Below are positions 1 through 64,000 of a stretch of DNA of 64,000 nucleotides, one piece after another (position 1 is the first letter of the stretch; each line of letters starts with the position of its first letter). The stretch is taken from positions 42,093-106,092 of the forward strand of contig JBDRKI010000036.1 of the NCBI GenBank assembly GCA_043814095.1, in the 5' to 3' direction. The notes beneath the pieces are model-generated. The model was given only the letters and a program-made list of their open reading frames with translations. It ran no database searches and had not been told where the DNA came from. The stretch is from Armatimonadota bacterium. Its GTDB lineage: Bacteria; Vulcanimicrobiota; JACPDS01; JBDRKI01. A program made the translations under genes and the position numbers.

Positions 1-450
1 TCCATCATAAAGAATGCCTTCTAATGTGAATTTCCATTTTTGTTGCATGCTGGATAAAAACTGGGGGACGCCGTATTTTGCCATCTGGGAAAGGTTTCCT
101 GCAAGGAGCCCGTCAAGCCTGTACTGTTTGCAGATTTTAGCGATCTGATCCTTGGTAAAGGGCTTATCCGGTCTTAAAGACGAATAAGGAAATATTTTAA
201 GATCTGTTATCATGTCTGTATCTATAGGGACAATTACATAGTTATTCTGTGTCAGAATTTCCTGCATTCTTTCAGGGTAGTAAGGGAAGTCAATATGTCC
301 CGGGATATCGGTAGTATTAAACGGCTGCATTACACCGATAATGTAAAGGTCCTGGTATGAATCTCCCGCGGCATCTGCCGGGAGCGGGGAGAAAACAACG
401 AGGCACAAAAGAACCATCACCGTAAAGATAAGATTTTGTCTTTTTTTCAT
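1..450 (-). CDS. hypothetical secreted protein (C-terminus cut by window edge)
   Basis: Open frame from ATG at 450 (MKKRQNLIFTVMVLLCLVVFSPLPADA..., signal-peptide-like) to position 1 with no stop. Absent from the ORF track because it is truncated. No family recognised. Confidence 0.5.
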   Translation of the reverse strand, partial: MKKRQNLIFTVMVLLCLVVFSPLPADAAGDSYQDLYIIGVMQPFNTTDIPGHIDFPYYPERMQEILTQNNYVIVPIDTDMITDLKIFPYSSLRPDKPFTKDQIAKICKQYRLDGLLAGNLSQMAKYGVPQFLSSMQQKWKFTLEGILYDG

Positions 451-559
451 GCTTTTCGTTCCTCCTTTATTTGATATTAAAATATTCTTTAATTTTTTTA
501 TAAATCCCTTTAATCATATAATGTTTGTGCATGTAAGTTACAAAGGGTAAAATAAGAAT

Positions 560-1459
560 TTATTGATGGCAGTTTTCGCAGTCATGATCGCAGTTTGGTT
601 TCTGATGGCATGGTTCGGCATGTATTAATATCTCAATATCGGTAAAAGTTTGTTTTATATCTATTTCTAAATGATCGCATAATTTATGGGCTTCAGCTAA
701 AGTGCAGGTCGGTTTTAACACAAGATGAAGGTCAACATATCTTACAGAACCCGAGCTTCTGGTTCTTAAATTGTGGTATTCTATGAACTGGCCCATGTGT
801 TGATCTAAAATTTCTCTTATAGTTTTTTCTTCTTCTTCAGGCAGGGATTCATCTATTAAGTCCTTCATTGTTTTGCGTATAAGTTTGAAGAAAGAGAATA
901 ATATTATGCATGCTACTAATAATCCCACGATAGGATCTATTATGTTGATACCGGTTACTTTAATTATTATTAAGGAGACAAGAACCCCGGCTTCCCTCCA
1001 TATATCCGCTTTAAAATTATGGGCTCTTCCTTCAAGGGCTATTGAATTTTCGGATTTCGCGGTTTTGAACAGATAATTAGAAACCACTATTTTTGATATT
1101 AAGGATACGGCCATAACCAGGATACCCAGATTTAGTTCTCCGATTATATTGCCGTAAAGTATACCCTTAACAGCTTTTATAACGATAAATACGGCTATTG
1201 ATAATATGAATATGGATTCTAATGCCGCGGATAAAGTCTCAAATTTGCCGTGCCCGTAAGGGTGGTCTTTATCAGGCGGTTTTTCCGATTTTTTAATAAG
1301 GAAGTAGGATAATAAAGAAATAGCAAGGTCGCCTATGGAGTCTAACGCTTCAGATAGTATGGCTATGGAATTAATATAAAGGCCGACAGCCACTTTTAAT
1401 ATAGCTATCACAATAACATATATTATTGATATAACAGATGCTGTTACTTTTTTAGTCAT
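560..1459 (-). CDS. cation diffusion facilitator (CDF) family metal efflux transporter
   Basis: 299 aa with multiple TM helices followed by a cytoplasmic domain. CDF-like HPYGHGKFETL segment. Cys/His-rich tail HAEPCHQKPNCDHDCENCHQ. Confidence 0.85.
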   Translation of the reverse strand: MTKKVTASVISIIYVIVIAILKVAVGLYINSIAILSEALDSIGDLAISLLSYFLIKKSEKPPDKDHPYGHGKFETLSAALESIFILSIAVFIVIKAVKGILYGNIIGELNLGILVMAVSLISKIVVSNYLFKTAKSENSIALEGRAHNFKADIWREAGVLVSLIIIKVTGINIIDPIVGLLVACIILFSFFKLIRKTMKDLIDESLPEEEEKTIREILDQHMGQFIEYHNLRTRSSGSVRYVDLHLVLKPTCTLAEAHKLCDHLEIDIKQTFTDIEILIHAEPCHQKPNCDHDCENCHQ

Positions 1460-1604
1460 ATAATCACTGCTTAATATAATTTAATATTAAGAAAATTATA
1501 TCAGAAATAGAATTTTTTAAAAAGGGGTTAGTGTCATTTTATCGAAAAATTATTGAGTTAGAAGATTGTTCGATAACCATAATTTAATAAAAAAGGCGGT
1601 ATTT

Positions 1605-2606
1605 ATGAAAAAATTAACATCCGGCAAAAAAAGGATTTTTCTTTTTATTCTGCCCGCATTATTGTTAATATTTACTTTAACGGGATGCGCGACAAACAGT
1701 ACGACAACCGAGCTTGCGGCCGCCGCGACGGGTTATTATCTTTATGTAGGGAATATGACTACCAATGATGTGACTATAATTAATACAGGCACTAACTCGG
1801 CGGCAGCCACTGTTAATGTCGGGGATAATCCGGGCAGGGCGGTTATAGGGCTGTATGATTATGTTTATGTACCGAACTGGGGTTCTAATAATGTATCAGT
1901 AATCAGAGTCAGCGACAATACCGTAACTACCGCCGTCAATGTGGGGAGAAATCCTTTCGAGACTGCTATCACGCCTAACGGCAATTATGTTTATGTGTCA
2001 AATATGGGCGCTGATACCGTGTCGGTAATAAAAACCAGCGATAATACCGTAACTTCTACAATAAATGTAGGGTCAAATCCGTCAGGGATAGTGGTTACAC
2101 CCAGCGGCAGTTATGTTTATGTGGCAAATATGGACAGTGATACCGTATCTATAATAAGAACAAGCGATAATACGGTAACCGCCACAATAAATGTGGGAAC
2201 CCACCCCAAGGGAATCGCCATCACGCCTAACGGCAGTTATGTTTATGTGGTAAATGACGGTTCTGATACCGTATCGGTAATAAGAACAAGTACCAATACC
2301 GTAACAGCAACTATAGATGTCGGCTCCAGTCCATACGGGGCCGCAGTTACACCTGACGGGAAACATGTTTATGTGACAAATTATTTTCATAATACCGTAT
2401 CGGTAATAAATACAGCCAGCAATACGGTGACCGCTACGGTTAATGTCGGAACGAGCCCTACAGCTGTGGCTGTTTCTCCTTACGGTGATTATGTTTATGT
2501 GACAAACTGGGGTTCTAATACGGTATCTGTAATAAGGGTCAGCGATAATGAAGTAGTTAATACCGTTAATACAGGGATAGGACCGGGAGGAGCGGTAATC
2601 GGTTAA
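1605..2606 (+). CDS. YVTN-family beta-propeller repeat lipoprotein
   Basis: The track ORF starts at TTG 1566. ATG at 1605 gives MKKLTSGKKRIFLFILPALLLIFTLTGC (lipobox). About seven ~40-aa repeats follow, of the form YVYVxNxxSxTVSVIxxSxNTVTxTxNVGxxPxGxAxTPxG. Confidence 0.85.
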   Translation: MKKLTSGKKRIFLFILPALLLIFTLTGCATNSTTTELAAAATGYYLYVGNMTTNDVTIINTGTNSAAATVNVGDNPGRAVIGLYDYVYVPNWGSNNVSVIRVSDNTVTTAVNVGRNPFETAITPNGNYVYVSNMGADTVSVIKTSDNTVTSTINVGSNPSGIVVTPSGSYVYVANMDSDTVSIIRTSDNTVTATINVGTHPKGIAITPNGSYVYVVNDGSDTVSVIRTSTNTVTATIDVGSSPYGAAVTPDGKHVYVTNYFHNTVSVINTASNTVTATVNVGTSPTAVAVSPYGDYVYVTNWGSNTVSVIRVSDNEVVNTVNTGIGPGGAVIG

Positions 2607-2655
2607 TAATTTATAAAAAGATGATTGTCATTAGATAGATAAAAAGAGGAAGATA

Positions 2656-4725
2656 TTAATTTTTATCTTCTTCTTTCTTTTTCTTTAATATTTCTTCTTC
2701 AATATTTTTAGGAGCTGGGAGGTATTTGAAAAACTCCATAGAGAATGTTGCTCTCCCGCTGCTTAATGTGCGCAGGGCCGTCGCATAACCGAACATCTCT
2801 TTAAGAGGCACAGTTCCCGTTATTTTCTGCGAGCCCTTGCGGAACCTTCTCATGTTGTTTATCTTCCCGCGTCTTCTTGTTAAATCTCCCATGATATCAC
2901 CTAAGTACTGGTCTGGGGAGTTTATCTCTATTTTCATTACAGGTTCAAGCATAAGAGGAGATGCTTTTTTAAATGCTTCTTTAAAAGCCATTGATGCCGC
3001 TGTCTTAAACGCGAATTCCGACGAATCCACTTCATGTGTCGTGCCGTCTAATAGTTCGCACTTTACATCAACTACGGGGTATCCCGCGTATGCGCCTTCC
3101 TGCATGGCTTCTTCTATGCCTTTTTTAACAGCGGGGATGTACTCTTTGGGTATCACCCCGCCTTTTGTACGGTCAATGAATTCAAAGCCTTTGGCATCAT
3201 TGGGCTCTATGCTTATAACGCAGTGCGCGAACTGTCCCTTGCCGCCGGACTGTTTTACATAACGCTTGTCGCAGTCAGCTTTTCTGGTTATTGTTTCCCT
3301 GAATGAGATCGAAGGGCTGCCGGTTTCGGCGTTTACGCCGAATTCTCTTTTTAGGCGGTCAACAATAATTTCAAGATGGAGTTCTCCCATACCGGATATT
3401 ATAATTTCTTTTGTTTCTTCATCGGTGCGGAAACCGAAAGACGGATCTTCCATTGCTATTTTTTTAAGGGAGATACCGAGCTTGTCGTTTTCCTGCTGGG
3501 ATAAAACGGATACCCTTATGCTTATAACCGATTCAGGTGCCGTTATTTTTTCAAAGAGTATAGGGTTACTTGGCGAGGAGAGGGTATCACCTGTTGTGGT
3601 GTTTTTAGTGCCTATCAATGCAACTATATCGCCTGCTGATGCCTCTTTTAGTTCCTGCCTGTCTTGCGCGTGTATTTTAAGTATTTTACTTATTCTTTCT
3701 TCCTTGTTTTTTAAAGTATTTAAAACAGTGTCTCCTTGAGATATTTTTCCCGAATAAATTCTTGTAAATGTCTGCTGGCCTACGAACGGGTCGTGTATTA
3801 TTTTAAATGCAAGAGCTGAGAAATTTTCATCTGCAGAAGGTTTTCTGGTAAGAACTTTTTCCGGATCATCCGGGCAAAAACCTGTTGTAACACCTATATC
3901 AAGAGGGGAGGGCAGATAATCAATAACAGCGTCAAGAAGATTCTGTACTCCGATATTTTTATATGCCGCACCGCAGAAAACAGGAGTTATGATAGATTTT
4001 AAAACACCGTCTCTTGCGGTTTTTTTGATAAGCTCTGCATCTATAGGTTTATCTTCCATATACTGTTCAAGCATCTCGTCACTGTATTCGGTTAATTTTT
4101 CTATTATTTCTTTATGCGCTTCCTGGGCTGAATTTAGATATTTTTCCGGTATCTCTTCCTCTTTATATGAGCCGTCTTTATAAATGAGGGCTTTCATTGC
4201 AACAAGATCAATGACCCCTGTTAATTCTTCTCCCTCAAATAAAGGAAACTGGAATTTTACAGGGTTTGCCTCAAGCTGGTCTGTCATCATTTTTACACAA
4301 GTTTCAAAATCCGCGCCTACGGTATCCATTTTATTTATAAAAGCGATTTTAGGTACTTTGTGTTTCTGCGCCTGGTTCCATACGGTTTCTGTCTGGGCTT
4401 CCACGCCGTTAACTCCGCAGAAAACCGCGACAACGCCGTCAAGAACTCGCAGTGATCTTTCAACTTCAATAATAAAATCAACATGACCCGGAGTGTCAAT
4501 AATATTTATCTGATGGTCTTTCCACGCGCAGGTTATTGCCGCAGAAGCTATGGTAATGCCGCGTTCCTGTTCCTGGGTCATAAAATCCATGGTGGCTTTG
4601 CCGTCGTGGACTTCACCCATCTTCCTTATATTACCGCTGTAATACAGGATTCTTTCGGTAACGGTTGTCTTGCCTGCGTCAATATGGGCGACAATCCCGA
4701 TGTTTCTCAGTTTTTCCAGTGACAT
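2656..4725 (-). CDS. fusA: translation elongation factor G (stand-alone copy, not next to rpsG/tuf)
   Basis: 689 aa. GTPase motifs AHIDAGKTT, DTPGHVDF, NKMD. Full EF-G length. AAGGAG RBS upstream of the ATG. Confidence 0.9.
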   Translation of the reverse strand: MSLEKLRNIGIVAHIDAGKTTVTERILYYSGNIRKMGEVHDGKATMDFMTQEQERGITIASAAITCAWKDHQINIIDTPGHVDFIIEVERSLRVLDGVVAVFCGVNGVEAQTETVWNQAQKHKVPKIAFINKMDTVGADFETCVKMMTDQLEANPVKFQFPLFEGEELTGVIDLVAMKALIYKDGSYKEEEIPEKYLNSAQEAHKEIIEKLTEYSDEMLEQYMEDKPIDAELIKKTARDGVLKSIITPVFCGAAYKNIGVQNLLDAVIDYLPSPLDIGVTTGFCPDDPEKVLTRKPSADENFSALAFKIIHDPFVGQQTFTRIYSGKISQGDTVLNTLKNKEERISKILKIHAQDRQELKEASAGDIVALIGTKNTTTGDTLSSPSNPILFEKITAPESVISIRVSVLSQQENDKLGISLKKIAMEDPSFGFRTDEETKEIIISGMGELHLEIIVDRLKREFGVNAETGSPSISFRETITRKADCDKRYVKQSGGKGQFAHCVISIEPNDAKGFEFIDRTKGGVIPKEYIPAVKKGIEEAMQEGAYAGYPVVDVKCELLDGTTHEVDSSEFAFKTAASMAFKEAFKKASPLMLEPVMKIEINSPDQYLGDIMGDLTRRRGKINNMRRFRKGSQKITGTVPLKEMFGYATALRTLSSGRATFSMEFFKYLPAPKNIEEEILKKKKEEDKN

Positions 4726-4753
4726 AATAAAAGCTCCTTTTGTTAAGGAAATA

Positions 4754-4782
4754 ACAATACATTAATAAGTTATGCTTGTCAA
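4754..4782 (-). promoter_or_regulatory. candidate sigma-70-type promoter for EF-G gene
   Basis: On the minus strand: TTGACA (4782-4777), 17 nt spacer, TATTGT (4759-4754), about 25 nt upstream of the RBS. Confidence 0.35.
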
Positions 4783-4828
4783 TGATTTTTTACCTTATTT
4801 ATATATTATTTTCACATAAAATTAATAT

Positions 4829-4853
4829 AGGGACAAGGCAGTGCCCTGTCCCT
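4829..4853 (-). terminator. hairpin terminator downstream of tandem-caspase gene
   Basis: AGGGACAAGGCA/GTGCCCTGTCCCT forms an ~11-bp GC-rich stem with one mismatch. A T-containing tract follows on the minus strand. Confidence 0.5.
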
Positions 4854-4887
4854 AAGAAAAACCGGCATAAGATATAAAAAGTTTTTC

Positions 4888-6852
4888 TTATTTAACTATT
4901 AATTCGCCCGCGTAATTATCGTATATCTGCGGCTGCTGGGTATAATAACCGCTTGTTCCCGAGTAAATATAATCATTTGTCAGTCCGGGTACATATCCTC
5001 CCAGCTCTTCCGCTGATATTGATGTGCTTGAATCGGCATCCGCCGGTCCGAATATTGAACCCTGACCCAGCCCTTCACATATGTAATATACAAAAACGCC
5101 GTTCTGCAGGAATCCTGACTCCCAGCTTACTTCATCGGAAGCAGAAGATGTCATAACATAGGTATTATCAAGGCCTTCAAGTGATTTAGAGAATTCTTCG
5201 CCTTTGTAGCTTAAGCTGGAATTTTTAACGGGGATATATTTAGCTTTCATGTATTCTGACCTTGAATATTTTTTATCTATGAAATGCCCGCTGAAACAGG
5301 CATCTAAGAGGATATACTTACTTGAAGTTTCAGGAAAATCCTTGATCCAGTTCTTAAGATCATTCTCGCTTATTCTCTTGGAGTCGTCATCTATGCTGTC
5401 ATGTGGTATTAGATATCCTGTATTGCCGGTGTTTGTGCCGTGTCCGGAATAAAGGAATATGAATAATCCGTCATCTGCGATATTATTTGCGGCATCCGCT
5501 ATCGCGTTCTGTATTGCTTCTTTTGTCGCCTTGGCATATCTGTTTACGCTTATACTGGCTCCGGCCCATAATGGGGAATTTAGGAGGCTGTCTTTCATAT
5601 CTACCGCGTCATCATCCGTATAACTGAGGTCATATTCGGTACCGGGATAATCACATACGCCCACAAGTACCGCGCAGACCGATCCGTCTGCCGATGATAT
5701 TGTTATAAGGGTATCCCCGCCGTCCTGGGGAGTATCCGGTTCATCCGGCTCATCAGGGATATCGGGTTCTTCATCGGGAGCTTCGTAACCGCTCCCGCTT
5801 TTTATATCCATGCTCCCGCTGTAGTTGTCATAAGACTGCGGCTGCTGTGTATAATAATAATTACTGTTATTTATAACATAGTTGTTTACGCGGGAAGGTA
5901 CATAGGAAGATAATTCTTCCGCGCTTATTGAATCATTTGAATCCGTGTCCGCGGGGCCTATTACGGCGCCCGTGCCCAGTCCTTCGCAGAGGTAATATAT
6001 GAAAACGCCGTTCTGCAGGTATCCGGATTCAAAACTTACTTCATCACCTTTTGACGAAGTCATAACATAAGTATTTTGGGATCCGGTAAGATTTTTAACT
6101 GTTTTATCGCTGTCATAATACGGGTTAGATCCTTTAACAGCCATGTATTTGGATTTTAAAGCGCCGGTATTTACACCCCGTGCATCTATAAAAAGACCGC
6201 TGAAGCATGAGTCTATTAATACGTATTTTTTAGCGGTTGAAGGAAAATTATCAATCCAGTTTTTCATTTCATATTCACTTATCATACTGGAATATCCGTA
6301 AGCGCCGTCATAAGGTATTATATATCCCGTACTTCCGTTATTTGTACCGTGGCCTGAGTACATAAATACAAATAACCCGTCGCTTGCTAAACTGTTCTGC
6401 GCGTTTGTTACGGCAGTCTGGATTTTTGCTTTTGTTACGTGTATATCACTCTGTATATTTACATCAGCGCCTGTCCATGAGCCGCTGTTTATTAAAGCGT
6501 CTTTAAAATCAAGAGCGTCTTTATATGTGCATGTAAGGTCTGAGGAATCATTGCTCCCGGGTTCATCCGGGTAATCTGATACGCCGGCTATTACCGCGTA
6601 AGCCGATCCATCCGCTTTTGATATGGTTATTAAAACACCCTTATTTTCCGGTTCCGGTGTCTGCGCTGGCGCAGGGGTGGGTTCTTCGGCAGGGGAAGAG
6701 TATACCGGTTCATTAGAAGTATTTGTTCCGCCGCCACCGCCTGTACCGCCGCCGCCTCCTCCTCCGCAGCTTGTCAGAACAAGAGTAAGCAGGGGACATA
6801 GGATAATTAATATAAAAACGGTAAAAAATAATGGAATATTTCTTTTTTTCAT
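4888..6852 (-). CDS. lipoprotein with two tandem caspase-like (peptidase C14) domains
   Basis: N-terminus MKKRNIPLFFTVFILIILCPLLTLVLTSC (lipobox) followed by a poly-Gly linker. Two ~275-aa units each carry the His box (FMYSGHGTN / FLYSGHGTN) and Cys box (IDSCFSGLF / LDACFSGHF) of the caspase dyad. Each unit also has an EF-hand-like loop (DTDSNDSISAEE / DADSSTSISAEE). Confidence 0.8.
   Translation of the reverse strand: MKKRNIPLFFTVFILIILCPLLTLVLTSCGGGGGGGTGGGGGTNTSNEPVYSSPAEEPTPAPAQTPEPENKGVLITISKADGSAYAVIAGVSDYPDEPGSNDSSDLTCTYKDALDFKDALINSGSWTGADVNIQSDIHVTKAKIQTAVTNAQNSLASDGLFVFMYSGHGTNNGSTGYIIPYDGAYGYSSMISEYEMKNWIDNFPSTAKKYVLIDSCFSGLFIDARGVNTGALKSKYMAVKGSNPYYDSDKTVKNLTGSQNTYVMTSSKGDEVSFESGYLQNGVFIYYLCEGLGTGAVIGPADTDSNDSISAEELSSYVPSRVNNYVINNSNYYYTQQPQSYDNYSGSMDIKSGSGYEAPDEEPDIPDEPDEPDTPQDGGDTLITISSADGSVCAVLVGVCDYPGTEYDLSYTDDDAVDMKDSLLNSPLWAGASISVNRYAKATKEAIQNAIADAANNIADDGLFIFLYSGHGTNTGNTGYLIPHDSIDDDSKRISENDLKNWIKDFPETSSKYILLDACFSGHFIDKKYSRSEYMKAKYIPVKNSSLSYKGEEFSKSLEGLDNTYVMTSSASDEVSWESGFLQNGVFVYYICEGLGQGSIFGPADADSSTSISAEELGGYVPGLTNDYIYSGTSGYYTQQPQIYDNYAGELIVK
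4891..5715 (-). repeat. caspase-domain unit B (aa 380-654) of the internal tandem duplication
   Basis: See unit A. The two are separated by an acidic Pro/Asp/Glu linker (EAPDEEPDIPDEPDEPDTPQD). Confidence 0.8.
5800..6636 (-). repeat. caspase-domain unit A (aa 73-351) of the internal tandem duplication
   Basis: Aligns residue-for-residue with unit B (VLITISKADGS.. vs DTLITISSADGS.., both ending ..YYTQQPQxYDNYxG). Short nucleotide identities also occur, e.g. aaaacgccgttctgcagg near 5091 and 6001. Confidence 0.8.
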
Positions 6853-6904
6853 AATAATACCCCCAATAAATTATAAAAAATGCCTGTGCCTGCTGATTGT
6901 TTTG

Positions 6905-6982
6905 TTAATTATATTATAGCATTAAAAAAGTAAAGAATTGTTAAATTTTTGTTAACAGAATGTTAACATATTGTTAACATTT
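6905..6982 (-). promoter_or_regulatory. TGTTAACA-array element, copy a (oriented toward the caspase gene)
   Basis: TGTTAACA at 6950, 6961 and 6972, with a degenerate TGTTAAAT at 6939 (exact 11-bp phasing). On the minus strand these are followed by TTTAACAATTCTTTAC and TATAAT (6918-6913), about 60 nt before the ATG at 6852. Confidence 0.6.
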
Positions 6983-6999
6983 ATGAGGGTATAGGGTAA

Positions 7000-7944
7000 T
7001 TATCTTACAGGTATAAAGGCATGCCCGTCCCATTCATAAGCATCACAGAATTTTTCGGCTTCACCGTGGGTAAAATAAGTGCCGTAAAGGCGTATCTCGG
7101 GCTGGCGGTTATTATTGCTATCTGCTATTTCCAAACTTTCAAAATAGCCTTCCTGGCCCAAATCCATACTATTGCGCCATATTTCTTCATAACGGGAACC
7201 GTCCCATTTATATATAATTACATTATTCGCGCTTCTTGAGGCCATGCAGTCAGGAAGTATTTTATCATCACCTATGCTTACCACAACCAGTTCGTCTTTG
7301 CCGTCTCCCGTAATGTCGGCATATTCTTTTCCTACTATTGCAATTGTGTTCATATTGCCGGAATGTCCTGTATCAACATCGTAATATGATTTCGTTTTTA
7401 TATAGAATGCGGGGCATCCGCGGTACATATTTACCGTAGCCTGTGAGTTAGCATCTACCGTGAAATTAGATATTACCTTTCCCGGATACATAAGCTCCGC
7501 TAATTCTTCATTTGATAATATATGCGTGCTGCTTTTTACTTTGTCTTTTTTAAATATACCTAGATTTTTAATGTAGTCTGACTGTAATACTGCTTTTGCT
7601 ATTATAAAAATGCCGGAAAGAACCAGAATTATTGATATCAAAGAAGTTATTAACGGCATTATTTTCTTTTTTTCTTTTCCCGTATCTTTCTCTTTTTCTT
7701 TCTCTGGAGAGGATTTTAATTCTTCTTTATCCGGTATTATTGATATCTCGGTATTTTCTGTTATTGTACCTTCATTGCTGGGTTCAAGATTTGTTACTTT
7801 TAAATTTATACCGGAGAAGCGTATTATTTTGCCTTTGGATATGCTCTTTCCCATTAAAAATGAACCAAGCTCATCTGACCTTGCCTCTATGGACCTTATA
7901 TTTCTTAAAGATACCGTTAATTCAACAAACTTAGCTTCAGGCAT
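7000..7944 (-). CDS. hypothetical single-pass membrane protein (FG-GAP/VCBS-like motif in the C-terminal domain)
   Basis: 314 aa. An ~75-aa N-terminal soluble domain, a Lys/Glu-rich linker, a TM helix (IMPLITSLISIILVLSGIFII), then a domain containing ITGDGKDELVVVSIGDD. AGAGGTGAG RBS. Confidence 0.55.
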   Translation of the reverse strand: MPEAKFVELTVSLRNIRSIEARSDELGSFLMGKSISKGKIIRFSGINLKVTNLEPSNEGTITENTEISIIPDKEELKSSPEKEKEKDTGKEKKKIMPLITSLISIILVLSGIFIIAKAVLQSDYIKNLGIFKKDKVKSSTHILSNEELAELMYPGKVISNFTVDANSQATVNMYRGCPAFYIKTKSYYDVDTGHSGNMNTIAIVGKEYADITGDGKDELVVVSIGDDKILPDCMASRSANNVIIYKWDGSRYEEIWRNSMDLGQEGYFESLEIADSNNNRQPEIRLYGTYFTHGEAEKFCDAYEWDGHAFIPVR

Positions 7945-8045
7945 AACTCACCTCTTTAACTGTTTTCTGTATATTTATAATTCGCAGTTTTATAAAAAGC
8001 TTCCTCCAAATAAAATAAATTAAGAAATGAATAGATGAATGAATT

Positions 8046-8082
8046 AAAAAACCAGAGCTGCCGTAAGCAGCCCTGGTTTTTT
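8046..8082. terminator. bidirectional hairpin terminator
   Basis: AAAAAA-CCAGAGCTGC-cgtaa-GCAGCCCTGG-TTTTTT. Lies just downstream of the minus-strand symporter gene. Confidence 0.65.
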
Positions 8083-8101
8083 AAAAACAATCTGTAATTA
8101 A

Positions 8102-9520
8102 TTAAACTTTTACTTCTTTTTTTGCCTCGGGAATAGGGCAAGGCTGGTTATCTAAACACAGTTTAGATGTCTTACCGTTGCTTTTATTAAAATAATCTCT
8201 TGTTGCCTTAACGATAATAGGACTTAGCGCTATTAAAGCTATAAGGTTGGGGAATACCATAAGTCCGTTCGTTATGTCAGCAAGGTTCCATATCAGCTTA
8301 AGGGCCGATACGGCGCCTACGAAGTATAAAGCTACATATACAAGCCTGTATAATATAACTGACTTTTCACCGAAAAGGTATTCCATGCACCTGTCTCCGT
8401 AATATGACCAGCTGATAGCTGTTGAGAATGCGAAGAGACATATTGCTATAGGAACAATATAAAGGCCATTTGCTATTCCCAGTCCGTTCTGGAATGCCAG
8501 GGTTGCCAGTTCTCCGCTGGTTGTGCCTGTTTTCCATGCCCCGGACACAACTATAACCAATCCTGTCATAGAACATATTATAAATGTGTCAATAAAGGTT
8601 TCCAGCATTGATACAAGGGCCTGTCTTACCGGTTCTGTTGTTTTAGCCGCCGCATGCGCTATAGGGGCGGAACCCATACCGGCTTCATTGGAGAATAATC
8701 CTCTGGCCACACCGTATCTCATAACCATAAGTATGCTGAACCCCGCTGCTCCGCCTAATGCCGCCTGGGGATTAAAAGCACTCACTACAACCAGCTTTAA
8801 TCCGGGTATTATCATTTTATAATTCAATGCCAGAACAGCTGCCGCTCCGAGTATATAGAAGGTACACATTATAGGGGAGAGCTTGCTTGCAAACTGGGCT
8901 ATTCTTTTTATCCCGCCGATTATTACCAGGAATAATAAAGTTGCCAGTATAAGTCCTGTTACGACAGGAGGAATATTAAATGTAGTTTGTAAGGCCTGGG
9001 CAACAGTATTGGACTGCACCATATTGCCGATACCGAAGGAAGCTATTACGGTAAATAAAGCGAAAGCATACGCAAGGGGCTTCCATTTAGGACCCATGCC
9101 TTTTTCAATGTAGTACATCGCTCCGCCGCTTACCGAGCCGTCTTTATGGACAAACCTGTAAAGGTGTCCTAAAAGGCATTCTGAATATTTTAACGCCATT
9201 CCGAAAAACGCTGTTACCCACATCCAGAATAATGCTCCCGGTCCGCCAAGATGTATCGCGGTTGCCACGCCTGCTATATTTCCTATGCCTACGGTTGCGG
9301 AGATAGCGGTATAAAGAGCCTGTTTATGCGTGATATCACCGGGATCATCGGGATTATCATATTTTCCTGTGAGTATGCCTAAAGCGTAAGGGAGTCTTTT
9401 TATCTGTATAAAGACAAGCCTTAAGGTGAGGTAAAGTCCCGCAGCCAGCAGGACAAACATTAAAAAGTCGCCCCATACCATAGAGCTTATTTTCTGAATA
9501 ATGGCATTTAAACTTTCCAT
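8102..9520 (-). CDS. alanine/glycine:cation (sodium) symporter, AGCS family
   Basis: 472 aa polytopic membrane protein. Contains the AGCS-type segment ALYTAISATVGIGNIAGVATAI. Confidence 0.88.
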   Translation of the reverse strand: MESLNAIIQKISSMVWGDFLMFVLLAAGLYLTLRLVFIQIKRLPYALGILTGKYDNPDDPGDITHKQALYTAISATVGIGNIAGVATAIHLGGPGALFWMWVTAFFGMALKYSECLLGHLYRFVHKDGSVSGGAMYYIEKGMGPKWKPLAYAFALFTVIASFGIGNMVQSNTVAQALQTTFNIPPVVTGLILATLLFLVIIGGIKRIAQFASKLSPIMCTFYILGAAAVLALNYKMIIPGLKLVVVSAFNPQAALGGAAGFSILMVMRYGVARGLFSNEAGMGSAPIAHAAAKTTEPVRQALVSMLETFIDTFIICSMTGLVIVVSGAWKTGTTSGELATLAFQNGLGIANGLYIVPIAICLFAFSTAISWSYYGDRCMEYLFGEKSVILYRLVYVALYFVGAVSALKLIWNLADITNGLMVFPNLIALIALSPIIVKATRDYFNKSNGKTSKLCLDNQPCPIPEAKKEVKV

Positions 9521-9670
9521 GGTGCACCTCTGTAATCATTAATAAATAATAGTATACCTGGATAATATATTAATAGTCAAGGCAAATCTTGCTGAATTTT
9601 GCCATATAAAGAAATAAAAAAAAGATAAAAAAAGGATTATAGGACATAAAAATAGTAAATAATACTCAGT

Positions 9671-10210
9671 ATGAAAAAAAATCTTGATTTAAACGGAATT
9701 TTTAATACGGAAGATATAACCCAGAAGCTGGTTAACCATATTAATATAGATGGTAAATCTTATGATATAAGCGGTCTTACAATGGAAGAAAGAGCCAGCC
9801 TGCGTACTTATCTGGATAAATTCTGCAGCCTTAAAGATGGTTTTTTACTCCCTTTAGAGCAGAGAGAGATAAGAAAGGAAGACTTAGCGTTATATGTTAA
9901 GCCCCTTAAAGAAAAATTATCTCTTGCAGTAAATACGAAGGATCCGGGTGAGCTGGAAACACTGTCTAATGACGGAAGTACAGATAAAAATGGCAGGCAG
10001 GTTGTTAAAATAAAAGTTATATCTAATCAATGTACACCGCCTGAGGTTTTAACAGAGCTTTCTTTCCAGCTTGATAGAGATATAGTTCTGGCTCTGGCGG
10101 GGAATGAGAATACCCCCGGTGAAGTATTGGCTCGTCTGCATAAACTATATATATATAATGAACAGATTAAAAATATGATTGAAAATAATCCAAATTACAA
10201 AAAGAGGTAA
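9671..10210 (+). CDS. hypothetical protein with leucine-rich-repeat-variant (LRV)-like repeats
   Basis: 179 aa. The C-terminal part has CTPPEVLTELSFQLDRDIVLALAGNENTPGEVLARL, resembling LRV repeats. No clear SD. Ends 5 nt before the KamA-like gene. Confidence 0.5.
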   Translation: MKKNLDLNGIFNTEDITQKLVNHINIDGKSYDISGLTMEERASLRTYLDKFCSLKDGFLLPLEQREIRKEDLALYVKPLKEKLSLAVNTKDPGELETLSNDGSTDKNGRQVVKIKVISNQCTPPEVLTELSFQLDRDIVLALAGNENTPGEVLARLHKLYIYNEQIKNMIENNPNYKKR

Positions 10211-10215
10211 GAAAT

Positions 10216-12042
10216 ATGCAGGATACTTACAAAAGCAACAGGCTTATTACACAGGAAGACATAAAGAAAATGTGGAGAGCTAACCCGCAGTTCCGTAAGC
10301 TGTTAAAGAGAAGTAAAACTCTTGAAGATGCAAGGCAGAAAATCCGCGTCTATATAAATGAATGTCTGGAATATCTGTTTTCAACCGAGTGCCACCTCCA
10401 TACTATGGAAAAAGTAAATGCAAGAGAATGCGCGAGGGCTCTTAGAAATATAACCTCGCCTATAAGCGAGAAAAGAACGGGATTCAGCTCCCTGGAAGTT
10501 TTATGGAAGATTGCAAGAGGAAAACAGGATGAGATAAAAGATGAAATAAAGCTGGGATTTGTAAAAGAGTTTGAACATTTATTTAAAGGTCTTATCGGCA
10601 AATCAGGCATATATGATGAAGAAAGCGATATAGATAAAGCTCTTGCTCATGCTCAAGGAAGGGATGCCGCAGTTATCCGCTCTAAGATTCTTGATAAAAT
10701 GTCGGCCAATATTCAGAAGTATATAAAAAAATATCCTTCAGGTCTTAAATCAGCTATTGTTAAAAATAGAAAAGAAAACGTAAAAAGAATATGTGAATAT
10801 TTCGGCGCGTCTGAAGCAGACTGGAATGACTACAAGTGGCAGCTGAAACATGTTGTAAAAGACGCGGAGATTTTATCTAAATTAATAGACCTTACTCCCG
10901 AAGAAGAAAAAGCGGTAAGGCTTGCCAAAGAATATAAAATTCCGTTCGGCATTACCCCTTATTATATCTCTCTTATGGATAAAGATACTTCAAGAAAATA
11001 TGATCATGCTGTAAGGGCGCAGGTTATACCCCCCCTTTATTATGTTGAAAGAATGAAGATGAACAGGGAAGACAGGAAAGAAGAACTGGATTTTATGGGC
11101 GAAGCCGACACATCCCCGATTGACCTTGTAACAAGAAGATATCCCCAGATAGCCATCTTTAAACCTTATAATACATGCGCGCAGATATGCGTATACTGCC
11201 AGAGAAACTGGGAGATAGATGAATGCATGTCTCCTCAGGCACTATGCTCGCGCGAGCAGATGGAAAAAGCGATAGAATGGTTCAGAACCCATCCCAGGGT
11301 TACGGAAGTTTTGATAACGGGCGGGGACCCTCTTGTTATGCAGGATGAATTAATTGATGAAATTTTAAGCAAGTTCGCGAAGATAAAGCACATAGAAAGA
11401 ATACGTATAGGCAGCCGCGCGCCTGTCGTACTTCCGATGAGGTTTACAAAAAACCTTATTAATATTATGAAAAAGCACAATAAAACGGGAAAAAGGGAAG
11501 TATGCCTTGTTACTCATTTTGAACATCCCTATGAGGTAACACCCGAGAGCGGCAAAGCCTGTTTAAAAGTTAAAAAAGCGGGGTTAAGCATATATAACCA
11601 GCAGGTATTTACCCTTGAGAACTGCAGGAAATTTGAGACAGTTGCACTCCGCAAATCCCTGCGCTCTATAGGCGTTGATCCATACTATACTTTCAATGCA
11701 AAAGGCAAAGAAGAAACGAGGCATTACAGGGTGCCTATAGCAAGAATCCTTCAGGAGAGAAAAGAAGGAGCCCGCCTAGTTTCAGGCCTGGTAAGGACCG
11801 ATGAGCCTGTATTTAATATACCGAAACTGGGCAAGAATCATTTAAGAGCTCTCCAGGACCATAAAGTTATAATGATAAAACCCAGCGGGGCAAGAGTTTA
11901 TGAATTTCACCCATGGGAGAAGAATATAACTTTAACTTCATCTTATGATTATGAAGATATTCCCATAATTGAATTTTTAGAAGAGATGGAAAAAAGGGGA
12001 GAAAAGGTTAAGGATTATAAAACTATATGGTACTATTTTTAA
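10216..12042 (+). CDS. KamA-family (lysine 2,3-aminomutase-like) radical SAM protein with long N-terminal extension
   Basis: 608 aa. Radical SAM CxxxCxxC motif (CAQICVYCQRNW) at about residue 320. KamA-like blocks ITGGDPLV, RIGSRAPVVLP, NIPKLGKNHL. AGAGGT RBS. Confidence 0.82.
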   Translation: MQDTYKSNRLITQEDIKKMWRANPQFRKLLKRSKTLEDARQKIRVYINECLEYLFSTECHLHTMEKVNARECARALRNITSPISEKRTGFSSLEVLWKIARGKQDEIKDEIKLGFVKEFEHLFKGLIGKSGIYDEESDIDKALAHAQGRDAAVIRSKILDKMSANIQKYIKKYPSGLKSAIVKNRKENVKRICEYFGASEADWNDYKWQLKHVVKDAEILSKLIDLTPEEEKAVRLAKEYKIPFGITPYYISLMDKDTSRKYDHAVRAQVIPPLYYVERMKMNREDRKEELDFMGEADTSPIDLVTRRYPQIAIFKPYNTCAQICVYCQRNWEIDECMSPQALCSREQMEKAIEWFRTHPRVTEVLITGGDPLVMQDELIDEILSKFAKIKHIERIRIGSRAPVVLPMRFTKNLINIMKKHNKTGKREVCLVTHFEHPYEVTPESGKACLKVKKAGLSIYNQQVFTLENCRKFETVALRKSLRSIGVDPYYTFNAKGKEETRHYRVPIARILQERKEGARLVSGLVRTDEPVFNIPKLGKNHLRALQDHKVIMIKPSGARVYEFHPWEKNITLTSSYDYEDIPIIEFLEEMEKRGEKVKDYKTIWYYF

Positions 12043-12147
12043 TATAAAAATAATAAATTTTAAAGGAAAAATAAAAAAAAATAGAGAACTTATTATTAAA
12101 ATTAAATAACAATATTTTTTTAAATATCAATTAAGGGGGTATTCTCC

Positions 12148-14286
12148 GTGAAAAAAAATATTTTACTATGGCTGATTGTTCTATTTGTTTTTTCCGGTAT
12201 GGTTTTTTCCATTAACGGATGTGCAGGGATTGCAAGTACTGTTTTAACAGCTTCAGGTACAACAGGGGGGAGCCTTTTATGCCGTGTTCTTGTACCTGTT
12301 GCCAGAGATAAAGCAGAAACCAGGGCGGGCTACCAACCCTTACAAGGAGCCCGGGTATCTGTTGTGGGTTTGAATAAATATGCTATAACTGATCATAATG
12401 GTGATGCTGTAATTAACGGTGTTCCCGGGGGAACATATAATGTTACCGTAGGCAAAGACGGTTATGAGACCCTCACCTATACGGGCGTTAGCGTTAATAA
12501 TACGGCAAGCACCAGAGTTGGATCTTCGAATGGTGTTGATATAACTACTTCATCTGATCCCGGCATTCTGGATTTAAGTTCTTCAAGCGGGCAGGTAGGT
12601 ACGCCCGTAACAATTACAGGTACTAATTTCGGGGCATCACAGGGAACCTCAACCGTAACATTTAACAGCACAGAAGCAACCGTAACCAGCTGGTCCAGCA
12701 CTTCTATAAGATGTACGGTACCCGGTGGTGCTACAACAGGAAATGTTATTGTTACGGTAGATTCTACTGCAAGTAATTCCGTAGCGTTTACAGTTTCTGA
12801 AGCTGGAGAAGCCGGTTCTCCCAGTATTACAAGCCTTACTCCGACAAGCGGGGAAGTAGGGGATTCAGTTACAATAGCCGGAGAGAATTTCGGTTCTTCC
12901 CAGGGCTCGTCAACTGTATCTTTTAACGGTACAGAGTCTACTTCCATAACAAGCTGGTCAGATACCCAGATTGTGTGTACCGTACCTACAGGCGCTACAA
13001 GCGGCAGTGTGTTTGTAACTGTAGATGGTACTTCTTCAAATGGTTCTACTTTCACTGTTGAAAGCGGTGGCGGGGGAAGTGTGACTCCTTGGGTGAAGTC
13101 ATGGGGCGCGGCAGGAGTTCATGAATATGCCAGAGCGGTTACAAGAGACAGCTCTAATAATGTTTATGTAACAGGAGATGTTGGGGGGCAGATATTAACT
13201 ATAAAATATGATAGCTCAGGCGATATTACCTGGAAAAAGAAATATACGGGTGCCGGCACAAGCAATATAGGCTACGGCATAGCTGTTGATTCTTCAGGTA
13301 ATGTATATGTAACCGGGAGATTTGAAAGCGAGTTAATTCTTATAAAATATGATAGTGACGGAGATGTTGACTGGGCTAAGAAGTGGGGAGGAGCAAGTAC
13401 CGATATCGGTTTCGGAGTTGCTCTTGATAGTTCCGGTAATATTTATGTTGTCGGTAAATATTACTACAGTGTGGCAAGCAAGAATTATCTGGCACTTTTA
13501 AAATTTAATTCAGACGGAGATCTTTCATTTGCCAAAGTCTGGAAGGATAAAATAGGTACTAGTAATGTAGCTATAGATATAGATGGCTCTGATAATATCT
13601 ATATAGCCGCAGATACGCAGGCATTTTCTGTCTGGACGGATATTCTTCTTTTAAAGTGTAACACCGATGGTGATCTCGATATGCAGAAAACCTGGAGCTC
13701 TTCAGTTGAGGGTCTTGGTTTCGGCAATGCTATAGCGGCAGATTCTTCAGGTAATGTTTATGTTGTCGGGACCTCAAATGGCGCGGAAGGAAACCCGTTT
13801 GCGGGGGTGCTCGTGAAATTTACGGACGGTCTCGATAATTACGGCGGAAGTGTTGCCTGGGATGTTAACGGTACATCTGAGAGATTTAACGGAGTAGATG
13901 TAGATGGTTCCGGATATGTTTATACCGTAGGATACATTGATAATTATACTACGGCTTGTTATGTAAAATACAGCAGTGCCGGAGCGGTACTGGCAGAAAG
14001 CGCTTGGGGTGGTTCACGTGATGATAATTTTGATGCAGTGGAAGTAGACAGTTCAGGCAACATGTTTATTGCCGGTTATACAAAAAGCGCAGCTCCGGGC
14101 TGGATAGGGGTTACAAAATCTACGCCTGCTATTGTGGGCGAGGTAACAGTAAGAGCTACCGACTGGGGTGCTGCAGCAGGAGCTAGTTTAGCTCCGGGCG
14201 CCGGTGAGAGCAGTATTCCCGACGGTTCTACGGGTTATCCTTCGGATAATTATGCTAATACTGTTACTGCGGTAGTTACTCCTTAA
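12148..14286 (+). CDS. surface lipoprotein: CarboxypepD_reg-like domain + 2 IPT/TIG domains + SBBP beta-propeller repeats
   Basis: GTG start after AAGGGGG. N-terminus MKKNILLWLIVLFVFSGMVFSINGC (lipobox). Two IPT-like units (GxxVTIxGxNFGxSQGxSTVxFNxTE..TSWSxTxIxCTVPxGATxGxV). Repeated D(S/G)SGNVYV(T/V)G SBBP-type motifs. Confidence 0.78.
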   Translation: MKKNILLWLIVLFVFSGMVFSINGCAGIASTVLTASGTTGGSLLCRVLVPVARDKAETRAGYQPLQGARVSVVGLNKYAITDHNGDAVINGVPGGTYNVTVGKDGYETLTYTGVSVNNTASTRVGSSNGVDITTSSDPGILDLSSSSGQVGTPVTITGTNFGASQGTSTVTFNSTEATVTSWSSTSIRCTVPGGATTGNVIVTVDSTASNSVAFTVSEAGEAGSPSITSLTPTSGEVGDSVTIAGENFGSSQGSSTVSFNGTESTSITSWSDTQIVCTVPTGATSGSVFVTVDGTSSNGSTFTVESGGGGSVTPWVKSWGAAGVHEYARAVTRDSSNNVYVTGDVGGQILTIKYDSSGDITWKKKYTGAGTSNIGYGIAVDSSGNVYVTGRFESELILIKYDSDGDVDWAKKWGGASTDIGFGVALDSSGNIYVVGKYYYSVASKNYLALLKFNSDGDLSFAKVWKDKIGTSNVAIDIDGSDNIYIAADTQAFSVWTDILLLKCNTDGDLDMQKTWSSSVEGLGFGNAIAADSSGNVYVVGTSNGAEGNPFAGVLVKFTDGLDNYGGSVAWDVNGTSERFNGVDVDGSGYVYTVGYIDNYTTACYVKYSSAGAVLAESAWGGSRDDNFDAVEVDSSGNMFIAGYTKSAAPGWIGVTKSTPAIVGEVTVRATDWGAAAGASLAPGAGESSIPDGSTGYPSDNYANTVTAVVTP

Positions 14287-14310
14287 TAATATAAGGGAAT
14301 TATATATAAA

Positions 14311-14344
14311 GGGCGGTTTATTTCCTAATAAGCCGTCCTTTTAT
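14311..14344 (+). terminator. rho-independent terminator after the SBBP lipoprotein gene
   Basis: GGGCGGTTTATT-tcct-AATAAGCCGTCC (12-bp stem including two G-U pairs) followed by TTTTAT. Confidence 0.7.
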
Positions 14345-14447
14345 AATTATATATATTATAGGAAGAAAGTAGAAAAGAGCAGGTAAAAAGAAGGAATAAG
14401 AAAAAAGAAGGAAAAATTAATTCTACTTAAGAATATTTTGCCTGAAC

Positions 14448-14475
14448 TTGATTTTTTATTTTTAATATGTATAAT
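14448..14475 (+). promoter_or_regulatory. candidate sigma-70-type promoter of the hydrogenase operon
   Basis: TTGATT (14448-14453), 16 nt spacer, TATAAT (14470-14475) preceded by TG. Lies about 60 nt upstream of the ATG at 14535. Confidence 0.4.
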
Positions 14476-14534
14476 AGTGATACTTGTCTTTTTTTAAGTA
14501 TTAATAATATATTAATTAGGAGAAAGGTAGAATT

Positions 14535-15980
14535 ATGAACACACAAGCTTTAATTTTACTGATTGTCTTTATTCCAGTCCTCGGTTCACTTATTCTTCCC
14601 CTTCTTGGCAGACTCTCACCCCGTCTCAGAAACATATGCAGCTTGATCTTTGTATCGGCTTCATTCGTGTTCTCGCTTATGCTGATCCCCCACATTAACG
14701 CCGGTGAACCTGCAACAATAAGGTTCAATTTTTTATTCGGGCAGGAGCTTTTCCATGCCGATAAGCTGGCAATTTTTATGGCGCTTGTATCAACACTGGT
14801 AGGCGCCATTATTGTTCTGTATTCATTCGGGTATATTAATCCTTATAAGAACCAGAATGAATACTACTTTATGGTTGTGCTCTTCTTGGGTTCAATGATG
14901 GGAATAGTTTTCTCGTCAAACCTAATAATTCTCTTCCTTTTCTGGGAGATAACAGCCATAGCATGCTGGAGGCTGATAGGTTTCTTCAGGACTCCCAATG
15001 ATGTTGTAAGAGCCGATAAAGCGTTCCTGGTAACAGTATTTGGTGCTCTTGTCATGTTATTGGGCTTTTTTGTGGTATACCAGCAGACAGGCACATTTGA
15101 TCTTCTGGCCATAAAACAGCATCTTTTAAACGGCCATATTTCAAATTTAGCTATTTTCCTTATACTCTTCGGTATATTATCTAAGTCAGCTACACTGCCT
15201 CTGCATACATGGCTGCCTGACGCAGGTGTCGCGCCGTCACCGGTAACGGCATTGCTGCACGCCGCTGTTCTTGTTAAGATCGGCGTTTATGTGTTTGCAA
15301 GATTGTTTGTAATGACTATACCGATAGAAGTTATGTGGCATGAAATTGTGCCGTGGATAGCCGGTATAAGCGCTATTGTTGCGGCAGGCGCGGCTTTAAT
15401 AGATACCGATATGAAAAGAATCATTGCTTATTCAACAATAAGCCAGATAGGATACATCTTTTTAGGGCTTGCGATAGGAAATCCCATAGGAATTGCAGGC
15501 GGGCTTCTATATATATTAATGCACGGTCTTGCAAAAGGAGGCCTCTTCTTATGCGCGGGCATTGTTGAACAGAAAACCCATGTAAAAGATATAACAAAAC
15601 TGGGCGGACTTATAACGGTTATGCCCATAACCGCCATATCGTTCCTTTTCTGTGCGTTATCGGTAATGGGAATACCGCCTTTCGGAGGATTCTTCAGTAA
15701 ATATATGGTTATTACAAGCGCGGCAAACGCTAAGGATTTATTCATAGCTCTTACGTTTGTTGTCGGCGCCTTTTTAACTATTATATACCTCTTCCGCCTG
15801 TTTAATTCAATATTTATGGGAGATATAAAAGTGAAATCGGAAAAAGAAGGCACCCCGGGTATGGTTTTCAGCGTGGCGGCACTGGCAGTGCTCTCACTGC
15901 TTGCGGGCGTCTTTATAAATTATTCTTCAGACTTTGTTCAGTCAATAGTGAATGAAGTTTCTAAGGTGGTGTTAAGATGA
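14535..15980 (+). CDS. hydrogenase membrane subunit, antiporter-like (NuoN/NuoM/MrpD family)
   Basis: 481 aa polytopic. Typical proton-pumping subunit blocks (..LHTWLPDAGVAPSPVTALLHAA.., ..IIAYSTISQIGYI..). Confidence 0.85.
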   Translation: MNTQALILLIVFIPVLGSLILPLLGRLSPRLRNICSLIFVSASFVFSLMLIPHINAGEPATIRFNFLFGQELFHADKLAIFMALVSTLVGAIIVLYSFGYINPYKNQNEYYFMVVLFLGSMMGIVFSSNLIILFLFWEITAIACWRLIGFFRTPNDVVRADKAFLVTVFGALVMLLGFFVVYQQTGTFDLLAIKQHLLNGHISNLAIFLILFGILSKSATLPLHTWLPDAGVAPSPVTALLHAAVLVKIGVYVFARLFVMTIPIEVMWHEIVPWIAGISAIVAAGAALIDTDMKRIIAYSTISQIGYIFLGLAIGNPIGIAGGLLYILMHGLAKGGLFLCAGIVEQKTHVKDITKLGGLITVMPITAISFLFCALSVMGIPPFGGFFSKYMVITSAANAKDLFIALTFVVGAFLTIIYLFRLFNSIFMGDIKVKSEKEGTPGMVFSVAALAVLSLLAGVFINYSSDFVQSIVNEVSKVVLR

Positions 15981-17821
15981 GCTCAAGCATTTTACTATAT
16001 CTTATATTATTACCTGTAATAGCGGCTGTTGCTGTTCTTCTTTTAAATAAGGTTAAATATATAAAAGAAGCGATAGCCCTTATTGTAACAGCTGCTGTTT
16101 TAGCCGCAGTGATAATGATCTTTAACAAAGATATGACGCATTGTGTACGCTGGTGCGGTTTCGGGCTGGAGATGTCGCTGCGTAATTACAATTTCAGCAG
16201 TTTTATAATGCTCTTCGGCGCGGGATTCGCGTTTCTTATAGCTCTGTATTCACTTACATTTATGAAGGGGAAAGAGTACCTTAACCAGTTTTACGCGTAC
16301 CTTCTCATAACACTCGGCTTTTTTAACGGGGCTGTATTATCAAATAACCTGGGTTCGCTTGTGTTTTTCTGGGAAGGACTGCTTATAGTGATATTTGGTT
16401 TTATCGTTATAGGCGGCAAACTTTCCTTTAAAACAGCGGTTAAGGCATTTATCATATCCGGTGTAGCGGATATATGCTTCATACTGGGCATAGGTCTTAC
16501 ATATTATATTGCCAAAACCCTTACAATCTCAGATATACATATGCAGATTACCACATTAAGCAGTATAGCGTTTATCTTCCTTATAATAGGCGCTGTCGCA
16601 AAATCAGGAGCTATGCCTTTCCACAGCTGGATACCCGATGCGGCCCTCGATGCTCCTCTGCCTTTTATGGCATTTATGCCCGCTTCATTGGACAAGCTTC
16701 TGGGCATATATTTCTTAACAAGAATAGTTATGGATATTTACCAGCTTAATCCTCACACATGGCTAAGCACGGTACTTATGATTGTGGGCGCTGTTACAAT
16801 TATACTTGCCGTTATGATGGCTCTGGTACAGAAGGATTATAAACGCCTTCTTTCATATCACGCCATCAGCCAGGCAGGCTACATGGTGCTCGGTATAGGT
16901 ACATGCCTGCCTGTCGGTATTATCGGCGGTATATTCCATATGGTAAATAATGCATTATATAAATGCGGGTTGTTCTTAACAGGCGGCGCTGTTGAAAAAC
17001 AGACCGGCACAACCGACCTTAAGAAGCTCGGCGGTCTCGCAAAGTTCATGCCGATAACATGTATATGCTTCCTTATAACAGCGTTCTCAATATCCGGGTT
17101 CCCGGGAACCAACGGATTTTTCTCTAAAGAGCTGGTATATGAAGCCGCTCTGGATAGAGGATGGATATATTACGCGGCGGCGCTTGTGGGAACTTTCTTA
17201 ACAGCTGCGTCATTTTTAAAGCTCGGTCATGCGGCTTATTATGGTAAAGCCACGGCAGAAACAAAAAAAGCAAAAGAAGTAAACTGGACAATGAGCGTGC
17301 CCATGCTGGTAATAGCGGCGGTTTGTTTACTGTTCGGTCTTTACAACGCGCTCCCGATAAGGGATATGATCCAGCCCATACTGGGAGAGGCCATGCTCCA
17401 CGGACATAATTACGGAGGGATGCCTACAAGCTGGTTTCTGGTCGGTATGACTGTTATTGCTCTCGGGGCAGCGGTCATAAACCATATTTACGGCGTAAAG
17501 AAATCAGGATCGGGGCTCGGCGCTTCAGATCATATACATAACGCGCCTATTCTTTCCGGTATTTACGCTAAAGCGGAAAAAAGATATTTTGACCCTTACG
17601 ATATAGGGCTTAAGATAGTTGATGTTATAGCGAATATATCCTGGTATATAGACAGAGCTATAGACTGGATATACGAGAAACTTGCGGTAACGGTAACTTT
17701 TTCGTTATCGCATCTTGTGAGAAGATTTCAGACAGGCAACTATACCGCGTATCTTTTATGGTGTATAGCGGGAGTTATAGTTGTTGTCTGGGCATTTTTT
17801 AGAATGACTTATAATATATAA
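15977..17821 (+). CDS. hydrogenase membrane subunit, NuoL/MrpA-like (long antiporter-like subunit)
   Basis: 614 aa. ATGA stop/start overlap with the previous gene. Blocks HSWIPDAALDAPLPFMAF and LLSYHAISQAGYM. The C-terminal extension has a long amphipathic segment plus a terminal TM helix. Confidence 0.85.
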   Translation: MSSSILLYLILLPVIAAVAVLLLNKVKYIKEAIALIVTAAVLAAVIMIFNKDMTHCVRWCGFGLEMSLRNYNFSSFIMLFGAGFAFLIALYSLTFMKGKEYLNQFYAYLLITLGFFNGAVLSNNLGSLVFFWEGLLIVIFGFIVIGGKLSFKTAVKAFIISGVADICFILGIGLTYYIAKTLTISDIHMQITTLSSIAFIFLIIGAVAKSGAMPFHSWIPDAALDAPLPFMAFMPASLDKLLGIYFLTRIVMDIYQLNPHTWLSTVLMIVGAVTIILAVMMALVQKDYKRLLSYHAISQAGYMVLGIGTCLPVGIIGGIFHMVNNALYKCGLFLTGGAVEKQTGTTDLKKLGGLAKFMPITCICFLITAFSISGFPGTNGFFSKELVYEAALDRGWIYYAAALVGTFLTAASFLKLGHAAYYGKATAETKKAKEVNWTMSVPMLVIAAVCLLFGLYNALPIRDMIQPILGEAMLHGHNYGGMPTSWFLVGMTVIALGAAVINHIYGVKKSGSGLGASDHIHNAPILSGIYAKAEKRYFDPYDIGLKIVDVIANISWYIDRAIDWIYEKLAVTVTFSLSHLVRRFQTGNYTAYLLWCIAGVIVVVWAFFRMTYNI

Positions 17822-17839
17822 GAAGAGAGGTTGCGGATT

Positions 17840-19267
17840 ATGGCTTGTTTACTTGTTTTAATACCGTTAGCAGTTATAATACTTCTAAACCTGTTCTTTA
17901 GAAACGTGAAAAAACTCGGCCTTCTTATGGCGGCCCTGGTTTCTTTAGCGCAGATAGCTGCTGTTTTATTTGTAAGTCCGTATTTCTGGTTTGCAAAGAA
18001 GCTGTGCATCTTCGGTAACAGTTCGATGTTTAATTTTAGTATAACAGGATTAAGTCTTGTTATGATGTTGGCCGCGGGTATAACCGCGTTTGCCGCGGTT
18101 ATGGTCGGCATGTATACTATAAAAGATGAGGAACAGCAGTTCAGTTTTTCAAATCTTGTGATTCTCGCTGTTATAGGCATGAACGGGATTGTAATGGTTA
18201 CTGATCTTTTCTCAATGTATGTATTTCTTGAGATAGTTGCGGTAACTTCATTTATCCTTATAGCCCTTAACAGGAATGTAGAGTCGCTTGAAGGCTCGTT
18301 TAAATACCTTGTTCTTTCGGCTATAGCCACAATATTGATGCTTGCGGGTATTGCACTGCTCTTCTTAATATCTGGCGGTACTTCATTTATAGCCGTAAAG
18401 CAGGCGTTGTATACGGGCGGTCTTAATAAGATGGCCGCGTTTGCCATATGTCTTTTCCTTGGCGGCTTGTTTATAAAGGGCGGGCTTGTCCCGTTCCACG
18501 GATGGCTGCCTGACGCGTATTCAAGCGCGCCGACATCAGTATCCGTGCTTTTAGCCGGTATAGTTACCAAGACAACGGGCATATATACTATTATAATATT
18601 GTTAACTTCGGTATTTGTCTTTAATAAACCGATACAGGATATACTTTTATTGATAGGTGCGGTCTCTGTTGTTTTTGGAGCCCTGGCCGCCATTACCCAG
18701 AAAGATTTCAAAAGAATGCTCGCGTATTCAAGCATAAGCCAGGTCGGCTATATAATTTTAAGTTTAGGAACAGGTACCGCGCTGGGATTTGCGGGTGCGG
18801 TATTCCATATGTTTAATCATGCTATATTTAAATCACAGCTGTTTGTAAATTCAGCGGCTGTTGAAGAGCAGGCAGGCACGGTAGATATAGATAAGATGGG
18901 CGGGTTCGGGCAGAAGATGCCCATTACCGGCTTTACATCCGTTATAGCCTGTCTTTCAACTGCGGGTATACCGCCTTTGGCCGGATTCTGGTCCAAGCTT
19001 GTTATAATCCTTGCTTTATGGACTTCAGGCCATTTTTTCTATACCGCTGTCGCGGTTATAGCAAGTTTAATAACGCTTGGATATTTTCTGGTGCTCCAGA
19101 GGCATGTTTTTTTCGGGAAGCTCCGTGAAGGTTTTGAGAACTTAAAGGAAGCCCCCTACGGAATAGCTCTGGCTGCGCTTCTTCTTACGGGCATAACTAT
19201 CGGGATAGGCGTACTTTTCCCGTTTGTTGTAAATACTATTATACTGCCGATAAGCAAAATAATGTAA
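17840..19267 (+). CDS. hydrogenase membrane subunit, antiporter-like (NuoM/MrpD family)
   Basis: The track ORF starts at TTG 17831. ATG at 17840 follows GAGAGG. Blocks HGWLPDAYSSAPTSVSVLLAG and MLAYSSISQVGYI. Confidence 0.85.
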   Translation: MACLLVLIPLAVIILLNLFFRNVKKLGLLMAALVSLAQIAAVLFVSPYFWFAKKLCIFGNSSMFNFSITGLSLVMMLAAGITAFAAVMVGMYTIKDEEQQFSFSNLVILAVIGMNGIVMVTDLFSMYVFLEIVAVTSFILIALNRNVESLEGSFKYLVLSAIATILMLAGIALLFLISGGTSFIAVKQALYTGGLNKMAAFAICLFLGGLFIKGGLVPFHGWLPDAYSSAPTSVSVLLAGIVTKTTGIYTIIILLTSVFVFNKPIQDILLLIGAVSVVFGALAAITQKDFKRMLAYSSISQVGYIILSLGTGTALGFAGAVFHMFNHAIFKSQLFVNSAAVEEQAGTVDIDKMGGFGQKMPITGFTSVIACLSTAGIPPLAGFWSKLVIILALWTSGHFFYTAVAVIASLITLGYFLVLQRHVFFGKLREGFENLKEAPYGIALAALLLTGITIGIGVLFPFVVNTIILPISKIM

Positions 19268-19307
19268 AGATTGAGCCTCGTTTAAAAAATACAAGGAGGT
19301 TGTTAAG

Positions 19308-19814
19308 GTGATAAATATAAACGGAATAAATATAGACGCACTGCTTCTGGTGCTTATGGTCCTGGCTTCACTCTGGGCCGTAATGGCAAGAAGCCTGCTC
19401 AAAGCTGCTATCGCTCTTGCGGTAGTAAGCGCTCTTTTAACAATTGTAATGTTCAGGCTTAATTCGCCTCTGGCGGGTGTGTTTGAGCTTTCTATCTGCG
19501 CCGGCCTTATAACAGCGCTTTTTATAAGCGTTATAAGTTTGACAAACAGAACAACAGTTGCTGAGGAGATGGAGATTACAAAGAAGAGGATACGCAAATA
19601 CTGGCTGCTGCCCGTGCTTGTGGTAGTCGCGGGATTTCTTCTTGTTATGGTAAAGATTCCCTTTGATTTCACGCTCCCGGCACCCGCGCTGGATACAAAC
19701 GTAAAGCTTGTTTTCTGGAACCTGCGCCTTACCGATCTGCTCGGCCAGATAATAGCCCTGCTTGTCGGTGTTTTCGGCGTTGTAGTTCTTCTGAAGGAGG
19801 TAGTTAAGAAATGA
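19308..19814 (+). CDS. Mrp-type small membrane subunit (DUF4040/MnhB-like, MbhD/E-like)
   Basis: 168 aa, GTG start 7 nt after AAGGAGG. The first half resembles the MrpA C-terminal/DUF4040 segment (NSPLAGVFELSICAGL). The second half is MnhB-like (LRLTDLLGQIIALLVGVFG). Confidence 0.65.
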   Translation: MININGINIDALLLVLMVLASLWAVMARSLLKAAIALAVVSALLTIVMFRLNSPLAGVFELSICAGLITALFISVISLTNRTTVAEEMEITKKRIRKYWLLPVLVVVAGFLLVMVKIPFDFTLPAPALDTNVKLVFWNLRLTDLLGQIIALLVGVFGVVVLLKEVVKK

Positions 19815-20131
19815 ATTTTGAGATTTCATCCTTTTTCTGGTTTTTTAACATATCCGTCGTACTGCTGTTTATAGCAGGTTTTTACTGCATACTGGTAACT
19901 ACCAACCTTATAAGGGTGCTTATAGGGCTTGAGCTTCTCACAAAAGGGGTAACCCTTTTGATTATACTTGTGGGTTTTGTTACCGGCCGCATGGCGTTTG
20001 CTCAGACTTTAGCCATAACGCTTATCATTATTGAAGTTGTTGTTATAGCGGTCGGCGCCGGTATTATTGTAAGCGTGTTTAATAAAAATGAATCCTTAGA
20101 TGTCAGAAAATTAAGAAAACTGAAAGGTTAG
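19811..20131 (+). CDS. NuoK/MnhC-like small membrane subunit
   Basis: 106 aa with three TM helices. ATGA overlap with the previous gene. LIRVLIGLELLTKGVTLL segment. Confidence 0.7.
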   Translation: MNFEISSFFWFFNISVVLLFIAGFYCILVTTNLIRVLIGLELLTKGVTLLIILVGFVTGRMAFAQTLAITLIIIEVVVIAVGAGIIVSVFNKNESLDVRKLRKLKG

Positions 20132-20140
20132 GAGGCAAAA

Positions 20141-20473
20141 TTGAATTATTTATTACTTTTACCGCCGGTAGCTTTTGTTGTAATACTAATATTCGTGGCC
20201 CTTCAGCTTTTTGTCTTCGGCAAATACGGAGTTAAAAGCAAAAATGACGCGCCGGGCAAGAGAAAAGTTTACGCGTGCGGCGAAGATGTTCCTGTACCCA
20301 TGGTTAATCCGGAGTACAGCCAGTTTTTCTCTTTCGCGTTCTTTTTTACCATTATGCACGTTGTAGCCCTTATGATAACGACATTTCCCGCGGGCAGTAT
20401 TTCAATGCTCGCGTTCGCACTGTTTTATGTTGTAGGCGGGATAACCTGTTTATTCATTTTGTTCAGGAAATAA
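20141..20473 (+). CDS. NuoA-like small membrane subunit
   Basis: 110 aa, TTG start 7 nt after AGGAGG. TM1, then a loop with YACGE (compare the NuoA YECG motif), then two more TM helices. Confidence 0.55.
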   Translation: MNYLLLLPPVAFVVILIFVALQLFVFGKYGVKSKNDAPGKRKVYACGEDVPVPMVNPEYSQFFSFAFFFTIMHVVALMITTFPAGSISMLAFALFYVVGGITCLFILFRK

Positions 20474-20494
20474 TCAAACGGAGGTAGACACAAG

Positions 20495-20935
20495 ATGGAT
20501 CCTATTACTAAATTAGTTAACTGGGGAAGAGTAAAATCCCCGTGGATAATACATTTTAACGGAGGGAGCTGTAACGGCTGTGATATAGAAGTGGTCGCGG
20601 CTTTAACGCCCAGATATGATGTTGAAAGATTCGGCATTCTTTTAAAAGGCAGTCCAAGGCAAGCCGATGTTCTGGTCTGCACGGGCGCTGTTACAAAACA
20701 GATAAAAGACAGACTGGTAAGGATATATGAACAGATGGCAGAGCCTAAATTCGTGGTAGCCATCGGCGCTTGCGCGTGTTCGGGCGGTGTTTTTAAGGGG
20801 TGTTACTGCGTTGAAGGCGGGATTGATTCCGTGATACCCGTTAATGCCTATATACCGGGCTGTGCGGCTAATCCGGAAGCCATAATTGACGGAGTAGTCA
20901 AACTTCTGGGAACGCTCGCGCCCGCTAAAAAGTAA
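20495..20935 (+). CDS. group-4 [NiFe]-hydrogenase small subunit (NuoB-like, one [4Fe-4S])
   Basis: 146 aa. Cys ligand pattern GSCNGCDIE ... GACACSGG ... IPGC. Confidence 0.88.
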   Translation: MDPITKLVNWGRVKSPWIIHFNGGSCNGCDIEVVAALTPRYDVERFGILLKGSPRQADVLVCTGAVTKQIKDRLVRIYEQMAEPKFVVAIGACACSGGVFKGCYCVEGGIDSVIPVNAYIPGCAANPEAIIDGVVKLLGTLAPAKK

Positions 20936-20952
20936 TTTGGAGGAAAAGTTTT

Positions 20953-21435
20953 ATGTCAAAAGCTGAAAATTATAAAAATGAGCTGGAAAAAAAGTTTGAT
21001 TATCTTAAAGACAAAATAGATATTAAAAGCGAGAACCGCATATTTACAAATTACCTTCCGGAAGAGCAGTTTAGGCCCGTACTTGAATATCTCGCAAAAG
21101 AAAAAGGTTTCTGGCAGATATGCACGATAAGCGGCATGGAAGAAGAAGATTTTTACGGAGCTATTTACCATCTTTCACATGAAGACGGCACTGTTTTAAG
21201 CTTAAAGCTGCGCACAAAAGACAAAAAGAATATAACCATAAAGACCGTTACAGAGTTTTATGCCGGCGCGGAGCTTTATGAGAGAGAATTAGTTGATATG
21301 TTCGGCATAAAAGTAGAAGGACTGCCGGAAGGCAACCGTTATCCTCTGCCTGACGGCTGGCCGGATGGTGTGCATCCTCTTAGAAAAGATTATATAGTTG
21401 AAAATGATTTAGGCAAGAAAGAAGAGGTGAAATAA
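20953..21435 (+). CDS. NuoC-like (30 kDa) hydrogenase subunit
   Basis: 160 aa. ERELVDMFGIKVEGLP and PLRKD blocks typical of NuoC/HycE N-domain/MbhK-type proteins. Confidence 0.8.
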   Translation: MSKAENYKNELEKKFDYLKDKIDIKSENRIFTNYLPEEQFRPVLEYLAKEKGFWQICTISGMEEEDFYGAIYHLSHEDGTVLSLKLRTKDKKNITIKTVTEFYAGAELYERELVDMFGIKVEGLPEGNRYPLPDGWPDGVHPLRKDYIVENDLGKKEEVK

Positions 21436-21436
21436 T

Positions 21437-22660
21437 ATGGGTAAAATTACCATACCTATAGGACCCCAGCACCCGGCGCTTAAAGAACCTATGTGTCTAA
21501 GCGTTGTTCTTGACGGTGAAAGAATATTCAGCACCGGTTTGCGGCTTGGCTACAACCACAGAGGTGTTGAAAAAGCATGTGAATTAAGAACATATATTCA
21601 GGATATATATATACTTGAACGTATCTGCGGTATATGTTCGCATGTTCATGCCACAACATTTGCCCAGACGGTTGAAGCTATCGCAGGATTGGATGTTCCA
21701 AAACGCGCTCTATATATGAGAACTATTATAGGGGAGCTTGAAAGAGTTCACAGCCATCTTCTTTGGCTTGGTGTTGCAGGACATGAACTGGGTTTTGACA
21801 CCCTTTTAATGTATACATGGCGCGACCGTGAAGTAGTAATGGATCTTTTAAATCTTCTTACAGGCAACCGTGTTAATTACGGTATTAATACAATAGGCGG
21901 TGTAAGGCGCGATATTACGCCCGAACAGATCCAGGAGACCTTAAAAGGCATAGATATACTGGAAGAAAGAACAAAATATTATGTTCAGGTTGCAACTGAA
22001 GAAGTAACTCTCATAAAGAGACTTGCAAATGTCGGTATGATATCCCATGAAGACGCGAAAAGGCTCGGCGCAGTAGGGCCTACAGCCAGGGCATCCGGTG
22101 TTAATGTGGATGTAAGGGCAAATGATCCTTACGCGGCATACGCGGAGATGGATTTCAAGGTCATTACCGATAACCATAATGATGTTTTCGGCAGGGCTGT
22201 TGTAAGGGTATTAGAGCTTATGGAAAGCTATAAAATATTAAGACAGGCTCTTAAGAATCTTCCCGAAGGCCCGATAACCGTAAAAGCCCCGAGAAAGATA
22301 CCCGAAGGAGAGAATTTCTCAAGATATGAAGCCCCGAGAGGTGAGGCTGTTCATTATGTAAAATCCAACGGCACTGAAAAGCCTTACAGGGTAAAAGTAA
22401 GGGCCCCAACCCTTGCCAACTGGGCTGCCACGTTAAAGATGCTTGAGAACAGCTATCTTGCCGATGTGCCGATTATCGTGGCGGCAATAGATCCCTGCTT
22501 CTCATGTACCGACAGAAGCATAATAGTAAAAGATAAGCATAACAGCGGCTTTAACATGAACAAAGCCCAGCTCAGAGAATATTCCATAAACTGGTATAAA
22601 CAGCAGGGAATAGATTTTACTGAATTAAATAATAAACTTTTAAAGAAGCTTGAAGCATAG
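21437..22660 (+). CDS. group-4 [NiFe]-hydrogenase large (catalytic) subunit, NuoD-like
   Basis: 407 aa. Both Ni-Fe ligand motifs are intact: RICGICSHVH (N-terminal RxCGxCxxxH) and DPCFSCTDR (C-terminal DPCxxCxxR). A further ~47 aa follow the second motif, consistent with a protease-removed C-terminal peptide. Confidence 0.9.
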   Translation: MGKITIPIGPQHPALKEPMCLSVVLDGERIFSTGLRLGYNHRGVEKACELRTYIQDIYILERICGICSHVHATTFAQTVEAIAGLDVPKRALYMRTIIGELERVHSHLLWLGVAGHELGFDTLLMYTWRDREVVMDLLNLLTGNRVNYGINTIGGVRRDITPEQIQETLKGIDILEERTKYYVQVATEEVTLIKRLANVGMISHEDAKRLGAVGPTARASGVNVDVRANDPYAAYAEMDFKVITDNHNDVFGRAVVRVLELMESYKILRQALKNLPEGPITVKAPRKIPEGENFSRYEAPRGEAVHYVKSNGTEKPYRVKVRAPTLANWAATLKMLENSYLADVPIIVAAIDPCFSCTDRSIIVKDKHNSGFNMNKAQLREYSINWYKQQGIDFTELNNKLLKKLEA

Positions 22661-22684
22661 ATTAAAATAAAGGGGTGAACAAAA

Positions 22685-23626
22685 GTGATACTTAAAGAAC
22701 TTTTTTACATCATAATCTTCCCCGGGTTTCTGTTTCTCGGTATATTCGGCCTTATAGGCGAATTTATTGACAGAAAACTTTATGCAAGATTCCAGAACAG
22801 GTGGGGTCCTCCGTGGTTCCAGCCTATAGCTGATTTCTTTAAATTAATAGGGAAAGAAGAGATTATACCCGAGGGAGCCGATAAGGGCATGTTTAAATTT
22901 ATGCCTGTGCTTGCTCTTACAGCCACTATTACGGCGTTTTTATACATTCCTTTATGGAGCACGAACGCGCTGTATTCCTTTTACGGGGATGTAATCGTTG
23001 TGCTGTATCTTCTTACCATACCGACCCTTACCTTCTTCTTAGCAGGCTGGTATTCAAGTTCTCCTTATTCAATGGTCGGCGCGGTAAGAACAATAACACA
23101 GCTTTTTGCTTATGAAGTGCCGCTTTTCCTGGCGGTTCTTTCACCGGCTCTTCTTGCGGGCAGCTGGAATCTTTCGGAGATAGCCTGTTTTTACAGCTCT
23201 TACCCGTGGCTTTTCGCCGTTAACCTTATAGGGTTTATGGTTGCTTTAATAGCCACGCTCGGCAAGCTTGAAAAGGTTCCGTTTGATATACCCGAAGCCG
23301 AAACCGAAATTGTAGCAGGTACTTTTACCGAGTATACGGGCAGGCTTTTCGCGTTCTTCAGGATGGCGATAGATATTGAAACAATAGTCGTGGCGTCCCT
23401 GATAGCGGTAGTTTTCCTCCCGTTCGGCCTGACAATAGGGCCTATATGGGGATTTGTGCTGTATGTGGTCAAGGTACTCTTTGTGATATTTATTCTTGCT
23501 CTTTTAAGAACTCTTTTTGCAAGGCTCAGAATTGATCAGATGGTTGATTTCTGCTGGAGATGGCTGGCTCCTGCCGCGTTCCTCCAGCTTATAATATGCC
23601 TTATACTTAAAGCTTATATATTCTAA
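22685..23626 (+). CDS. NuoH/HycD/MbhM-like membrane subunit
   Basis: 313 aa polytopic, GTG start after AGGGGTGA. RWGPPWFQPIADFFKL and PFDIPEAETEIVAG blocks. Confidence 0.88.
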   Translation: MILKELFYIIIFPGFLFLGIFGLIGEFIDRKLYARFQNRWGPPWFQPIADFFKLIGKEEIIPEGADKGMFKFMPVLALTATITAFLYIPLWSTNALYSFYGDVIVVLYLLTIPTLTFFLAGWYSSSPYSMVGAVRTITQLFAYEVPLFLAVLSPALLAGSWNLSEIACFYSSYPWLFAVNLIGFMVALIATLGKLEKVPFDIPEAETEIVAGTFTEYTGRLFAFFRMAIDIETIVVASLIAVVFLPFGLTIGPIWGFVLYVVKVLFVIFILALLRTLFARLRIDQMVDFCWRWLAPAAFLQLIICLILKAYIF

Positions 23627-23637
23627 TATAACGGGAG

Positions 23638-24000
23638 ATGATTATGCAAAAACCGGGTGTAATGTTAAAAGAACTTTTAAGCCATGTAGGCAAAAAGCCG
23701 GCAACCGTACTGTATCCTTTTGTAAAAGTAGAGATGCCTCCTAAATTCAGGGGCAAGCTTAAATTTCACTCTGAGAACTGCATCGGGTGTAATATCTGTA
23801 TGAGAGACTGTCCCGCTAATGCAATAAAAATAATAAAAATAGAGGATAAAAAGTTCAAAGCCCAGATAGAATTGGGGCAGTGCATATACTGTGGGCAGTG
23901 TGTTGATTCATGCCCCAAAAACGCGCTCAGCATGACTGATGAGTTTGAGCTTGCTCAGATTGATCCTCAGAGGATGACGGTGGTTGAGGGTGCAGAATAA
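23638..24000 (+). CDS. 2x[4Fe-4S] ferredoxin-like subunit (NuoI/MbhN-like)
   Basis: 120 aa. CIGCNICMRDCP and CIYCGQCVDSCP. ATG at 23644 is an alternative start. Confidence 0.85.
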   Translation: MIMQKPGVMLKELLSHVGKKPATVLYPFVKVEMPPKFRGKLKFHSENCIGCNICMRDCPANAIKIIKIEDKKFKAQIELGQCIYCGQCVDSCPKNALSMTDEFELAQIDPQRMTVVEGAE

Positions 24001-24469
24001 ATTAAAAGAAAAACTTAAAGGCTCGAAAAAAATCGTAGTTTTAGTCCTTGGCTCAGATCTTCGCGGCGATGATGAAGCCGGGATACTTGTTGGGAAAGAG
24101 CTGGAAAAAAAGATAGATGCTTCTAAAGTTCAGGTGCTGTACGGGTTTACAGCACCTGAAAATTTTACGGGGCAGATTAAAAAGATTAATCCTACCCATA
24201 TCATAATGGTTGACGCGGCTCAGATGGATAAGTCTCCCGGGGATGTAGATATTATTGAAAAAGACAGTATAGACTGCATAACCTTCTCAACCCATTCACT
24301 TCCCATAAAGATAATGGTTGATTATATGAAAGAATCAATTGATGCTGAAAGCGTAATTATCGGCATTGAACCCAAAGATATGGGTTTTGATAAGAAAGTC
24401 TCTCCGGAAATTAAAAAAGCCGTGAAAAAGACCGCGAAAATTATATTAGATGTCGTAAAAGATAAATAA
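23984..24469 (+). CDS. hycI: hydrogenase maturation endopeptidase (HycI/HyaD family)
   Basis: 161 aa. VLGSDLRGDDEAG, IMVDAA and FSTHSLP blocks match the metal-binding pattern of [NiFe] large-subunit C-terminal proteases. TTG/GTG start overlaps the previous gene. Confidence 0.72.
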   Translation: MRVQNKLKEKLKGSKKIVVLVLGSDLRGDDEAGILVGKELEKKIDASKVQVLYGFTAPENFTGQIKKINPTHIIMVDAAQMDKSPGDVDIIEKDSIDCITFSTHSLPIKIMVDYMKESIDAESVIIGIEPKDMGFDKKVSPEIKKAVKKTAKIILDVVKDK

Positions 24470-24493
24470 TTATACAAAAGAATAACACAGCAA

Positions 24494-24526
24494 AAGAAAT
24501 CCTTAGAAATAAGGATTTCTTTTATT
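24494..24526 (+). terminator. rho-independent terminator of the hydrogenase operon
   Basis: AAGAAATCCTTA-gaaa-TAAGGATTTCTT followed by TTATT. Confidence 0.8.
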
Positions 24527-24616
24527 ATAAAGGGTTATTTTCATTTATTATCAAATTATTATACAGATAAATAGCCCCGCGTAATAAAACATATCATTAA
24601 AAGAGGAGTCGTAATT

Positions 24617-26674
24617 ATGAAAAGACTAACCGTTTTGTTTTTACTGTTTGTTTTTTGTCTGTCTTTTGCGGTTGTATATGCCGGTGATGCGCAGGATAAA
24701 CCGGAAAGGAAGTATGTACTTGAAAGAGTAAAATGCGGTCCGAAAGATTTTGCGGTTGTTCAGGTTTACGCTGATAATTTTGAGGAGCTTTCTTTACCTG
24801 ATAAACTGCAGGTTTATTATCTTACAAAAGCCGCGGAAGCGGGAAGCGATATATGGTTTGATCAAAACCACAGGAACGCCTTAGAAATAAAACGAGTTCT
24901 GGAAGAGATTATTACTCATCCCGAAGGTATAAATAAAGATGTTCTGGAAAAAATATTTAACTACGCCAAAATTTTCTGGGCTGAAGGCGGGAATTACGGC
25001 GAAAGGGACAAATTAAAATTTATTCCGGAATTTACTTATGACGAACTTCTTGCCGCCGCAAAGACGGCTCAGAAAAACGGCGCTGATTTCGGTGTGACGG
25101 GAAAAAAATCGCTTGAAGAACAGTTAAACGCGCTTAACAGGGTGATTTTTGACATTAATTACGAACCGCTAAGCGTCTGCAAGGATTCTTCAAAAGATAT
25201 CGTGGGTGAAAGCGCGGTTAATTTTTATTCAAAAGACATAGCAGCTAAGGATTTGGAAAATTTTAAGGAAAATAATCAGCTGAATGCATTAGTTTTAAAA
25301 GAAAACGGTGTTTTAGTTGAAAAAGTTTATAAGATAGGCGGTGTATATTCCGATTATCTTAAAGGGATAAATCAGAACCTCGGTAATGCGAAAAGCGTAA
25401 TCCCGCCAGATAACATTACGGGGCAGGATCAGATTAAAACCATAGAAAAACTGGCGGAGTTTTTTACTTCCGGAAACATTAAGGATTTTGAAGAGTATAA
25501 TATTCAGTGGGTAAAAACAAAAGGCATGGTTGACTGCATACTGGGATTTATAGAGAGTTATAAAGATCCGCGCGGCGTTAAAGCAACGTTTGAGGGCTGT
25601 GTTTTTTATACTGATTTTGAAAATACCCGCCTTATGAATTTAATAGGGGAAAATGTTAAATATTTTGAAGAAAGAATGCCGTGGGAAGATAAATACAAAA
25701 GAACAAATTTTGGTACCGCGCCGGTAGCCAATTCGGTTATGGTTGCCATGGGTACGGGGGACGCGGGAACTCAAGCTCCCGTCGGCATAAACCTGCCCAA
25801 TGACGAGCAGATAAGACAGAGTTACGGTACAAAGAGCGTTTCTTTATATAATATTATGGAATCTATACGCAAAGTTTCCGGTGATAAAGTTAAGAAAGAA
25901 TTCTACATGCCGGAAGTTTTCGATCTGGTAAAAGAATACGGCGACAAATCAGTGGATATGGAGATCGCGCTTCATGAAGTATGCGGGCATGCTTCGGGTA
26001 AAACCACGGTTAAAGACCCGGACAACTGCCTGAAAGAATACGCCCGCGCTTGGGAAGAAGGAAGAGCCGAACTTGTTGCCCTGTGGCATTTAACCGACCC
26101 GTTGTTTTATGAAAATAAAATATGTTCTAAAGAAGATCTGGAAAAAATAGGAAAAGCGGGCTATACAGGTTATGTAACGGGCGACTTTGTTAATTTAAGG
26201 AGAATACCGGGTCCCGTGATCCAGGATGATCATATGAGAGCTGCCCATTTTATAACAACTTATCTCATAGAAGAAGCAAAAGTTGTAAAGCCGGTTGAGA
26301 TAGACGGTAAGATATATATGACGGTTCCCGATACCGCAAAGATGCGCGAAGCGGTCGGCCGGCTTTTAAGCATAGTTATGGAAGTAAAGGCCAACGGCGA
26401 TTATGAAAAAGCCAAAGAGATGATGAACAGGTATGGCGTAAAAGTAAATACGGACTGGCAGAAGCAGGTTAATGAAAGATACGTGAAACTGGATCTGCCC
26501 ATGTACAGGGCGCTTGTTTACCCGCAATACGGTCTTGTTGAAGATGACAGTGGTGAAGTTATTGACGTGGCGGTTGAATATAATGAAGGATTAACCGCCC
26601 AGCAACTGCGGCTTTCCGGTTATTCCGAGGAAGAGATATACAATGCCCTTGAAGCGGAAAAAACACTGCGGTAA
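24617..26674 (+). CDS. secreted dipeptidyl-peptidase III-like zinc peptidase (family M49)
   Basis: 685 aa. Signal peptide MKRLTVLFLLFVFCLSFAVVYA. HEVCGH (compare the M49 HExxGH motif) and EEGRAE (compare EExRAE). Confidence 0.75.
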   Translation: MKRLTVLFLLFVFCLSFAVVYAGDAQDKPERKYVLERVKCGPKDFAVVQVYADNFEELSLPDKLQVYYLTKAAEAGSDIWFDQNHRNALEIKRVLEEIITHPEGINKDVLEKIFNYAKIFWAEGGNYGERDKLKFIPEFTYDELLAAAKTAQKNGADFGVTGKKSLEEQLNALNRVIFDINYEPLSVCKDSSKDIVGESAVNFYSKDIAAKDLENFKENNQLNALVLKENGVLVEKVYKIGGVYSDYLKGINQNLGNAKSVIPPDNITGQDQIKTIEKLAEFFTSGNIKDFEEYNIQWVKTKGMVDCILGFIESYKDPRGVKATFEGCVFYTDFENTRLMNLIGENVKYFEERMPWEDKYKRTNFGTAPVANSVMVAMGTGDAGTQAPVGINLPNDEQIRQSYGTKSVSLYNIMESIRKVSGDKVKKEFYMPEVFDLVKEYGDKSVDMEIALHEVCGHASGKTTVKDPDNCLKEYARAWEEGRAELVALWHLTDPLFYENKICSKEDLEKIGKAGYTGYVTGDFVNLRRIPGPVIQDDHMRAAHFITTYLIEEAKVVKPVEIDGKIYMTVPDTAKMREAVGRLLSIVMEVKANGDYEKAKEMMNRYGVKVNTDWQKQVNERYVKLDLPMYRALVYPQYGLVEDDSGEVIDVAVEYNEGLTAQQLRLSGYSEEEIYNALEAEKTLR

Positions 26675-26705
26675 TAAAGTAAACCCGGAATTATGAGGAC
26701 AGATT

Positions 26706-27386
26706 ATGCTTTTTTTACCTATAAGGGATGAAGGAAACCGTCCCGGAGCGCATCTTCTGGTTATTAAAATATTAATTGCGGTTAATGTCGCCGTATTTCT
26801 GCTTGAAATCGTTTTAATGTCAACCGATACTCTTTCTGATTTTATTCTCAACTTCGGTTTTATCCCATCAAGATTTTACTATATATGGACCGCTGTAACT
26901 TCCACTTTTATTCACGGCGGTTTTTTTCATCTAGCAGGGAACATGCTTTTTTTATGGATTTTCGGAGATAATATAGAAGATCTTCTGGGGAATATAAATT
27001 TTGCGTGGTTTTACCTTCTCTGCGGGTTCTCCGCTAACTTTGTTGATATGCTCTTTAGGTTCGGGTCAAATATACCCGCGATAGGGGCAAGCGGCGCCAT
27101 ATCAGGGCTTTTAGGGGCATATATAAGGTATTTTCCCAAGAATAAAATCGTTACATTCTACTTTTTTATTTTCAGGGTAGGCACTTTTAAAATAGATGCT
27201 CTCTGGTATCTGGCTTTCTGGTTCGGCGGCCAGCTGTTTTATTCGCTATTTGGTTCGGATGCCATGGGAATCGCTTACGGCGCTCATATAGGCGGCTTTA
27301 TAATAGGCTATTTTGCGGCAGGATTTTTTCCCCACAACAAAGATGTTATTGATCATCACAAGGAGATAGCGAAAAGATGGCGGTGA
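26706..27386 (+). CDS. rhomboid-family intramembrane serine protease
   Basis: 226 aa, about six TM helices. HGGFFHLAGNMLFLWIFG, GASGAISGLLGA (catalytic Ser) and GAHIGGF (catalytic His). Confidence 0.88.
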   Translation: MLFLPIRDEGNRPGAHLLVIKILIAVNVAVFLLEIVLMSTDTLSDFILNFGFIPSRFYYIWTAVTSTFIHGGFFHLAGNMLFLWIFGDNIEDLLGNINFAWFYLLCGFSANFVDMLFRFGSNIPAIGASGAISGLLGAYIRYFPKNKIVTFYFFIFRVGTFKIDALWYLAFWFGGQLFYSLFGSDAMGIAYGAHIGGFIIGYFAAGFFPHNKDVIDHHKEIAKRWR

Positions 27387-27471
27387 GGATATTACCACAG
27401 ATTATATAATTATCGGCATTAAACTCCAGTCGAGCCCCAAAAAACATTATAAATAAGTAGCTTTTATCAAT

Positions 27472-27532
27472 AAAATGTTAACAAATTGTTAACATTTTTG
27501 TAACATTCTGGCAATATAATTATGTTATAGTT
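27472..27532 (+). promoter_or_regulatory. TGTTAACA-array element, copy b
   Basis: TGTTAACA at 27476 and 27487, T-GTAACA at 27499, TGGCAATA at 27509 (11-bp register), TATAAT at 27515-27520, TATGTTAT at 27521. The downstream gene's RBS and ATG are at 27556-27570. Confidence 0.6.
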
Positions 27533-27569
27533 TAGATAAGAAAATATGACACAAAATGGAGAGTATATT

Positions 27570-28130
27570 ATGGCAAGCAAAATAGAAGCTTTTATACAGG
27601 CATTAAAAGAGCCGGTTATAAAGCCTAAGGTTTATGATCAAACAAAACTTCTGGGAGAATTGAGAAACAGCCTTGCTTCTACCATATGCACCATTAAAAC
27701 TCTTTATCCTCACGAAACAGGCAAATCTATATCGGAGATGACCGTAAAAGAGGGCGAAACGTATTTTAAAAGAGTCCTTAAAAACGATAAATCAATAGGC
27801 GGAAGATTTATTAAAGATGTTTTCTATTTTTACAGGTCAATGGAATTGGAAGTTATGGCAGAAGGCTTTATAAAAGCGCTTTGTCATTGTGTTTCAAAAT
27901 CCGCCAATGTTACCGGTTCAGCAGAAGTTCTTTCTAAATCTGTAATGAATTTAGCGCCAGATGACCAGATCCAGCATTACTGCCGCATAATTGAAAAAGC
28001 AGAGATAAAAGCGGCAAGAAATGCTACGAGGAGAGAAGGAGCTTTGACTAAATTAAGAGAGTTTTTTAAAGGCGGCAAACTGAAGATAAAAAAACCTTCA
28101 GGGATTAAATTTAAACTTCCTAAATGGTAA
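27570..28130 (+). CDS. hypothetical protein (ORFan) with short Lys-rich C-terminal tail
   Basis: The track ORF starts at 27546. ATG at 27570 is preceded by GGAGA at 8 nt. No motif recognised. The tail is KGGKLKIKKPSGIKFKLPKW. Confidence 0.6.
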   Translation: MASKIEAFIQALKEPVIKPKVYDQTKLLGELRNSLASTICTIKTLYPHETGKSISEMTVKEGETYFKRVLKNDKSIGGRFIKDVFYFYRSMELEVMAEGFIKALCHCVSKSANVTGSAEVLSKSVMNLAPDDQIQHYCRIIEKAEIKAARNATRREGALTKLREFFKGGKLKIKKPSGIKFKLPKW

Positions 28131-28156
28131 AGAACCCATGTTTAAAAGTCAAGAAT

Positions 28157-28191
28157 AAAAAACAGGGATTTATTGTAAATCCCTGTTTTTT
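28157..28191. terminator. bidirectional hairpin terminator between convergent genes
   Basis: AAAAAA-ACAGGGATTTA-ttg-TAAATCCCTGT-TTTTT. Confidence 0.8.
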
Positions 28192-28206
28192 GATCCTATT
28201 AATCTT

Positions 28207-29148
28207 TTATCTTACTATCTTTGTTCCGGTGTTGCCTTTTAATGCTTCTGTAATATGTTCAGGATCGGTAATTATTACCTCTTTACCGCCTTTTTCTATG
28301 AATTGAATGCTAGCTTGAATTTTAGGCCCCATGGATCCTTTAGGGAACTGACCTTCTTCTAAGTATTTTTTAGCTTCGGCAACAGTTATCATATCAAGTG
28401 ATTTCTCATTCTCTTTTTTATAGTTTATGCATACTTTCTCAACACCTGTTGATATTATAAGGACATCCGCGTTTATCTGGTTCGCAAGAAGAGATGATGC
28501 TCTGTCTTTGTCTATAACAGCTTCCACGCCTTGTATGTCTCCGTTCCCGTTTTTTATGACGGGTATCCCGCCTCCGCCTACGGCTATAACTATGAAACCC
28601 TTATCCAGTAATGACTTTATGGCATCTTTCTCGAGTATGTCTATGGGAATAGGGGAGGGTACAACTCTTCTATAGCCGCGTCCTGCGTCTTCCACAATAC
28701 TCCATCCTTTTTCTTCCCTGTTTTTTTCGGCTTCTTCTTTTTTATAAAAAGGTCCTATAGGCTTTGACGGATTTTCAAATGAAGGATCATTTTTGTCAAC
28801 CAGAACCTGGGTTACTATCGTGGCGACAGTTTTGATTATTTTCTTCTCGCGCAACTCATTTCCCAGCACCTGCTGGAGCATATAGCCCATGCCGCCCTGG
28901 GTGTCCGATACGCATGTGTCCAGGAATATGGGGTAAACTTTATCTTTTGAATATTCTACTCTTAGAAGAATATTCCCGACTTGGGGGCCGTTGCCGTGTG
29001 TAAGCACAATATCATAGCCCATGGCTATCATCTCGGCTAAGTGTTTTGAAGTTTCGCGCGAGTTTTCAAACTGTTCCGGTATTGTGCCTGTCTGGTTTTC
29101 CTTGGAAATGGAATTTCCGCCTATTGCGACCACTGCTAATTTTCCCAT
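28207..29148 (-). CDS. arcC: carbamate kinase
   Basis: 313 aa. Starts MGKLAVVAIGGNS. THGNGPQVG and VIAVGGGGIPV blocks. GGAGGA RBS. Confidence 0.9.
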   Translation of the reverse strand: MGKLAVVAIGGNSISKENQTGTIPEQFENSRETSKHLAEMIAMGYDIVLTHGNGPQVGNILLRVEYSKDKVYPIFLDTCVSDTQGGMGYMLQQVLGNELREKKIIKTVATIVTQVLVDKNDPSFENPSKPIGPFYKKEEAEKNREEKGWSIVEDAGRGYRRVVPSPIPIDILEKDAIKSLLDKGFIVIAVGGGGIPVIKNGNGDIQGVEAVIDKDRASSLLANQINADVLIISTGVEKVCINYKKENEKSLDMITVAEAKKYLEEGQFPKGSMGPKIQASIQFIEKGGKEVIITDPEHITEALKGNTGTKIVR

Positions 29149-29229
29149 AAATTCCTCCGGAGTTTACAAATAACCCGTTTTTAAAACGGACTGTTTGTAT
29201 GTTTTACATCTTAATATCTTTTTTAATAA

Positions 29230-30231
29230 TTAAGGTCTTCCGCCCATTGCCAGAGCCATTAAGGCTTTCTGGATATGGAGCCTGTTCTCGGCCTCGTCAA
29301 ATACTATTGAATTGGGCCCGTCTATTACCGCGTCGGTTACCTCATTGCCTCTGTCTGCGGGCAGGCAGTGCATGTAATATGCGTTATCGGTAAGCTTCAT
29401 TCTTTTTTCATTGCATATCCAGTTTTTGTATTTGCCTGATATTGCCATTGATTTTTCTTTATCTGTTATTTTTTTATCCTGTAGGTACTGCAAACAGCCC
29501 CAGCTTTTCGGGTATACGACATGAGCCCCCTTAAAGCCCTTGTCCATGTCATTTACTATTTCAAATTTTGCTCCTGTCTCTTTTGCGTTTTCTTTTGCCT
29601 GTTTGATTATATCAGGGGGCAGGTAGAATTCCGGCGGGTGGGCCAGCGTTACATCCATCCCGAATCTCGGCATAAGAAGAACCAGGGAGTTGGGAACGCT
29701 CATGGGTTTTGTGTAGCTGGGAGCGTATGCCCATGATACTGTGATTTTTTTGCCCCTTAAATCATTCCCGAATTTTTCCCTTATGGTCATTAAATCCGCA
29801 AGTATCTGGCAGGGATGGTATATGTCGCACTGCATGTTGAAAATCGGGACATCCGAATGTTTTGCGATCTCTCTTATGTAGTTGTTACCTACACCCCAGA
29901 AGCAGTTTCTTACAGCTATGCCGTGTCCGTATCTGCTTAATACTTTTGCAGTATCAAGAGCCGTCTCTCCGTGGGATATCTGCATCTTGTCCGGCGTTAA
30001 GTCATGAGCATGTCCGCCTAACTGCGTCATACCCGCTTCAAATGAGTTTCTTGTTCTTGTAGACTGTTCAAAGAACATCATAAACAGAGTTTTGTCCTGG
30101 AGCAGCCTGTGGGGGATACTGAGCCCGAATTTCATTTTCAGGTCTTTAGCCACATCAAGTGCTGTTTCCAGCTCTTCTTTTGTCCATTCCTGGTTTGAGA
30201 TAAAGTGTTTTCCTCTTAATAGTGTCTGCAT
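29230..30231 (-). CDS. ygeW: carbamoyltransferase of the OTC/ATC superfamily, YgeW-like
   Basis: 333 aa. Carbamoyl-phosphate motif STRTR, HPCQ, and HCLPA. Blocks KKITVSWAYAPSYTKPMSVP, RFGMDVTLAHP and VYPKSW resemble, from memory, the knotted YgeW family rather than canonical OTC (there is no DxxxSMG). Confidence 0.6.
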   Translation of the reverse strand: MQTLLRGKHFISNQEWTKEELETALDVAKDLKMKFGLSIPHRLLQDKTLFMMFFEQSTRTRNSFEAGMTQLGGHAHDLTPDKMQISHGETALDTAKVLSRYGHGIAVRNCFWGVGNNYIREIAKHSDVPIFNMQCDIYHPCQILADLMTIREKFGNDLRGKKITVSWAYAPSYTKPMSVPNSLVLLMPRFGMDVTLAHPPEFYLPPDIIKQAKENAKETGAKFEIVNDMDKGFKGAHVVYPKSWGCLQYLQDKKITDKEKSMAISGKYKNWICNEKRMKLTDNAYYMHCLPADRGNEVTDAVIDGPNSIVFDEAENRLHIQKALMALAMGGRP

Positions 30232-30239
30232 ACAACCTC

Positions 30240-31442
30240 CTATATATTATTTGCTAAAATATTTGCAAATGCAGTATAAAATGCCGTTGCTTTTTTGATA
30301 TGGTCTACTGTTATCTGATCATCTGCGGTATGTGCGTATTCTTCCTTGCTGGGGCCGTAGCCTATTGTGGGGATATTCATTTTTCCCATGGAAGCCACGC
30401 CGTTTGTTGAGAATACCCATTTGCTGACTTTAGGTTTTGCTCCGAAGAGAGTTTCAGCGGTTTTAATACCTGCCTGCACGAGTTTATGGTCTTCAGGGAG
30501 CACCCATGTGGGATAATACTTTTCCTGGTCAATATGCTCGTCTGTATATGTGGGGGTATCATAATAAAGGACATCTACTTTAGCGTTTCCTTTACATATA
30601 TCTTCAAGTTCTTTTACCGAGCTTTCTTTGGTTTCGCCCACGGTAAGGCGTCTGTCTATGTATATTTTACATTCGTCTGGCACTGAATTTAATGAAGGCG
30701 TCTGGCATTCTATTTTTGATACTACTATGGTGCCTTTGCCGAGAAAATCGTCGTCTTTCAGGTTATCGTTTAATTTTTCTATCGCGGATATGATCGGTGC
30801 CATTTTATAAATTGCATTCTCACCTCTGTCAGGAGCGCTTCCGTGGCATGATTTACCTTTTGCGGTTACGCTCATCTCCATCCTGCCCCTGTGGCCCCTG
30901 TATATGCACAGATCAGTGCATTCACCGAGCACCACATAATCCGGCTTTGGTATTGAATTATTGAACATATAGAGCATTGACGCGCCGTCACAGTCTTCTT
31001 CCTGTACGGTGCCCACAACATAAATAGTGAAGTCATCAACAAGCCCCAGTTCTTTCATAATAGCGGCGCCGTAAATCTGGCAGGCTGTCGCGCCTTTGTT
31101 ATCCGATGTTCCTCTTCCGTAGATTATTTCATTTTCAACTTTACCCTGGAAGGGATCGTGTTTCCATGATTTTATGTCCCCTATATCAACCGTATCTATA
31201 TGGGAGTCAAAGGCTATCTTTGTTTTGCCGCTGCCTATCTGCCCTATAATATTACCGGCTTTATCTACCCATACCTTATCATAATTCAGTTTTTCCATTT
31301 CTTTTTTTATTTCTTGCACGACATCTTTTTCTTTAGTGCTGGTGCTGGGTATGGCAATAATCCTTCTTAAAAAATCTATGATGTTGTCTTTTTTTAATTC
31401 AACCGTTTTTAAGATTTGTTCCTGGTTAACTGTTTTAAGCAT
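30240..31442 (-). CDS. ygeY: YgeY-family M20 metallohydrolase
   Basis: 400 aa. FDSHIDTV, GRGTSDNKG, TVQEEDCDG, YRGHRGRMEM and CHGSAPDRGENAIYKM blocks match my recollection of E. coli YgeY closely. Confidence 0.75.
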   Translation of the reverse strand: MLKTVNQEQILKTVELKKDNIIDFLRRIIAIPSTSTKEKDVVQEIKKEMEKLNYDKVWVDKAGNIIGQIGSGKTKIAFDSHIDTVDIGDIKSWKHDPFQGKVENEIIYGRGTSDNKGATACQIYGAAIMKELGLVDDFTIYVVGTVQEEDCDGASMLYMFNNSIPKPDYVVLGECTDLCIYRGHRGRMEMSVTAKGKSCHGSAPDRGENAIYKMAPIISAIEKLNDNLKDDDFLGKGTIVVSKIECQTPSLNSVPDECKIYIDRRLTVGETKESSVKELEDICKGNAKVDVLYYDTPTYTDEHIDQEKYYPTWVLPEDHKLVQAGIKTAETLFGAKPKVSKWVFSTNGVASMGKMNIPTIGYGPSKEEYAHTADDQITVDHIKKATAFYTAFANILANNI

Positions 31443-31458
31443 GTATCCTCCTTGTTAA

Positions 31459-32190
31459 TCAAAAATTGTCTAAAATTTGCAGGCTTTTTGTATGTTCTTT
31501 CTGTTTTTCTTCTTTTTCTTTTTCATCATTAATGAAATTTTTATCTACGAAAGCCCTGATTTTTTTAGTGTCTTCTTCAGAAATTTCTGAAAATTCCATT
31601 CCTATTAAATAATTATCAAACTGGGTTTTCTTGGTCCATGCTATCCTGGTTTTAATATTTACAGGCGGATCATCAAAGCTTAAGAGAATCCTTAAATCAA
31701 TATTTGTGTCTTTGGGAATAGGATCATCATGCATAATTCTCATGCCTTTTCCGGATAAATTCTGAGTCAGGGCGTAAAACTTTTTCTTTTCTTCGCCTAT
31801 AGTCATCTCGATTGCCAGAACCTTATTTAAGCGGTATGATTTTCTTTTTCCTTCGGGGGAAAATCTGTCAGTAAAACGTTCTAGTTTTTCCCGCGTTTCA
31901 TTTGTAATGTTTGAAAATTCCATACCAGTTATATATACCCCGCCTAAAAGTTCTTTCTGCCATATCTTTTTTACCGTTAAATTAAGGGCTTCGTCTGCGC
32001 GGATTATTAATGAAAACTCTATATCACCGGGGAAGGAGAAATCACTGTGGACCTGCATGCCTGTCGCGGAGATATCTTCAATGTAGATAAAACAGTTTTT
32101 AACTTCTCCCTGCAGATGCAGTTCGCAGTTAAAGGTTTTATGCAGGGATATTTTTTTGCGTTCCGATTCTCTTCTTTCCTGGTTTGTCAT
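31459..32190 (-). CDS. tandem PilZ-domain protein (putative c-di-GMP receptor)
   Basis: 243 aa. Two RxxxR ... (D/N)xSxxG pairs: RRESERKK...EDISATGMQV and KRKSYRLNK...QNLSGKGMRI. Confidence 0.75.
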   Translation of the reverse strand: MTNQERRESERKKISLHKTFNCELHLQGEVKNCFIYIEDISATGMQVHSDFSFPGDIEFSLIIRADEALNLTVKKIWQKELLGGVYITGMEFSNITNETREKLERFTDRFSPEGKRKSYRLNKVLAIEMTIGEEKKKFYALTQNLSGKGMRIMHDDPIPKDTNIDLRILLSFDDPPVNIKTRIAWTKKTQFDNYLIGMEFSEISEEDTKKIRAFVDKNFINDEKEKEEKQKEHTKSLQILDNF

Positions 32191-32200
32191 AAATTCACCC

Positions 32201-33484
32201 CTATACTTTATTTAAATTTATAAGTCCTTCATATTCTCTTGTAATATCGCCGTATAAAGGAAACTTCGCGCATAAAGATTCTACGTCTTTTTTAACCCGA
32301 TTAATTACAGCTTCATCTTCGGGAGATTTTAAAACTTTTATGATAAGATGCGCTACTTCTTCCATCTGTTCTTTTTTCATTCCCCTTGTTGTAAGGGCAG
32401 GTGTGCCGAGCCGGATGCCTGATGTTACGAGTGGTGGATTAGGGTCAAATGGGATTGTGTTTTTATTTACCGTTATGCCTGCTTTATCTAAAGAAGTTTC
32501 CGCTATCTTCCCCGTTATATTCAAACTTGTAAGGTCAACAAGCATAAGGTGGTTGTCCGTGCCGCCCGATACTATTCTTAAACCTTCTTTTGTAAGAGCT
32601 TCTGCCAGAGCTTTGGCGTTTTCTAAAATCTCTTTCTGGTAGATTTTAAATTCTTCCGTCATGGCTTCTTTAAAAGCCACTGCTTTTGCGGCAATCACGT
32701 GCATTAAAGGGCCGCCCTGGAAGCCCGGGAAGAGGTTCCTGTTAAGATCTTTTTTATACTGTTCTTTTGAAAGGATAAGGCCTGATCTGGGGCCTCTTAA
32801 TGTTTTATGTGTGGTGGTTGTAACATAATCCGCGTAAGGTACCGGGCTGGGATGCAGGCCCGCAGCTACCAGTCCCGCTATATGCGCCATATCAACGACA
32901 AAACACGCGCCGACTTCATCGGCTATTTTCCTGAATTTTTCAAAATCTATAATTCTTGAATAAGCGCTTGCTCCCGCGAGCAGCATTTTAGGTTTACTCT
33001 CAAGGGCCAGTCTCCTTACCTCGTCATAATCTATTGTTTCAGTCTCTTTATTTACGCCGTAAGGTACTACCTTAAAATATTTGCCTGAGAAGTTTAAAGG
33101 ATGCCCGTGTGAAAGATGCCCCCCGCATGATAGATCCATGCCCATGAAGGTATCTCCTGGTTCTAATATAGAGAAAAACACCGCCATATTGGCCTGTGTG
33201 CCGGAATGGGGCTGTACATTGGCGTGTTCGGCGCCGAAGAGTTCTTTTGCTCTTTGTATGGCTAATCTTTCGGCAACATCAACATATTCGCATCCCCCGT
33301 AATATCTTCTGCCGGGATAGCCTTCCGCGTATTTATTTGTAAGTACGGAACCCTGCGCTTCCAGAACTGCTTCGGACACGAAATTTTCGGAAGCTATGAG
33401 TTCCAGTTTTGTTGCCTGGCGCTTTGTTTCATTATATACGGCTTCGGCTATCTCTGGATCTGTTTTAATCAAGTGTTTAAACAT
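32201..33484 (-). CDS. glyA: serine hydroxymethyltransferase
   Basis: The track ORF starts at 33523. ATG at 33484 ([12 protein letters not shown]..) is preceded by AGGAG. SHMT blocks LIASENF and [15 protein letters not shown] (PLP lysine). Confidence 0.93.
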
Positions 33485-33587
33485 AATATACTCCTGGGTT
33501 TTTATTGTTTTAGTTTTTAGCATTATTTAACTTTAAAGTTTGTTTTAATTAATCAGGGCGGTTGTTTAAGCCGCCCCGGATACAATG

Positions 33588-36053
33588 TTATTTGTTTATC
33601 TTTTCAAGATACTCGTTAATCGCTTTATACTGTGAATCCGCGTCCAGGTGAGCTTCTTTGAAGATCTCGTCCGGTTCGCCGCTGCCGTAGGGGCCTATGC
33701 TCTCATTCTCATCGGCATCTTTACCGATCTGGCTCGGCGGTTTGTAGGAATAGAGAGAGTATCTTAAGCCGATCTCATCCACATAAGGCCTGATTGTACC
33801 TTCTGTGAATTCGGTTATTGCTATTGAGGCTCTTCTTGTTCTTTCTTTGTCGGTATAAGGGAGTACTTTGTCCCTGTATTCTACAGTCTGCATCCTGAAG
33901 AGTTCATGACTTGTTATTACAACTATAGATACATTCCATTTCTTATCTATCTTTTCAAGCACTTCTTCAATGAATATTTTCGCAACCCCCGCTCCCTGGA
34001 GCACGATTGTGCCGTCAACCTTTTTACTTGTGTCTGCAGGTCTTAATATATAGCCGCCTTTTGCAGCTTCTACTGCATCAGCAAATCCTAGTTTTTTCCT
34101 GTCAAAGACGATCCCGTCCGGTCTTGCTATAAACGGCACTATGGCAACAGGTCTTGCCATGTAAGATGCCACCATAAGAGGGAATATTTCATTTGGATCT
34201 ATAGGCAGTATGGTTATTAAGCTTCTGTAAGGGAAGTTCTCTCTCCATACGCTTAATGCCTGGGGATCAGCGTGTGTTCTTACCCCGTCAGGGCCTGTCC
34301 ATAAAGAGGCGTGGAATGCGCCTATCTGAACGGGAGCTCTCAGGTCTCTTTCATGCGAGCCCCACGGTCCGTCCGCTACTTTAACATGGGTATGAGCAAG
34401 AGACTGGAAAGCACCGTATGAAGTCGTGACGCCGGTATATCTACCGGAAGCGCCTAAGCCCAGCATAAGCCCGGCGTTTGCGTCTTCCGTTATACCGCCT
34501 CCGTGAAGTATTCTTGATGACCTGTTGTTTTCTCCGTAATAATAATCTTCTTTATTATCTCCGCCGAAGGAATCTGTAATGCCCGGTAGTGTTGAGCTTA
34601 AAAGGTCAGCAGATACGACCCAGTAAGCGCCGTTTGTGAGTTTATTAATGTATGATGCGATATCAACATACTGTTTTCTGTAAGATCCTTTGCCCGGTTC
34701 CATAATAAGTTCCGCGGGAGGTTTTGAAGCATCAAGAGGTTTTTCAGCCGTAAACTTTACAAGCGGGGTTATATCAGCTGTAGTCATTTTTCTGTTTTTT
34801 GGGACTCTCTCTTTTGCCTGCATGACTCTCTTTACGATAAAGTCGGTAAGCTTGGGTTTGTTTTTAAGTACTTCTGATACGGCATTAAGACTCTTCATGA
34901 AGTATTCTTCTATTACATCCTGGTCCCGGCTCTCGGGCATGCGCGGGAGAGAGGTGCTAAAGCGTTTCTCAAATTCTTCCTGTGACGCGAAATATTCTTT
35001 ACTGTCGGTTTTATGTCCCGCTCCGTGATATTTTCTTCCAACTATACAGCACATGGGGTCATAACCCTTGCTCTTTGTTGTATGGAATACGCCCACGGCG
35101 AAACGGCTGCTTTTCTTCATTATATCATTTATAATGCCGAGCCCTGCGGTTACCTGATGGAAGTTATGGCCGTCGTTTACGGTAATAACATTGGCGCCGT
35201 GTGTTGAGGCCAGTTCTTCCGGTGTCCATGAAGCCACTTTTCCTTCGGATATATTATTGAGGTCTTTTGAACAACCTACAACACAGTTTTCGTCTATATT
35301 CGCGTTGTTAAAATCACCGAGGAATGCAACATTGCCCAGTTTCATGTTATGAGCGCACTGGTAGGCTTCCTGGTATCTTCCGGGTGTTGAACCGCCGTCA
35401 GCTCCTTCAAGTATATATACATACGGAGGATTATCTCCCATAAATGTTTCTCTTAAGCTTAACGCGAGCCCCAGCATCTGCGGTGCTCCGTAGCCGGATG
35501 CGCCCGAAGCCAGCCTTATAAACGGGGTCTCGGGGATAGGGTGGCCTTCAAGTCTTACCGGGTTATATTTATCCACTAACTTTGAAGAATAAGTTACGTT
35601 TCTTCTAAAGCCCAGCATATCCTTGAAAAGGATAACATCTTTAGGAAGGGCCTTGGGCTCTCTCATTTTAACGGCTTCAAACAAAAGGGTAAGTACCGCG
35701 TACATACCGTTTGCTTTATGTCCGGATGCAAGCCCTATAACATCATTATGTATATTATCCGGATCACTTATATCATATCTTAATGTGTCAAGCAAAAGCC
35801 CTATAAGCTGGGGGCCGGCCGATATTGCTCCGCCAGGGTGGCCGCTCTGGCGGTAATTGAACATGATCTTTATTATGGTATCATATAATACCCTTACGTC
35901 ATTGAATAAATCGTAGGTTTCTTCATCAAGATAAGGTGCCTGTTTTAATACTTCATCAGTTGATGTAAAGAATTGATTTTTTTTCTTGAAATCAATGCTT
36001 CCAAGGTAAGACGGTTTTAAGGGTTTGTTTGTGTCTGATAAGAGTTTTTCCAT
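33588..36053 (-). CDS. divergent, long transketolase-like thiamine-diphosphate enzyme
   Basis: 821 aa. TK-like SGHPGGAIS and ASGHKANGMYAVL. ThDP motif variant EGADGG...FNNANID. Longer than the roughly 660 aa I recall for canonical transketolase. Confidence 0.55.
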   Translation of the reverse strand: MEKLLSDTNKPLKPSYLGSIDFKKKNQFFTSTDEVLKQAPYLDEETYDLFNDVRVLYDTIIKIMFNYRQSGHPGGAISAGPQLIGLLLDTLRYDISDPDNIHNDVIGLASGHKANGMYAVLTLLFEAVKMREPKALPKDVILFKDMLGFRRNVTYSSKLVDKYNPVRLEGHPIPETPFIRLASGASGYGAPQMLGLALSLRETFMGDNPPYVYILEGADGGSTPGRYQEAYQCAHNMKLGNVAFLGDFNNANIDENCVVGCSKDLNNISEGKVASWTPEELASTHGANVITVNDGHNFHQVTAGLGIINDIMKKSSRFAVGVFHTTKSKGYDPMCCIVGRKYHGAGHKTDSKEYFASQEEFEKRFSTSLPRMPESRDQDVIEEYFMKSLNAVSEVLKNKPKLTDFIVKRVMQAKERVPKNRKMTTADITPLVKFTAEKPLDASKPPAELIMEPGKGSYRKQYVDIASYINKLTNGAYWVVSADLLSSTLPGITDSFGGDNKEDYYYGENNRSSRILHGGGITEDANAGLMLGLGASGRYTGVTTSYGAFQSLAHTHVKVADGPWGSHERDLRAPVQIGAFHASLWTGPDGVRTHADPQALSVWRENFPYRSLITILPIDPNEIFPLMVASYMARPVAIVPFIARPDGIVFDRKKLGFADAVEAAKGGYILRPADTSKKVDGTIVLQGAGVAKIFIEEVLEKIDKKWNVSIVVITSHELFRMQTVEYRDKVLPYTDKERTRRASIAITEFTEGTIRPYVDEIGLRYSLYSYKPPSQIGKDADENESIGPYGSGEPDEIFKEAHLDADSQYKAINEYLEKINK

Positions 36054-36180
36054 TTTTTTCTCCTTTTTTAAGTGTTTTATTGTATATTACGGGTTTGCCG
36101 CAATACATACAATATTAAGTTTATATTATATTAATCATAAAATCAAGAGTTCCTTCTTAAAAAAATAACCCTATAAAGTA

Positions 36181-36250
36181 TATTTTGTTAACATTTTTTT
36201 AACAATTTGGCAATATTTTGTTAATATTTCTATGTTAATATTATAATAAC
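36181..36250 (+). promoter_or_regulatory. TGTTAACA-array element, copy c
   Basis: TGTTAACA at 36186, TTTTAACA at 36197, TGGCAATA at 36208, TGTTAATA at 36219 (exact 11-bp phasing), TATGTTAATA at 36231. TTGGCA-N18-TATGTT is a possible -35/-10 pair. ATG at 36301. Confidence 0.6.
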
Positions 36251-36300
36251 AGATAATACTATCTAAAAATAACCAAAAACATATAGATACAGGATGGGAA

Positions 36301-36927
36301 ATGAATACTATAAATCCGGTGAATTTCGGTAATTTTATTAAAGATTTATTACAAGATACTAAGGATTCAAAAAATCCGGTGGAAGAAGCGGGAAGATCCG
36401 GGGTTGAGCGTGTTGAGAGTCAGAATCTTCGTGATATTTTATTTGAAGCAGTATGGCTTAAAGACAGGGCAGGCCTGGAAGGTAAAGATAAATACGGTTT
36501 TTCCTGCAAGACTGAAAAAACAACCTTGTCCGGGAAAGAATATGATATATATACAATAGTGAAAACCAAAACTATAGGAAAAGAGATTTTTAAACAAAAA
36601 ATCTCTTACCATATTAAAACTGGTTTTTTAAAAGCAGAATTTTTCAGGAAAACTTTTGAAGAATACTGCATAAAGAACGGAAAAACGATACCCTTATGCG
36701 GTTATGAGATATACCAGCGCGGAACAGCCCAGACAGAGAATTTTATGGCCGAGGAAGGCGAGGAACCATTTGTGGATTTTAAGATACAGAGGAAAGAATC
36801 AAAAGAAAACCTTGTATACAGAACGATATATTTCAGGGACGGTGAATTCTGTGAAAAGTTCAGGGAAAAATTTTATAAACAAACCCGGTTATCCCCCGGA
36901 GGGCTACCACCCGGAGGTCGTAAATGA
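36301..36927 (+). CDS. hypothetical protein (ORFan 1 of operon)
   Basis: 208 aa with no recognisable motif. ATGA stop/start overlap with the next gene. Confidence 0.65.
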   Translation: MNTINPVNFGNFIKDLLQDTKDSKNPVEEAGRSGVERVESQNLRDILFEAVWLKDRAGLEGKDKYGFSCKTEKTTLSGKEYDIYTIVKTKTIGKEIFKQKISYHIKTGFLKAEFFRKTFEEYCIKNGKTIPLCGYEIYQRGTAQTENFMAEEGEEPFVDFKIQRKESKENLVYRTIYFRDGEFCEKFREKFYKQTRLSPGGLPPGGRK

Positions 36928-38075
36928 ACGGCTTTAGTTCAACAGAAAAGCAGGGAAGCTTTATAGAAGTGGCCGGCAGAACGCTTAGTATTATAAAGAA
37001 CGGCCAGAGAATAAATAAAGATCTTCTTTTTGAAGCTTCTTCCGTTTGCGGTTACGGCAAAAACGGCAATATGGTCGTAAAGACCGATGAAGGCGTAAAA
37101 ATTATAAATGTTCTTGATTCGGGAGTTATTCATCTTTTAACCGATTTCAGTAAAAACAGTTTAAGGGAAGAGAACGCTTTTCTGGGAGACATAAAGATAG
37201 ACGATAAGGGAAAACTTCTCTGCATAGAAAGAATGAATTACAGGTATAAACTTATAGATATGGTTCTAAACTTGCTGAAAATCCGCAAAGCGGTTCCCCA
37301 TATTGAAGACCGCCAGTTCATATTCTATAACTTAGAAGAAAGAACAAGGCGTCTGGTATATGTTCATTCCATGTATAAACGGGGAAAGAACCGCGTAAGG
37401 TGGGCCATATCTCCTAATTTCAAATACCTTGTGATTATAGAGAAAGAATACAAAAATCAAAAAGAATCCGTGTATATTGTAAATATAGCTATAAACAGGG
37501 TGCTTGCCAGAATAGATGTTGCCGATACAAGCGCAGAGAATGTAATGGTGAATAATTTCGGTTTCTGCCTGTTTGAGATTAAAAAGAGAAGCAGAAAATG
37601 GGAGTATGTTATCCTTACAAGCAACGGTAAAGTTATAAGATTTGAAAAAGATACTTCAACCAAACTTATGCATTTCGGGAACAAAATTATAGTATTTAAA
37701 AAGCCCAAAGAATCTCAGCTTATCATAAAAGACTTAAACGAGAAAACCATAGGAGAGTTTGATTTAAAACCGCTTAAGAAACTGGACTTTAATTACGAGC
37801 TCTTTTTTAATGAAAATGATGATATAGAAGTTGTTCTTTCCCAGAACGGGAAAGTTAAAGTCCTGCACTGCAGCCTGGATACTTTCCATACTGACGTTAA
37901 AAGATGGCAGGTCCTGGCAGAAAAAATGGAAAAAGCAGAAGCGATAGAGAGAATAAGCAGCAGGAACGATATCTCCCCGCGCAGGGGGAGGAGCTTTATG
38001 AATTTCAGAGTTGATTCCCATGAAGCGCTAAGCCAGGCTTTATATAACTCCTTAACGGAGAAGATGGATAATTGA
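36924..38075 (+). CDS. hypothetical protein (ORFan 2), beta-rich, possibly propeller-like
   Basis: 383 aa with no signal peptide. Repeated beta-strand-like blades (e.g. ISPNFKYLVIIEK, compare the SPDGKYL motif of TolB/DPP-IV propellers). Helical C-terminus. GGAGGT RBS. Confidence 0.65.
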   Translation: MNGFSSTEKQGSFIEVAGRTLSIIKNGQRINKDLLFEASSVCGYGKNGNMVVKTDEGVKIINVLDSGVIHLLTDFSKNSLREENAFLGDIKIDDKGKLLCIERMNYRYKLIDMVLNLLKIRKAVPHIEDRQFIFYNLEERTRRLVYVHSMYKRGKNRVRWAISPNFKYLVIIEKEYKNQKESVYIVNIAINRVLARIDVADTSAENVMVNNFGFCLFEIKKRSRKWEYVILTSNGKVIRFEKDTSTKLMHFGNKIIVFKKPKESQLIIKDLNEKTIGEFDLKPLKKLDFNYELFFNENDDIEVVLSQNGKVKVLHCSLDTFHTDVKRWQVLAEKMEKAEAIERISSRNDISPRRGRSFMNFRVDSHEALSQALYNSLTEKMDN

Positions 38076-38107
38076 GTTGAAAAAAAAGATAAAAATTGGG
38101 GTTCATA

Positions 38108-38812
38108 ATGGATAATGTAATTAACGGTATAAAGGTAATAAAAACAGTAGACGGCATTCCTAAAGGTGTTGTTAATGATACCGTTATGGGAAAAGTCCCT
38201 GTAGTATACCGCTATAATCCTATAAGTAAGTCTTCTGAATGGCTGACGGATACAGCTGAAATAGAAGTCAGTGTAGAATCAGCCGTTAAAACACTTCTTC
38301 ATCAGGTGCGGGTTCTTGTGGGGCAGAAAGGTTATGGTTCCATTGAACACAGGATATTTATAATAGAAGCCGAGACATTAAAGAATTTTGCCGGGGTGCC
38401 GAATGACGGCAAATGCCGCATAGATATTAATTTTACAACAAAAAATATGTTAAAGATTAAATCTTCAATGGAAAGAAATCCTGCGCTAAAGGAACAGTTT
38501 ATAGATCTTATAAGTGATATATATATGGATGCAAGAAGCTGTAATGCTCCTAAAGAAGAGAATATCACCGCGCTTAAAAAATTGCTCTACCGCGCCGGAT
38601 TCAGATATACAAAGAGCTCTTCAAGCAAACTGGGCAGGCTTAGAAAAAATATATATAAAGGCGAAGCAGGGAGAAGGACTAAAACAAGAAAACCTAAGCT
38701 GCCTCCGGGGGCCAGAGCTAAAGTCAGAACACCAAAACAATCTCCTAGGGGAAGGATGAAAAGGTTTGAAGTAAAGGCTCCCAGGTGGATGAGAATATTT
38801 AATAAGATATAA
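38108..38812 (+). CDS. hypothetical protein (ORFan 3) with ~60-aa Lys/Arg/Pro-rich C-terminal tail
   Basis: The track ORF starts at TTG 38096. ATG at 38108 is preferred. The tail is RRTKTRKPKLPPGARAKVRTPKQSPRGRMKRFEVKAPRW. Confidence 0.6.
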   Translation: MDNVINGIKVIKTVDGIPKGVVNDTVMGKVPVVYRYNPISKSSEWLTDTAEIEVSVESAVKTLLHQVRVLVGQKGYGSIEHRIFIIEAETLKNFAGVPNDGKCRIDINFTTKNMLKIKSSMERNPALKEQFIDLISDIYMDARSCNAPKEENITALKKLLYRAGFRYTKSSSSKLGRLRKNIYKGEAGRRTKTRKPKLPPGARAKVRTPKQSPRGRMKRFEVKAPRWMRIFNKI

Positions 38813-38855
38813 GCTTTGCAGGGAAGCTGTTATTATATAAAGAAATACCTTCATT

Positions 38856-41780
38856 ATGAACCAGTTAGATTTATATTCCAGCGATGTCTTAGAGGGTCTT
38901 AATGAAGCACAGCTAAAGGCCGTTTCATTCGGGGAAGGGCCTCTTCTTATAATAGCGGGCGCGGGGACAGGCAAAACTTCCGTTATCACAAAAAGAATAG
39001 CTTATCTTATCTCCGGGAAAAAATGCAGGACAGACCAGATACTTGCCCTTACATTTACCGATAAGGCCGCCCAGGAGATGGAAGAAAGAGTAGACCTTCT
39101 TGTCCCTTACGGATACACGGATGTTATGATATCAACTTTTCATGCATTCGGTGATTTCCTCTTAAAAGAACACGCTTTGGAGATAGGTCTTGCTTATGAT
39201 TTCAAGGTTCTGTCTAAACCCGAGCAGATAATTTTCCTTAAGGAAAATTTATACAAGCTTCCTTTGAAGCATTACAGGCCCGGAGGAAATCCTACTTCTT
39301 ACCTTGACGCCATAACCACCCTTATATCCCGAGCTAAAGATGAAGACATATCTTGCGAAGAATATATAAAATACGCGGAAAAGGTTCTTGATGATGCCCG
39401 CAGGAATGAAGATGTTGAAAAAATTGATGAATATGAAAAGCAAGCAGAGTCAGCAAGTACATATAAAAAGTACCGGGAGCTTATGACAGAGAATGGTTTT
39501 ATTGATTTCGGCGACCAGGTCGGGCTTTGCTTGAAGCTTTTCAGGGAGAACCCTTCAATACTGAAAAAGTACAGGGAAAAATTTAAATACATACTTGTTG
39601 ATGAGTTCCAGGATACAAATCTCGCGCAGTATAAACTTATAAAAATGCTTGCGGGAGGCGAGGGTAATCTTAATGTTGTAGGCGATGACGATCAGAGTAT
39701 ATATAAATTCAGGGGGGCCGCAATAAGCAATATCCTGAATTTTAATAATGATTATCCGGATGCCGAGAAGATTGTCTTGAATACAAACTACAGGTCTACA
39801 CAGAATATACTTGATACCTCCTACAGGTTAATATGCCATAATAATCCCGACAGGCTTGAAGTAAAAAATAATATTGATAAAAAACTTGTAAGTGTAAAAG
39901 GGAAGGGCAGTTATATAGCCAATCAGTCTTTTGACACAATAAGCACCGAGGCCGATTATGTAGCTGATTATATAAAAAAAGGTGTAAAAGGCGGCAGGAA
40001 GTATAAAGATTGCGCAATACTTGTCCGTTCAAATAACGATTCACAAGCATTTATACAGTCTTTAAATATGGCGGGTATACCTTACAGGTTCTCGGGTCAG
40101 GGCGGACTTTATACAGATAGCAATGTACAGCTTTTAATCTCTTTATTAAGGGTTATTAAAGACCCCAATGACAGCATAAGCTTATATAATCTTGCAGTAT
40201 CCCACTTATATAATCTTGACCCTGTTGATATAAAAGACTGTTCAAATACTGCTTATAAAAGAAATCTTCCCTTGTTTAAAATATTCAGAGATTTTGAAAA
40301 GATTTCCGATCTTTCTTCTTTAACGGAAGAAAGTAAAAAAACAATTAAAAAAATATCAGAGGATATAGAGCAGTATGTATCTGATTCTTTTAATATATCC
40401 ACAGGCAAGCTTCTCTATAAATATGTAAAGGATAAGAAGGTTTTAAAAAACCTTCTTGATAAGGAGTGCCCGGGTTCTGAAGAAAAGATTTACAATATTT
40501 CAAAATTCTTTGAAGTAATAAACAATTATGAAAAGCTTTACCCGGGGACGAGACTCCCTCAGTTTGTAGAGCACCTTGACTTTATGATAGCTTCAGGGGA
40601 TAACCCCTCCACCTACCAGGCGGACCCGGATCTTGATTATGTTAATATCCTTACATATCACAAGGCAAAGGGACTGGAGTTTTCGGTTGTGTTTATGGTT
40701 AATCTTGTGCAGGGCAAATTTCCAGTAAGAAACAGGCACGATAAAATAGAGATACCCTTAGAGCTTATTAAAGAAACACTGCCCTCGGGGGACTTTCATA
40801 TCCAGGAAGAAAGAAGACTGTTTTATGTGGGTATGACAAGGGCAAAAGACGAGCTTATCTTTACCTATTCCCGCGATCTTGGAGGCAAGCGCCAGAGGAA
40901 GGCAAGCCAGTTTGTGCTTGAAGCGCTTGACCTTCCAAAAGCGGAAGTGAAATCAAAAAAATCCTCACCGGGTGAATATTTAAAGAGATTTGAAGATATT
41001 AAAGTTAAGCAGGATACCGCGTATTCTGTTTCCGATGATGTTATTTTAACTTTAAGCGCCAATTCAATAGAAGATTATATGGACTGCCCGTTAAGATATA
41101 AATTTATGCATATCCTGAAGATCCCTGTTGCAAAGCATTTCGCATTTATTTACGGCAGCGCCGTGCATAATACAATAAATTATTACCATACGAGAAAGAT
41201 CCAGGGCAAAAAAGTAAAGTTTGAGGAATTAGAAGACGTATTTAAGGCAAACTGGATAAGCGAAGGATTCCTTTCACAGGATCATGAAAAACAGCTGTAC
41301 ACAGAAGGGTTGGAAGTTCTTAAAAAATTCTTTGATAAAAGCGAGAAAGAAAAAGACATACCTACCTGTGTTGAAAAAGAGTTTGCGTTTAGTGTTGATA
41401 ATATAAAGGTGAAGGGAAGATGGGACCGCGTGGATATAGGCAAGAACAGCGCGGTTATTACCGATTACAAAACAAGCAGGATAAAAAACAAAAAAGAAGC
41501 CGATAAACGCGCGAAAGACAGCTTCCAGCTTGCGGTTTACGCGCTTTCGTACCAGAAAATTTATAATAAACCCGCGGATAAAGTCCAGCTTTATTTCCTG
41601 ACGGATGAGATTGCCGGGGAAGCGGTTAAATCGCAGAATGATATTAATGATACAGTTGAAAAGATAAAACAGGCCTCCAAAGGCATAAGGAAAGGTATAT
41701 TTACGGCCAACCCTAATTACATGAACTGCATGTACTGTTCTTATAAAAACTTATGTAATGAAAAAAATAGTGAACAGTAA
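38856..41780 (+). CDS. UvrD/PcrA-type SF1 helicase fused to a Cas4/AddB-type PD-(D/E)XK iron-sulfur nuclease domain
   Basis: 974 aa. Walker A AGAGTGKT. LVDEFQDTN, VGDDDQSIYKFRGA, TYHKAKGLEF and VGMTRAKDEL helicase motifs. The C-terminal nuclease has CPLRYKF ... GRWDRVD ... DYKT ... QLAVYA ... CMYCSYKNLC (C-x2-C-x5-C). Confidence 0.85.
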   Translation: MNQLDLYSSDVLEGLNEAQLKAVSFGEGPLLIIAGAGTGKTSVITKRIAYLISGKKCRTDQILALTFTDKAAQEMEERVDLLVPYGYTDVMISTFHAFGDFLLKEHALEIGLAYDFKVLSKPEQIIFLKENLYKLPLKHYRPGGNPTSYLDAITTLISRAKDEDISCEEYIKYAEKVLDDARRNEDVEKIDEYEKQAESASTYKKYRELMTENGFIDFGDQVGLCLKLFRENPSILKKYREKFKYILVDEFQDTNLAQYKLIKMLAGGEGNLNVVGDDDQSIYKFRGAAISNILNFNNDYPDAEKIVLNTNYRSTQNILDTSYRLICHNNPDRLEVKNNIDKKLVSVKGKGSYIANQSFDTISTEADYVADYIKKGVKGGRKYKDCAILVRSNNDSQAFIQSLNMAGIPYRFSGQGGLYTDSNVQLLISLLRVIKDPNDSISLYNLAVSHLYNLDPVDIKDCSNTAYKRNLPLFKIFRDFEKISDLSSLTEESKKTIKKISEDIEQYVSDSFNISTGKLLYKYVKDKKVLKNLLDKECPGSEEKIYNISKFFEVINNYEKLYPGTRLPQFVEHLDFMIASGDNPSTYQADPDLDYVNILTYHKAKGLEFSVVFMVNLVQGKFPVRNRHDKIEIPLELIKETLPSGDFHIQEERRLFYVGMTRAKDELIFTYSRDLGGKRQRKASQFVLEALDLPKAEVKSKKSSPGEYLKRFEDIKVKQDTAYSVSDDVILTLSANSIEDYMDCPLRYKFMHILKIPVAKHFAFIYGSAVHNTINYYHTRKIQGKKVKFEELEDVFKANWISEGFLSQDHEKQLYTEGLEVLKKFFDKSEKEKDIPTCVEKEFAFSVDNIKVKGRWDRVDIGKNSAVITDYKTSRIKNKKEADKRAKDSFQLAVYALSYQKIYNKPADKVQLYFLTDEIAGEAVKSQNDINDTVEKIKQASKGIRKGIFTANPNYMNCMYCSYKNLCNEKNSEQ

Positions 41781-41811
41781 TAAAGATAGCTAACGTAAGA
41801 GGTGTATGATT

Positions 41812-43614
41812 ATGAAGAGAATAAAATTATTTACATTACTTGTATCCCTTATTATAATCTTTTTTTTAGTCTCATCAGCAACATATGCGGCGGGCTTTGA
41901 CTGGAAGATTACATCATTCTGTTCTTCAATCAAGGTTAATGATGACAGATCAATAGATGTTGAAGAAGTAATAACAACTGATTTTAAATCCCAGATGCAC
42001 GGGATATACCGCTATATACCCACAGTTTTCGGGAAAGGCATGCTGGGGAGCAATTCTTTAGGGTACAAACTTATAAGTATTACGGATGAGAAAGGCGCCC
42101 CGTATCCTTTTAATACTTATACTAAAGGAAATTTTGTAAGCTACAGGATAGGGGACCCGAATAAAACAATAACAGGCAAACATGTTTATGTTATAAAATA
42201 CAGGATGGCAAAAGCGGTTAAAACCTATAAATCTGATAATTTCGCGCCCGGCATTACTGAACACGATGAACTTTATTTTAATGTTACAGGCAACGGCTGG
42301 GCGGTTGATATTGATTACGCCCAGGCGGTCATAATCCTGCCGAAAGCAGGCAACCCCGATATGATGAGAATAAAAGTGTATACCGGGAGTTACGGAAGCA
42401 AGGCAAGCAATAGTGTGGCTAAGATTATAAAGGGGCGGACTTTTTACTGTTCTGCCAGGGATCTTAAGCCGTATGAAGGCTTAACTGTCGCCGCCGGCTG
42501 GCCCGTTGGAATAATTCAGAAAGAGAATAAGACTTTAAATACAATCCTTTTTCTTCTTTCCAACTGGTATTTATTTATACCGTTATTTGTGCTGATAGCG
42601 CTTTTTTATGTATGGTATAAAAACGGGAGGGATATAAAAAGCGGGGATGCTATAATGGCCCAGTATACGCCGCCCGAGAAAAAGAAAGGCGATTGCTTTT
42701 CTCCGCTGGATGTGGGAGTCATAATTGATGAAAGGTTTGATCCAAGGGATCTTACCGCGCAGATTGTTGATCTTGCCGTTAGAGGGTATCTTAAGATAAA
42801 GGAAATAGAAACCTCAAAGATGTTTTTATTTAAGAATAAAGATTATGAGCTTATAAGAACGGATAAAGCGGATACCGATCTTACTCCTTTTGACAGAAAA
42901 CTTTTAAAGAAGCTCTTTAAACACGGGAAAAATAATAAGGTAAAACTCTCAGAGCTAAAGTATGAATTTTCCAGTGATTACACATCTTTAAAAAATGATA
43001 AATACAAAGATCTTGCAAAAGACGGTGTGTTTGTGTCAAATCCCGAGAAAGTGCGTTCGGATTATGTACTTACAGGAATCGGGATAATAATATTTGGTGT
43101 TGTTGCAGCTATAGTTCTCTCCGTTTTTAATATAATATTTTCGCAGGATAAAATCGGCTTGAGTATTTTCTCTGTTGCTCTTTCCGGAGTTATTTTCATA
43201 ATATTCGCGCCTCTTATGCCGAAAAAGACCCCGTTCGGTGCCCAGGTTTTAAACCACATCCGGGGGTTTGAGGATTATATAAAAACAGCGGAGAAGAACC
43301 GAATAGAATGGGAAGTTAAGGAGAATATATTTGAAAAATACCTTCCTTACGCTATGGTCTTCCGTCTTGAAGAGAAGTGGGCACAGAGATTTGAGGGTTT
43401 GTATAAAGAATCTCCGGAATGGTTCATAGCGGTAACACCGTATACGGCTTTTTCCACTTCAAATTTTGTTCATTCAATGAATGACGCGAGCAGTTTTATG
43501 GCAGGCAGCCTGGCATCAGCGCCAAGATCAACGGGTTCCGGCTCTAGCGGTTTCTCCGGCGGCGGGGGATTCTCAGGAGGAGGAAGCGGCGGCGGCGGCG
43601 GCGGCGGCTGGTAA
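41812..43614 (+). CDS. DUF2207-like membrane protein with poly-Gly C-terminus
   Basis: ATG at 41812 is better spaced from AAGAGGTG than the track start 41806. Signal peptide, large extracytoplasmic domain, several TM helices. The tail is GSGSSGFSGGGGFSGGGSGGGGGGGW. Confidence 0.6.
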   Translation: MKRIKLFTLLVSLIIIFFLVSSATYAAGFDWKITSFCSSIKVNDDRSIDVEEVITTDFKSQMHGIYRYIPTVFGKGMLGSNSLGYKLISITDEKGAPYPFNTYTKGNFVSYRIGDPNKTITGKHVYVIKYRMAKAVKTYKSDNFAPGITEHDELYFNVTGNGWAVDIDYAQAVIILPKAGNPDMMRIKVYTGSYGSKASNSVAKIIKGRTFYCSARDLKPYEGLTVAAGWPVGIIQKENKTLNTILFLLSNWYLFIPLFVLIALFYVWYKNGRDIKSGDAIMAQYTPPEKKKGDCFSPLDVGVIIDERFDPRDLTAQIVDLAVRGYLKIKEIETSKMFLFKNKDYELIRTDKADTDLTPFDRKLLKKLFKHGKNNKVKLSELKYEFSSDYTSLKNDKYKDLAKDGVFVSNPEKVRSDYVLTGIGIIIFGVVAAIVLSVFNIIFSQDKIGLSIFSVALSGVIFIIFAPLMPKKTPFGAQVLNHIRGFEDYIKTAEKNRIEWEVKENIFEKYLPYAMVFRLEEKWAQRFEGLYKESPEWFIAVTPYTAFSTSNFVHSMNDASSFMAGSLASAPRSTGSGSSGFSGGGGFSGGGSGGGGGGGW

Positions 43615-43634
43615 ATAAAGATAAGGTGATATTT

Positions 43635-44354
43635 ATGAGAAAAATAACAGTTTTAATAATTTTAGCGGTAATAATTACAACTTCATTTGCATATTCTTTC
43701 CAGCTTGAATTAATAAGTAAAGAGCAGGAAATACAGATAGGGAAAGATGCCGCAAGCCAGATTGAATCCGAATACGGTACTGTTAATAATGCCGCACAGC
43801 TTGCAAAGATAAACAAGATAGGCAAAAAGATAGTAACTGTATGCGATAGACGCGACCTCCCGTATTCATTTAAAATATTAAATACCGACCAGGTTAACGC
43901 CATATGCTGTCCCGGCGGCTTTATATATGTAACAAAAGGGCTTATGAATCTTAAACTCAGCGATGATGAGCTTGCCTGTGTTCTTGCACATGAGATAACA
44001 CACGCGGTGAAAAGACATGCGGTAAACCAGATTACGGCTACCATGGGGGTAGGGGTTCTGCTGGACCTTGTTACCAAAGGGCAGGCGTCCCAGCAGCTCT
44101 CAGGCCAGGTTGTACAGCTCCTTCTCACCCGCGGCCATTCAAGGGATGATGAGTATGACGCAGACCTTACAGGCGCTACTTACGCCTTTTACGCGGGATA
44201 TAATCCTTACGGGATGATATATTTCTTACAGGAACTAAATAAGCTGGAAAAGAGCAATCCTACATTCTTAGACCAGTTTATAGCGACACATCCTCCTAAT
44301 AATGACAGAATAGCAAGGTTAAAGCCCCTATGTAAGAGTCTTACGGGAAAGTAG
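43635..44354 (+). CDS. secreted M48-family zinc metallopeptidase
   Basis: The track ORF starts at GTG 43626. ATG at 43635 follows AAGGTGA. HEITHAVKRH (HExxH) and the C-terminal THPPNNDRIARL block. Confidence 0.8.
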   Translation: MRKITVLIILAVIITTSFAYSFQLELISKEQEIQIGKDAASQIESEYGTVNNAAQLAKINKIGKKIVTVCDRRDLPYSFKILNTDQVNAICCPGGFIYVTKGLMNLKLSDDELACVLAHEITHAVKRHAVNQITATMGVGVLLDLVTKGQASQQLSGQVVQLLLTRGHSRDDEYDADLTGATYAFYAGYNPYGMIYFLQELNKLEKSNPTFLDQFIATHPPNNDRIARLKPLCKSLTGK

Positions 44355-44381
44355 AATAAGTTAGAATTAAAATTAAACTTA

Positions 44382-44413
44382 AAAGAGCAGAGATTTTATT
44401 CCTGCTCTTTTTA
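44382..44413 (+). terminator. rho-independent terminator ending the 36.3-44.4 kb operon
   Basis: AAAGAGCAG-11 nt loop-CTGCTCTTT followed by TTAT. Confidence 0.65.
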
Positions 44414-44504
44414 TATCCTGAATTTGACAAAACTTATATAAATTGTTAAAAATTATAGTATTCATTATTATATATAACCGTTTTTTATATTATCAGGGGG
44501 GAAA

Positions 44505-45311
44505 ATGCAGTTAAAAGGATTAAGCCCTGCCGGTTATTTCTCAAACGCGGGCAGTCTTAAATCTAAAGAAGAAGTAATCACATGGCGTACGGAGAAAGGC
44601 AGACTTGTTAAGATGGTTCTGTACTATAATTCTAACAGGACAGAGGTATCCGCGACTTTCAGAATAACCGTATCGGATGACGGGCTTAATCATTTTGTAT
44701 TTGAATTAAAGCAGAATGGTAATGATTTCAAGGTTGTGGAGAACTATTTTTACGCGCATAATAAATTGACTTCAGATATGTCCGGTAAAAAATATTTAGA
44801 TGCAAAAAAAGAAGTGCTTGCGGTAATAAGATCATTATTGGATACAGAAAATAATAATTCTAAAGCAAAAAAGATAATACAGGTTGTATACGATAAGGTA
44901 ATAAGAGAAAAAGAAATAGATATAAAATACAGGGAAGAAGATAAAGTCCTTCACGCTGCGGGCAGCGGTAAGGCTTTAATTAAAATAGATAGGGGATTTG
45001 ACGAGAACGGCGGGATAAGAAAGATAGTAACTCTTAAGATGAAGCTCTCCTCAGGCGATACCTTTATATACAGATTATTTAAAAGGAAAGAGAAGTATCA
45101 TTTTACAGGTGCTTATAAACCTAGAGTTACATTAGGTCATACACCTATGATATCGGATAATATCTCAGAGACTGAAAGAAGAGAGATACTATCTATCCTG
45201 AATAGTATAAAAACAACACCCGCAACAAAGGATATACTTGAATATATAAAATCAGGTGTCAGGAACCTGACCGATGTTAAACATGGAAAAGTTTATGTGC
45301 GGGTTAAATAA
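44505..45311 (+). CDS. hypothetical protein
   Basis: 268 aa, GGGGGGA RBS, no motif recognised. Confidence 0.6.
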   Translation: MQLKGLSPAGYFSNAGSLKSKEEVITWRTEKGRLVKMVLYYNSNRTEVSATFRITVSDDGLNHFVFELKQNGNDFKVVENYFYAHNKLTSDMSGKKYLDAKKEVLAVIRSLLDTENNNSKAKKIIQVVYDKVIREKEIDIKYREEDKVLHAAGSGKALIKIDRGFDENGGIRKIVTLKMKLSSGDTFIYRLFKRKEKYHFTGAYKPRVTLGHTPMISDNISETERREILSILNSIKTTPATKDILEYIKSGVRNLTDVKHGKVYVRVK

Positions 45312-45381
45312 ATATTGATAAATCAATATTTATTCTATTTATCAAGCAGGAAAATCCTAATACAAATCTAATGGTTAAAAT

Positions 45382-46809
45382 ATGATTTGCAAAACAATAA
45401 TCCAGAAAGTGGATCTTAAAAACAAGAATAATTTCTATTTTTCAGGCATCTGCGGCGCGGGAATGAGCGCTCTTGCTTTTGCATTGCAGAATCTTAAGAA
45501 AAAGGTTTCCGGCTCGGATGTAATGATAGATTTTGGGAAGGTAAGCCCCGTCCTTATGAATCTTAAGAAAAAAAGGATAAAATTAAACTCCCAGGACGGG
45601 TCAGGTCTTTCTAAAGATGTTGATTACCTTGTGGTTAGCAGTGCTATAGAACCGGATAATCCCGATGTAAGGAAAGCGAAAGAGCTGGGGATTCCGATCG
45701 TTCACAGGACAGACCTTCTTCTTGCCTTAATTGAGGATAAATTTCAGATCGCTATCGCCGGTTCAAGCGGCAAGACCACAACTTCCGCGCTGGCGGCCCA
45801 TCTTTTAAATACGGCTAAAGTTGATCCTTCATATTTTGTGGGAGGACTTATTAAAGGGTATAAAGAGCACGAAGCCGTTTATTATGATCAGGAGTCAAAG
45901 TCCATCGTCATAGAAACTGATGAATCGGACAGGACGATTAAAAAATATACTCCTAACATAGGGGTGGTTTTAAGTTTATGCAAGGATCATTACGGTATAA
46001 AGGAACTTGAAAAAGTATTCTATAATTTTGCCCTTCAGTGCAGGGAAAAAGTTATTATAAATAATGATGATCCGCGCCTGCATAAACAGGTAAAAAGATT
46101 GGGCAAAAGAAAAACAGCCCCCAAAGTTATAACTTTTGGCATAAAAAATAGATCTGATTTTCAGGCTAAAAAAATTAAATCAATAGGCGCAAGTAGCGAA
46201 TTTCTGGTAGGAAGCGAGAAATACAAGATAAACCTTCCCGGACTGCATAATATATATAATTCTTTGTCAGTTATAGCAATAGGCAAGGTGCTGGGTTTAA
46301 AGTCAAGTGTAATTAAAAAAGCTTTAAATTCCTTTAAGGGTGTAAGGCGCAGGTTTGAGCTTGTAGCCAGTATAAACGGCGTTACCGTTATAGATGATTT
46401 CGCTCACAATCCGGACAAGATAAAAGCAACTATCCTTGCGGCTAAAGCTATTTCAAAAAGATTAATATTAATTTACCAGCCGCACGGTTTTTATCCCACA
46501 TTGATTAACAGGAATAACCTGCTAAGGGTATGGAAAGAAAATTTAAGAAAAAATGATATCCTTATTCTCCCCGATATCTATATAGCAGGCGGCAAGCTGG
46601 AAGCATGCAAAGATAAAATATCTTCAGATAAGCTTATAAATAATCTTAAAAAACATAAAGTTAAAGCGCATTATATAATAGACAGGGAAGAAATTATTGA
46701 TTTTGTAAAGAATAATGTCCGCTCAAAAGATATAGTTATAGTAATGGGAGCAAGAGACCCGTCTTTATCATATTTTGCGGAAAAAGTCGCACAAGAACTG
46801 AAAAAATGA
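45382..46809 (+). CDS. Mur ligase family protein (MurC/Mpl-like)
   Basis: 475 aa. N-terminal FSGICGAGMSALA...VSGSD, P-loop IAIAGSSGKTTTSAL, and DDFAHNPDKI. Confidence 0.7.
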   Translation: MICKTIIQKVDLKNKNNFYFSGICGAGMSALAFALQNLKKKVSGSDVMIDFGKVSPVLMNLKKKRIKLNSQDGSGLSKDVDYLVVSSAIEPDNPDVRKAKELGIPIVHRTDLLLALIEDKFQIAIAGSSGKTTTSALAAHLLNTAKVDPSYFVGGLIKGYKEHEAVYYDQESKSIVIETDESDRTIKKYTPNIGVVLSLCKDHYGIKELEKVFYNFALQCREKVIINNDDPRLHKQVKRLGKRKTAPKVITFGIKNRSDFQAKKIKSIGASSEFLVGSEKYKINLPGLHNIYNSLSVIAIGKVLGLKSSVIKKALNSFKGVRRRFELVASINGVTVIDDFAHNPDKIKATILAAKAISKRLILIYQPHGFYPTLINRNNLLRVWKENLRKNDILILPDIYIAGGKLEACKDKISSDKLINNLKKHKVKAHYIIDREEIIDFVKNNVRSKDIVIVMGARDPSLSYFAEKVAQELKK

Positions 46810-46824
46810 TGCTGAGGATTTTGT

Positions 46825-47895
46825 ATGAGAGTACTGCCCAGAATAATGATAGAAGATTGGGAGATAAAGAATCTTTCTCCTTTAGCCGCTAAAGCGTCTT
46901 ATTCCAAGGGACGCCTTCATCCGGACGATAAGTGTGACGTAAGGACTGATTTCCAGCGCGACCGCGACAGGATAATTTACTGCAAGTCATTCAGACGCTT
47001 AAAGCACAAAACGCAGGTTTTCATAAAGCCCGAAGGCGATCATTACAGGACGCGCCTTACCCATACACTGGAAGTTGCTCAGATATCGCGTACCATAGCA
47101 AGAGCCTTAAATCTCAATGAAGATCTTACCGAAGCCATCGCCCTGGGCCATGATATCGGCCATTCTCCTTTCGGCCATGCCGGGGAGGCGGCCCTTGACG
47201 AAGTAATTAACGAGTTTGATAAAAAAGCTCATTTTTACCATTCAGAACAGAGCTTAAGGGTGGTTGATCTTCTGGAGAAAGAACACAGGGGTTTAAATCT
47301 TACCAATGAAGTCAGGGACGGCATCCTGAAACATTCCAAGGGAAGGTTCGGGACATTATTTCATCAGGGAAATGAAGAGAATGTAAAGCATATGACTTTA
47401 GAGAGTGAGATAGTCCGTATATCGGACAGGGTGGCATATATAAATCATGATATTGATGATGCCATAAGAGCGGGGATAATAAAAGAGGAGCATCTGCCGA
47501 AAGAATGCTGTTCTCTTTTAGGAAAATCAATATCACAGCGCATAAATTCCATGGTAAAGGATATTATAAGGAACAGTTTTGACAAGAACCATATTATAAT
47601 GGGGGAGGATGTGGCTCAAGCCACGGAAAAATTAAAGGAATTTATGTTTGAAAAAGTATATATGAACTCTCTGGCTAAAACCGATGAAGATAAAGCAAGA
47701 GAAGTGGTTAAAATGCTTTTCTATTACTATATGGATAATACGGACAAGCTCCCGAAAGAAGCCGTTCATCCTTCGCTTAATTTAAACAATAAAAAAGACG
47801 CGGCCCGCGCGGTCTGCGACTTTATATCAGGCATGTCAGACAGGTATGCGATTAACATGTTTGAAAATATAATTATGCCCAAGGGCTGGGTATAA
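46825..47895 (+). CDS. dGTPase-like HD-domain triphosphohydrolase
   Basis: 356 aa. FQRDRDRIIYCKSFRRLKHKTQVF, RLTHTLEVAQISR and GHDIGHSPFGH. Confidence 0.85.
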   Translation: MRVLPRIMIEDWEIKNLSPLAAKASYSKGRLHPDDKCDVRTDFQRDRDRIIYCKSFRRLKHKTQVFIKPEGDHYRTRLTHTLEVAQISRTIARALNLNEDLTEAIALGHDIGHSPFGHAGEAALDEVINEFDKKAHFYHSEQSLRVVDLLEKEHRGLNLTNEVRDGILKHSKGRFGTLFHQGNEENVKHMTLESEIVRISDRVAYINHDIDDAIRAGIIKEEHLPKECCSLLGKSISQRINSMVKDIIRNSFDKNHIIMGEDVAQATEKLKEFMFEKVYMNSLAKTDEDKAREVVKMLFYYYMDNTDKLPKEAVHPSLNLNNKKDAARAVCDFISGMSDRYAINMFENIIMPKGWV

Positions 47896-47918
47896 ATAAT
47901 TAAAATTGAGGTGTGGTT

Positions 47919-49190
47919 ATGCTGGATTTGAAATTTATACGCGATAACGCGGACAGTATTAAAGAGAAAATAAAATCTTTGTATATTGAAGCTCCGATAG
48001 ATGCCATTATAGAACTGGATGATACGCGCCGTACTTTAATAAAGGAAGGCGAAGAACTTAAAAACATAAGGAACATTAAATCAAAAGAGATAGCTTCTGA
48101 AAAAGACAATGATAAAAAACAAGAAGCCATAGCCGCCATGAAGGAAGTAAGCGATAAGATTAAGATGCTGGATGATGACTTAAGGCAGGTTGAGGAAGAT
48201 CTTAATAAGCTTCTTCTTGAAGTACCGAACATGCCCGATGATGATGTTCCTTTAGGCAAAGATGATTCGGAAAATGTTATTGTAAAAACATGCGGTGATA
48301 TAAAAGAGAAGCCTTTTAAAGTTAAGCCTCACTGGGAATTAGGCGAAAGCTTAGACATAATTGATTTTGAAAGAGGGGTAAAGATATCAGGTACCAGGTT
48401 CTATATATTAAAAGGACTGGGCGCAAGACTCCAGCGCGCTTTAATTACCTGGATGATTGATCTTCACCTGCAGAAACACGGTTATACCGAAGTATACCCG
48501 CCGGCAATGGTAAAGCGCCACTGCATGACAGGCACCGGCCAGCTTCCCAAATTCGGCGAGAATCTCTATGTAGATGAAGATACCGATACCTGGTTTGCGC
48601 CTACGGCTGAAGTACCGGTTACGAATATGTATATGGATGAAATCTTAGATGCCAAAGACTTACCCATAAAACATGCCGCATATACACCCTGCTTCAGGAA
48701 AGAAAAGATGAGCGCAGGTAAAGATACACGCGGTATAAAAAGAGGCCACCAGTTTGATAAGGTAGAGATGGTAAAATTTGTTCTCCCTGAAGCAAGCAAC
48801 GATGAGCTTAATTCTCTTATCTCAAATGCGGAAGATGTATTAAAAGAATTAAAGCTTCCTTACAGGATAGTACAGATGTGCACGGGAGACCTTTCCTTTA
48901 CCGCGTGCAAAAAGTTTGACTTAGAAGCTTATGCCTATGGCTGTGCGGAGTGGCTTGAAGTGAGTTCATGCTCCAATTTCCGCGATTTCCAGGCAAGAAG
49001 GGCTAATATTAAATTCAGACGCGATAATAAGAGTAAACCGGAATTAGTGCATACCTTAAACGGATCAGGGCTTGCTCTGCCTAGAATAATGATATCCATA
49101 ATAGAGAATTACCAGAACCAAGACGGCTCAATATCTATACCTAAGGTATTAATACCCTATATGGGCGGGATAGAAAAAATAACGAAATAA
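47919..49190 (+). CDS. serS: seryl-tRNA synthetase
   Basis: The track ORF starts at GTG 47913. ATG at 47919 follows GAGGTG. MLDLKFIRDN N-terminal coiled-coil arm. Class II motifs (..TGQLPKF.., ..FRKE.., ..LNGSGLALPR..). Confidence 0.93.
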   Translation: MLDLKFIRDNADSIKEKIKSLYIEAPIDAIIELDDTRRTLIKEGEELKNIRNIKSKEIASEKDNDKKQEAIAAMKEVSDKIKMLDDDLRQVEEDLNKLLLEVPNMPDDDVPLGKDDSENVIVKTCGDIKEKPFKVKPHWELGESLDIIDFERGVKISGTRFYILKGLGARLQRALITWMIDLHLQKHGYTEVYPPAMVKRHCMTGTGQLPKFGENLYVDEDTDTWFAPTAEVPVTNMYMDEILDAKDLPIKHAAYTPCFRKEKMSAGKDTRGIKRGHQFDKVEMVKFVLPEASNDELNSLISNAEDVLKELKLPYRIVQMCTGDLSFTACKKFDLEAYAYGCAEWLEVSSCSNFRDFQARRANIKFRRDNKSKPELVHTLNGSGLALPRIMISIIENYQNQDGSISIPKVLIPYMGGIEKITK

Positions 49191-49265
49191 CAGCATATTT
49201 TTCAAGATTAAGAGGGATATTTTTTTTAAAAAACACCCCTCTTTACTTTCTTCTTTTGTACTACC

Positions 49266-51389
49266 TTATTCTATCTCATATACCTTACCTTTGTAGCATA
49301 CTATTACTTTATCTCCTGCTGATAGGTATTTTGCAAGGCTGGTATCATTTGTAAGCTGGTAGTATTTTTTGCTTAAGAATTTCACTTTTATGGTTTTTCC
49401 ACCCTTGTATTCAGAATCTACCCATACGCCTTTTTTAAGGTAGAAAGTCTTATTGCCTATCTGTTTTATATTCACAGTATAATCTTCTTCGTTTTGGGGG
49501 GCGTACTGGTTATTTGTGCTCTGCTTCATTGCCTGTATGTTTTTGCTTGTCTGGACAGCCTGTTTTCCGCTTGCGGGCGCGCTTTGAGATATCGAGCTTG
49601 ACTGGCCCATAAACAGGTCGCGAGCTTCTTCTTTTTCGTATGATGCCGGAGCATCTTCTTTAACCAGGAATGAGGTGTAAGGAGTTATTATGCCGTATTT
49701 TTTGGAAAGGCTGATGATCTCGTCAATTAATTCCTTATTCTCGCCCTTTATCCTTATATTTTCAAGCAGGTACCCGATCCTTCTCATTGCCCATAGCTGG
49801 GCTATGAATTCACCTGATGTTTCTGATTTATTAAAGCTTGCTTCATATACGAAAGTCTTGGTTTTTCCGGATTGTGTACCGGTCAAGGTGATTAATGAGT
49901 TTCCGCTTCCTTTATACCTGCCTACTGCAACAAGCTGGCTTCCCTTGAATATATCGGGAAGGTCTTTGGGGTATATATCGCTTGTCTTTATTTTTGAGAA
50001 CTTTAAGGTTATATCAGATAATACCGGTTCGCTTATTTTGCTGTAGAAACTGGATATCGCGGTTTCAAGCTCTTCACCGGGATTAACGTACGCGGGCACG
50101 CCTTTATTGTTGTTTGCGAGCTGGTCTAAGAGTATCGTATTAACATCATAACCTACACCGAAAGTGTAAAGGCGCGTATTTTTATTGTGCTTTCTTACTG
50201 TTTCTAATATATCTGCGGGTTTTGTATTTCCTACAGTGGGGAGCCCGTCTGTAAGGAATATGAGGTATCGGGGTTTATTGTTTTGGGAAAAAAGCTTTAA
50301 AGAAGTTGTCATAGCTTCATATATATTTGTACCGCCGTTTGCGTCAAGCTTTTCAGCGAATTTTAAAGATTTCTGTTTGTTTGCTGGGGTTGCTTTAATA
50401 TTTTTATCTGAGAAAAGGTGTATGTTATCACTGAAAGATACAACATTAAAGTAATCTCCGGGGTTTAATTTTGAAAGACAGAACTTTAAAGTCTTTTTGG
50501 CATAATCTATTTTACCTGTATCATTCATACTGCCTGAAGTATCAATTACGAAAACTATTTCCTTGGGCATTATTTTGGTTTTGTTTGTTTCTTCTTTCGG
50601 GGAGAGAAGAAGAAGGAAATAGCCGTCGGATGACGGGTCTTCCTTGTATGTTACAAGGTTAAGTCCGAAGTCTTTCTGGGATACGGAATAGTATAAGACA
50701 AAATCTTTATCCGGGAGAGTATTATTTTTTTCGTAGCTTGCTTCTACGGTATAGTCATTTACTCTTGTGACAGATATGTTATGTGAAGGCGAATACACGT
50801 TTTTTATGGGGAGCTTGGATTTTATCTTTACACTTACAGTTACTTCTTCAAGGGGTCTTGAAGAGAATTTCTCTGTGGAAAGGGGATACACAAGCTTAAC
50901 CAGCCCGTTATCCATTTTAAGCATATCGGTATATTCCAGCTTTATCCTTTTTTCGCCGTTTGCCGGTATCGGGAATATTCTTGCGGAGAAAGTATTTTTA
51001 TCCACGTATTCCAGAAGGGCGGGATCTCTCATCTGCCTTACTATATCTTCATATACTTTTCTTGCTTCATCTTTAGAAAGGAGTGTGGCATCTACCATTT
51101 TGCCGTCAACATCCATTGCGAATTTTGATATTGCCGCATCCTCGGGAAGGGGGAATAAATACCTTCCTTCAAGCTGGTAGTTGTTGGGGTTTTTAAAGAC
51201 CTGATCAATTTTTACAATAGCCACCTGATTATTTACATCTATATTTACCCGGTGGTATTTTATGGCAAGAGGGGTAGGCTGGGGGAGGTCGCGTATGGGC
51301 GTGGGTATGATTATCCCGTCAGCCCAGAGGATTCCTGTTAAGAGAAACAGGAGAGTTAAAAAAGCAGTAATTGTTGTTATTTTTCTCAT
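49266..51389 (-). CDS. secreted VIT + von Willebrand factor A domain protein
   Basis: The track ORF starts at 51470 with a Lys/Arg-rich extension. ATG at 51389 gives MRKITTITAFLTLLFLLTGILWA (signal peptide). vWA MIDAS motif VFVIDTSGSM and LTDGLPT. Confidence 0.78.
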   Translation of the reverse strand: MRKITTITAFLTLLFLLTGILWADGIIIPTPIRDLPQPTPLAIKYHRVNIDVNNQVAIVKIDQVFKNPNNYQLEGRYLFPLPEDAAISKFAMDVDGKMVDATLLSKDEARKVYEDIVRQMRDPALLEYVDKNTFSARIFPIPANGEKRIKLEYTDMLKMDNGLVKLVYPLSTEKFSSRPLEEVTVSVKIKSKLPIKNVYSPSHNISVTRVNDYTVEASYEKNNTLPDKDFVLYYSVSQKDFGLNLVTYKEDPSSDGYFLLLLSPKEETNKTKIMPKEIVFVIDTSGSMNDTGKIDYAKKTLKFCLSKLNPGDYFNVVSFSDNIHLFSDKNIKATPANKQKSLKFAEKLDANGGTNIYEAMTTSLKLFSQNNKPRYLIFLTDGLPTVGNTKPADILETVRKHNKNTRLYTFGVGYDVNTILLDQLANNNKGVPAYVNPGEELETAISSFYSKISEPVLSDITLKFSKIKTSDIYPKDLPDIFKGSQLVAVGRYKGSGNSLITLTGTQSGKTKTFVYEASFNKSETSGEFIAQLWAMRRIGYLLENIRIKGENKELIDEIISLSKKYGIITPYTSFLVKEDAPASYEKEEARDLFMGQSSSISQSAPASGKQAVQTSKNIQAMKQSTNNQYAPQNEEDYTVNIKQIGNKTFYLKKGVWVDSEYKGGKTIKVKFLSKKYYQLTNDTSLAKYLSAGDKVIVCYKGKVYEIE

Positions 51390-51603
51390 TTTTTTATTCC
51401 TTTCCTTTCTTTTTTTCTTTTTTGTATTTTTAAGGAGAAGTGTTCTCCTTATTAATCTGTCGTTAAACATATTAGGTTATTTCATAATGTATGTTTTTCT
51501 GTTTATAATGAAATTGCCCTTCAGCTCACGGATCTAAAGGTCCTATTGCGGTTTTCTATAATATATTATAATATAGGTGAAACTTTTTTATCGGGGTGGA
51601 TAT

Positions 51604-52620
51604 ATGTTAATAGATAATCTCTGGAAAAAGGGTAAGGATTTTCTGGGAGTAAAGTATCCCATTATATCAGGCGGGATGACCTGGATAAGCGATTTTGATC
51701 TTGTAAAAGCGGTATGTGATAACGGCGCGTTCGGTGTTTTTGCAGGCGGGAATATGCCGCCTGAGCTTTTTGAAAAAGAACTGGATAAGTGCATAGAGGG
51801 GATAGATAAGCCGTTTGGTGTTAACCTTATCACTATAGCACCTAATTACAGGGCTCAGTATGAGATAGTCCAGCGTAAAAACGTGCCATTTGTTATTTTC
51901 GCGGGCAACTTTCCCAAGCAGAATGATATTTTAAATATGAAAAAAGCCGGCAAAAAGACTCTGTCTTTCGCCTCGGGACAGGCCATAGCGGAAAGGCAGA
52001 TCGCTTTCGGCATTGACGGTCTGATACTTGAAGGGAGCGAGGCCGGCGGCCATATAGGTTATGTGTCTTTAATTGTTCTTCTCCAGCAGGTTCTCTTTGC
52101 TTGCAGGGATTTCCCGATATTTGTCGCGGGCGGTCTTGGAATGGGCAGGATCATGGCCCATCTTCTTCTTATGGGAGCGGCAGGCTGCCAGTTCGGTACA
52201 TTATTTGTTATGACCGAAGAATGCACGGCCCATGAGAATTTTAAAAAAGTATTTAAAAGGGCCCGTTCAAGAGAAGCAATAGCAACGCCCCAGTATGATT
52301 CAAAACTTCCCGTTGTCGCGGTAAGGGCATTAAAGAATAAAGCAATGGAAGGTTTCGGCCTGCTGCAGCTTGAGCTTTTAAAGAAGCTTGAATCAGGTGA
52401 AATTTCTAAAGAGCAGGCCCAGTTTGAGGTTGAAAACTACTGGGTAGGGTCTTTAAGGAATGCGGTTATAGACGGTGATGTAGAAGGCGGTTCTTTAATG
52501 GCGGGGCAGAGCGTGGGCCTTATAGATGAGATAAAACCCATGAAGCAGGTTATTGAAGATCTGATAAATGACGCGGAAGATGAAATTAAAAGAGTAAAGG
52601 GTATTATTTCCTCTTTATAG
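51604..52620 (+). CDS. nitronate monooxygenase / FabK-like FMN oxidoreductase (NPD family)
   Basis: The track ORF starts at GTG 51577. ATG at 51604 follows GGTGGA. PIISGGMTWISDFDLVKAVCDNGAFGVFAG and EGSEAGGHIG blocks. Confidence 0.75.
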   Translation: MLIDNLWKKGKDFLGVKYPIISGGMTWISDFDLVKAVCDNGAFGVFAGGNMPPELFEKELDKCIEGIDKPFGVNLITIAPNYRAQYEIVQRKNVPFVIFAGNFPKQNDILNMKKAGKKTLSFASGQAIAERQIAFGIDGLILEGSEAGGHIGYVSLIVLLQQVLFACRDFPIFVAGGLGMGRIMAHLLLMGAAGCQFGTLFVMTEECTAHENFKKVFKRARSREAIATPQYDSKLPVVAVRALKNKAMEGFGLLQLELLKKLESGEISKEQAQFEVENYWVGSLRNAVIDGDVEGGSLMAGQSVGLIDEIKPMKQVIEDLINDAEDEIKRVKGIISSL

Positions 52621-52668
52621 AAATTGACTTTTATAATAGATTTGCTATAATCTTCTTTATAAACCAGT

Positions 52669-52753
52669 GCGGAAGTGGCGGAATTGGTATACGCGTACGT
52701 TTGAGGGGCGTATGGGATTTCCCGTGTGGGTTCAAGTCCCACCTTCCGCACCA
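52669..52753 (+). tRNA. tRNA-Leu (anticodon GAG), CCA encoded
   Basis: Acceptor stem GCGGAAG/CTTCCGC. Anticodon stem TACGT/GCGTA with loop TTGAGGG (anticodon GAG). Long variable arm. T-arm GTGGGTTCAAGTCCCAC. 85 nt. Confidence 0.9.
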
Positions 52754-52763
52754 TAAAGAGATA

Positions 52764-52791
52764 AAAACTTCGGTATTTGCCGGAGTTTTTT
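52764..52791. terminator. bidirectional hairpin terminator (tRNA-Leu and the convergent minus-strand gene)
   Basis: AAAACTTCGG-tatttg-CCGGAGTTTT followed by TTGTTTTT. Confidence 0.7.
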
Positions 52792-52795
52792 GTTT

Positions 52796-53410
52796 TTATT
52801 TCTCTATCTTATACCCTTTAAGTTCGTGTGTTAAGCTTAAAGGGGGAAGCCCAGAGGTTTCTTTAATAAGGCCTATTCCCGCGGCATACCATCTTTGAAC
52901 CGTTATTTTTCTATCCATTCCGGCATCTGCCGTTATATCGATTTTAAAAGCCTTAAAAGTTCCCGCCGGCACCGTAACTTTTTCAAACGCGGCTACTTTA
53001 AAGTTAAAAGTTATATCCCCGGTATCTTTAAATTTGCCCGTCCATACCCAGCTTTTGCCTGTTTTTAAAGGGAGCTTCATTATAGTCTGCGGAGGGGTTA
53101 GTTTCACCTTGATATTGTTATTATTATATGTTTTCATAACGGCAAGAACTTCTTTATTATTTTTATCATAATAATCTTTCTGCATTATTTCTTTATCCAT
53201 TATGGTTTCCATAACGGCACATTGTATATTATCAATATTTTCTTCTCCGTTTACGACAACTATCAGATCCTTATCCCCGAATTTATATATCCATTCCGAG
53301 TCTTGAGTAAGAGGAAAATAATCGGGCTGTTTAAATAAGCCGGAGAAGAAAAACAAAGCCAGAATAAAGAGTATTAACAGTAATAATGTAATAGTTTTTA
53401 ATTTGTTCAT
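52796..53410 (-). CDS. hypothetical exported protein
   Basis: 204 aa, GGAGGA RBS, N-terminal signal/anchor MNKLKTITLLLLILFILALFFFSG. No family recognised. Confidence 0.6.
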   Translation of the reverse strand: MNKLKTITLLLLILFILALFFFSGLFKQPDYFPLTQDSEWIYKFGDKDLIVVVNGEENIDNIQCAVMETIMDKEIMQKDYYDKNNKEVLAVMKTYNNNNIKVKLTPPQTIMKLPLKTGKSWVWTGKFKDTGDITFNFKVAAFEKVTVPAGTFKAFKIDITADAGMDRKITVQRWYAAGIGLIKETSGLPPLSLTHELKGYKIEK

Positions 53411-53448
53411 TTATCCTCCGTTATATAATTTATAATTCTTATTAAATT

Positions 53449-53488
53449 ATGCCTATTCCTTTTATTTTTCTTTTAAAGGAATAGGCAT
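53449..53488. other. perfect 14-bp inverted repeat in a divergent promoter region
   Basis: ATGCCTATTCCTTT (53449-53462), 12 nt spacer, AAAGGAATAGGCAT (53475-53488). Both flanking genes point away from it. Confidence 0.5.
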
Positions 53489-53630
53489 AGTAATTGCGAA
53501 GAAAGCTACAAATTTAAACAGGGGGGTTGTAAACCCTGGTACTTTTTATTTATAATAGAAAAGAATAAAAAAAAAGCATTAAGTGTAGTATTGTATAAGA
53601 CTTAACTTGTTTACTATTTTGGAGGTAAAA

Positions 53631-55337
53631 ATGAGATTAGTAGAATGTGTACCTAATTTCAGCGAAGGCAGGGATATGTCCGTAATAGACGCCATTACAA
53701 ATGAGATAAAATCGGTAAAAGATGTACAGCTCTTAGATGTTGATCCAGGGGCTGATACAAACAGGACTGTTGTAACTTTTGTAGGCACGCCCGAGATGGT
53801 AGGTGAAGCCGCGTTTAAGGCGGTTAAGAAGGCATCCGAGCTTATTGATATGTCAAAACATAAAGGCGCTCACGCGAGAATGGGGGCAACTGATGTATGT
53901 CCCTTTATACCGGTTAGCGGTGTCACAATGCAAGAGTGTGTCCAAATTTCAAAGAGAGTAGGGGAAAGGGTAGCAAAAGAATTAAATATCCCCGTGTATT
54001 TTTATGAATTTTCGGCAAACTGCGAAGAAAGAAAAAATCTTGCTAATATAAGGCAGGGAGAGTATGAATGCCTGCCTGAAAAATTAAAAGATCCCAAATG
54101 GAAACCTGACTGCGGGGATGCTTGCTTTAATTCAAAAGCAGGCGTCACTGTTATGGGAGCAAGGCAATTCTTAATCGCATATAACATAAACTTAAACACA
54201 AAAGACAAAAAACTCGCTCATGAGATAGCTTTAAACATACGCGAGGCAGGCCGCTCAAAAAAAGATGCCGAAGGCAATATTATAAGGGATGATAATGGCA
54301 AAGCAATTAAGGTGCCCGGTATATTTAAGGGATTAAAAGCGGTCGGCTGGTATATAGATGAATACAAGCAGGCGCAGGTATCAATGAATATAACGGATCA
54401 TCACGAGACACCTGTCCATATTATTTTTGATGAAGTATGTAATCAAGCGGAGAAACTCGGCCTGCGCGTTACAGGCAGTGAGCTTGTAGGGCTTATTCCC
54501 AAAGATGCCATGATAGACGCGGGAGTTCATTACCTTTCTAAACAGGGTAAATCAACGGGTATTCCTGAAGAAGATATAATTCTCACAGCCATACAGTCTT
54601 TAGGGCTTGAGGATATATCCGAATTTGATCCCAAAAAGAAGGTTATAGAATACAGGCTTACCGAAGATGCTAAAAAAGACAGGCAGTTCTTAAGGTATAT
54701 GACGCTGCGTGGATTTGCAAATGAGCTCTCAACGGATTCTCCGGCTCCCGGCGGCGGGTCTGTTGCCGCATTATCGGCAAGCATGGGAAGCGCTCTCTCA
54801 TCAATGGTAGCCAATCTTACCATAGGTAAAAAGGGTTATGAAAAAGTAACTGAAAAGATGAAAGAGATCGCGGTATCGGGCCAGAAGCTTAAGGATGAGT
54901 TTCTCCTTTTAATTGATGAAGATACGGATGCATTTAGTGAAGTTATGGCCGCAATGAAGCTTCCTAAAAAATCTGATGAAGATAAAAAAATAAGGCAGAA
55001 AGCAATAGAAGATGCAAATAAATACGCAGCCGAGATTCCTCTAAAAGTACTTGAGAAAACTACAGAAATTTTCCCTCTTGCAAAAGAAGTGGCACAATCT
55101 GGCAACCAGAATTCATTATCTGATTCAGGTGTTGCCGCTATATGCGCTCAAGCAGCAGCCCGCAGTGCGTATTACAATGTTATAATTAATCTTCAGTCTA
55201 TAGAAGACAAAAAATTTGTAGAAGAAACAAGGAAAAAAGCGGACCAGCTTCTTGATAAAGCTTACGGCATGTATAAAGAAGTAAGGGGTATTGTTGATAA
55301 GGCATTAGGATTGGAGCAGGCTGTAGGCGCTAAGTAA
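53631..55337 (+). CDS. ftcD: bifunctional glutamate formimidoyltransferase / formimidoyl-THF cyclodeaminase (FTCD-type fusion)
   Basis: The track ORF starts at TTG 53607. ATG at 53631 follows GGAGGT. The N-terminus MRLVECVPNFSEGRD is the classic formiminotransferase start. The C-terminal domain has the cyclodeaminase block SPAPGGGSVAALSASMGSAL. Confidence 0.85.
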   Translation: MRLVECVPNFSEGRDMSVIDAITNEIKSVKDVQLLDVDPGADTNRTVVTFVGTPEMVGEAAFKAVKKASELIDMSKHKGAHARMGATDVCPFIPVSGVTMQECVQISKRVGERVAKELNIPVYFYEFSANCEERKNLANIRQGEYECLPEKLKDPKWKPDCGDACFNSKAGVTVMGARQFLIAYNINLNTKDKKLAHEIALNIREAGRSKKDAEGNIIRDDNGKAIKVPGIFKGLKAVGWYIDEYKQAQVSMNITDHHETPVHIIFDEVCNQAEKLGLRVTGSELVGLIPKDAMIDAGVHYLSKQGKSTGIPEEDIILTAIQSLGLEDISEFDPKKKVIEYRLTEDAKKDRQFLRYMTLRGFANELSTDSPAPGGGSVAALSASMGSALSSMVANLTIGKKGYEKVTEKMKEIAVSGQKLKDEFLLLIDEDTDAFSEVMAAMKLPKKSDEDKKIRQKAIEDANKYAAEIPLKVLEKTTEIFPLAKEVAQSGNQNSLSDSGVAAICAQAAARSAYYNVIINLQSIEDKKFVEETRKKADQLLDKAYGMYKEVRGIVDKALGLEQAVGAK

Positions 55338-56413
55338 TGAGAAAAACTTCAAGAATAATAATAACATTATTTTTATTCGTATTAACATTAACTTGTGCGG
55401 GGTGGTGTGTGTTAACTGACTTATATCAAGAAAAAAATATGGCGCAGTTTAAAAAAGGTAAATTTATAAATACAGAATTTAATAATGATGGCAGTATAGT
55501 ATTAAAACAAGGATTTACATACGGTGAATATATTTCTATTCCGGTTGCCGCAAAATTTAAATTTAATGAAGCCATAATATCATGGAATTGCAAAACAAGC
55601 CCTGATACCGGCATAGCCGTGTATTTAAGGGCCGGTGAGCAGAAGCGCTGGACAAGCTGGTACCTTATGGGGCAGTGGGGTTATACTGCTGTAAAAAATT
55701 ATGATGAGAAGATTAAAAAAGACACGCTCGGCAAAGTTAACGATGATACTCTTTTATTAAAGAATAAAGAAAATATGTTCCAGTACAGGATTTTATTCTT
55801 TTCAAAAGATAAAAAAGAATCCCCGCAGGTTAAAATGATATCAGTCTGCTATAGTGATATAAAAACAAATAAGAAAGTAAGTATTAAGAAAGCTAAAGAT
55901 TTTAGTAGGATAATTGAAGTTCCTTACCGCAGCCAGAAGGTTGAGAAAGATAACATAAGCGGTAAGATATGCGGGCCTACATCCTTATCCATGATAATGG
56001 AGTATTATAAGATTAACCTGCCGACAGAGAAAACAGCTTATGCCTGTTATGATAAGCCTAATGATATTTACGGGAACTGGCCTTATCTTGTTGCATATGC
56101 TTCTGAAAATAATTTAACAGGATGGGTTCAGTATTTTACAAGCTTAGAGCAGTTAAAGGAAGAGATTTCAAAAGGGTATCCTGTTATCGTAGGTATAGCA
56201 TTCGGTGAGGGTCAGCTTACGGGTTCTCCCGTACCTTCCAGTCCGGGGCACCTTCTTGTTGTGCGCGGTTTTGATAAGAACGGTAATGTGTATGTAAACG
56301 ATCCTGCATTTAAAACCAGGGAAAAAGGTGTGCGGGGATATAAAAGGGATGAATTTACAAAAGCATGGCTGAAGCAGGGGTTGGGGGTTGTTCTTCTGTT
56401 CAGAGAACAGTAG
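55337..56413 (+). CDS. membrane-anchored C39-like (papain-fold) cysteine peptidase domain protein
   Basis: 358 aa. TAATG stop/start overlap with ftcD. N-terminal TM helix. VPYRSQ...ICGPTSLSMIMEYY (Cys) and PGHLLVVRGFDKNGNVYVNDP (His). Confidence 0.65.
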   Translation: MRKTSRIIITLFLFVLTLTCAGWCVLTDLYQEKNMAQFKKGKFINTEFNNDGSIVLKQGFTYGEYISIPVAAKFKFNEAIISWNCKTSPDTGIAVYLRAGEQKRWTSWYLMGQWGYTAVKNYDEKIKKDTLGKVNDDTLLLKNKENMFQYRILFFSKDKKESPQVKMISVCYSDIKTNKKVSIKKAKDFSRIIEVPYRSQKVEKDNISGKICGPTSLSMIMEYYKINLPTEKTAYACYDKPNDIYGNWPYLVAYASENNLTGWVQYFTSLEQLKEEISKGYPVIVGIAFGEGQLTGSPVPSSPGHLLVVRGFDKNGNVYVNDPAFKTREKGVRGYKRDEFTKAWLKQGLGVVLLFREQ

Positions 56414-56446
56414 AAATCCTTATTTTTAAGTATTTTTTATGAATAC

Positions 56447-56475
56447 AGGAGCATGATTTACCATGCTCCTATTTT
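56447..56475 (+). terminator. rho-independent terminator
   Basis: AGGAGCATG-atttac-CATGCTCCT followed by ATTTT. Confidence 0.7.
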
Positions 56476-56519
56476 AATGCTAATTTTATCCTTTAAATTT
56501 ATGATGTGAAGAGCAAAAA

Positions 56520-56576
56520 AGTTAACAATTTGTTAACAATTTGGCAATAATTTAGCAATATAATTATGTTAATATT
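56520..56576 (+). promoter_or_regulatory. TGTTAACA-array element, copy d
   Basis: AGTTAACA at 56520, TGTTAACA at 56531, TGGCAATA at 56542, TAGCAATA at 56553 (exact 11-bp phasing), TATAAT at 56559-56564, TATGTTAATA at 56565. ATG at 56632. Confidence 0.6.
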
Positions 56577-56631
56577 TAATTAATAAGGAATAACAATAAG
56601 AGTATGATCGGAAAAATATCTGGAGGTAAGT

Positions 56632-56916
56632 ATGAATATCGGGAGTATGAAAATCAGCGGGCAGAATAAAGCAGGGAGCTTATTTGGAGCAATACCTATA
56701 CACAAAGAAACAGACATAGATAAACTTATTAAGAAGCTACGAAAGACACCTAACAGGTTGGAGCGCATGACTATAATATGGCGGCTGTGTGATTTATACT
56801 ATCAGCTTGATTATAGTAAGCGCAAAGAAATTAGAAGAGTTATAGAAAAAGTAGCTTCAGATGATGTGGATGAAAATGTGCGCAGGTGGGCGGATTATAA
56901 ATTAGACGGAAAATAA
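56632..56916 (+). CDS. small hypothetical protein with one HEAT-like repeat
   Basis: 94 aa, GGAGGT RBS. C-terminal VASDDVDENVRRWADYKL resembles a PBS-lyase/HEAT-type repeat. Confidence 0.55.
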   Translation: MNIGSMKISGQNKAGSLFGAIPIHKETDIDKLIKKLRKTPNRLERMTIIWRLCDLYYQLDYSKRKEIRRVIEKVASDDVDENVRRWADYKLDGK

Positions 56917-56952
56917 AATATATAAACCTATTTATAATAACAGGGGGAAAAT

Positions 56953-57603
56953 ATGGGATTCAGGATAATAGATGCGGCAAAAGAAAAGGTTAAGTTTATA
57001 CCCAAAGAAGCATCCGCCGGTATGAAAACACAGATTAAATTAGATTCTGTTAAAGGAAAGGGCGCAAGGGTGGCTTTAGCTGAGATGCTGAACTTTTTTG
57101 ACAAAGACATAAACGGCACCTTAGAAGGTGATGAATTAAAAGCACTTTATAAAGTAGTGGGGGAGAGCATATCTGTTAAAGAAGTAGCAGATGTACTGAT
57201 TAAGAAATCAACTAAGGGAGAGTTTACTGAAAAACTTCATGCTGTTAGCGCCATGGGCCACCTTGGTACTGTTACGGATGAGGTTGTACCCGCTCTTATT
57301 GATGCCGTAAAAAGGGACAGCGATATTTTATGCTGTGGCGCGGCATCTTCACTTGGAATAATAGGTGAGAAAGCAAGACCTGCAGTCCCGGCACTTGCGG
57401 CTAAACTGAAAGATGAAACAGTAGCCGAGGAAGCATACAGCTCTATAACTTTTGCTCTTGCCGTTATAATCCCGAAAACAAACCGCACTAAGGAAGAAGA
57501 GTCTGCAGTTAAGCTCATTAATGAAATTGCAGGGGATAAAAACCATGTATTTCAAGATTATGCTAAAAAAGCCCAGAAGCTTATGAATCAAAAGAAAAAA
57601 TAG
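56953..57603 (+). CDS. EF-hand + HEAT-repeat protein
   Basis: 216 aa. Canonical EF-hand loop DKDINGTLEGDE. HEAT-like repeats VVPALIDAVKRDSDILCCGAASSLGIIGEKARPAVPALAAKLKDE. Confidence 0.6.
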   Translation: MGFRIIDAAKEKVKFIPKEASAGMKTQIKLDSVKGKGARVALAEMLNFFDKDINGTLEGDELKALYKVVGESISVKEVADVLIKKSTKGEFTEKLHAVSAMGHLGTVTDEVVPALIDAVKRDSDILCCGAASSLGIIGEKARPAVPALAAKLKDETVAEEAYSSITFALAVIIPKTNRTKEEESAVKLINEIAGDKNHVFQDYAKKAQKLMNQKKK

Positions 57604-57612
57604 GGGGAGATT

Positions 57613-58182
57613 ATGTCTTTTCAGATTAGTAATATCAAGTCTGCTTCCTTATACGGCAGTAAAAATGTTCTTAAAAATGATATGGCGGAAAGATATCTTA
57701 ATAAGCTTTTTGTGGCCATGAAGGAGAATAATGAAGAAGAGATATCAGTCTGTATAGAAGGACTTGCTAATTTAGACATCCGTTCACAGAATATTGATCA
57801 CTATATTACTGAATTAGTAAAGTATGAAAATCCCGATATAAGTTCTCTGGCGGCATGGGCAGCAGGCAGGCTCGGGATAAAAGAAGCAGTGCCTGAGCTT
57901 ATAAACATGCTTAAGAATAAAGATGACAATGTTTTTTCCAGTGCAATTATTGCATTAGGGAAGATAGGTGATGAAAGAGCCGTTAACCCTCTTTTATTTT
58001 CTCTTGACAGAAAAAATATGTACCAGGATCAGTTTATATCCATAATTAGGTCGCTGGGAGAGATAGGGTCTAAGAAAGCTCTAAGAACTCTTTTATATAT
58101 ATCAAATGATAAACAGCAGCCTGTAAAAATACAATCAGCCGCTAAAAGTGCGGTTGATAAGATTAAGGAAAACAATAAGTAA
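57613..58182 (+). CDS. HEAT-repeat (PBS-lyase type) protein
   Basis: 189 aa. Repeats EAVPELINMLKNKDDNVFSSAIIALGKIGDERAVNPLLFSL and IIRSLGEIGSKKALRTLL. Confidence 0.65.
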   Translation: MSFQISNIKSASLYGSKNVLKNDMAERYLNKLFVAMKENNEEEISVCIEGLANLDIRSQNIDHYITELVKYENPDISSLAAWAAGRLGIKEAVPELINMLKNKDDNVFSSAIIALGKIGDERAVNPLLFSLDRKNMYQDQFISIIRSLGEIGSKKALRTLLYISNDKQQPVKIQSAAKSAVDKIKENNK

Positions 58183-58191
58183 AAAATTTAT

Positions 58192-59496
58192 TTATTTCCC
58201 CGTCACACTCATATTATTAAACACTATATCGGGGTAAATTCCCCATGCATGTTCAATTGAAGTATTACTTATCTCTGATATATCTTTAAAACATTCATAT
58301 ATGTTTCCTGATACCATGGAATCAACAATTCTTCCCTGTAGTTTGCCGTCTTTTACAAGATATCCCATACCTATGTTTATGGAGAATTCCCCTTGAGTTA
58401 AGTTGCCGCTGTGCCATCCCAGCGCTTGCTTTACAACTATGGCTTCAGGCATATCTTTTATTATATCTTCCAGCGACCGGTTGCCTGGTACCACATAAAT
58501 ATTGGAAGGATAAGGGGCAGGAGGCACTGCTATTCCTCCTCCGTGCATTGTCTTTTTAAATCCGTTCCCTGTGGGCTGGGCATTTAACCTAGAAGAGGTT
58601 CTTAGATCATACAGGAAGTTTTTAAATACCCCGTTTTCAATAATGGGTTTTTTTGATGTAGGTATACCCTCATCATCAAAAGGCATGCTCCCGAAAGCGT
58701 AAGGTATATATGGGTCGTCATTGATGCTTACAGACGGGTGGAAGATTTGCTCGTTAAGCTTATTCATAAGAGGTGTTATCTTTTTCTCTAAAAATTCACC
58801 GCTTACCCCCAGTGCCAGACGGTACAGGAGTCCCCATAAAGCCGTATGCGTGAATATGACAGGCATTTTCTTTGTTCCTACTGTCATGGGTTTTTCGGCT
58901 AAGGCATATTCATTTATGAAGTTATCTATTTCATTGTCTTCAAACTCAAAATAATCACCGCTCATTTTATCTGTATAGATTTTAGCCGCGCCCTGTGTTG
59001 TATTTCCCACAAGCAGGATTTCATAGTAGGTTTTTGCGTAATCTCCGCTAAAGCCGTTTGTGGTAGCCATCTGTATATTACAATTTGTTTTTGATATATA
59101 TAAATCCGCGGGGATGTGTGCGGCTTTGCCTTTTAGTTTGTTTAATATTCCTTTCCCGGTATCTACTAAATCTTTCAGTGAGAGGTTTATCACTTTTTCA
59201 GAATACAGGGATGTTTCGTAGTTTATGTCTTTCTGTTCGGCAAAATGGTATTCTTCCGGTGATGAAAACTGGCTTGTCTGGACCGCTTTATCTACAAGTT
59301 CTTCGGAAAATGAGTTCCCGCAGGTTCTTCCTATTCTTTTGTCTTTTAAAACACGCAGGGAAACTTCTTTATGTATTTTGGATTTTATCTCCTGGATCTG
59401 GTAGTTTTCAAATGATATCGGTATGCTTTCGGTATTAAACACTAAAACTTCAGCTTCATCTGAGGCTTGTTTTGCTTTATTGAGTAAATTTTCCAT
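58192..59496 (-). CDS. pmbA: TldD/PmbA-family protein (PmbA/TldE-like partner)
   Basis: The track ORF starts at 59532. ATG at 59496 follows GGGAGA and removes the overlap with tldD. Family-typical C-terminal GxxxGxxV blocks and no HExxxH. Confidence 0.75.
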   Translation of the reverse strand: MENLLNKAKQASDEAEVLVFNTESIPISFENYQIQEIKSKIHKEVSLRVLKDKRIGRTCGNSFSEELVDKAVQTSQFSSPEEYHFAEQKDINYETSLYSEKVINLSLKDLVDTGKGILNKLKGKAAHIPADLYISKTNCNIQMATTNGFSGDYAKTYYEILLVGNTTQGAAKIYTDKMSGDYFEFEDNEIDNFINEYALAEKPMTVGTKKMPVIFTHTALWGLLYRLALGVSGEFLEKKITPLMNKLNEQIFHPSVSINDDPYIPYAFGSMPFDDEGIPTSKKPIIENGVFKNFLYDLRTSSRLNAQPTGNGFKKTMHGGGIAVPPAPYPSNIYVVPGNRSLEDIIKDMPEAIVVKQALGWHSGNLTQGEFSINIGMGYLVKDGKLQGRIVDSMVSGNIYECFKDISEISNTSIEHAWGIYPDIVFNNMSVTGK

Positions 59497-59525
59497 ATAA
59501 ATCTCCCGGTTTGTTTGATTGATTT

Positions 59526-60890
59526 TTAACATCCGCCCACCGCTACTTTCTCAACACGCACATGGGGTGAGCCGACCCCGCTTTTCCATAGGGTCTGGCC
59601 GCCCTTGCCGCAGCCTCCGCTTTCCGAAAAGGTGAGGTCATCCGCTATGCCGGTTATGTTTTTTAATGTTTCAAATAGATTGCCGCTTAAATTTATATCC
59701 CTTACCATTTTGGTAAGCTTGCCGTCTTCAATCATATAACCGGCTTGGGCTCCGAAAGTGTAAACATCTCCGCCTGTCTGACCGCCTTTTGCTCCTATGA
59801 TGTAGAGCCCGTTTTTTATGTATTTTAAAAGGCGCTCAAAGGTGCTGTTCCCGTTATCTATATAGATATTAGACATCCTTATAATAGGTTCAAACGAGAA
59901 ATTTTCCGCCCTTGCATTTCCCGTTATCGGTTCGCCGAAATTAAGAGCTGTTTTTCTGTTGTGAAGCCGTCCGGATAATACTCCATCTTCTATAAGGTAG
60001 GTTTTCTGTGATGGTACTCCTTCATCATCATATTCATAATAGCCGGGCTTGCCGTATAATGTGCCGTCATCAACAACATTTAAGATCTCAGTCCCGAAGG
60101 TGTCTCCCAGCTTCATTTTGTCTTTAATGGGATTGTTTTCAAGAAGGTCGGCTTCGCTTAAGTGGCCGAAAGCTTCATGTATGAAAACCCCGGCTATCTC
60201 CGGATCCAGAAGAACGGTATATGTTCCGGCGGTTACTTTTTCCGCCTTTAAGAGGTCCTGGGCGAGTTTTATCTGTTTTTTTACTGTATCTTCTCTTTTT
60301 AAAAGAGCTTTATAATCCTGCGATCCGCCCAGGGACAGGCGGACCTGCTGTATTATATCTCCGCTTTTAGCGTATATACTGCCGCCTATATATACTATCA
60401 TCTGCTCCTGTTTTATTCTCGCGCCTTCGCTTGAGAGGAAATATTTATCCCAGAATACTTCTATATATGATAGATCTGTATTAAAGATATTTTCGGAAGA
60501 AAGTATCATATCATTATAATGAGAGAGCAGGTTTTTCTTCTCTTCTAAAGATATTGTTCTCGGATCAATCTCAGCGTCAACATATATTTCATCTTTTACG
60601 GGCTCTGCCGGAGCAAAATTTAATTTTTCCTGCGTGTTTTCAGATACAAGCAGAGAAGATTCTTTCGCGGTATTAAACGAAGACAAGGCCTGTTCGGGTG
60701 TATTGAACGAGGACATCCCCAGCCCGTTTTTATTCAATACCCTTATGAACCCGCCGTGGGTTGATGACTGATTTATGTCTTTTAATTCCTTTCCAGAATA
60801 ATGTATGGAATTTGCCGTTATCTGCTCATACCTTACATCAGAATAATCAACCTCTTTGTTATTTACGATATTTTCAAAAATTTTGTGCAT
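59526..60890 (-). CDS. tldD: TldD-type metalloprotease
   Basis: 454 aa. HEAFGHLSEAD (HExxxH) and a C-terminal GGCGKGGQ block. Confidence 0.82.
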   Translation of the reverse strand: MHKIFENIVNNKEVDYSDVRYEQITANSIHYSGKELKDINQSSTHGGFIRVLNKNGLGMSSFNTPEQALSSFNTAKESSLLVSENTQEKLNFAPAEPVKDEIYVDAEIDPRTISLEEKKNLLSHYNDMILSSENIFNTDLSYIEVFWDKYFLSSEGARIKQEQMIVYIGGSIYAKSGDIIQQVRLSLGGSQDYKALLKREDTVKKQIKLAQDLLKAEKVTAGTYTVLLDPEIAGVFIHEAFGHLSEADLLENNPIKDKMKLGDTFGTEILNVVDDGTLYGKPGYYEYDDEGVPSQKTYLIEDGVLSGRLHNRKTALNFGEPITGNARAENFSFEPIIRMSNIYIDNGNSTFERLLKYIKNGLYIIGAKGGQTGGDVYTFGAQAGYMIEDGKLTKMVRDINLSGNLFETLKNITGIADDLTFSESGGCGKGGQTLWKSGVGSPHVRVEKVAVGGC

Positions 60891-60906
60891 AAGGGCTCCT
60901 TTATTT

Positions 60907-61536
60907 TTATTTTATTCCTACCTTAGGACAGTATTCTTCTAACATACATATACCGCATTCAGGTTTGCGCGCTTTACATATCCGTCTTCCGTGGAGTATA
61001 AGCTGGTGGGGGAGGTCTATCCACGATTTTTCCGGTATTATTTTCATTAAATCCCGCTCAACTTTATCCGCCGTTTTGTTTTTTGAAAAGCCAAGCCGCT
61101 GGGAAAGACGGAGCACATGGGTATCAACAACTATGCCTTCAGTTTTTCCGAAAGAGTTCCCCAGAAGGACATTTGCCGTTTTTCTTGCAACCCCCGGCAG
61201 GGTAATAAGCTCGTCCATATTATCAGGCACGCTCCCGTTAAAATCGGATATTATTTTTTTAGCAGAACCGATTATGTTTTTGGCTTTATTCCTGAAAAAT
61301 CCGGTTGAGCGTATATCTTCTTCCAGTTTATCCTGTTTTGCTTTGGCAAAATCCTTTACGGACGGGTACTTTTTAAATAAACCGGGCGTAACTTTATTTA
61401 CTCTTTCATCGGTGCATTGAGCTGAAAGGATCGTGGCTACAAGCAATTGAAAGGGGTCTTTATGTCTTAGATCTGTTCTTGCGGGCCCGTATTCTTTAGT
61501 CAGTAATTTTAATATTTTATCAATGTTTTTATTCAT
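60907..61536 (-). CDS. nth: endonuclease III (DNA glycosylase/AP lyase)
   Basis: 209 aa. HhH-GPD block LPGVARKTANVLL, catalytic VDTHV region, and [4Fe-4S] ligands CKARKPECGICMLEEYC. Confidence 0.9.
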   Translation of the reverse strand: MNKNIDKILKLLTKEYGPARTDLRHKDPFQLLVATILSAQCTDERVNKVTPGLFKKYPSVKDFAKAKQDKLEEDIRSTGFFRNKAKNIIGSAKKIISDFNGSVPDNMDELITLPGVARKTANVLLGNSFGKTEGIVVDTHVLRLSQRLGFSKNKTADKVERDLMKIIPEKSWIDLPHQLILHGRRICKARKPECGICMLEEYCPKVGIK

Positions 61537-61852
61537 ATATTTTGCTTAAAGCCACCAGTCTTGAATTTAATTTTTTGAAGAACGCCTGATTTTCTTTGCT
61601 GAAATTTCTCCTGAATTCAACCATAATAATGTATATTTTATCATTATGCATCTTATAAATAATCCTGTAACCGGCTTTTCCTATTGAAAAATGATAAGAG
61701 TACATCTTTACTCTTTCAAATTCAATCTCTCTTACCTTATTCTCCGGATCCTTCTGGATCTCAGGCAGGCAATTCCGGTAAACCTCTTTTCTTATCTGGC
61801 TGCCCATCCAGAATAATTCCCATTTAACGGGATTAAGTATTACTATCTCCAT
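61529..61852 (-). CDS. RelE/ParE-superfamily toxin-like protein (orphan)
   Basis: 107 aa. GKAGYRIIYKMHNDKIYIIMVEFRRN resembles the conserved C-terminal core of RelE/ParE/HigB-type toxins. Its 3' end overlaps the nth start by 8 nt. No antitoxin ORF is adjacent. Confidence 0.45.
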   Translation of the reverse strand: MEIVILNPVKWELFWMGSQIRKEVYRNCLPEIQKDPENKVREIEFERVKMYSYHFSIGKAGYRIIYKMHNDKIYIIMVEFRRNFSKENQAFFKKLNSRLVALSKIYE

Positions 61853-61961
61853 CCTTATACCCTTGAAATAAGAAATTTTATAATAAATTCAATTAAATTA
61901 CGGAATTTCCTTTAATGTGGGAATGATAGAAAAAGGAAAGATAAATCAATAATAAAAATAA

Positions 61962-61989
61962 AACAATTCCGGTATATACCGGAATTGTT
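61962..61989 (-). terminator. hairpin terminator downstream of the 62009-62515 gene
   Basis: Perfect 28-nt palindrome AACAATTCCGGTATATACCGGAATTGTT. A T-rich tract follows on the minus strand. Confidence 0.7.
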
Positions 61990-62008
61990 AGTAATGAATC
62001 ATAGCTTT

Positions 62009-62515
62009 TTAAGAATCCAGCATTTTCTTATTCATTTTATGGATTTTGTCTACAGTTGTTTCTAGAGAATTCGAATCTACTTTAACCCATTTAAAAATAT
62101 TTTTATCTCCGGCTGTATTTATATAATTCTCATAATTGGATTCAAAAGAATCGGGGACGGTAATTTTCTTTCCATGCACATTGGTATTTTCTGTAACATT
62201 ATGCTGTTTTCCGTTAATATCTGTTCGGTAATTAATAGTAGAAAAATTGTAGTTTGTAAAGATTGATTCCAGCATATTGTTAAGCTCTGTATCTGTCGCT
62301 ACTCGCGGTTTCTGTTCGCTTGTTTTAGATAGAAGATTTTTTGCTTCTGCGCGACTCATAAATCTGGCATCACTTTGTTTATTTGGGCGAAAAGTAAAAG
62401 CATGAGTTTCGGTATTATAAGAGCAAATTCCCCCTTTTTTATTAGTTAAAGTAATATTATTGTCTTGTTTTGATATGTTTATTTTTTCTTCTTTTGTCGA
62501 TTCTTTTTTGTCCAT
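62009..62515 (-). CDS. hypothetical protein
   Basis: 168 aa, Asn/Lys-rich, no motif recognised. Confidence 0.5.
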   Translation of the reverse strand: MDKKESTKEEKINISKQDNNITLTNKKGGICSYNTETHAFTFRPNKQSDARFMSRAEAKNLLSKTSEQKPRVATDTELNNMLESIFTNYNFSTINYRTDINGKQHNVTENTNVHGKKITVPDSFESNYENYINTAGDKNIFKWVKVDSNSLETTVDKIHKMNKKMLDS

Positions 62516-62537
62516 CTTTCCCGCATATTCGTTATAA

Positions 62538-62759
62538 AAATCTCTTAATATTAGGGTTCTATTAAAATTATGTTCTCAAGAGTGGGCCAAAAATCTTAAA
62601 AAAGCAGAAACGCTTACTCCTTTTGCTATTACAACAAGATATCCGGGCGAAGACGAAAAAGTAACTAAACAGGAAGCTCAGAATGCAATTAAAATAACTG
62701 AGAAGGTAAAACGGGAAGTTATTGATGCATTAACTTGTGAAAGTTTTAAGTTTATGTAA
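62538..62759 (+). pseudogene. 3' remnant of a HEPN-domain (HEPN/MNT toxin-antitoxin type) gene
   Basis: A 73-codon open frame with no start codon. It ends ...LTPFAITTRYPGEDEKVTKQEAQNAIKITEKVKREV..*. The TRYPxxD...eeA pattern matches the C-terminal helix pair of HEPN proteins. The N-terminal part, which would carry Rx4-6H, is missing. Confidence 0.5.
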
Positions 62760-62774
62760 GCCAGTCATTTTTAA

Positions 62775-63191
62775 CTATTCTATTATAAAGCGGTAGCTTT
62801 TTTCTGCCCCGCCATCTTTCTGTTGCTCGTTAAAGATTTCAGTTAAAGAGATCTTATGCTCCGGGTTTTTCTCCGAGAATTCTTCTATAAATTTTTCCAT
62901 ATTACTGTTATCTAAATTACACACGTTGAAAAAAACCAGTTCATATGTTTTTACAATTCCTTTTTCCATAGTGCCCGCATAAAGCCGTCCGTCTGTTATG
63001 TCTCCCATAGAGTTGGGTTTATTCGGATCAATTTTAAAATGCATTAAAAATCCGGTATAAAATTGCTGGGCGAACCCCTTAATGTTGTTGTCTTTAACAA
63101 TTTGATCGGTTTCCAGTATGCGGTGATTTTTTTTATAATAACGTACCGCGCCCGCTGGTGTATTTGCAGAACTGGTTATGGGATCCGGCAT
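62775..63191 (-). CDS. hypothetical protein
   Basis: 138 aa, GGAGGT RBS, no motif recognised. Confidence 0.55.
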   Translation of the reverse strand: MPDPITSSANTPAGAVRYYKKNHRILETDQIVKDNNIKGFAQQFYTGFLMHFKIDPNKPNSMGDITDGRLYAGTMEKGIVKTYELVFFNVCNLDNSNMEKFIEEFSEKNPEHKISLTEIFNEQQKDGGAEKSYRFIIE

Positions 63192-63370
63192 ATATATTAC
63201 CTCCGTGTTTCTCTACTATTATTATACATTCCAGGGGTCAAGTATTACAATCGGTCTTTTGACCTATTTTAATAAGGGATTTTTAAAAAACACTGTAAAA
63301 AAAGGAAAATTTCATTTAACATCTAAAAGTAAATATTTGTATGAGAAAACACATTTTTAAGAGGTGAATT

Positions 63371-63784
63371 ATGAAGACATTAACGGAATATTTGTTATTT
63401 AACACCAAAAAAATAAGGGAATATATAAATATTACGGATGAAGTTGGTCAAATAGTAAGAAAAAGCGGGATTAAAGAGGGCATGGTTCTTGTATCTGCCA
63501 TGCATATAACGGCAGGCGTTTTTGTTAACGATGATGAACAGGGCTTCTTACATGATTTAGATAAATGGCTTGATAAAATTGCTCCTCCCGGACTTCCTTA
63601 TGAGCATCACAGGACAGGGGAGACCAACGGTGATACACATCTTAAAAATATAGTCGTGCACCATCAGGTAATAGTCCCTATAACAAACGGAAAACTTGAT
63701 TTAGGCACCTGGCAGAGAATATTTTACGCAGAATTTGACGGCCAGAGGCAGAAAAGGGTCATAGTTAAGGCAATGGGTGAATAA
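63371..63784 (+). CDS. yjbQ: YjbQ/UPF0047-family protein (secondary thiamine-phosphate synthase-type)
   Basis: 137 aa. [20 protein letters not shown] and [24 protein letters not shown] blocks typical of UPF0047. Confidence 0.8.
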
Positions 63785-63787
63785 TTA

Positions 63788-64000
63788 TTATATATTCTTT
63801 TCCACAAACCGGCTTAATTCGTTAATATCGGCAAACCCTACAAAACGGTCTGCTTCTTTACCTTCTTTAAAAAGTATAAGACACGGTATAGCGCTTATAT
63901 TATAATTAGCGGGAGTGGCGGGGTTTTCATCACAGTTCACTTTTCCTATAATTAACCTGTCTTCGTATTTTTTTGAAAGTTCGGAAAGAACAGGCGTAAG
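63788..64000 (-). CDS. trxA: thioredoxin (C-terminal 70 codons; N-terminus with the CGPC site lies outside the window)
   Basis: The frame reads LTPVLSELSKKYEDRLIIGKVNCDENPATPANYNISAIPCLILFKEGKEADRFVG.. and aligns with E. coli TrxA ..[47 protein letters not shown].. Confidence 0.8.
   Translation of the reverse strand, partial: LTPVLSELSKKYEDRLIIGKVNCDENPATPANYNISAIPCLILFKEGKEADRFVGFADINELSRFVEKNI

Follow-up and report, generated by a model that had tools for sequence, protein, structure and literature searches.

Phased four-unit direct repeats before extended -10 promoters mark a regulon in an uncultured bacterial lineage and probably form an OmpR/PhoB-type activator site

In Bacillus subtilis, PhoP recognizes four TT(A/T/C)ACA repeats that recur with an 11-bp periodicity from about -60 to -20, which would agree with both TTAACA, the core, and the location of the array described here. 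CtrA is a regulator of the OmpR family. For PhoB, each box comprises 8 bp and an A/T-rich 3-bp linker and lies 10 bp upstream from the -10 hexamer (PMC1906773), and effector domains of the PhoB type bind head-to-tail (PMC4415409). The WalR consensus is TGTWAH-N5-TGTWAH (PMC4168254); at promoters under its activation, CtrA usually occupies the -35 position (PMC11264516), and flagellar genes are among those it controls (PMC3692519); and ArcA sites consist of 2-5 direct repeats with an 11-bp center-to-center distance, the weaker of which are occupied in a concentration-dependent manner (PMC3798270).

Our analysis of a 64-kb window (the whole stretch of DNA under study) showed that an element present in it four times is a genuine regulon signal, strongly supported by comparison with related sequences, and the element is probably a tandem direct-repeat activator site for a response regulator of the OmpR/PhoB family. 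The first-pass annotation had recognized in it no described regulator box, a statement that is not supported in view of the layout of Pho boxes (PMC1906773) and the 11-bp repeats of ArcA (PMC3798270). Like the Pho boxes of Escherichia coli PhoB, cyanobacterial SphR, and B. subtilis PhoP, the element is built from 8+3 direct repeats, of which the proximal one lies some 10 bp before the -10, and has no -35; it differs from them in that its targets here are not phosphate genes and in that the array may sit one or two turns farther upstream. Adjacent units match the WalR/VicR (YycF) consensus exactly (TGTTAA-N5-TGTTAA), but WalR sites usually have two repeats, whereas four are the rule here, and the host is, judging from its EF-G, not a member of the Firmicutes. 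The CtrA motif TTAA-N7-TTAA(C) is contained in TGTTAACAnnnTGTTAACA; CtrA, however, is confined to the Alphaproteobacteria, far from this lineage, and uses single two-repeat boxes, not four-unit arrays. The best named EF-G relatives are not alphaproteobacterial, and no genes for a CckA-ChpT-CtrA relay were seen. ArcA differs in being mostly a repressor whose sites are not fixed relative to the -10. A full-text search of the literature for TGTTAACA returned primers only.

The window is bacterial chromosome of ~40% GC and carries amino-acid catabolism genes, a membrane-bound hydrogenase cluster, and genes for EF-G and SerRS. The best named relatives of its EF-G (an unclassified bacterium, "Ca. 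Eremiobacteraeota," and Spirochaetota) are 62-70% identical and metagenomic relatives 78-79%, and these low identities indicate that the organism belongs to an uncultured, deep-branching lineage. The 13-gene cluster at 14535-24469 encodes a membrane-bound Mbh/Ech-like complex with three antiporter-like subunits, NuoB/C/D/H/I-like subunits, and a HycI maturation protease.

Exact copies of TGTTAACA number 7 in the window against 0.92 expected, a count reached in 0 of 100 shuffles, and all 7 fall in the four intergenic regions named in the first-pass annotation. The sole recurrent short spacing of TGTTAACA matches in the window, with one mismatch allowed, is 11 bp, and each of the four regions, read toward its downstream gene, is a run of four consecutive 11-bp units. 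Using a position weight matrix (PWM) derived from the 16 window units and summed across four phased slots, we obtained 44-52 bits at the four sites, with 8.4 bits for the next best position in the window and a maximum of 21 bits over 100 Markov-1 simulated windows; this gap points to four discrete sites without weaker copies. The scan of the 64-kb window revealed no array copy within coding regions, and all four copies face a downstream open reading frame (ORF). The claims of a common 11-bp-phased architecture, of no strong copy inside genes, and of orientation toward a downstream gene were borne out. A two-unit pattern was too frequent to discriminate, as judged from viral contigs. Avoidance of GTTAAC as a restriction site was rejected, as the site is not depleted outside the arrays.

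Each unit consists of an 8-bp TGTTAACA-type core and a 3-bp A/T linker, and the four units follow one another head-to-tail at 11 bp. Distal units 1 and 2 are nearly perfect; proximal units 3 and 4 are degenerate, and only in their left half. A5, A6, and A8 are invariant among the window copies, in which the left half of the unit varies. We extended the comparison to 26 nonredundant promoters, of which four are the window copies and 22 stem from related contigs, with the sites at loci L263 and L265 as additional ones. The pooled units (n = 104) read T92 G80 T70 T82 A102 A102 C90 A103, followed by a W-T-T linker (A54/T46, T79, and T87 out of 104). Arrays for OmpR/PhoB-family regulators have tandem repeats at 10-11 bp (exactly 11 bp in the window copies and in the 26 promoters), with a core of 7-8 bp (here 8) and an A/T-rich linker of 3-4 bp (here 3). 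Mismatches across the 104 units are strongly one-sided, with 91 in the left half and 19 in the right half, and the degenerate proximal forms TGGCAAYA and TTGTAACA recur, always with the same polarity relative to the -10. G2, C7, and the register are kept among copies despite differing linkers. Together, the one-sided mismatches and the constant polarity of the degenerate forms indicate that the recognized unit is directional, i.e., a head-to-tail direct repeat instead of a symmetric site, the strand of each promoter having been assigned by a matrix that was itself trained on the window copies.

This bears on the earlier proposal of 2-4 perfect or one-mismatch palindromes per copy, 11 bp apart, bound by a dimeric helix-turn-helix (HTH) regulator. 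The spacing stands, but the units are not equivalent palindromes, since the left half varies. A dimeric HTH protein that reads each TGTTAACA palindrome and polymerizes along one DNA face would account for palindromic cores phased one turn apart; it is nevertheless a very improbable reading, given the fixed polarity and the one-sided degeneracy of the units. It also conflicts with established structural knowledge, as the half-site centers lie only ~4 bp apart, whereas HTH dimers need about one helical turn, so that an 8-bp palindrome is too short for a classical dimer and neighboring dimers placed every 11 bp would clash. Symmetric recognition of units 1 and 2, the best of which are perfect palindromes, is conceivable. 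Directly 5' of unit 1, a 12-bp flank, TAArGknCrAAA, is conserved (profile from 25 promoters, e.g., L148, L218, and L196). The flank is not recognizable as a fifth unit and could be the site of a second protein or an upstream contact for RNA polymerase.

An extended -10 element, TRTGnTATAAT, lies exactly 9 or 20 bp past the last unit in the window copies. The TATGTTA(A/T) motif, listed earlier as a box of its own, is made up of the TRTGn extension and the first letters of the -10 hexamer. Copies b, c, and d have the hexamers TATAGT, TAATAT, and TAATAT, respectively, each after TATGt and 9 bp from the last 8-mer. In copy a, TGCTATAAT lies 20 bp (9 + 11) past the last 8-mer, which corresponds to the same design shifted by one 11-bp unit; this copy was rightly said to keep the array and a TATAAT box, but its supposedly different layout amounts to an offset of 20 instead of 9 bp. 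Across the 26 promoters, the last 8-mer and the -10 are separated by 9 bp (n = 10), 20 bp (n = 14), or 31 bp (n = 2), with no other values, a regularity that is somewhat inflated because a matrix and a filter based on the window copies helped to select the strand and the -10 offset of the relatives. The TRTG motif, the presence of downstream ORFs with ribosome-binding sites, and orthology are independent of this choice of strand and register. Each of the TRTG positions is matched in 20-23 of the 26 promoters, and TATAAT itself is found in 17.

No usable -35 was found at 16-18 bp in the window copies; among the 26 promoters, 24 match TTGACA at the -35 position in at most 3 of 6 letters, and a true -35 (TTTACA at 17 bp) occurs only in the two 31-bp promoters. 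The proximal repeat takes the place of the -35 about 10 bp before the -10; the gap measures 9 bp in 10 of the 26 promoters, as it does for copies b, c, and d, and 9 + 11 or 9 + 22 bp in the rest. TTGGCA, within TGGCAATA, was rejected as a -35 because it would leave a 23-bp spacer before the -10. MerR-like binding in the spacer was rejected as well, as the spacer holds no unit in the 20-bp class.

Extended -10 promoters can fire without a -35. As they need none, a small oligomerizing ribbon-helix-helix protein of the MetJ/Arc/omega type could in principle silence a constitutive promoter of this kind from the array, which would then be a repressor operator. The perfect 8-bp palindromes of units 1 and 2 and the overlap of the 9-bp-class array with the -35 and spacer region would suit such an operator. 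We consider this unlikely, since the units are conserved asymmetrically with a polarity fixed relative to the -10, and since simple occlusion would not require offsets quantized at 9, 20, and 31 bp; moreover, the arrays of the 20- and 31-bp classes end at or upstream from the -35 position. Periods of 8 bp for MetJ boxes and 7 bp for omega heptads contrast with the 11-bp period found here, which together with the asymmetric conservation also departs from the abutting, symmetric 8-bp palindromes of met boxes. An identical design at pstS promoters beside two-component genes (see below) likewise argues against a repressor of this type. Activation is favored over repression by the missing -35 and by the strict helical quantization of the offset.

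Copy c, the flagged copy, occupies 36186..36229 on the plus strand (units TGTTAACAttt, TTTTAACAatt, TGGCAATAttt, and TGTTAATAttt; 52.2 bits) and is conserved in locus L209. It is preceded at 36174..36185 (+) by the 5' flank TAAAGTATATTT, a partial match to TAArGknCrAAA before unit 1, and followed, 9 bp after the last 8-mer, by the extended -10 TATGt + TAATAT at 36231..36241 (+), with an overlapping alternative TATAAT 6 bp further downstream (36242-36247, +). The operon behind it (36301..44354, +) is headed by a gene for a 208-aa ORFan, which is followed by genes for 383-aa and 238-aa proteins, a UvrD + PD-(D/E)XK helicase-nuclease, a DUF2207 membrane protein, and an M48 peptidase. The 208-aa protein had no homolog in a large protein database; its syntenic counterpart in L209, 35% identical, was reached only via the DNA motif.

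Copy a lies on the minus strand at 6936..6979 (TGTTAACAata, TGTTAACAttc, TGTTAACAaaa, and ATTTAACAatt; 48.9 bits), with its extended -10, TGC + TATAAT, at 6913..6921 (-), 20 bp after the last 8-mer. Its target (4888..6852, -) encodes a lipoprotein with two caspase (Peptidase_C14) domains and the lipobox LTSCGGGGGG. Copy b (27476..27519, +; TGTTAACAaat, TGTTAACAttt, TTGTAACAttc, and TGGCAATAtaa; 47.7 bits) has TATGt + TATAGT at 27521..27531 (+), 9 bp after the last 8-mer, and precedes a gene for a 194-aa ORFan without a Pfam match (27546..28130, +), the real start of which is probably the ATG at 27570, behind GGAG. Copy d (56520..56563, +; AGTTAACAatt, TGTTAACAatt, TGGCAATAatt, and TAGCAATAtaa; 44.4 bits) has TATGt + TAATAT at 56565..56575 (+), again 9 bp after the last 8-mer, and precedes genes for three small proteins, one of 94 aa, one of 216 aa that shows weak matches to EF-hand and HEAT, and a HEAT-repeat protein of 189 aa (56632..58182, +). 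A reading of the window as a defense island was not supported, the PADLOC matches being a generic caspase and UvrD (GajB-like) only.

The element was sought upstream from orthologs in related genomes, as had been suggested, and was found there. A metagenome scan with a three-unit pattern yielded L209, which is syntenic with window positions 29230-38075. The protein identities of the neighboring genes are high (OTC, 89%; M20, 82%; SHMT, 83%; transketolase-like, 76%), whereas the two genes right behind copy c are only 35% and 41% identical between the two loci (36301-38075 versus L209:319-2341), which suggests that the regulon targets evolve much faster than the surrounding genome. In the orthologous spacer of L209, the sole alignable block runs from the 5' flank and the array through TATGTTAnnAT; this block is a phylogenetic footprint of copy c. 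In the same syntenic region, a PilZ-domain protein (31459-32190 versus L209:6587-7327) is 50% identical and both of its flanking genes are ~82% identical.

Orthologs of the caspase gene, 48-57% identical, occur in L138, L139/L140, and L141, and all have four units with 9 or 20 bp and TATAAT or TACAAT. The upstream region in L138 is TGTTAACAattTGTTAACAtttTGGTAACAattTTGTAACA followed by 9 bp and TATAAT, and L141 and L139/L140 have four units followed by 20 bp and TGTGnTATAAT or TACAAT. Two further arrays in L139 precede a second caspase gene and a gene for a beta-propeller lipoprotein, respectively. In L263, the element precedes a DUF5117/DUF4953 metalloprotease gene adjoining the EF-G gene. Comparison of window positions 2656-6852 with L263:105-5085 (EF-G 78% identical) placed this metalloprotease gene in the slot beside EF-G that is occupied in the window by the caspase gene. 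This swap with retention of the element suggests that, at this locus, one promoter type serves different secreted proteases in the two relatives. In a more distant relative (L264; 56% GC), 22 kb of sequence contained no copy of the element.

A repeated AT-rich sequence with helical phasing could also be a mobile or structural repeat of the MITE kind, or intrinsically curved DNA with no specific binding protein. We regard this as hardly credible and effectively refuted: there are no terminal inverted repeats and no copies in genes, G2, C7, and the register persist while the linkers vary, and every copy faces an ORF with a -10 at a fixed distance. Mobility had been named beforehand as the behavior that would point away from a regulatory site; no target-site duplications were found, and the element is kept at orthologous positions where the flanks have diverged beyond alignment. 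The central claim of the first-pass annotation, a shared promoter plus a multisite array on one DNA face that marks a regulon, therefore holds, the element being intergenic, gene-oriented, and conserved at orthologs.

Among the regulon products are lipoproteins with the lipobox LxGCGGGG (the caspases and a lactonase-like propeller), a metalloprotease, an L,D-transpeptidase operon (L171), small membrane proteins, and many ORFans without any Pfam match. Several regulon proteins share an N terminus in which a lipoprotein signal ends in L-x-G/S-C and is followed by 5-8 glycines; this glycine-run N terminus was noted in the window (4888-6852) and in L138, L139, L141, L198, and L218. Flagellar operons accompany the element in three independent loci. 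The order in L196 is fliI, fliJ, SLT, fliK, the element, and a FlgE/F/G-type gene; in L158, it is fliR, flhB, flhA, the element, and an 80-aa gene; and in L265, the element heads an operon with two flgF/G-type rod genes, a rod-binding gene, and a sigma factor gene. This membership looks like a surface and motility program, not a phosphate regulon. It resembles CtrA control in that the element precedes flagellar operons and WalR control, rich in cell-envelope enzymes, in that an L,D-transpeptidase operon follows the element in L171 and that an NlpC/P60 gene lies behind a similar array in L121. To our knowledge, flagellar genes and caspases have not been described as WalR targets.

Among the ~28 downstream genes sampled from this lineage (a partial genome sample), none encodes a phosphate transporter, a phosphatase, or PhoU. 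True Pho boxes, bound by PhoB/PhoP before phosphate-starvation-responsive genes, would nevertheless agree with the layout known for PhoB (PMC1906773) and with the occurrence of the TGTTAACA-type unit and geometry before pstS-like genes in L134 and L154. The gene content of the regulon makes this quite improbable for the lineage studied here, and four sites per 64 kb would be dense for a Pho regulon.

Our assignment to the class of OmpR/PhoB activator sites, made with moderate confidence, draws on the Pho-box layout together with loci that serve as positive controls. In a Dehalococcoidia metagenome-assembled genome (MAG) (L134/L164/L204), four TGTTAACA units, 9 bp, and TATAAT directly precede a pstS-like gene. 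In L154, a gene for an OmpR-type regulator (Response_reg/Trans_reg_C type), the array, and a PstS-like gene follow one another, and in L125, the array adjoins a gene pair for a Response_reg + Trans_reg_C (OmpR-type) protein and a PAS-HAMP kinase. In unrelated bacteria, the TGTTAACA-type unit and geometry thus stand before pstS near a PhoP/PhoR-like pair. In the 64-kb window itself, no gene for a response regulator or other recognizable transcription factor was seen, and a phmmer search of the window and of ~100 kb from related loci of the lineage, with a verified OmpR-type query, detected no OmpR-type regulator.

We infer to which family the protein belongs, that it activates rather than represses, and in which order the units are filled. 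In the mechanism that we propose, a winged-helix OmpR/PhoB-family response regulator would bind the array of four 11-bp units as two tandem dimers on one DNA face. Binding would be nucleated by the two distal, near-perfect units, and the weaker proximal units (TGGCAAYA, TTGTAACA, and similar forms) would fill cooperatively as active regulator builds up. The promoter-proximal protomers might then occupy the place of the -35 and recruit RNA polymerase, which would grip the DNA via the extended -10 (TRTGnTATAAT). The array offsets of 9, 20, and 31 bp differ by multiples of 11, so that the same face of the protein would be turned toward the polymerase in all three classes.

It is conceivable, and we suggest it only tentatively, that a lineage-specific master regulator couples flagellar assembly genes (rod, hook, and sigma factor) to secreted proteases and a large set of nonhomologous, rapidly evolving ORFans. 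The binding protein might not be a canonical two-component regulator. Many of the regulon ORFans have polar N termini rich in glycine, asparagine, and serine, without signal peptides; these proteins could be substrates of flagellar type III export or new flagellum-associated components.

The mechanism is of a well-known type, and no new kind of regulatory mechanism is revealed; the interest lies in the unusual regulon, with its caspase-like lipoproteins, fast-evolving ORFans, and flagellar genes, and in the uncultured host lineage. For this deep-branching lineage, four phased units and an extended -10 at 9 + 11n bp provide a precise cis-code by which regulon genes that are otherwise unannotatable (ORFans and caspase-like lipoproteins) can be read off and tied to motility. 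Distant bacteria (the Dehalococcoidia MAG and L154) reuse the TGTTAACA-type 11-bp direct repeat to control pstS, which aids the annotation of Pho and related regulons in MAGs.

Across 185,579 species genomes, the three-unit pattern was found at 17 scattered loci, none of them from the window's own genome. We know of no reason to expect OmpR-type regulators in Methanobacteriaceae, and three to four perfectly phased TGTTAACA units were observed there (L123:421-449 and L131:5837-6044), so that another protein must read them in these organisms. The presence of arrays in varied organisms means that this class of sequence is not exclusive to one protein family and alone proves none.

Arrays of other kinds were also noted. 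A promoter-like block, GTTAACATGTTGTTAACATCGTGGTAACAGCGTGAGAGTAGGATG, is conserved in 11 soil contigs of ~53% GC (L152, L155, L169, L177, L182, L217, L220, L225, L246, L251, and L254) and lies, in the flanks that were inspected, between a gene for a 1188-aa outer-membrane receptor-like protein and a divergent 261-aa gene; it looks like a separate regulon with the same half-site. Three phased TGTTAACA/TGTTAATA units occur beside dnaA, between rnpA and dnaA in a Patescibacteria MAG (L133), and L178, L216, L222, and L224 have the array and its flank in common with L133; these arrays may be an origin or dnaA-promoter element. Satellite-like runs of at least 10 TGTTAACA units with 10- or 11-bp periods are present on short metagenomic contigs (L189, L211, L208, L187, L258, L259, L231, and L163). 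Finally, a MAG labeled Synergistia (L124:4604-4692; 35% GC) carries the promoter design of the window, with TGGCAATA, 9 bp, and TGGTATAAT; its array has six units, with a 2-bp phase slip between units 4 and 5, and precedes a gene for a 164-aa membrane ORFan.
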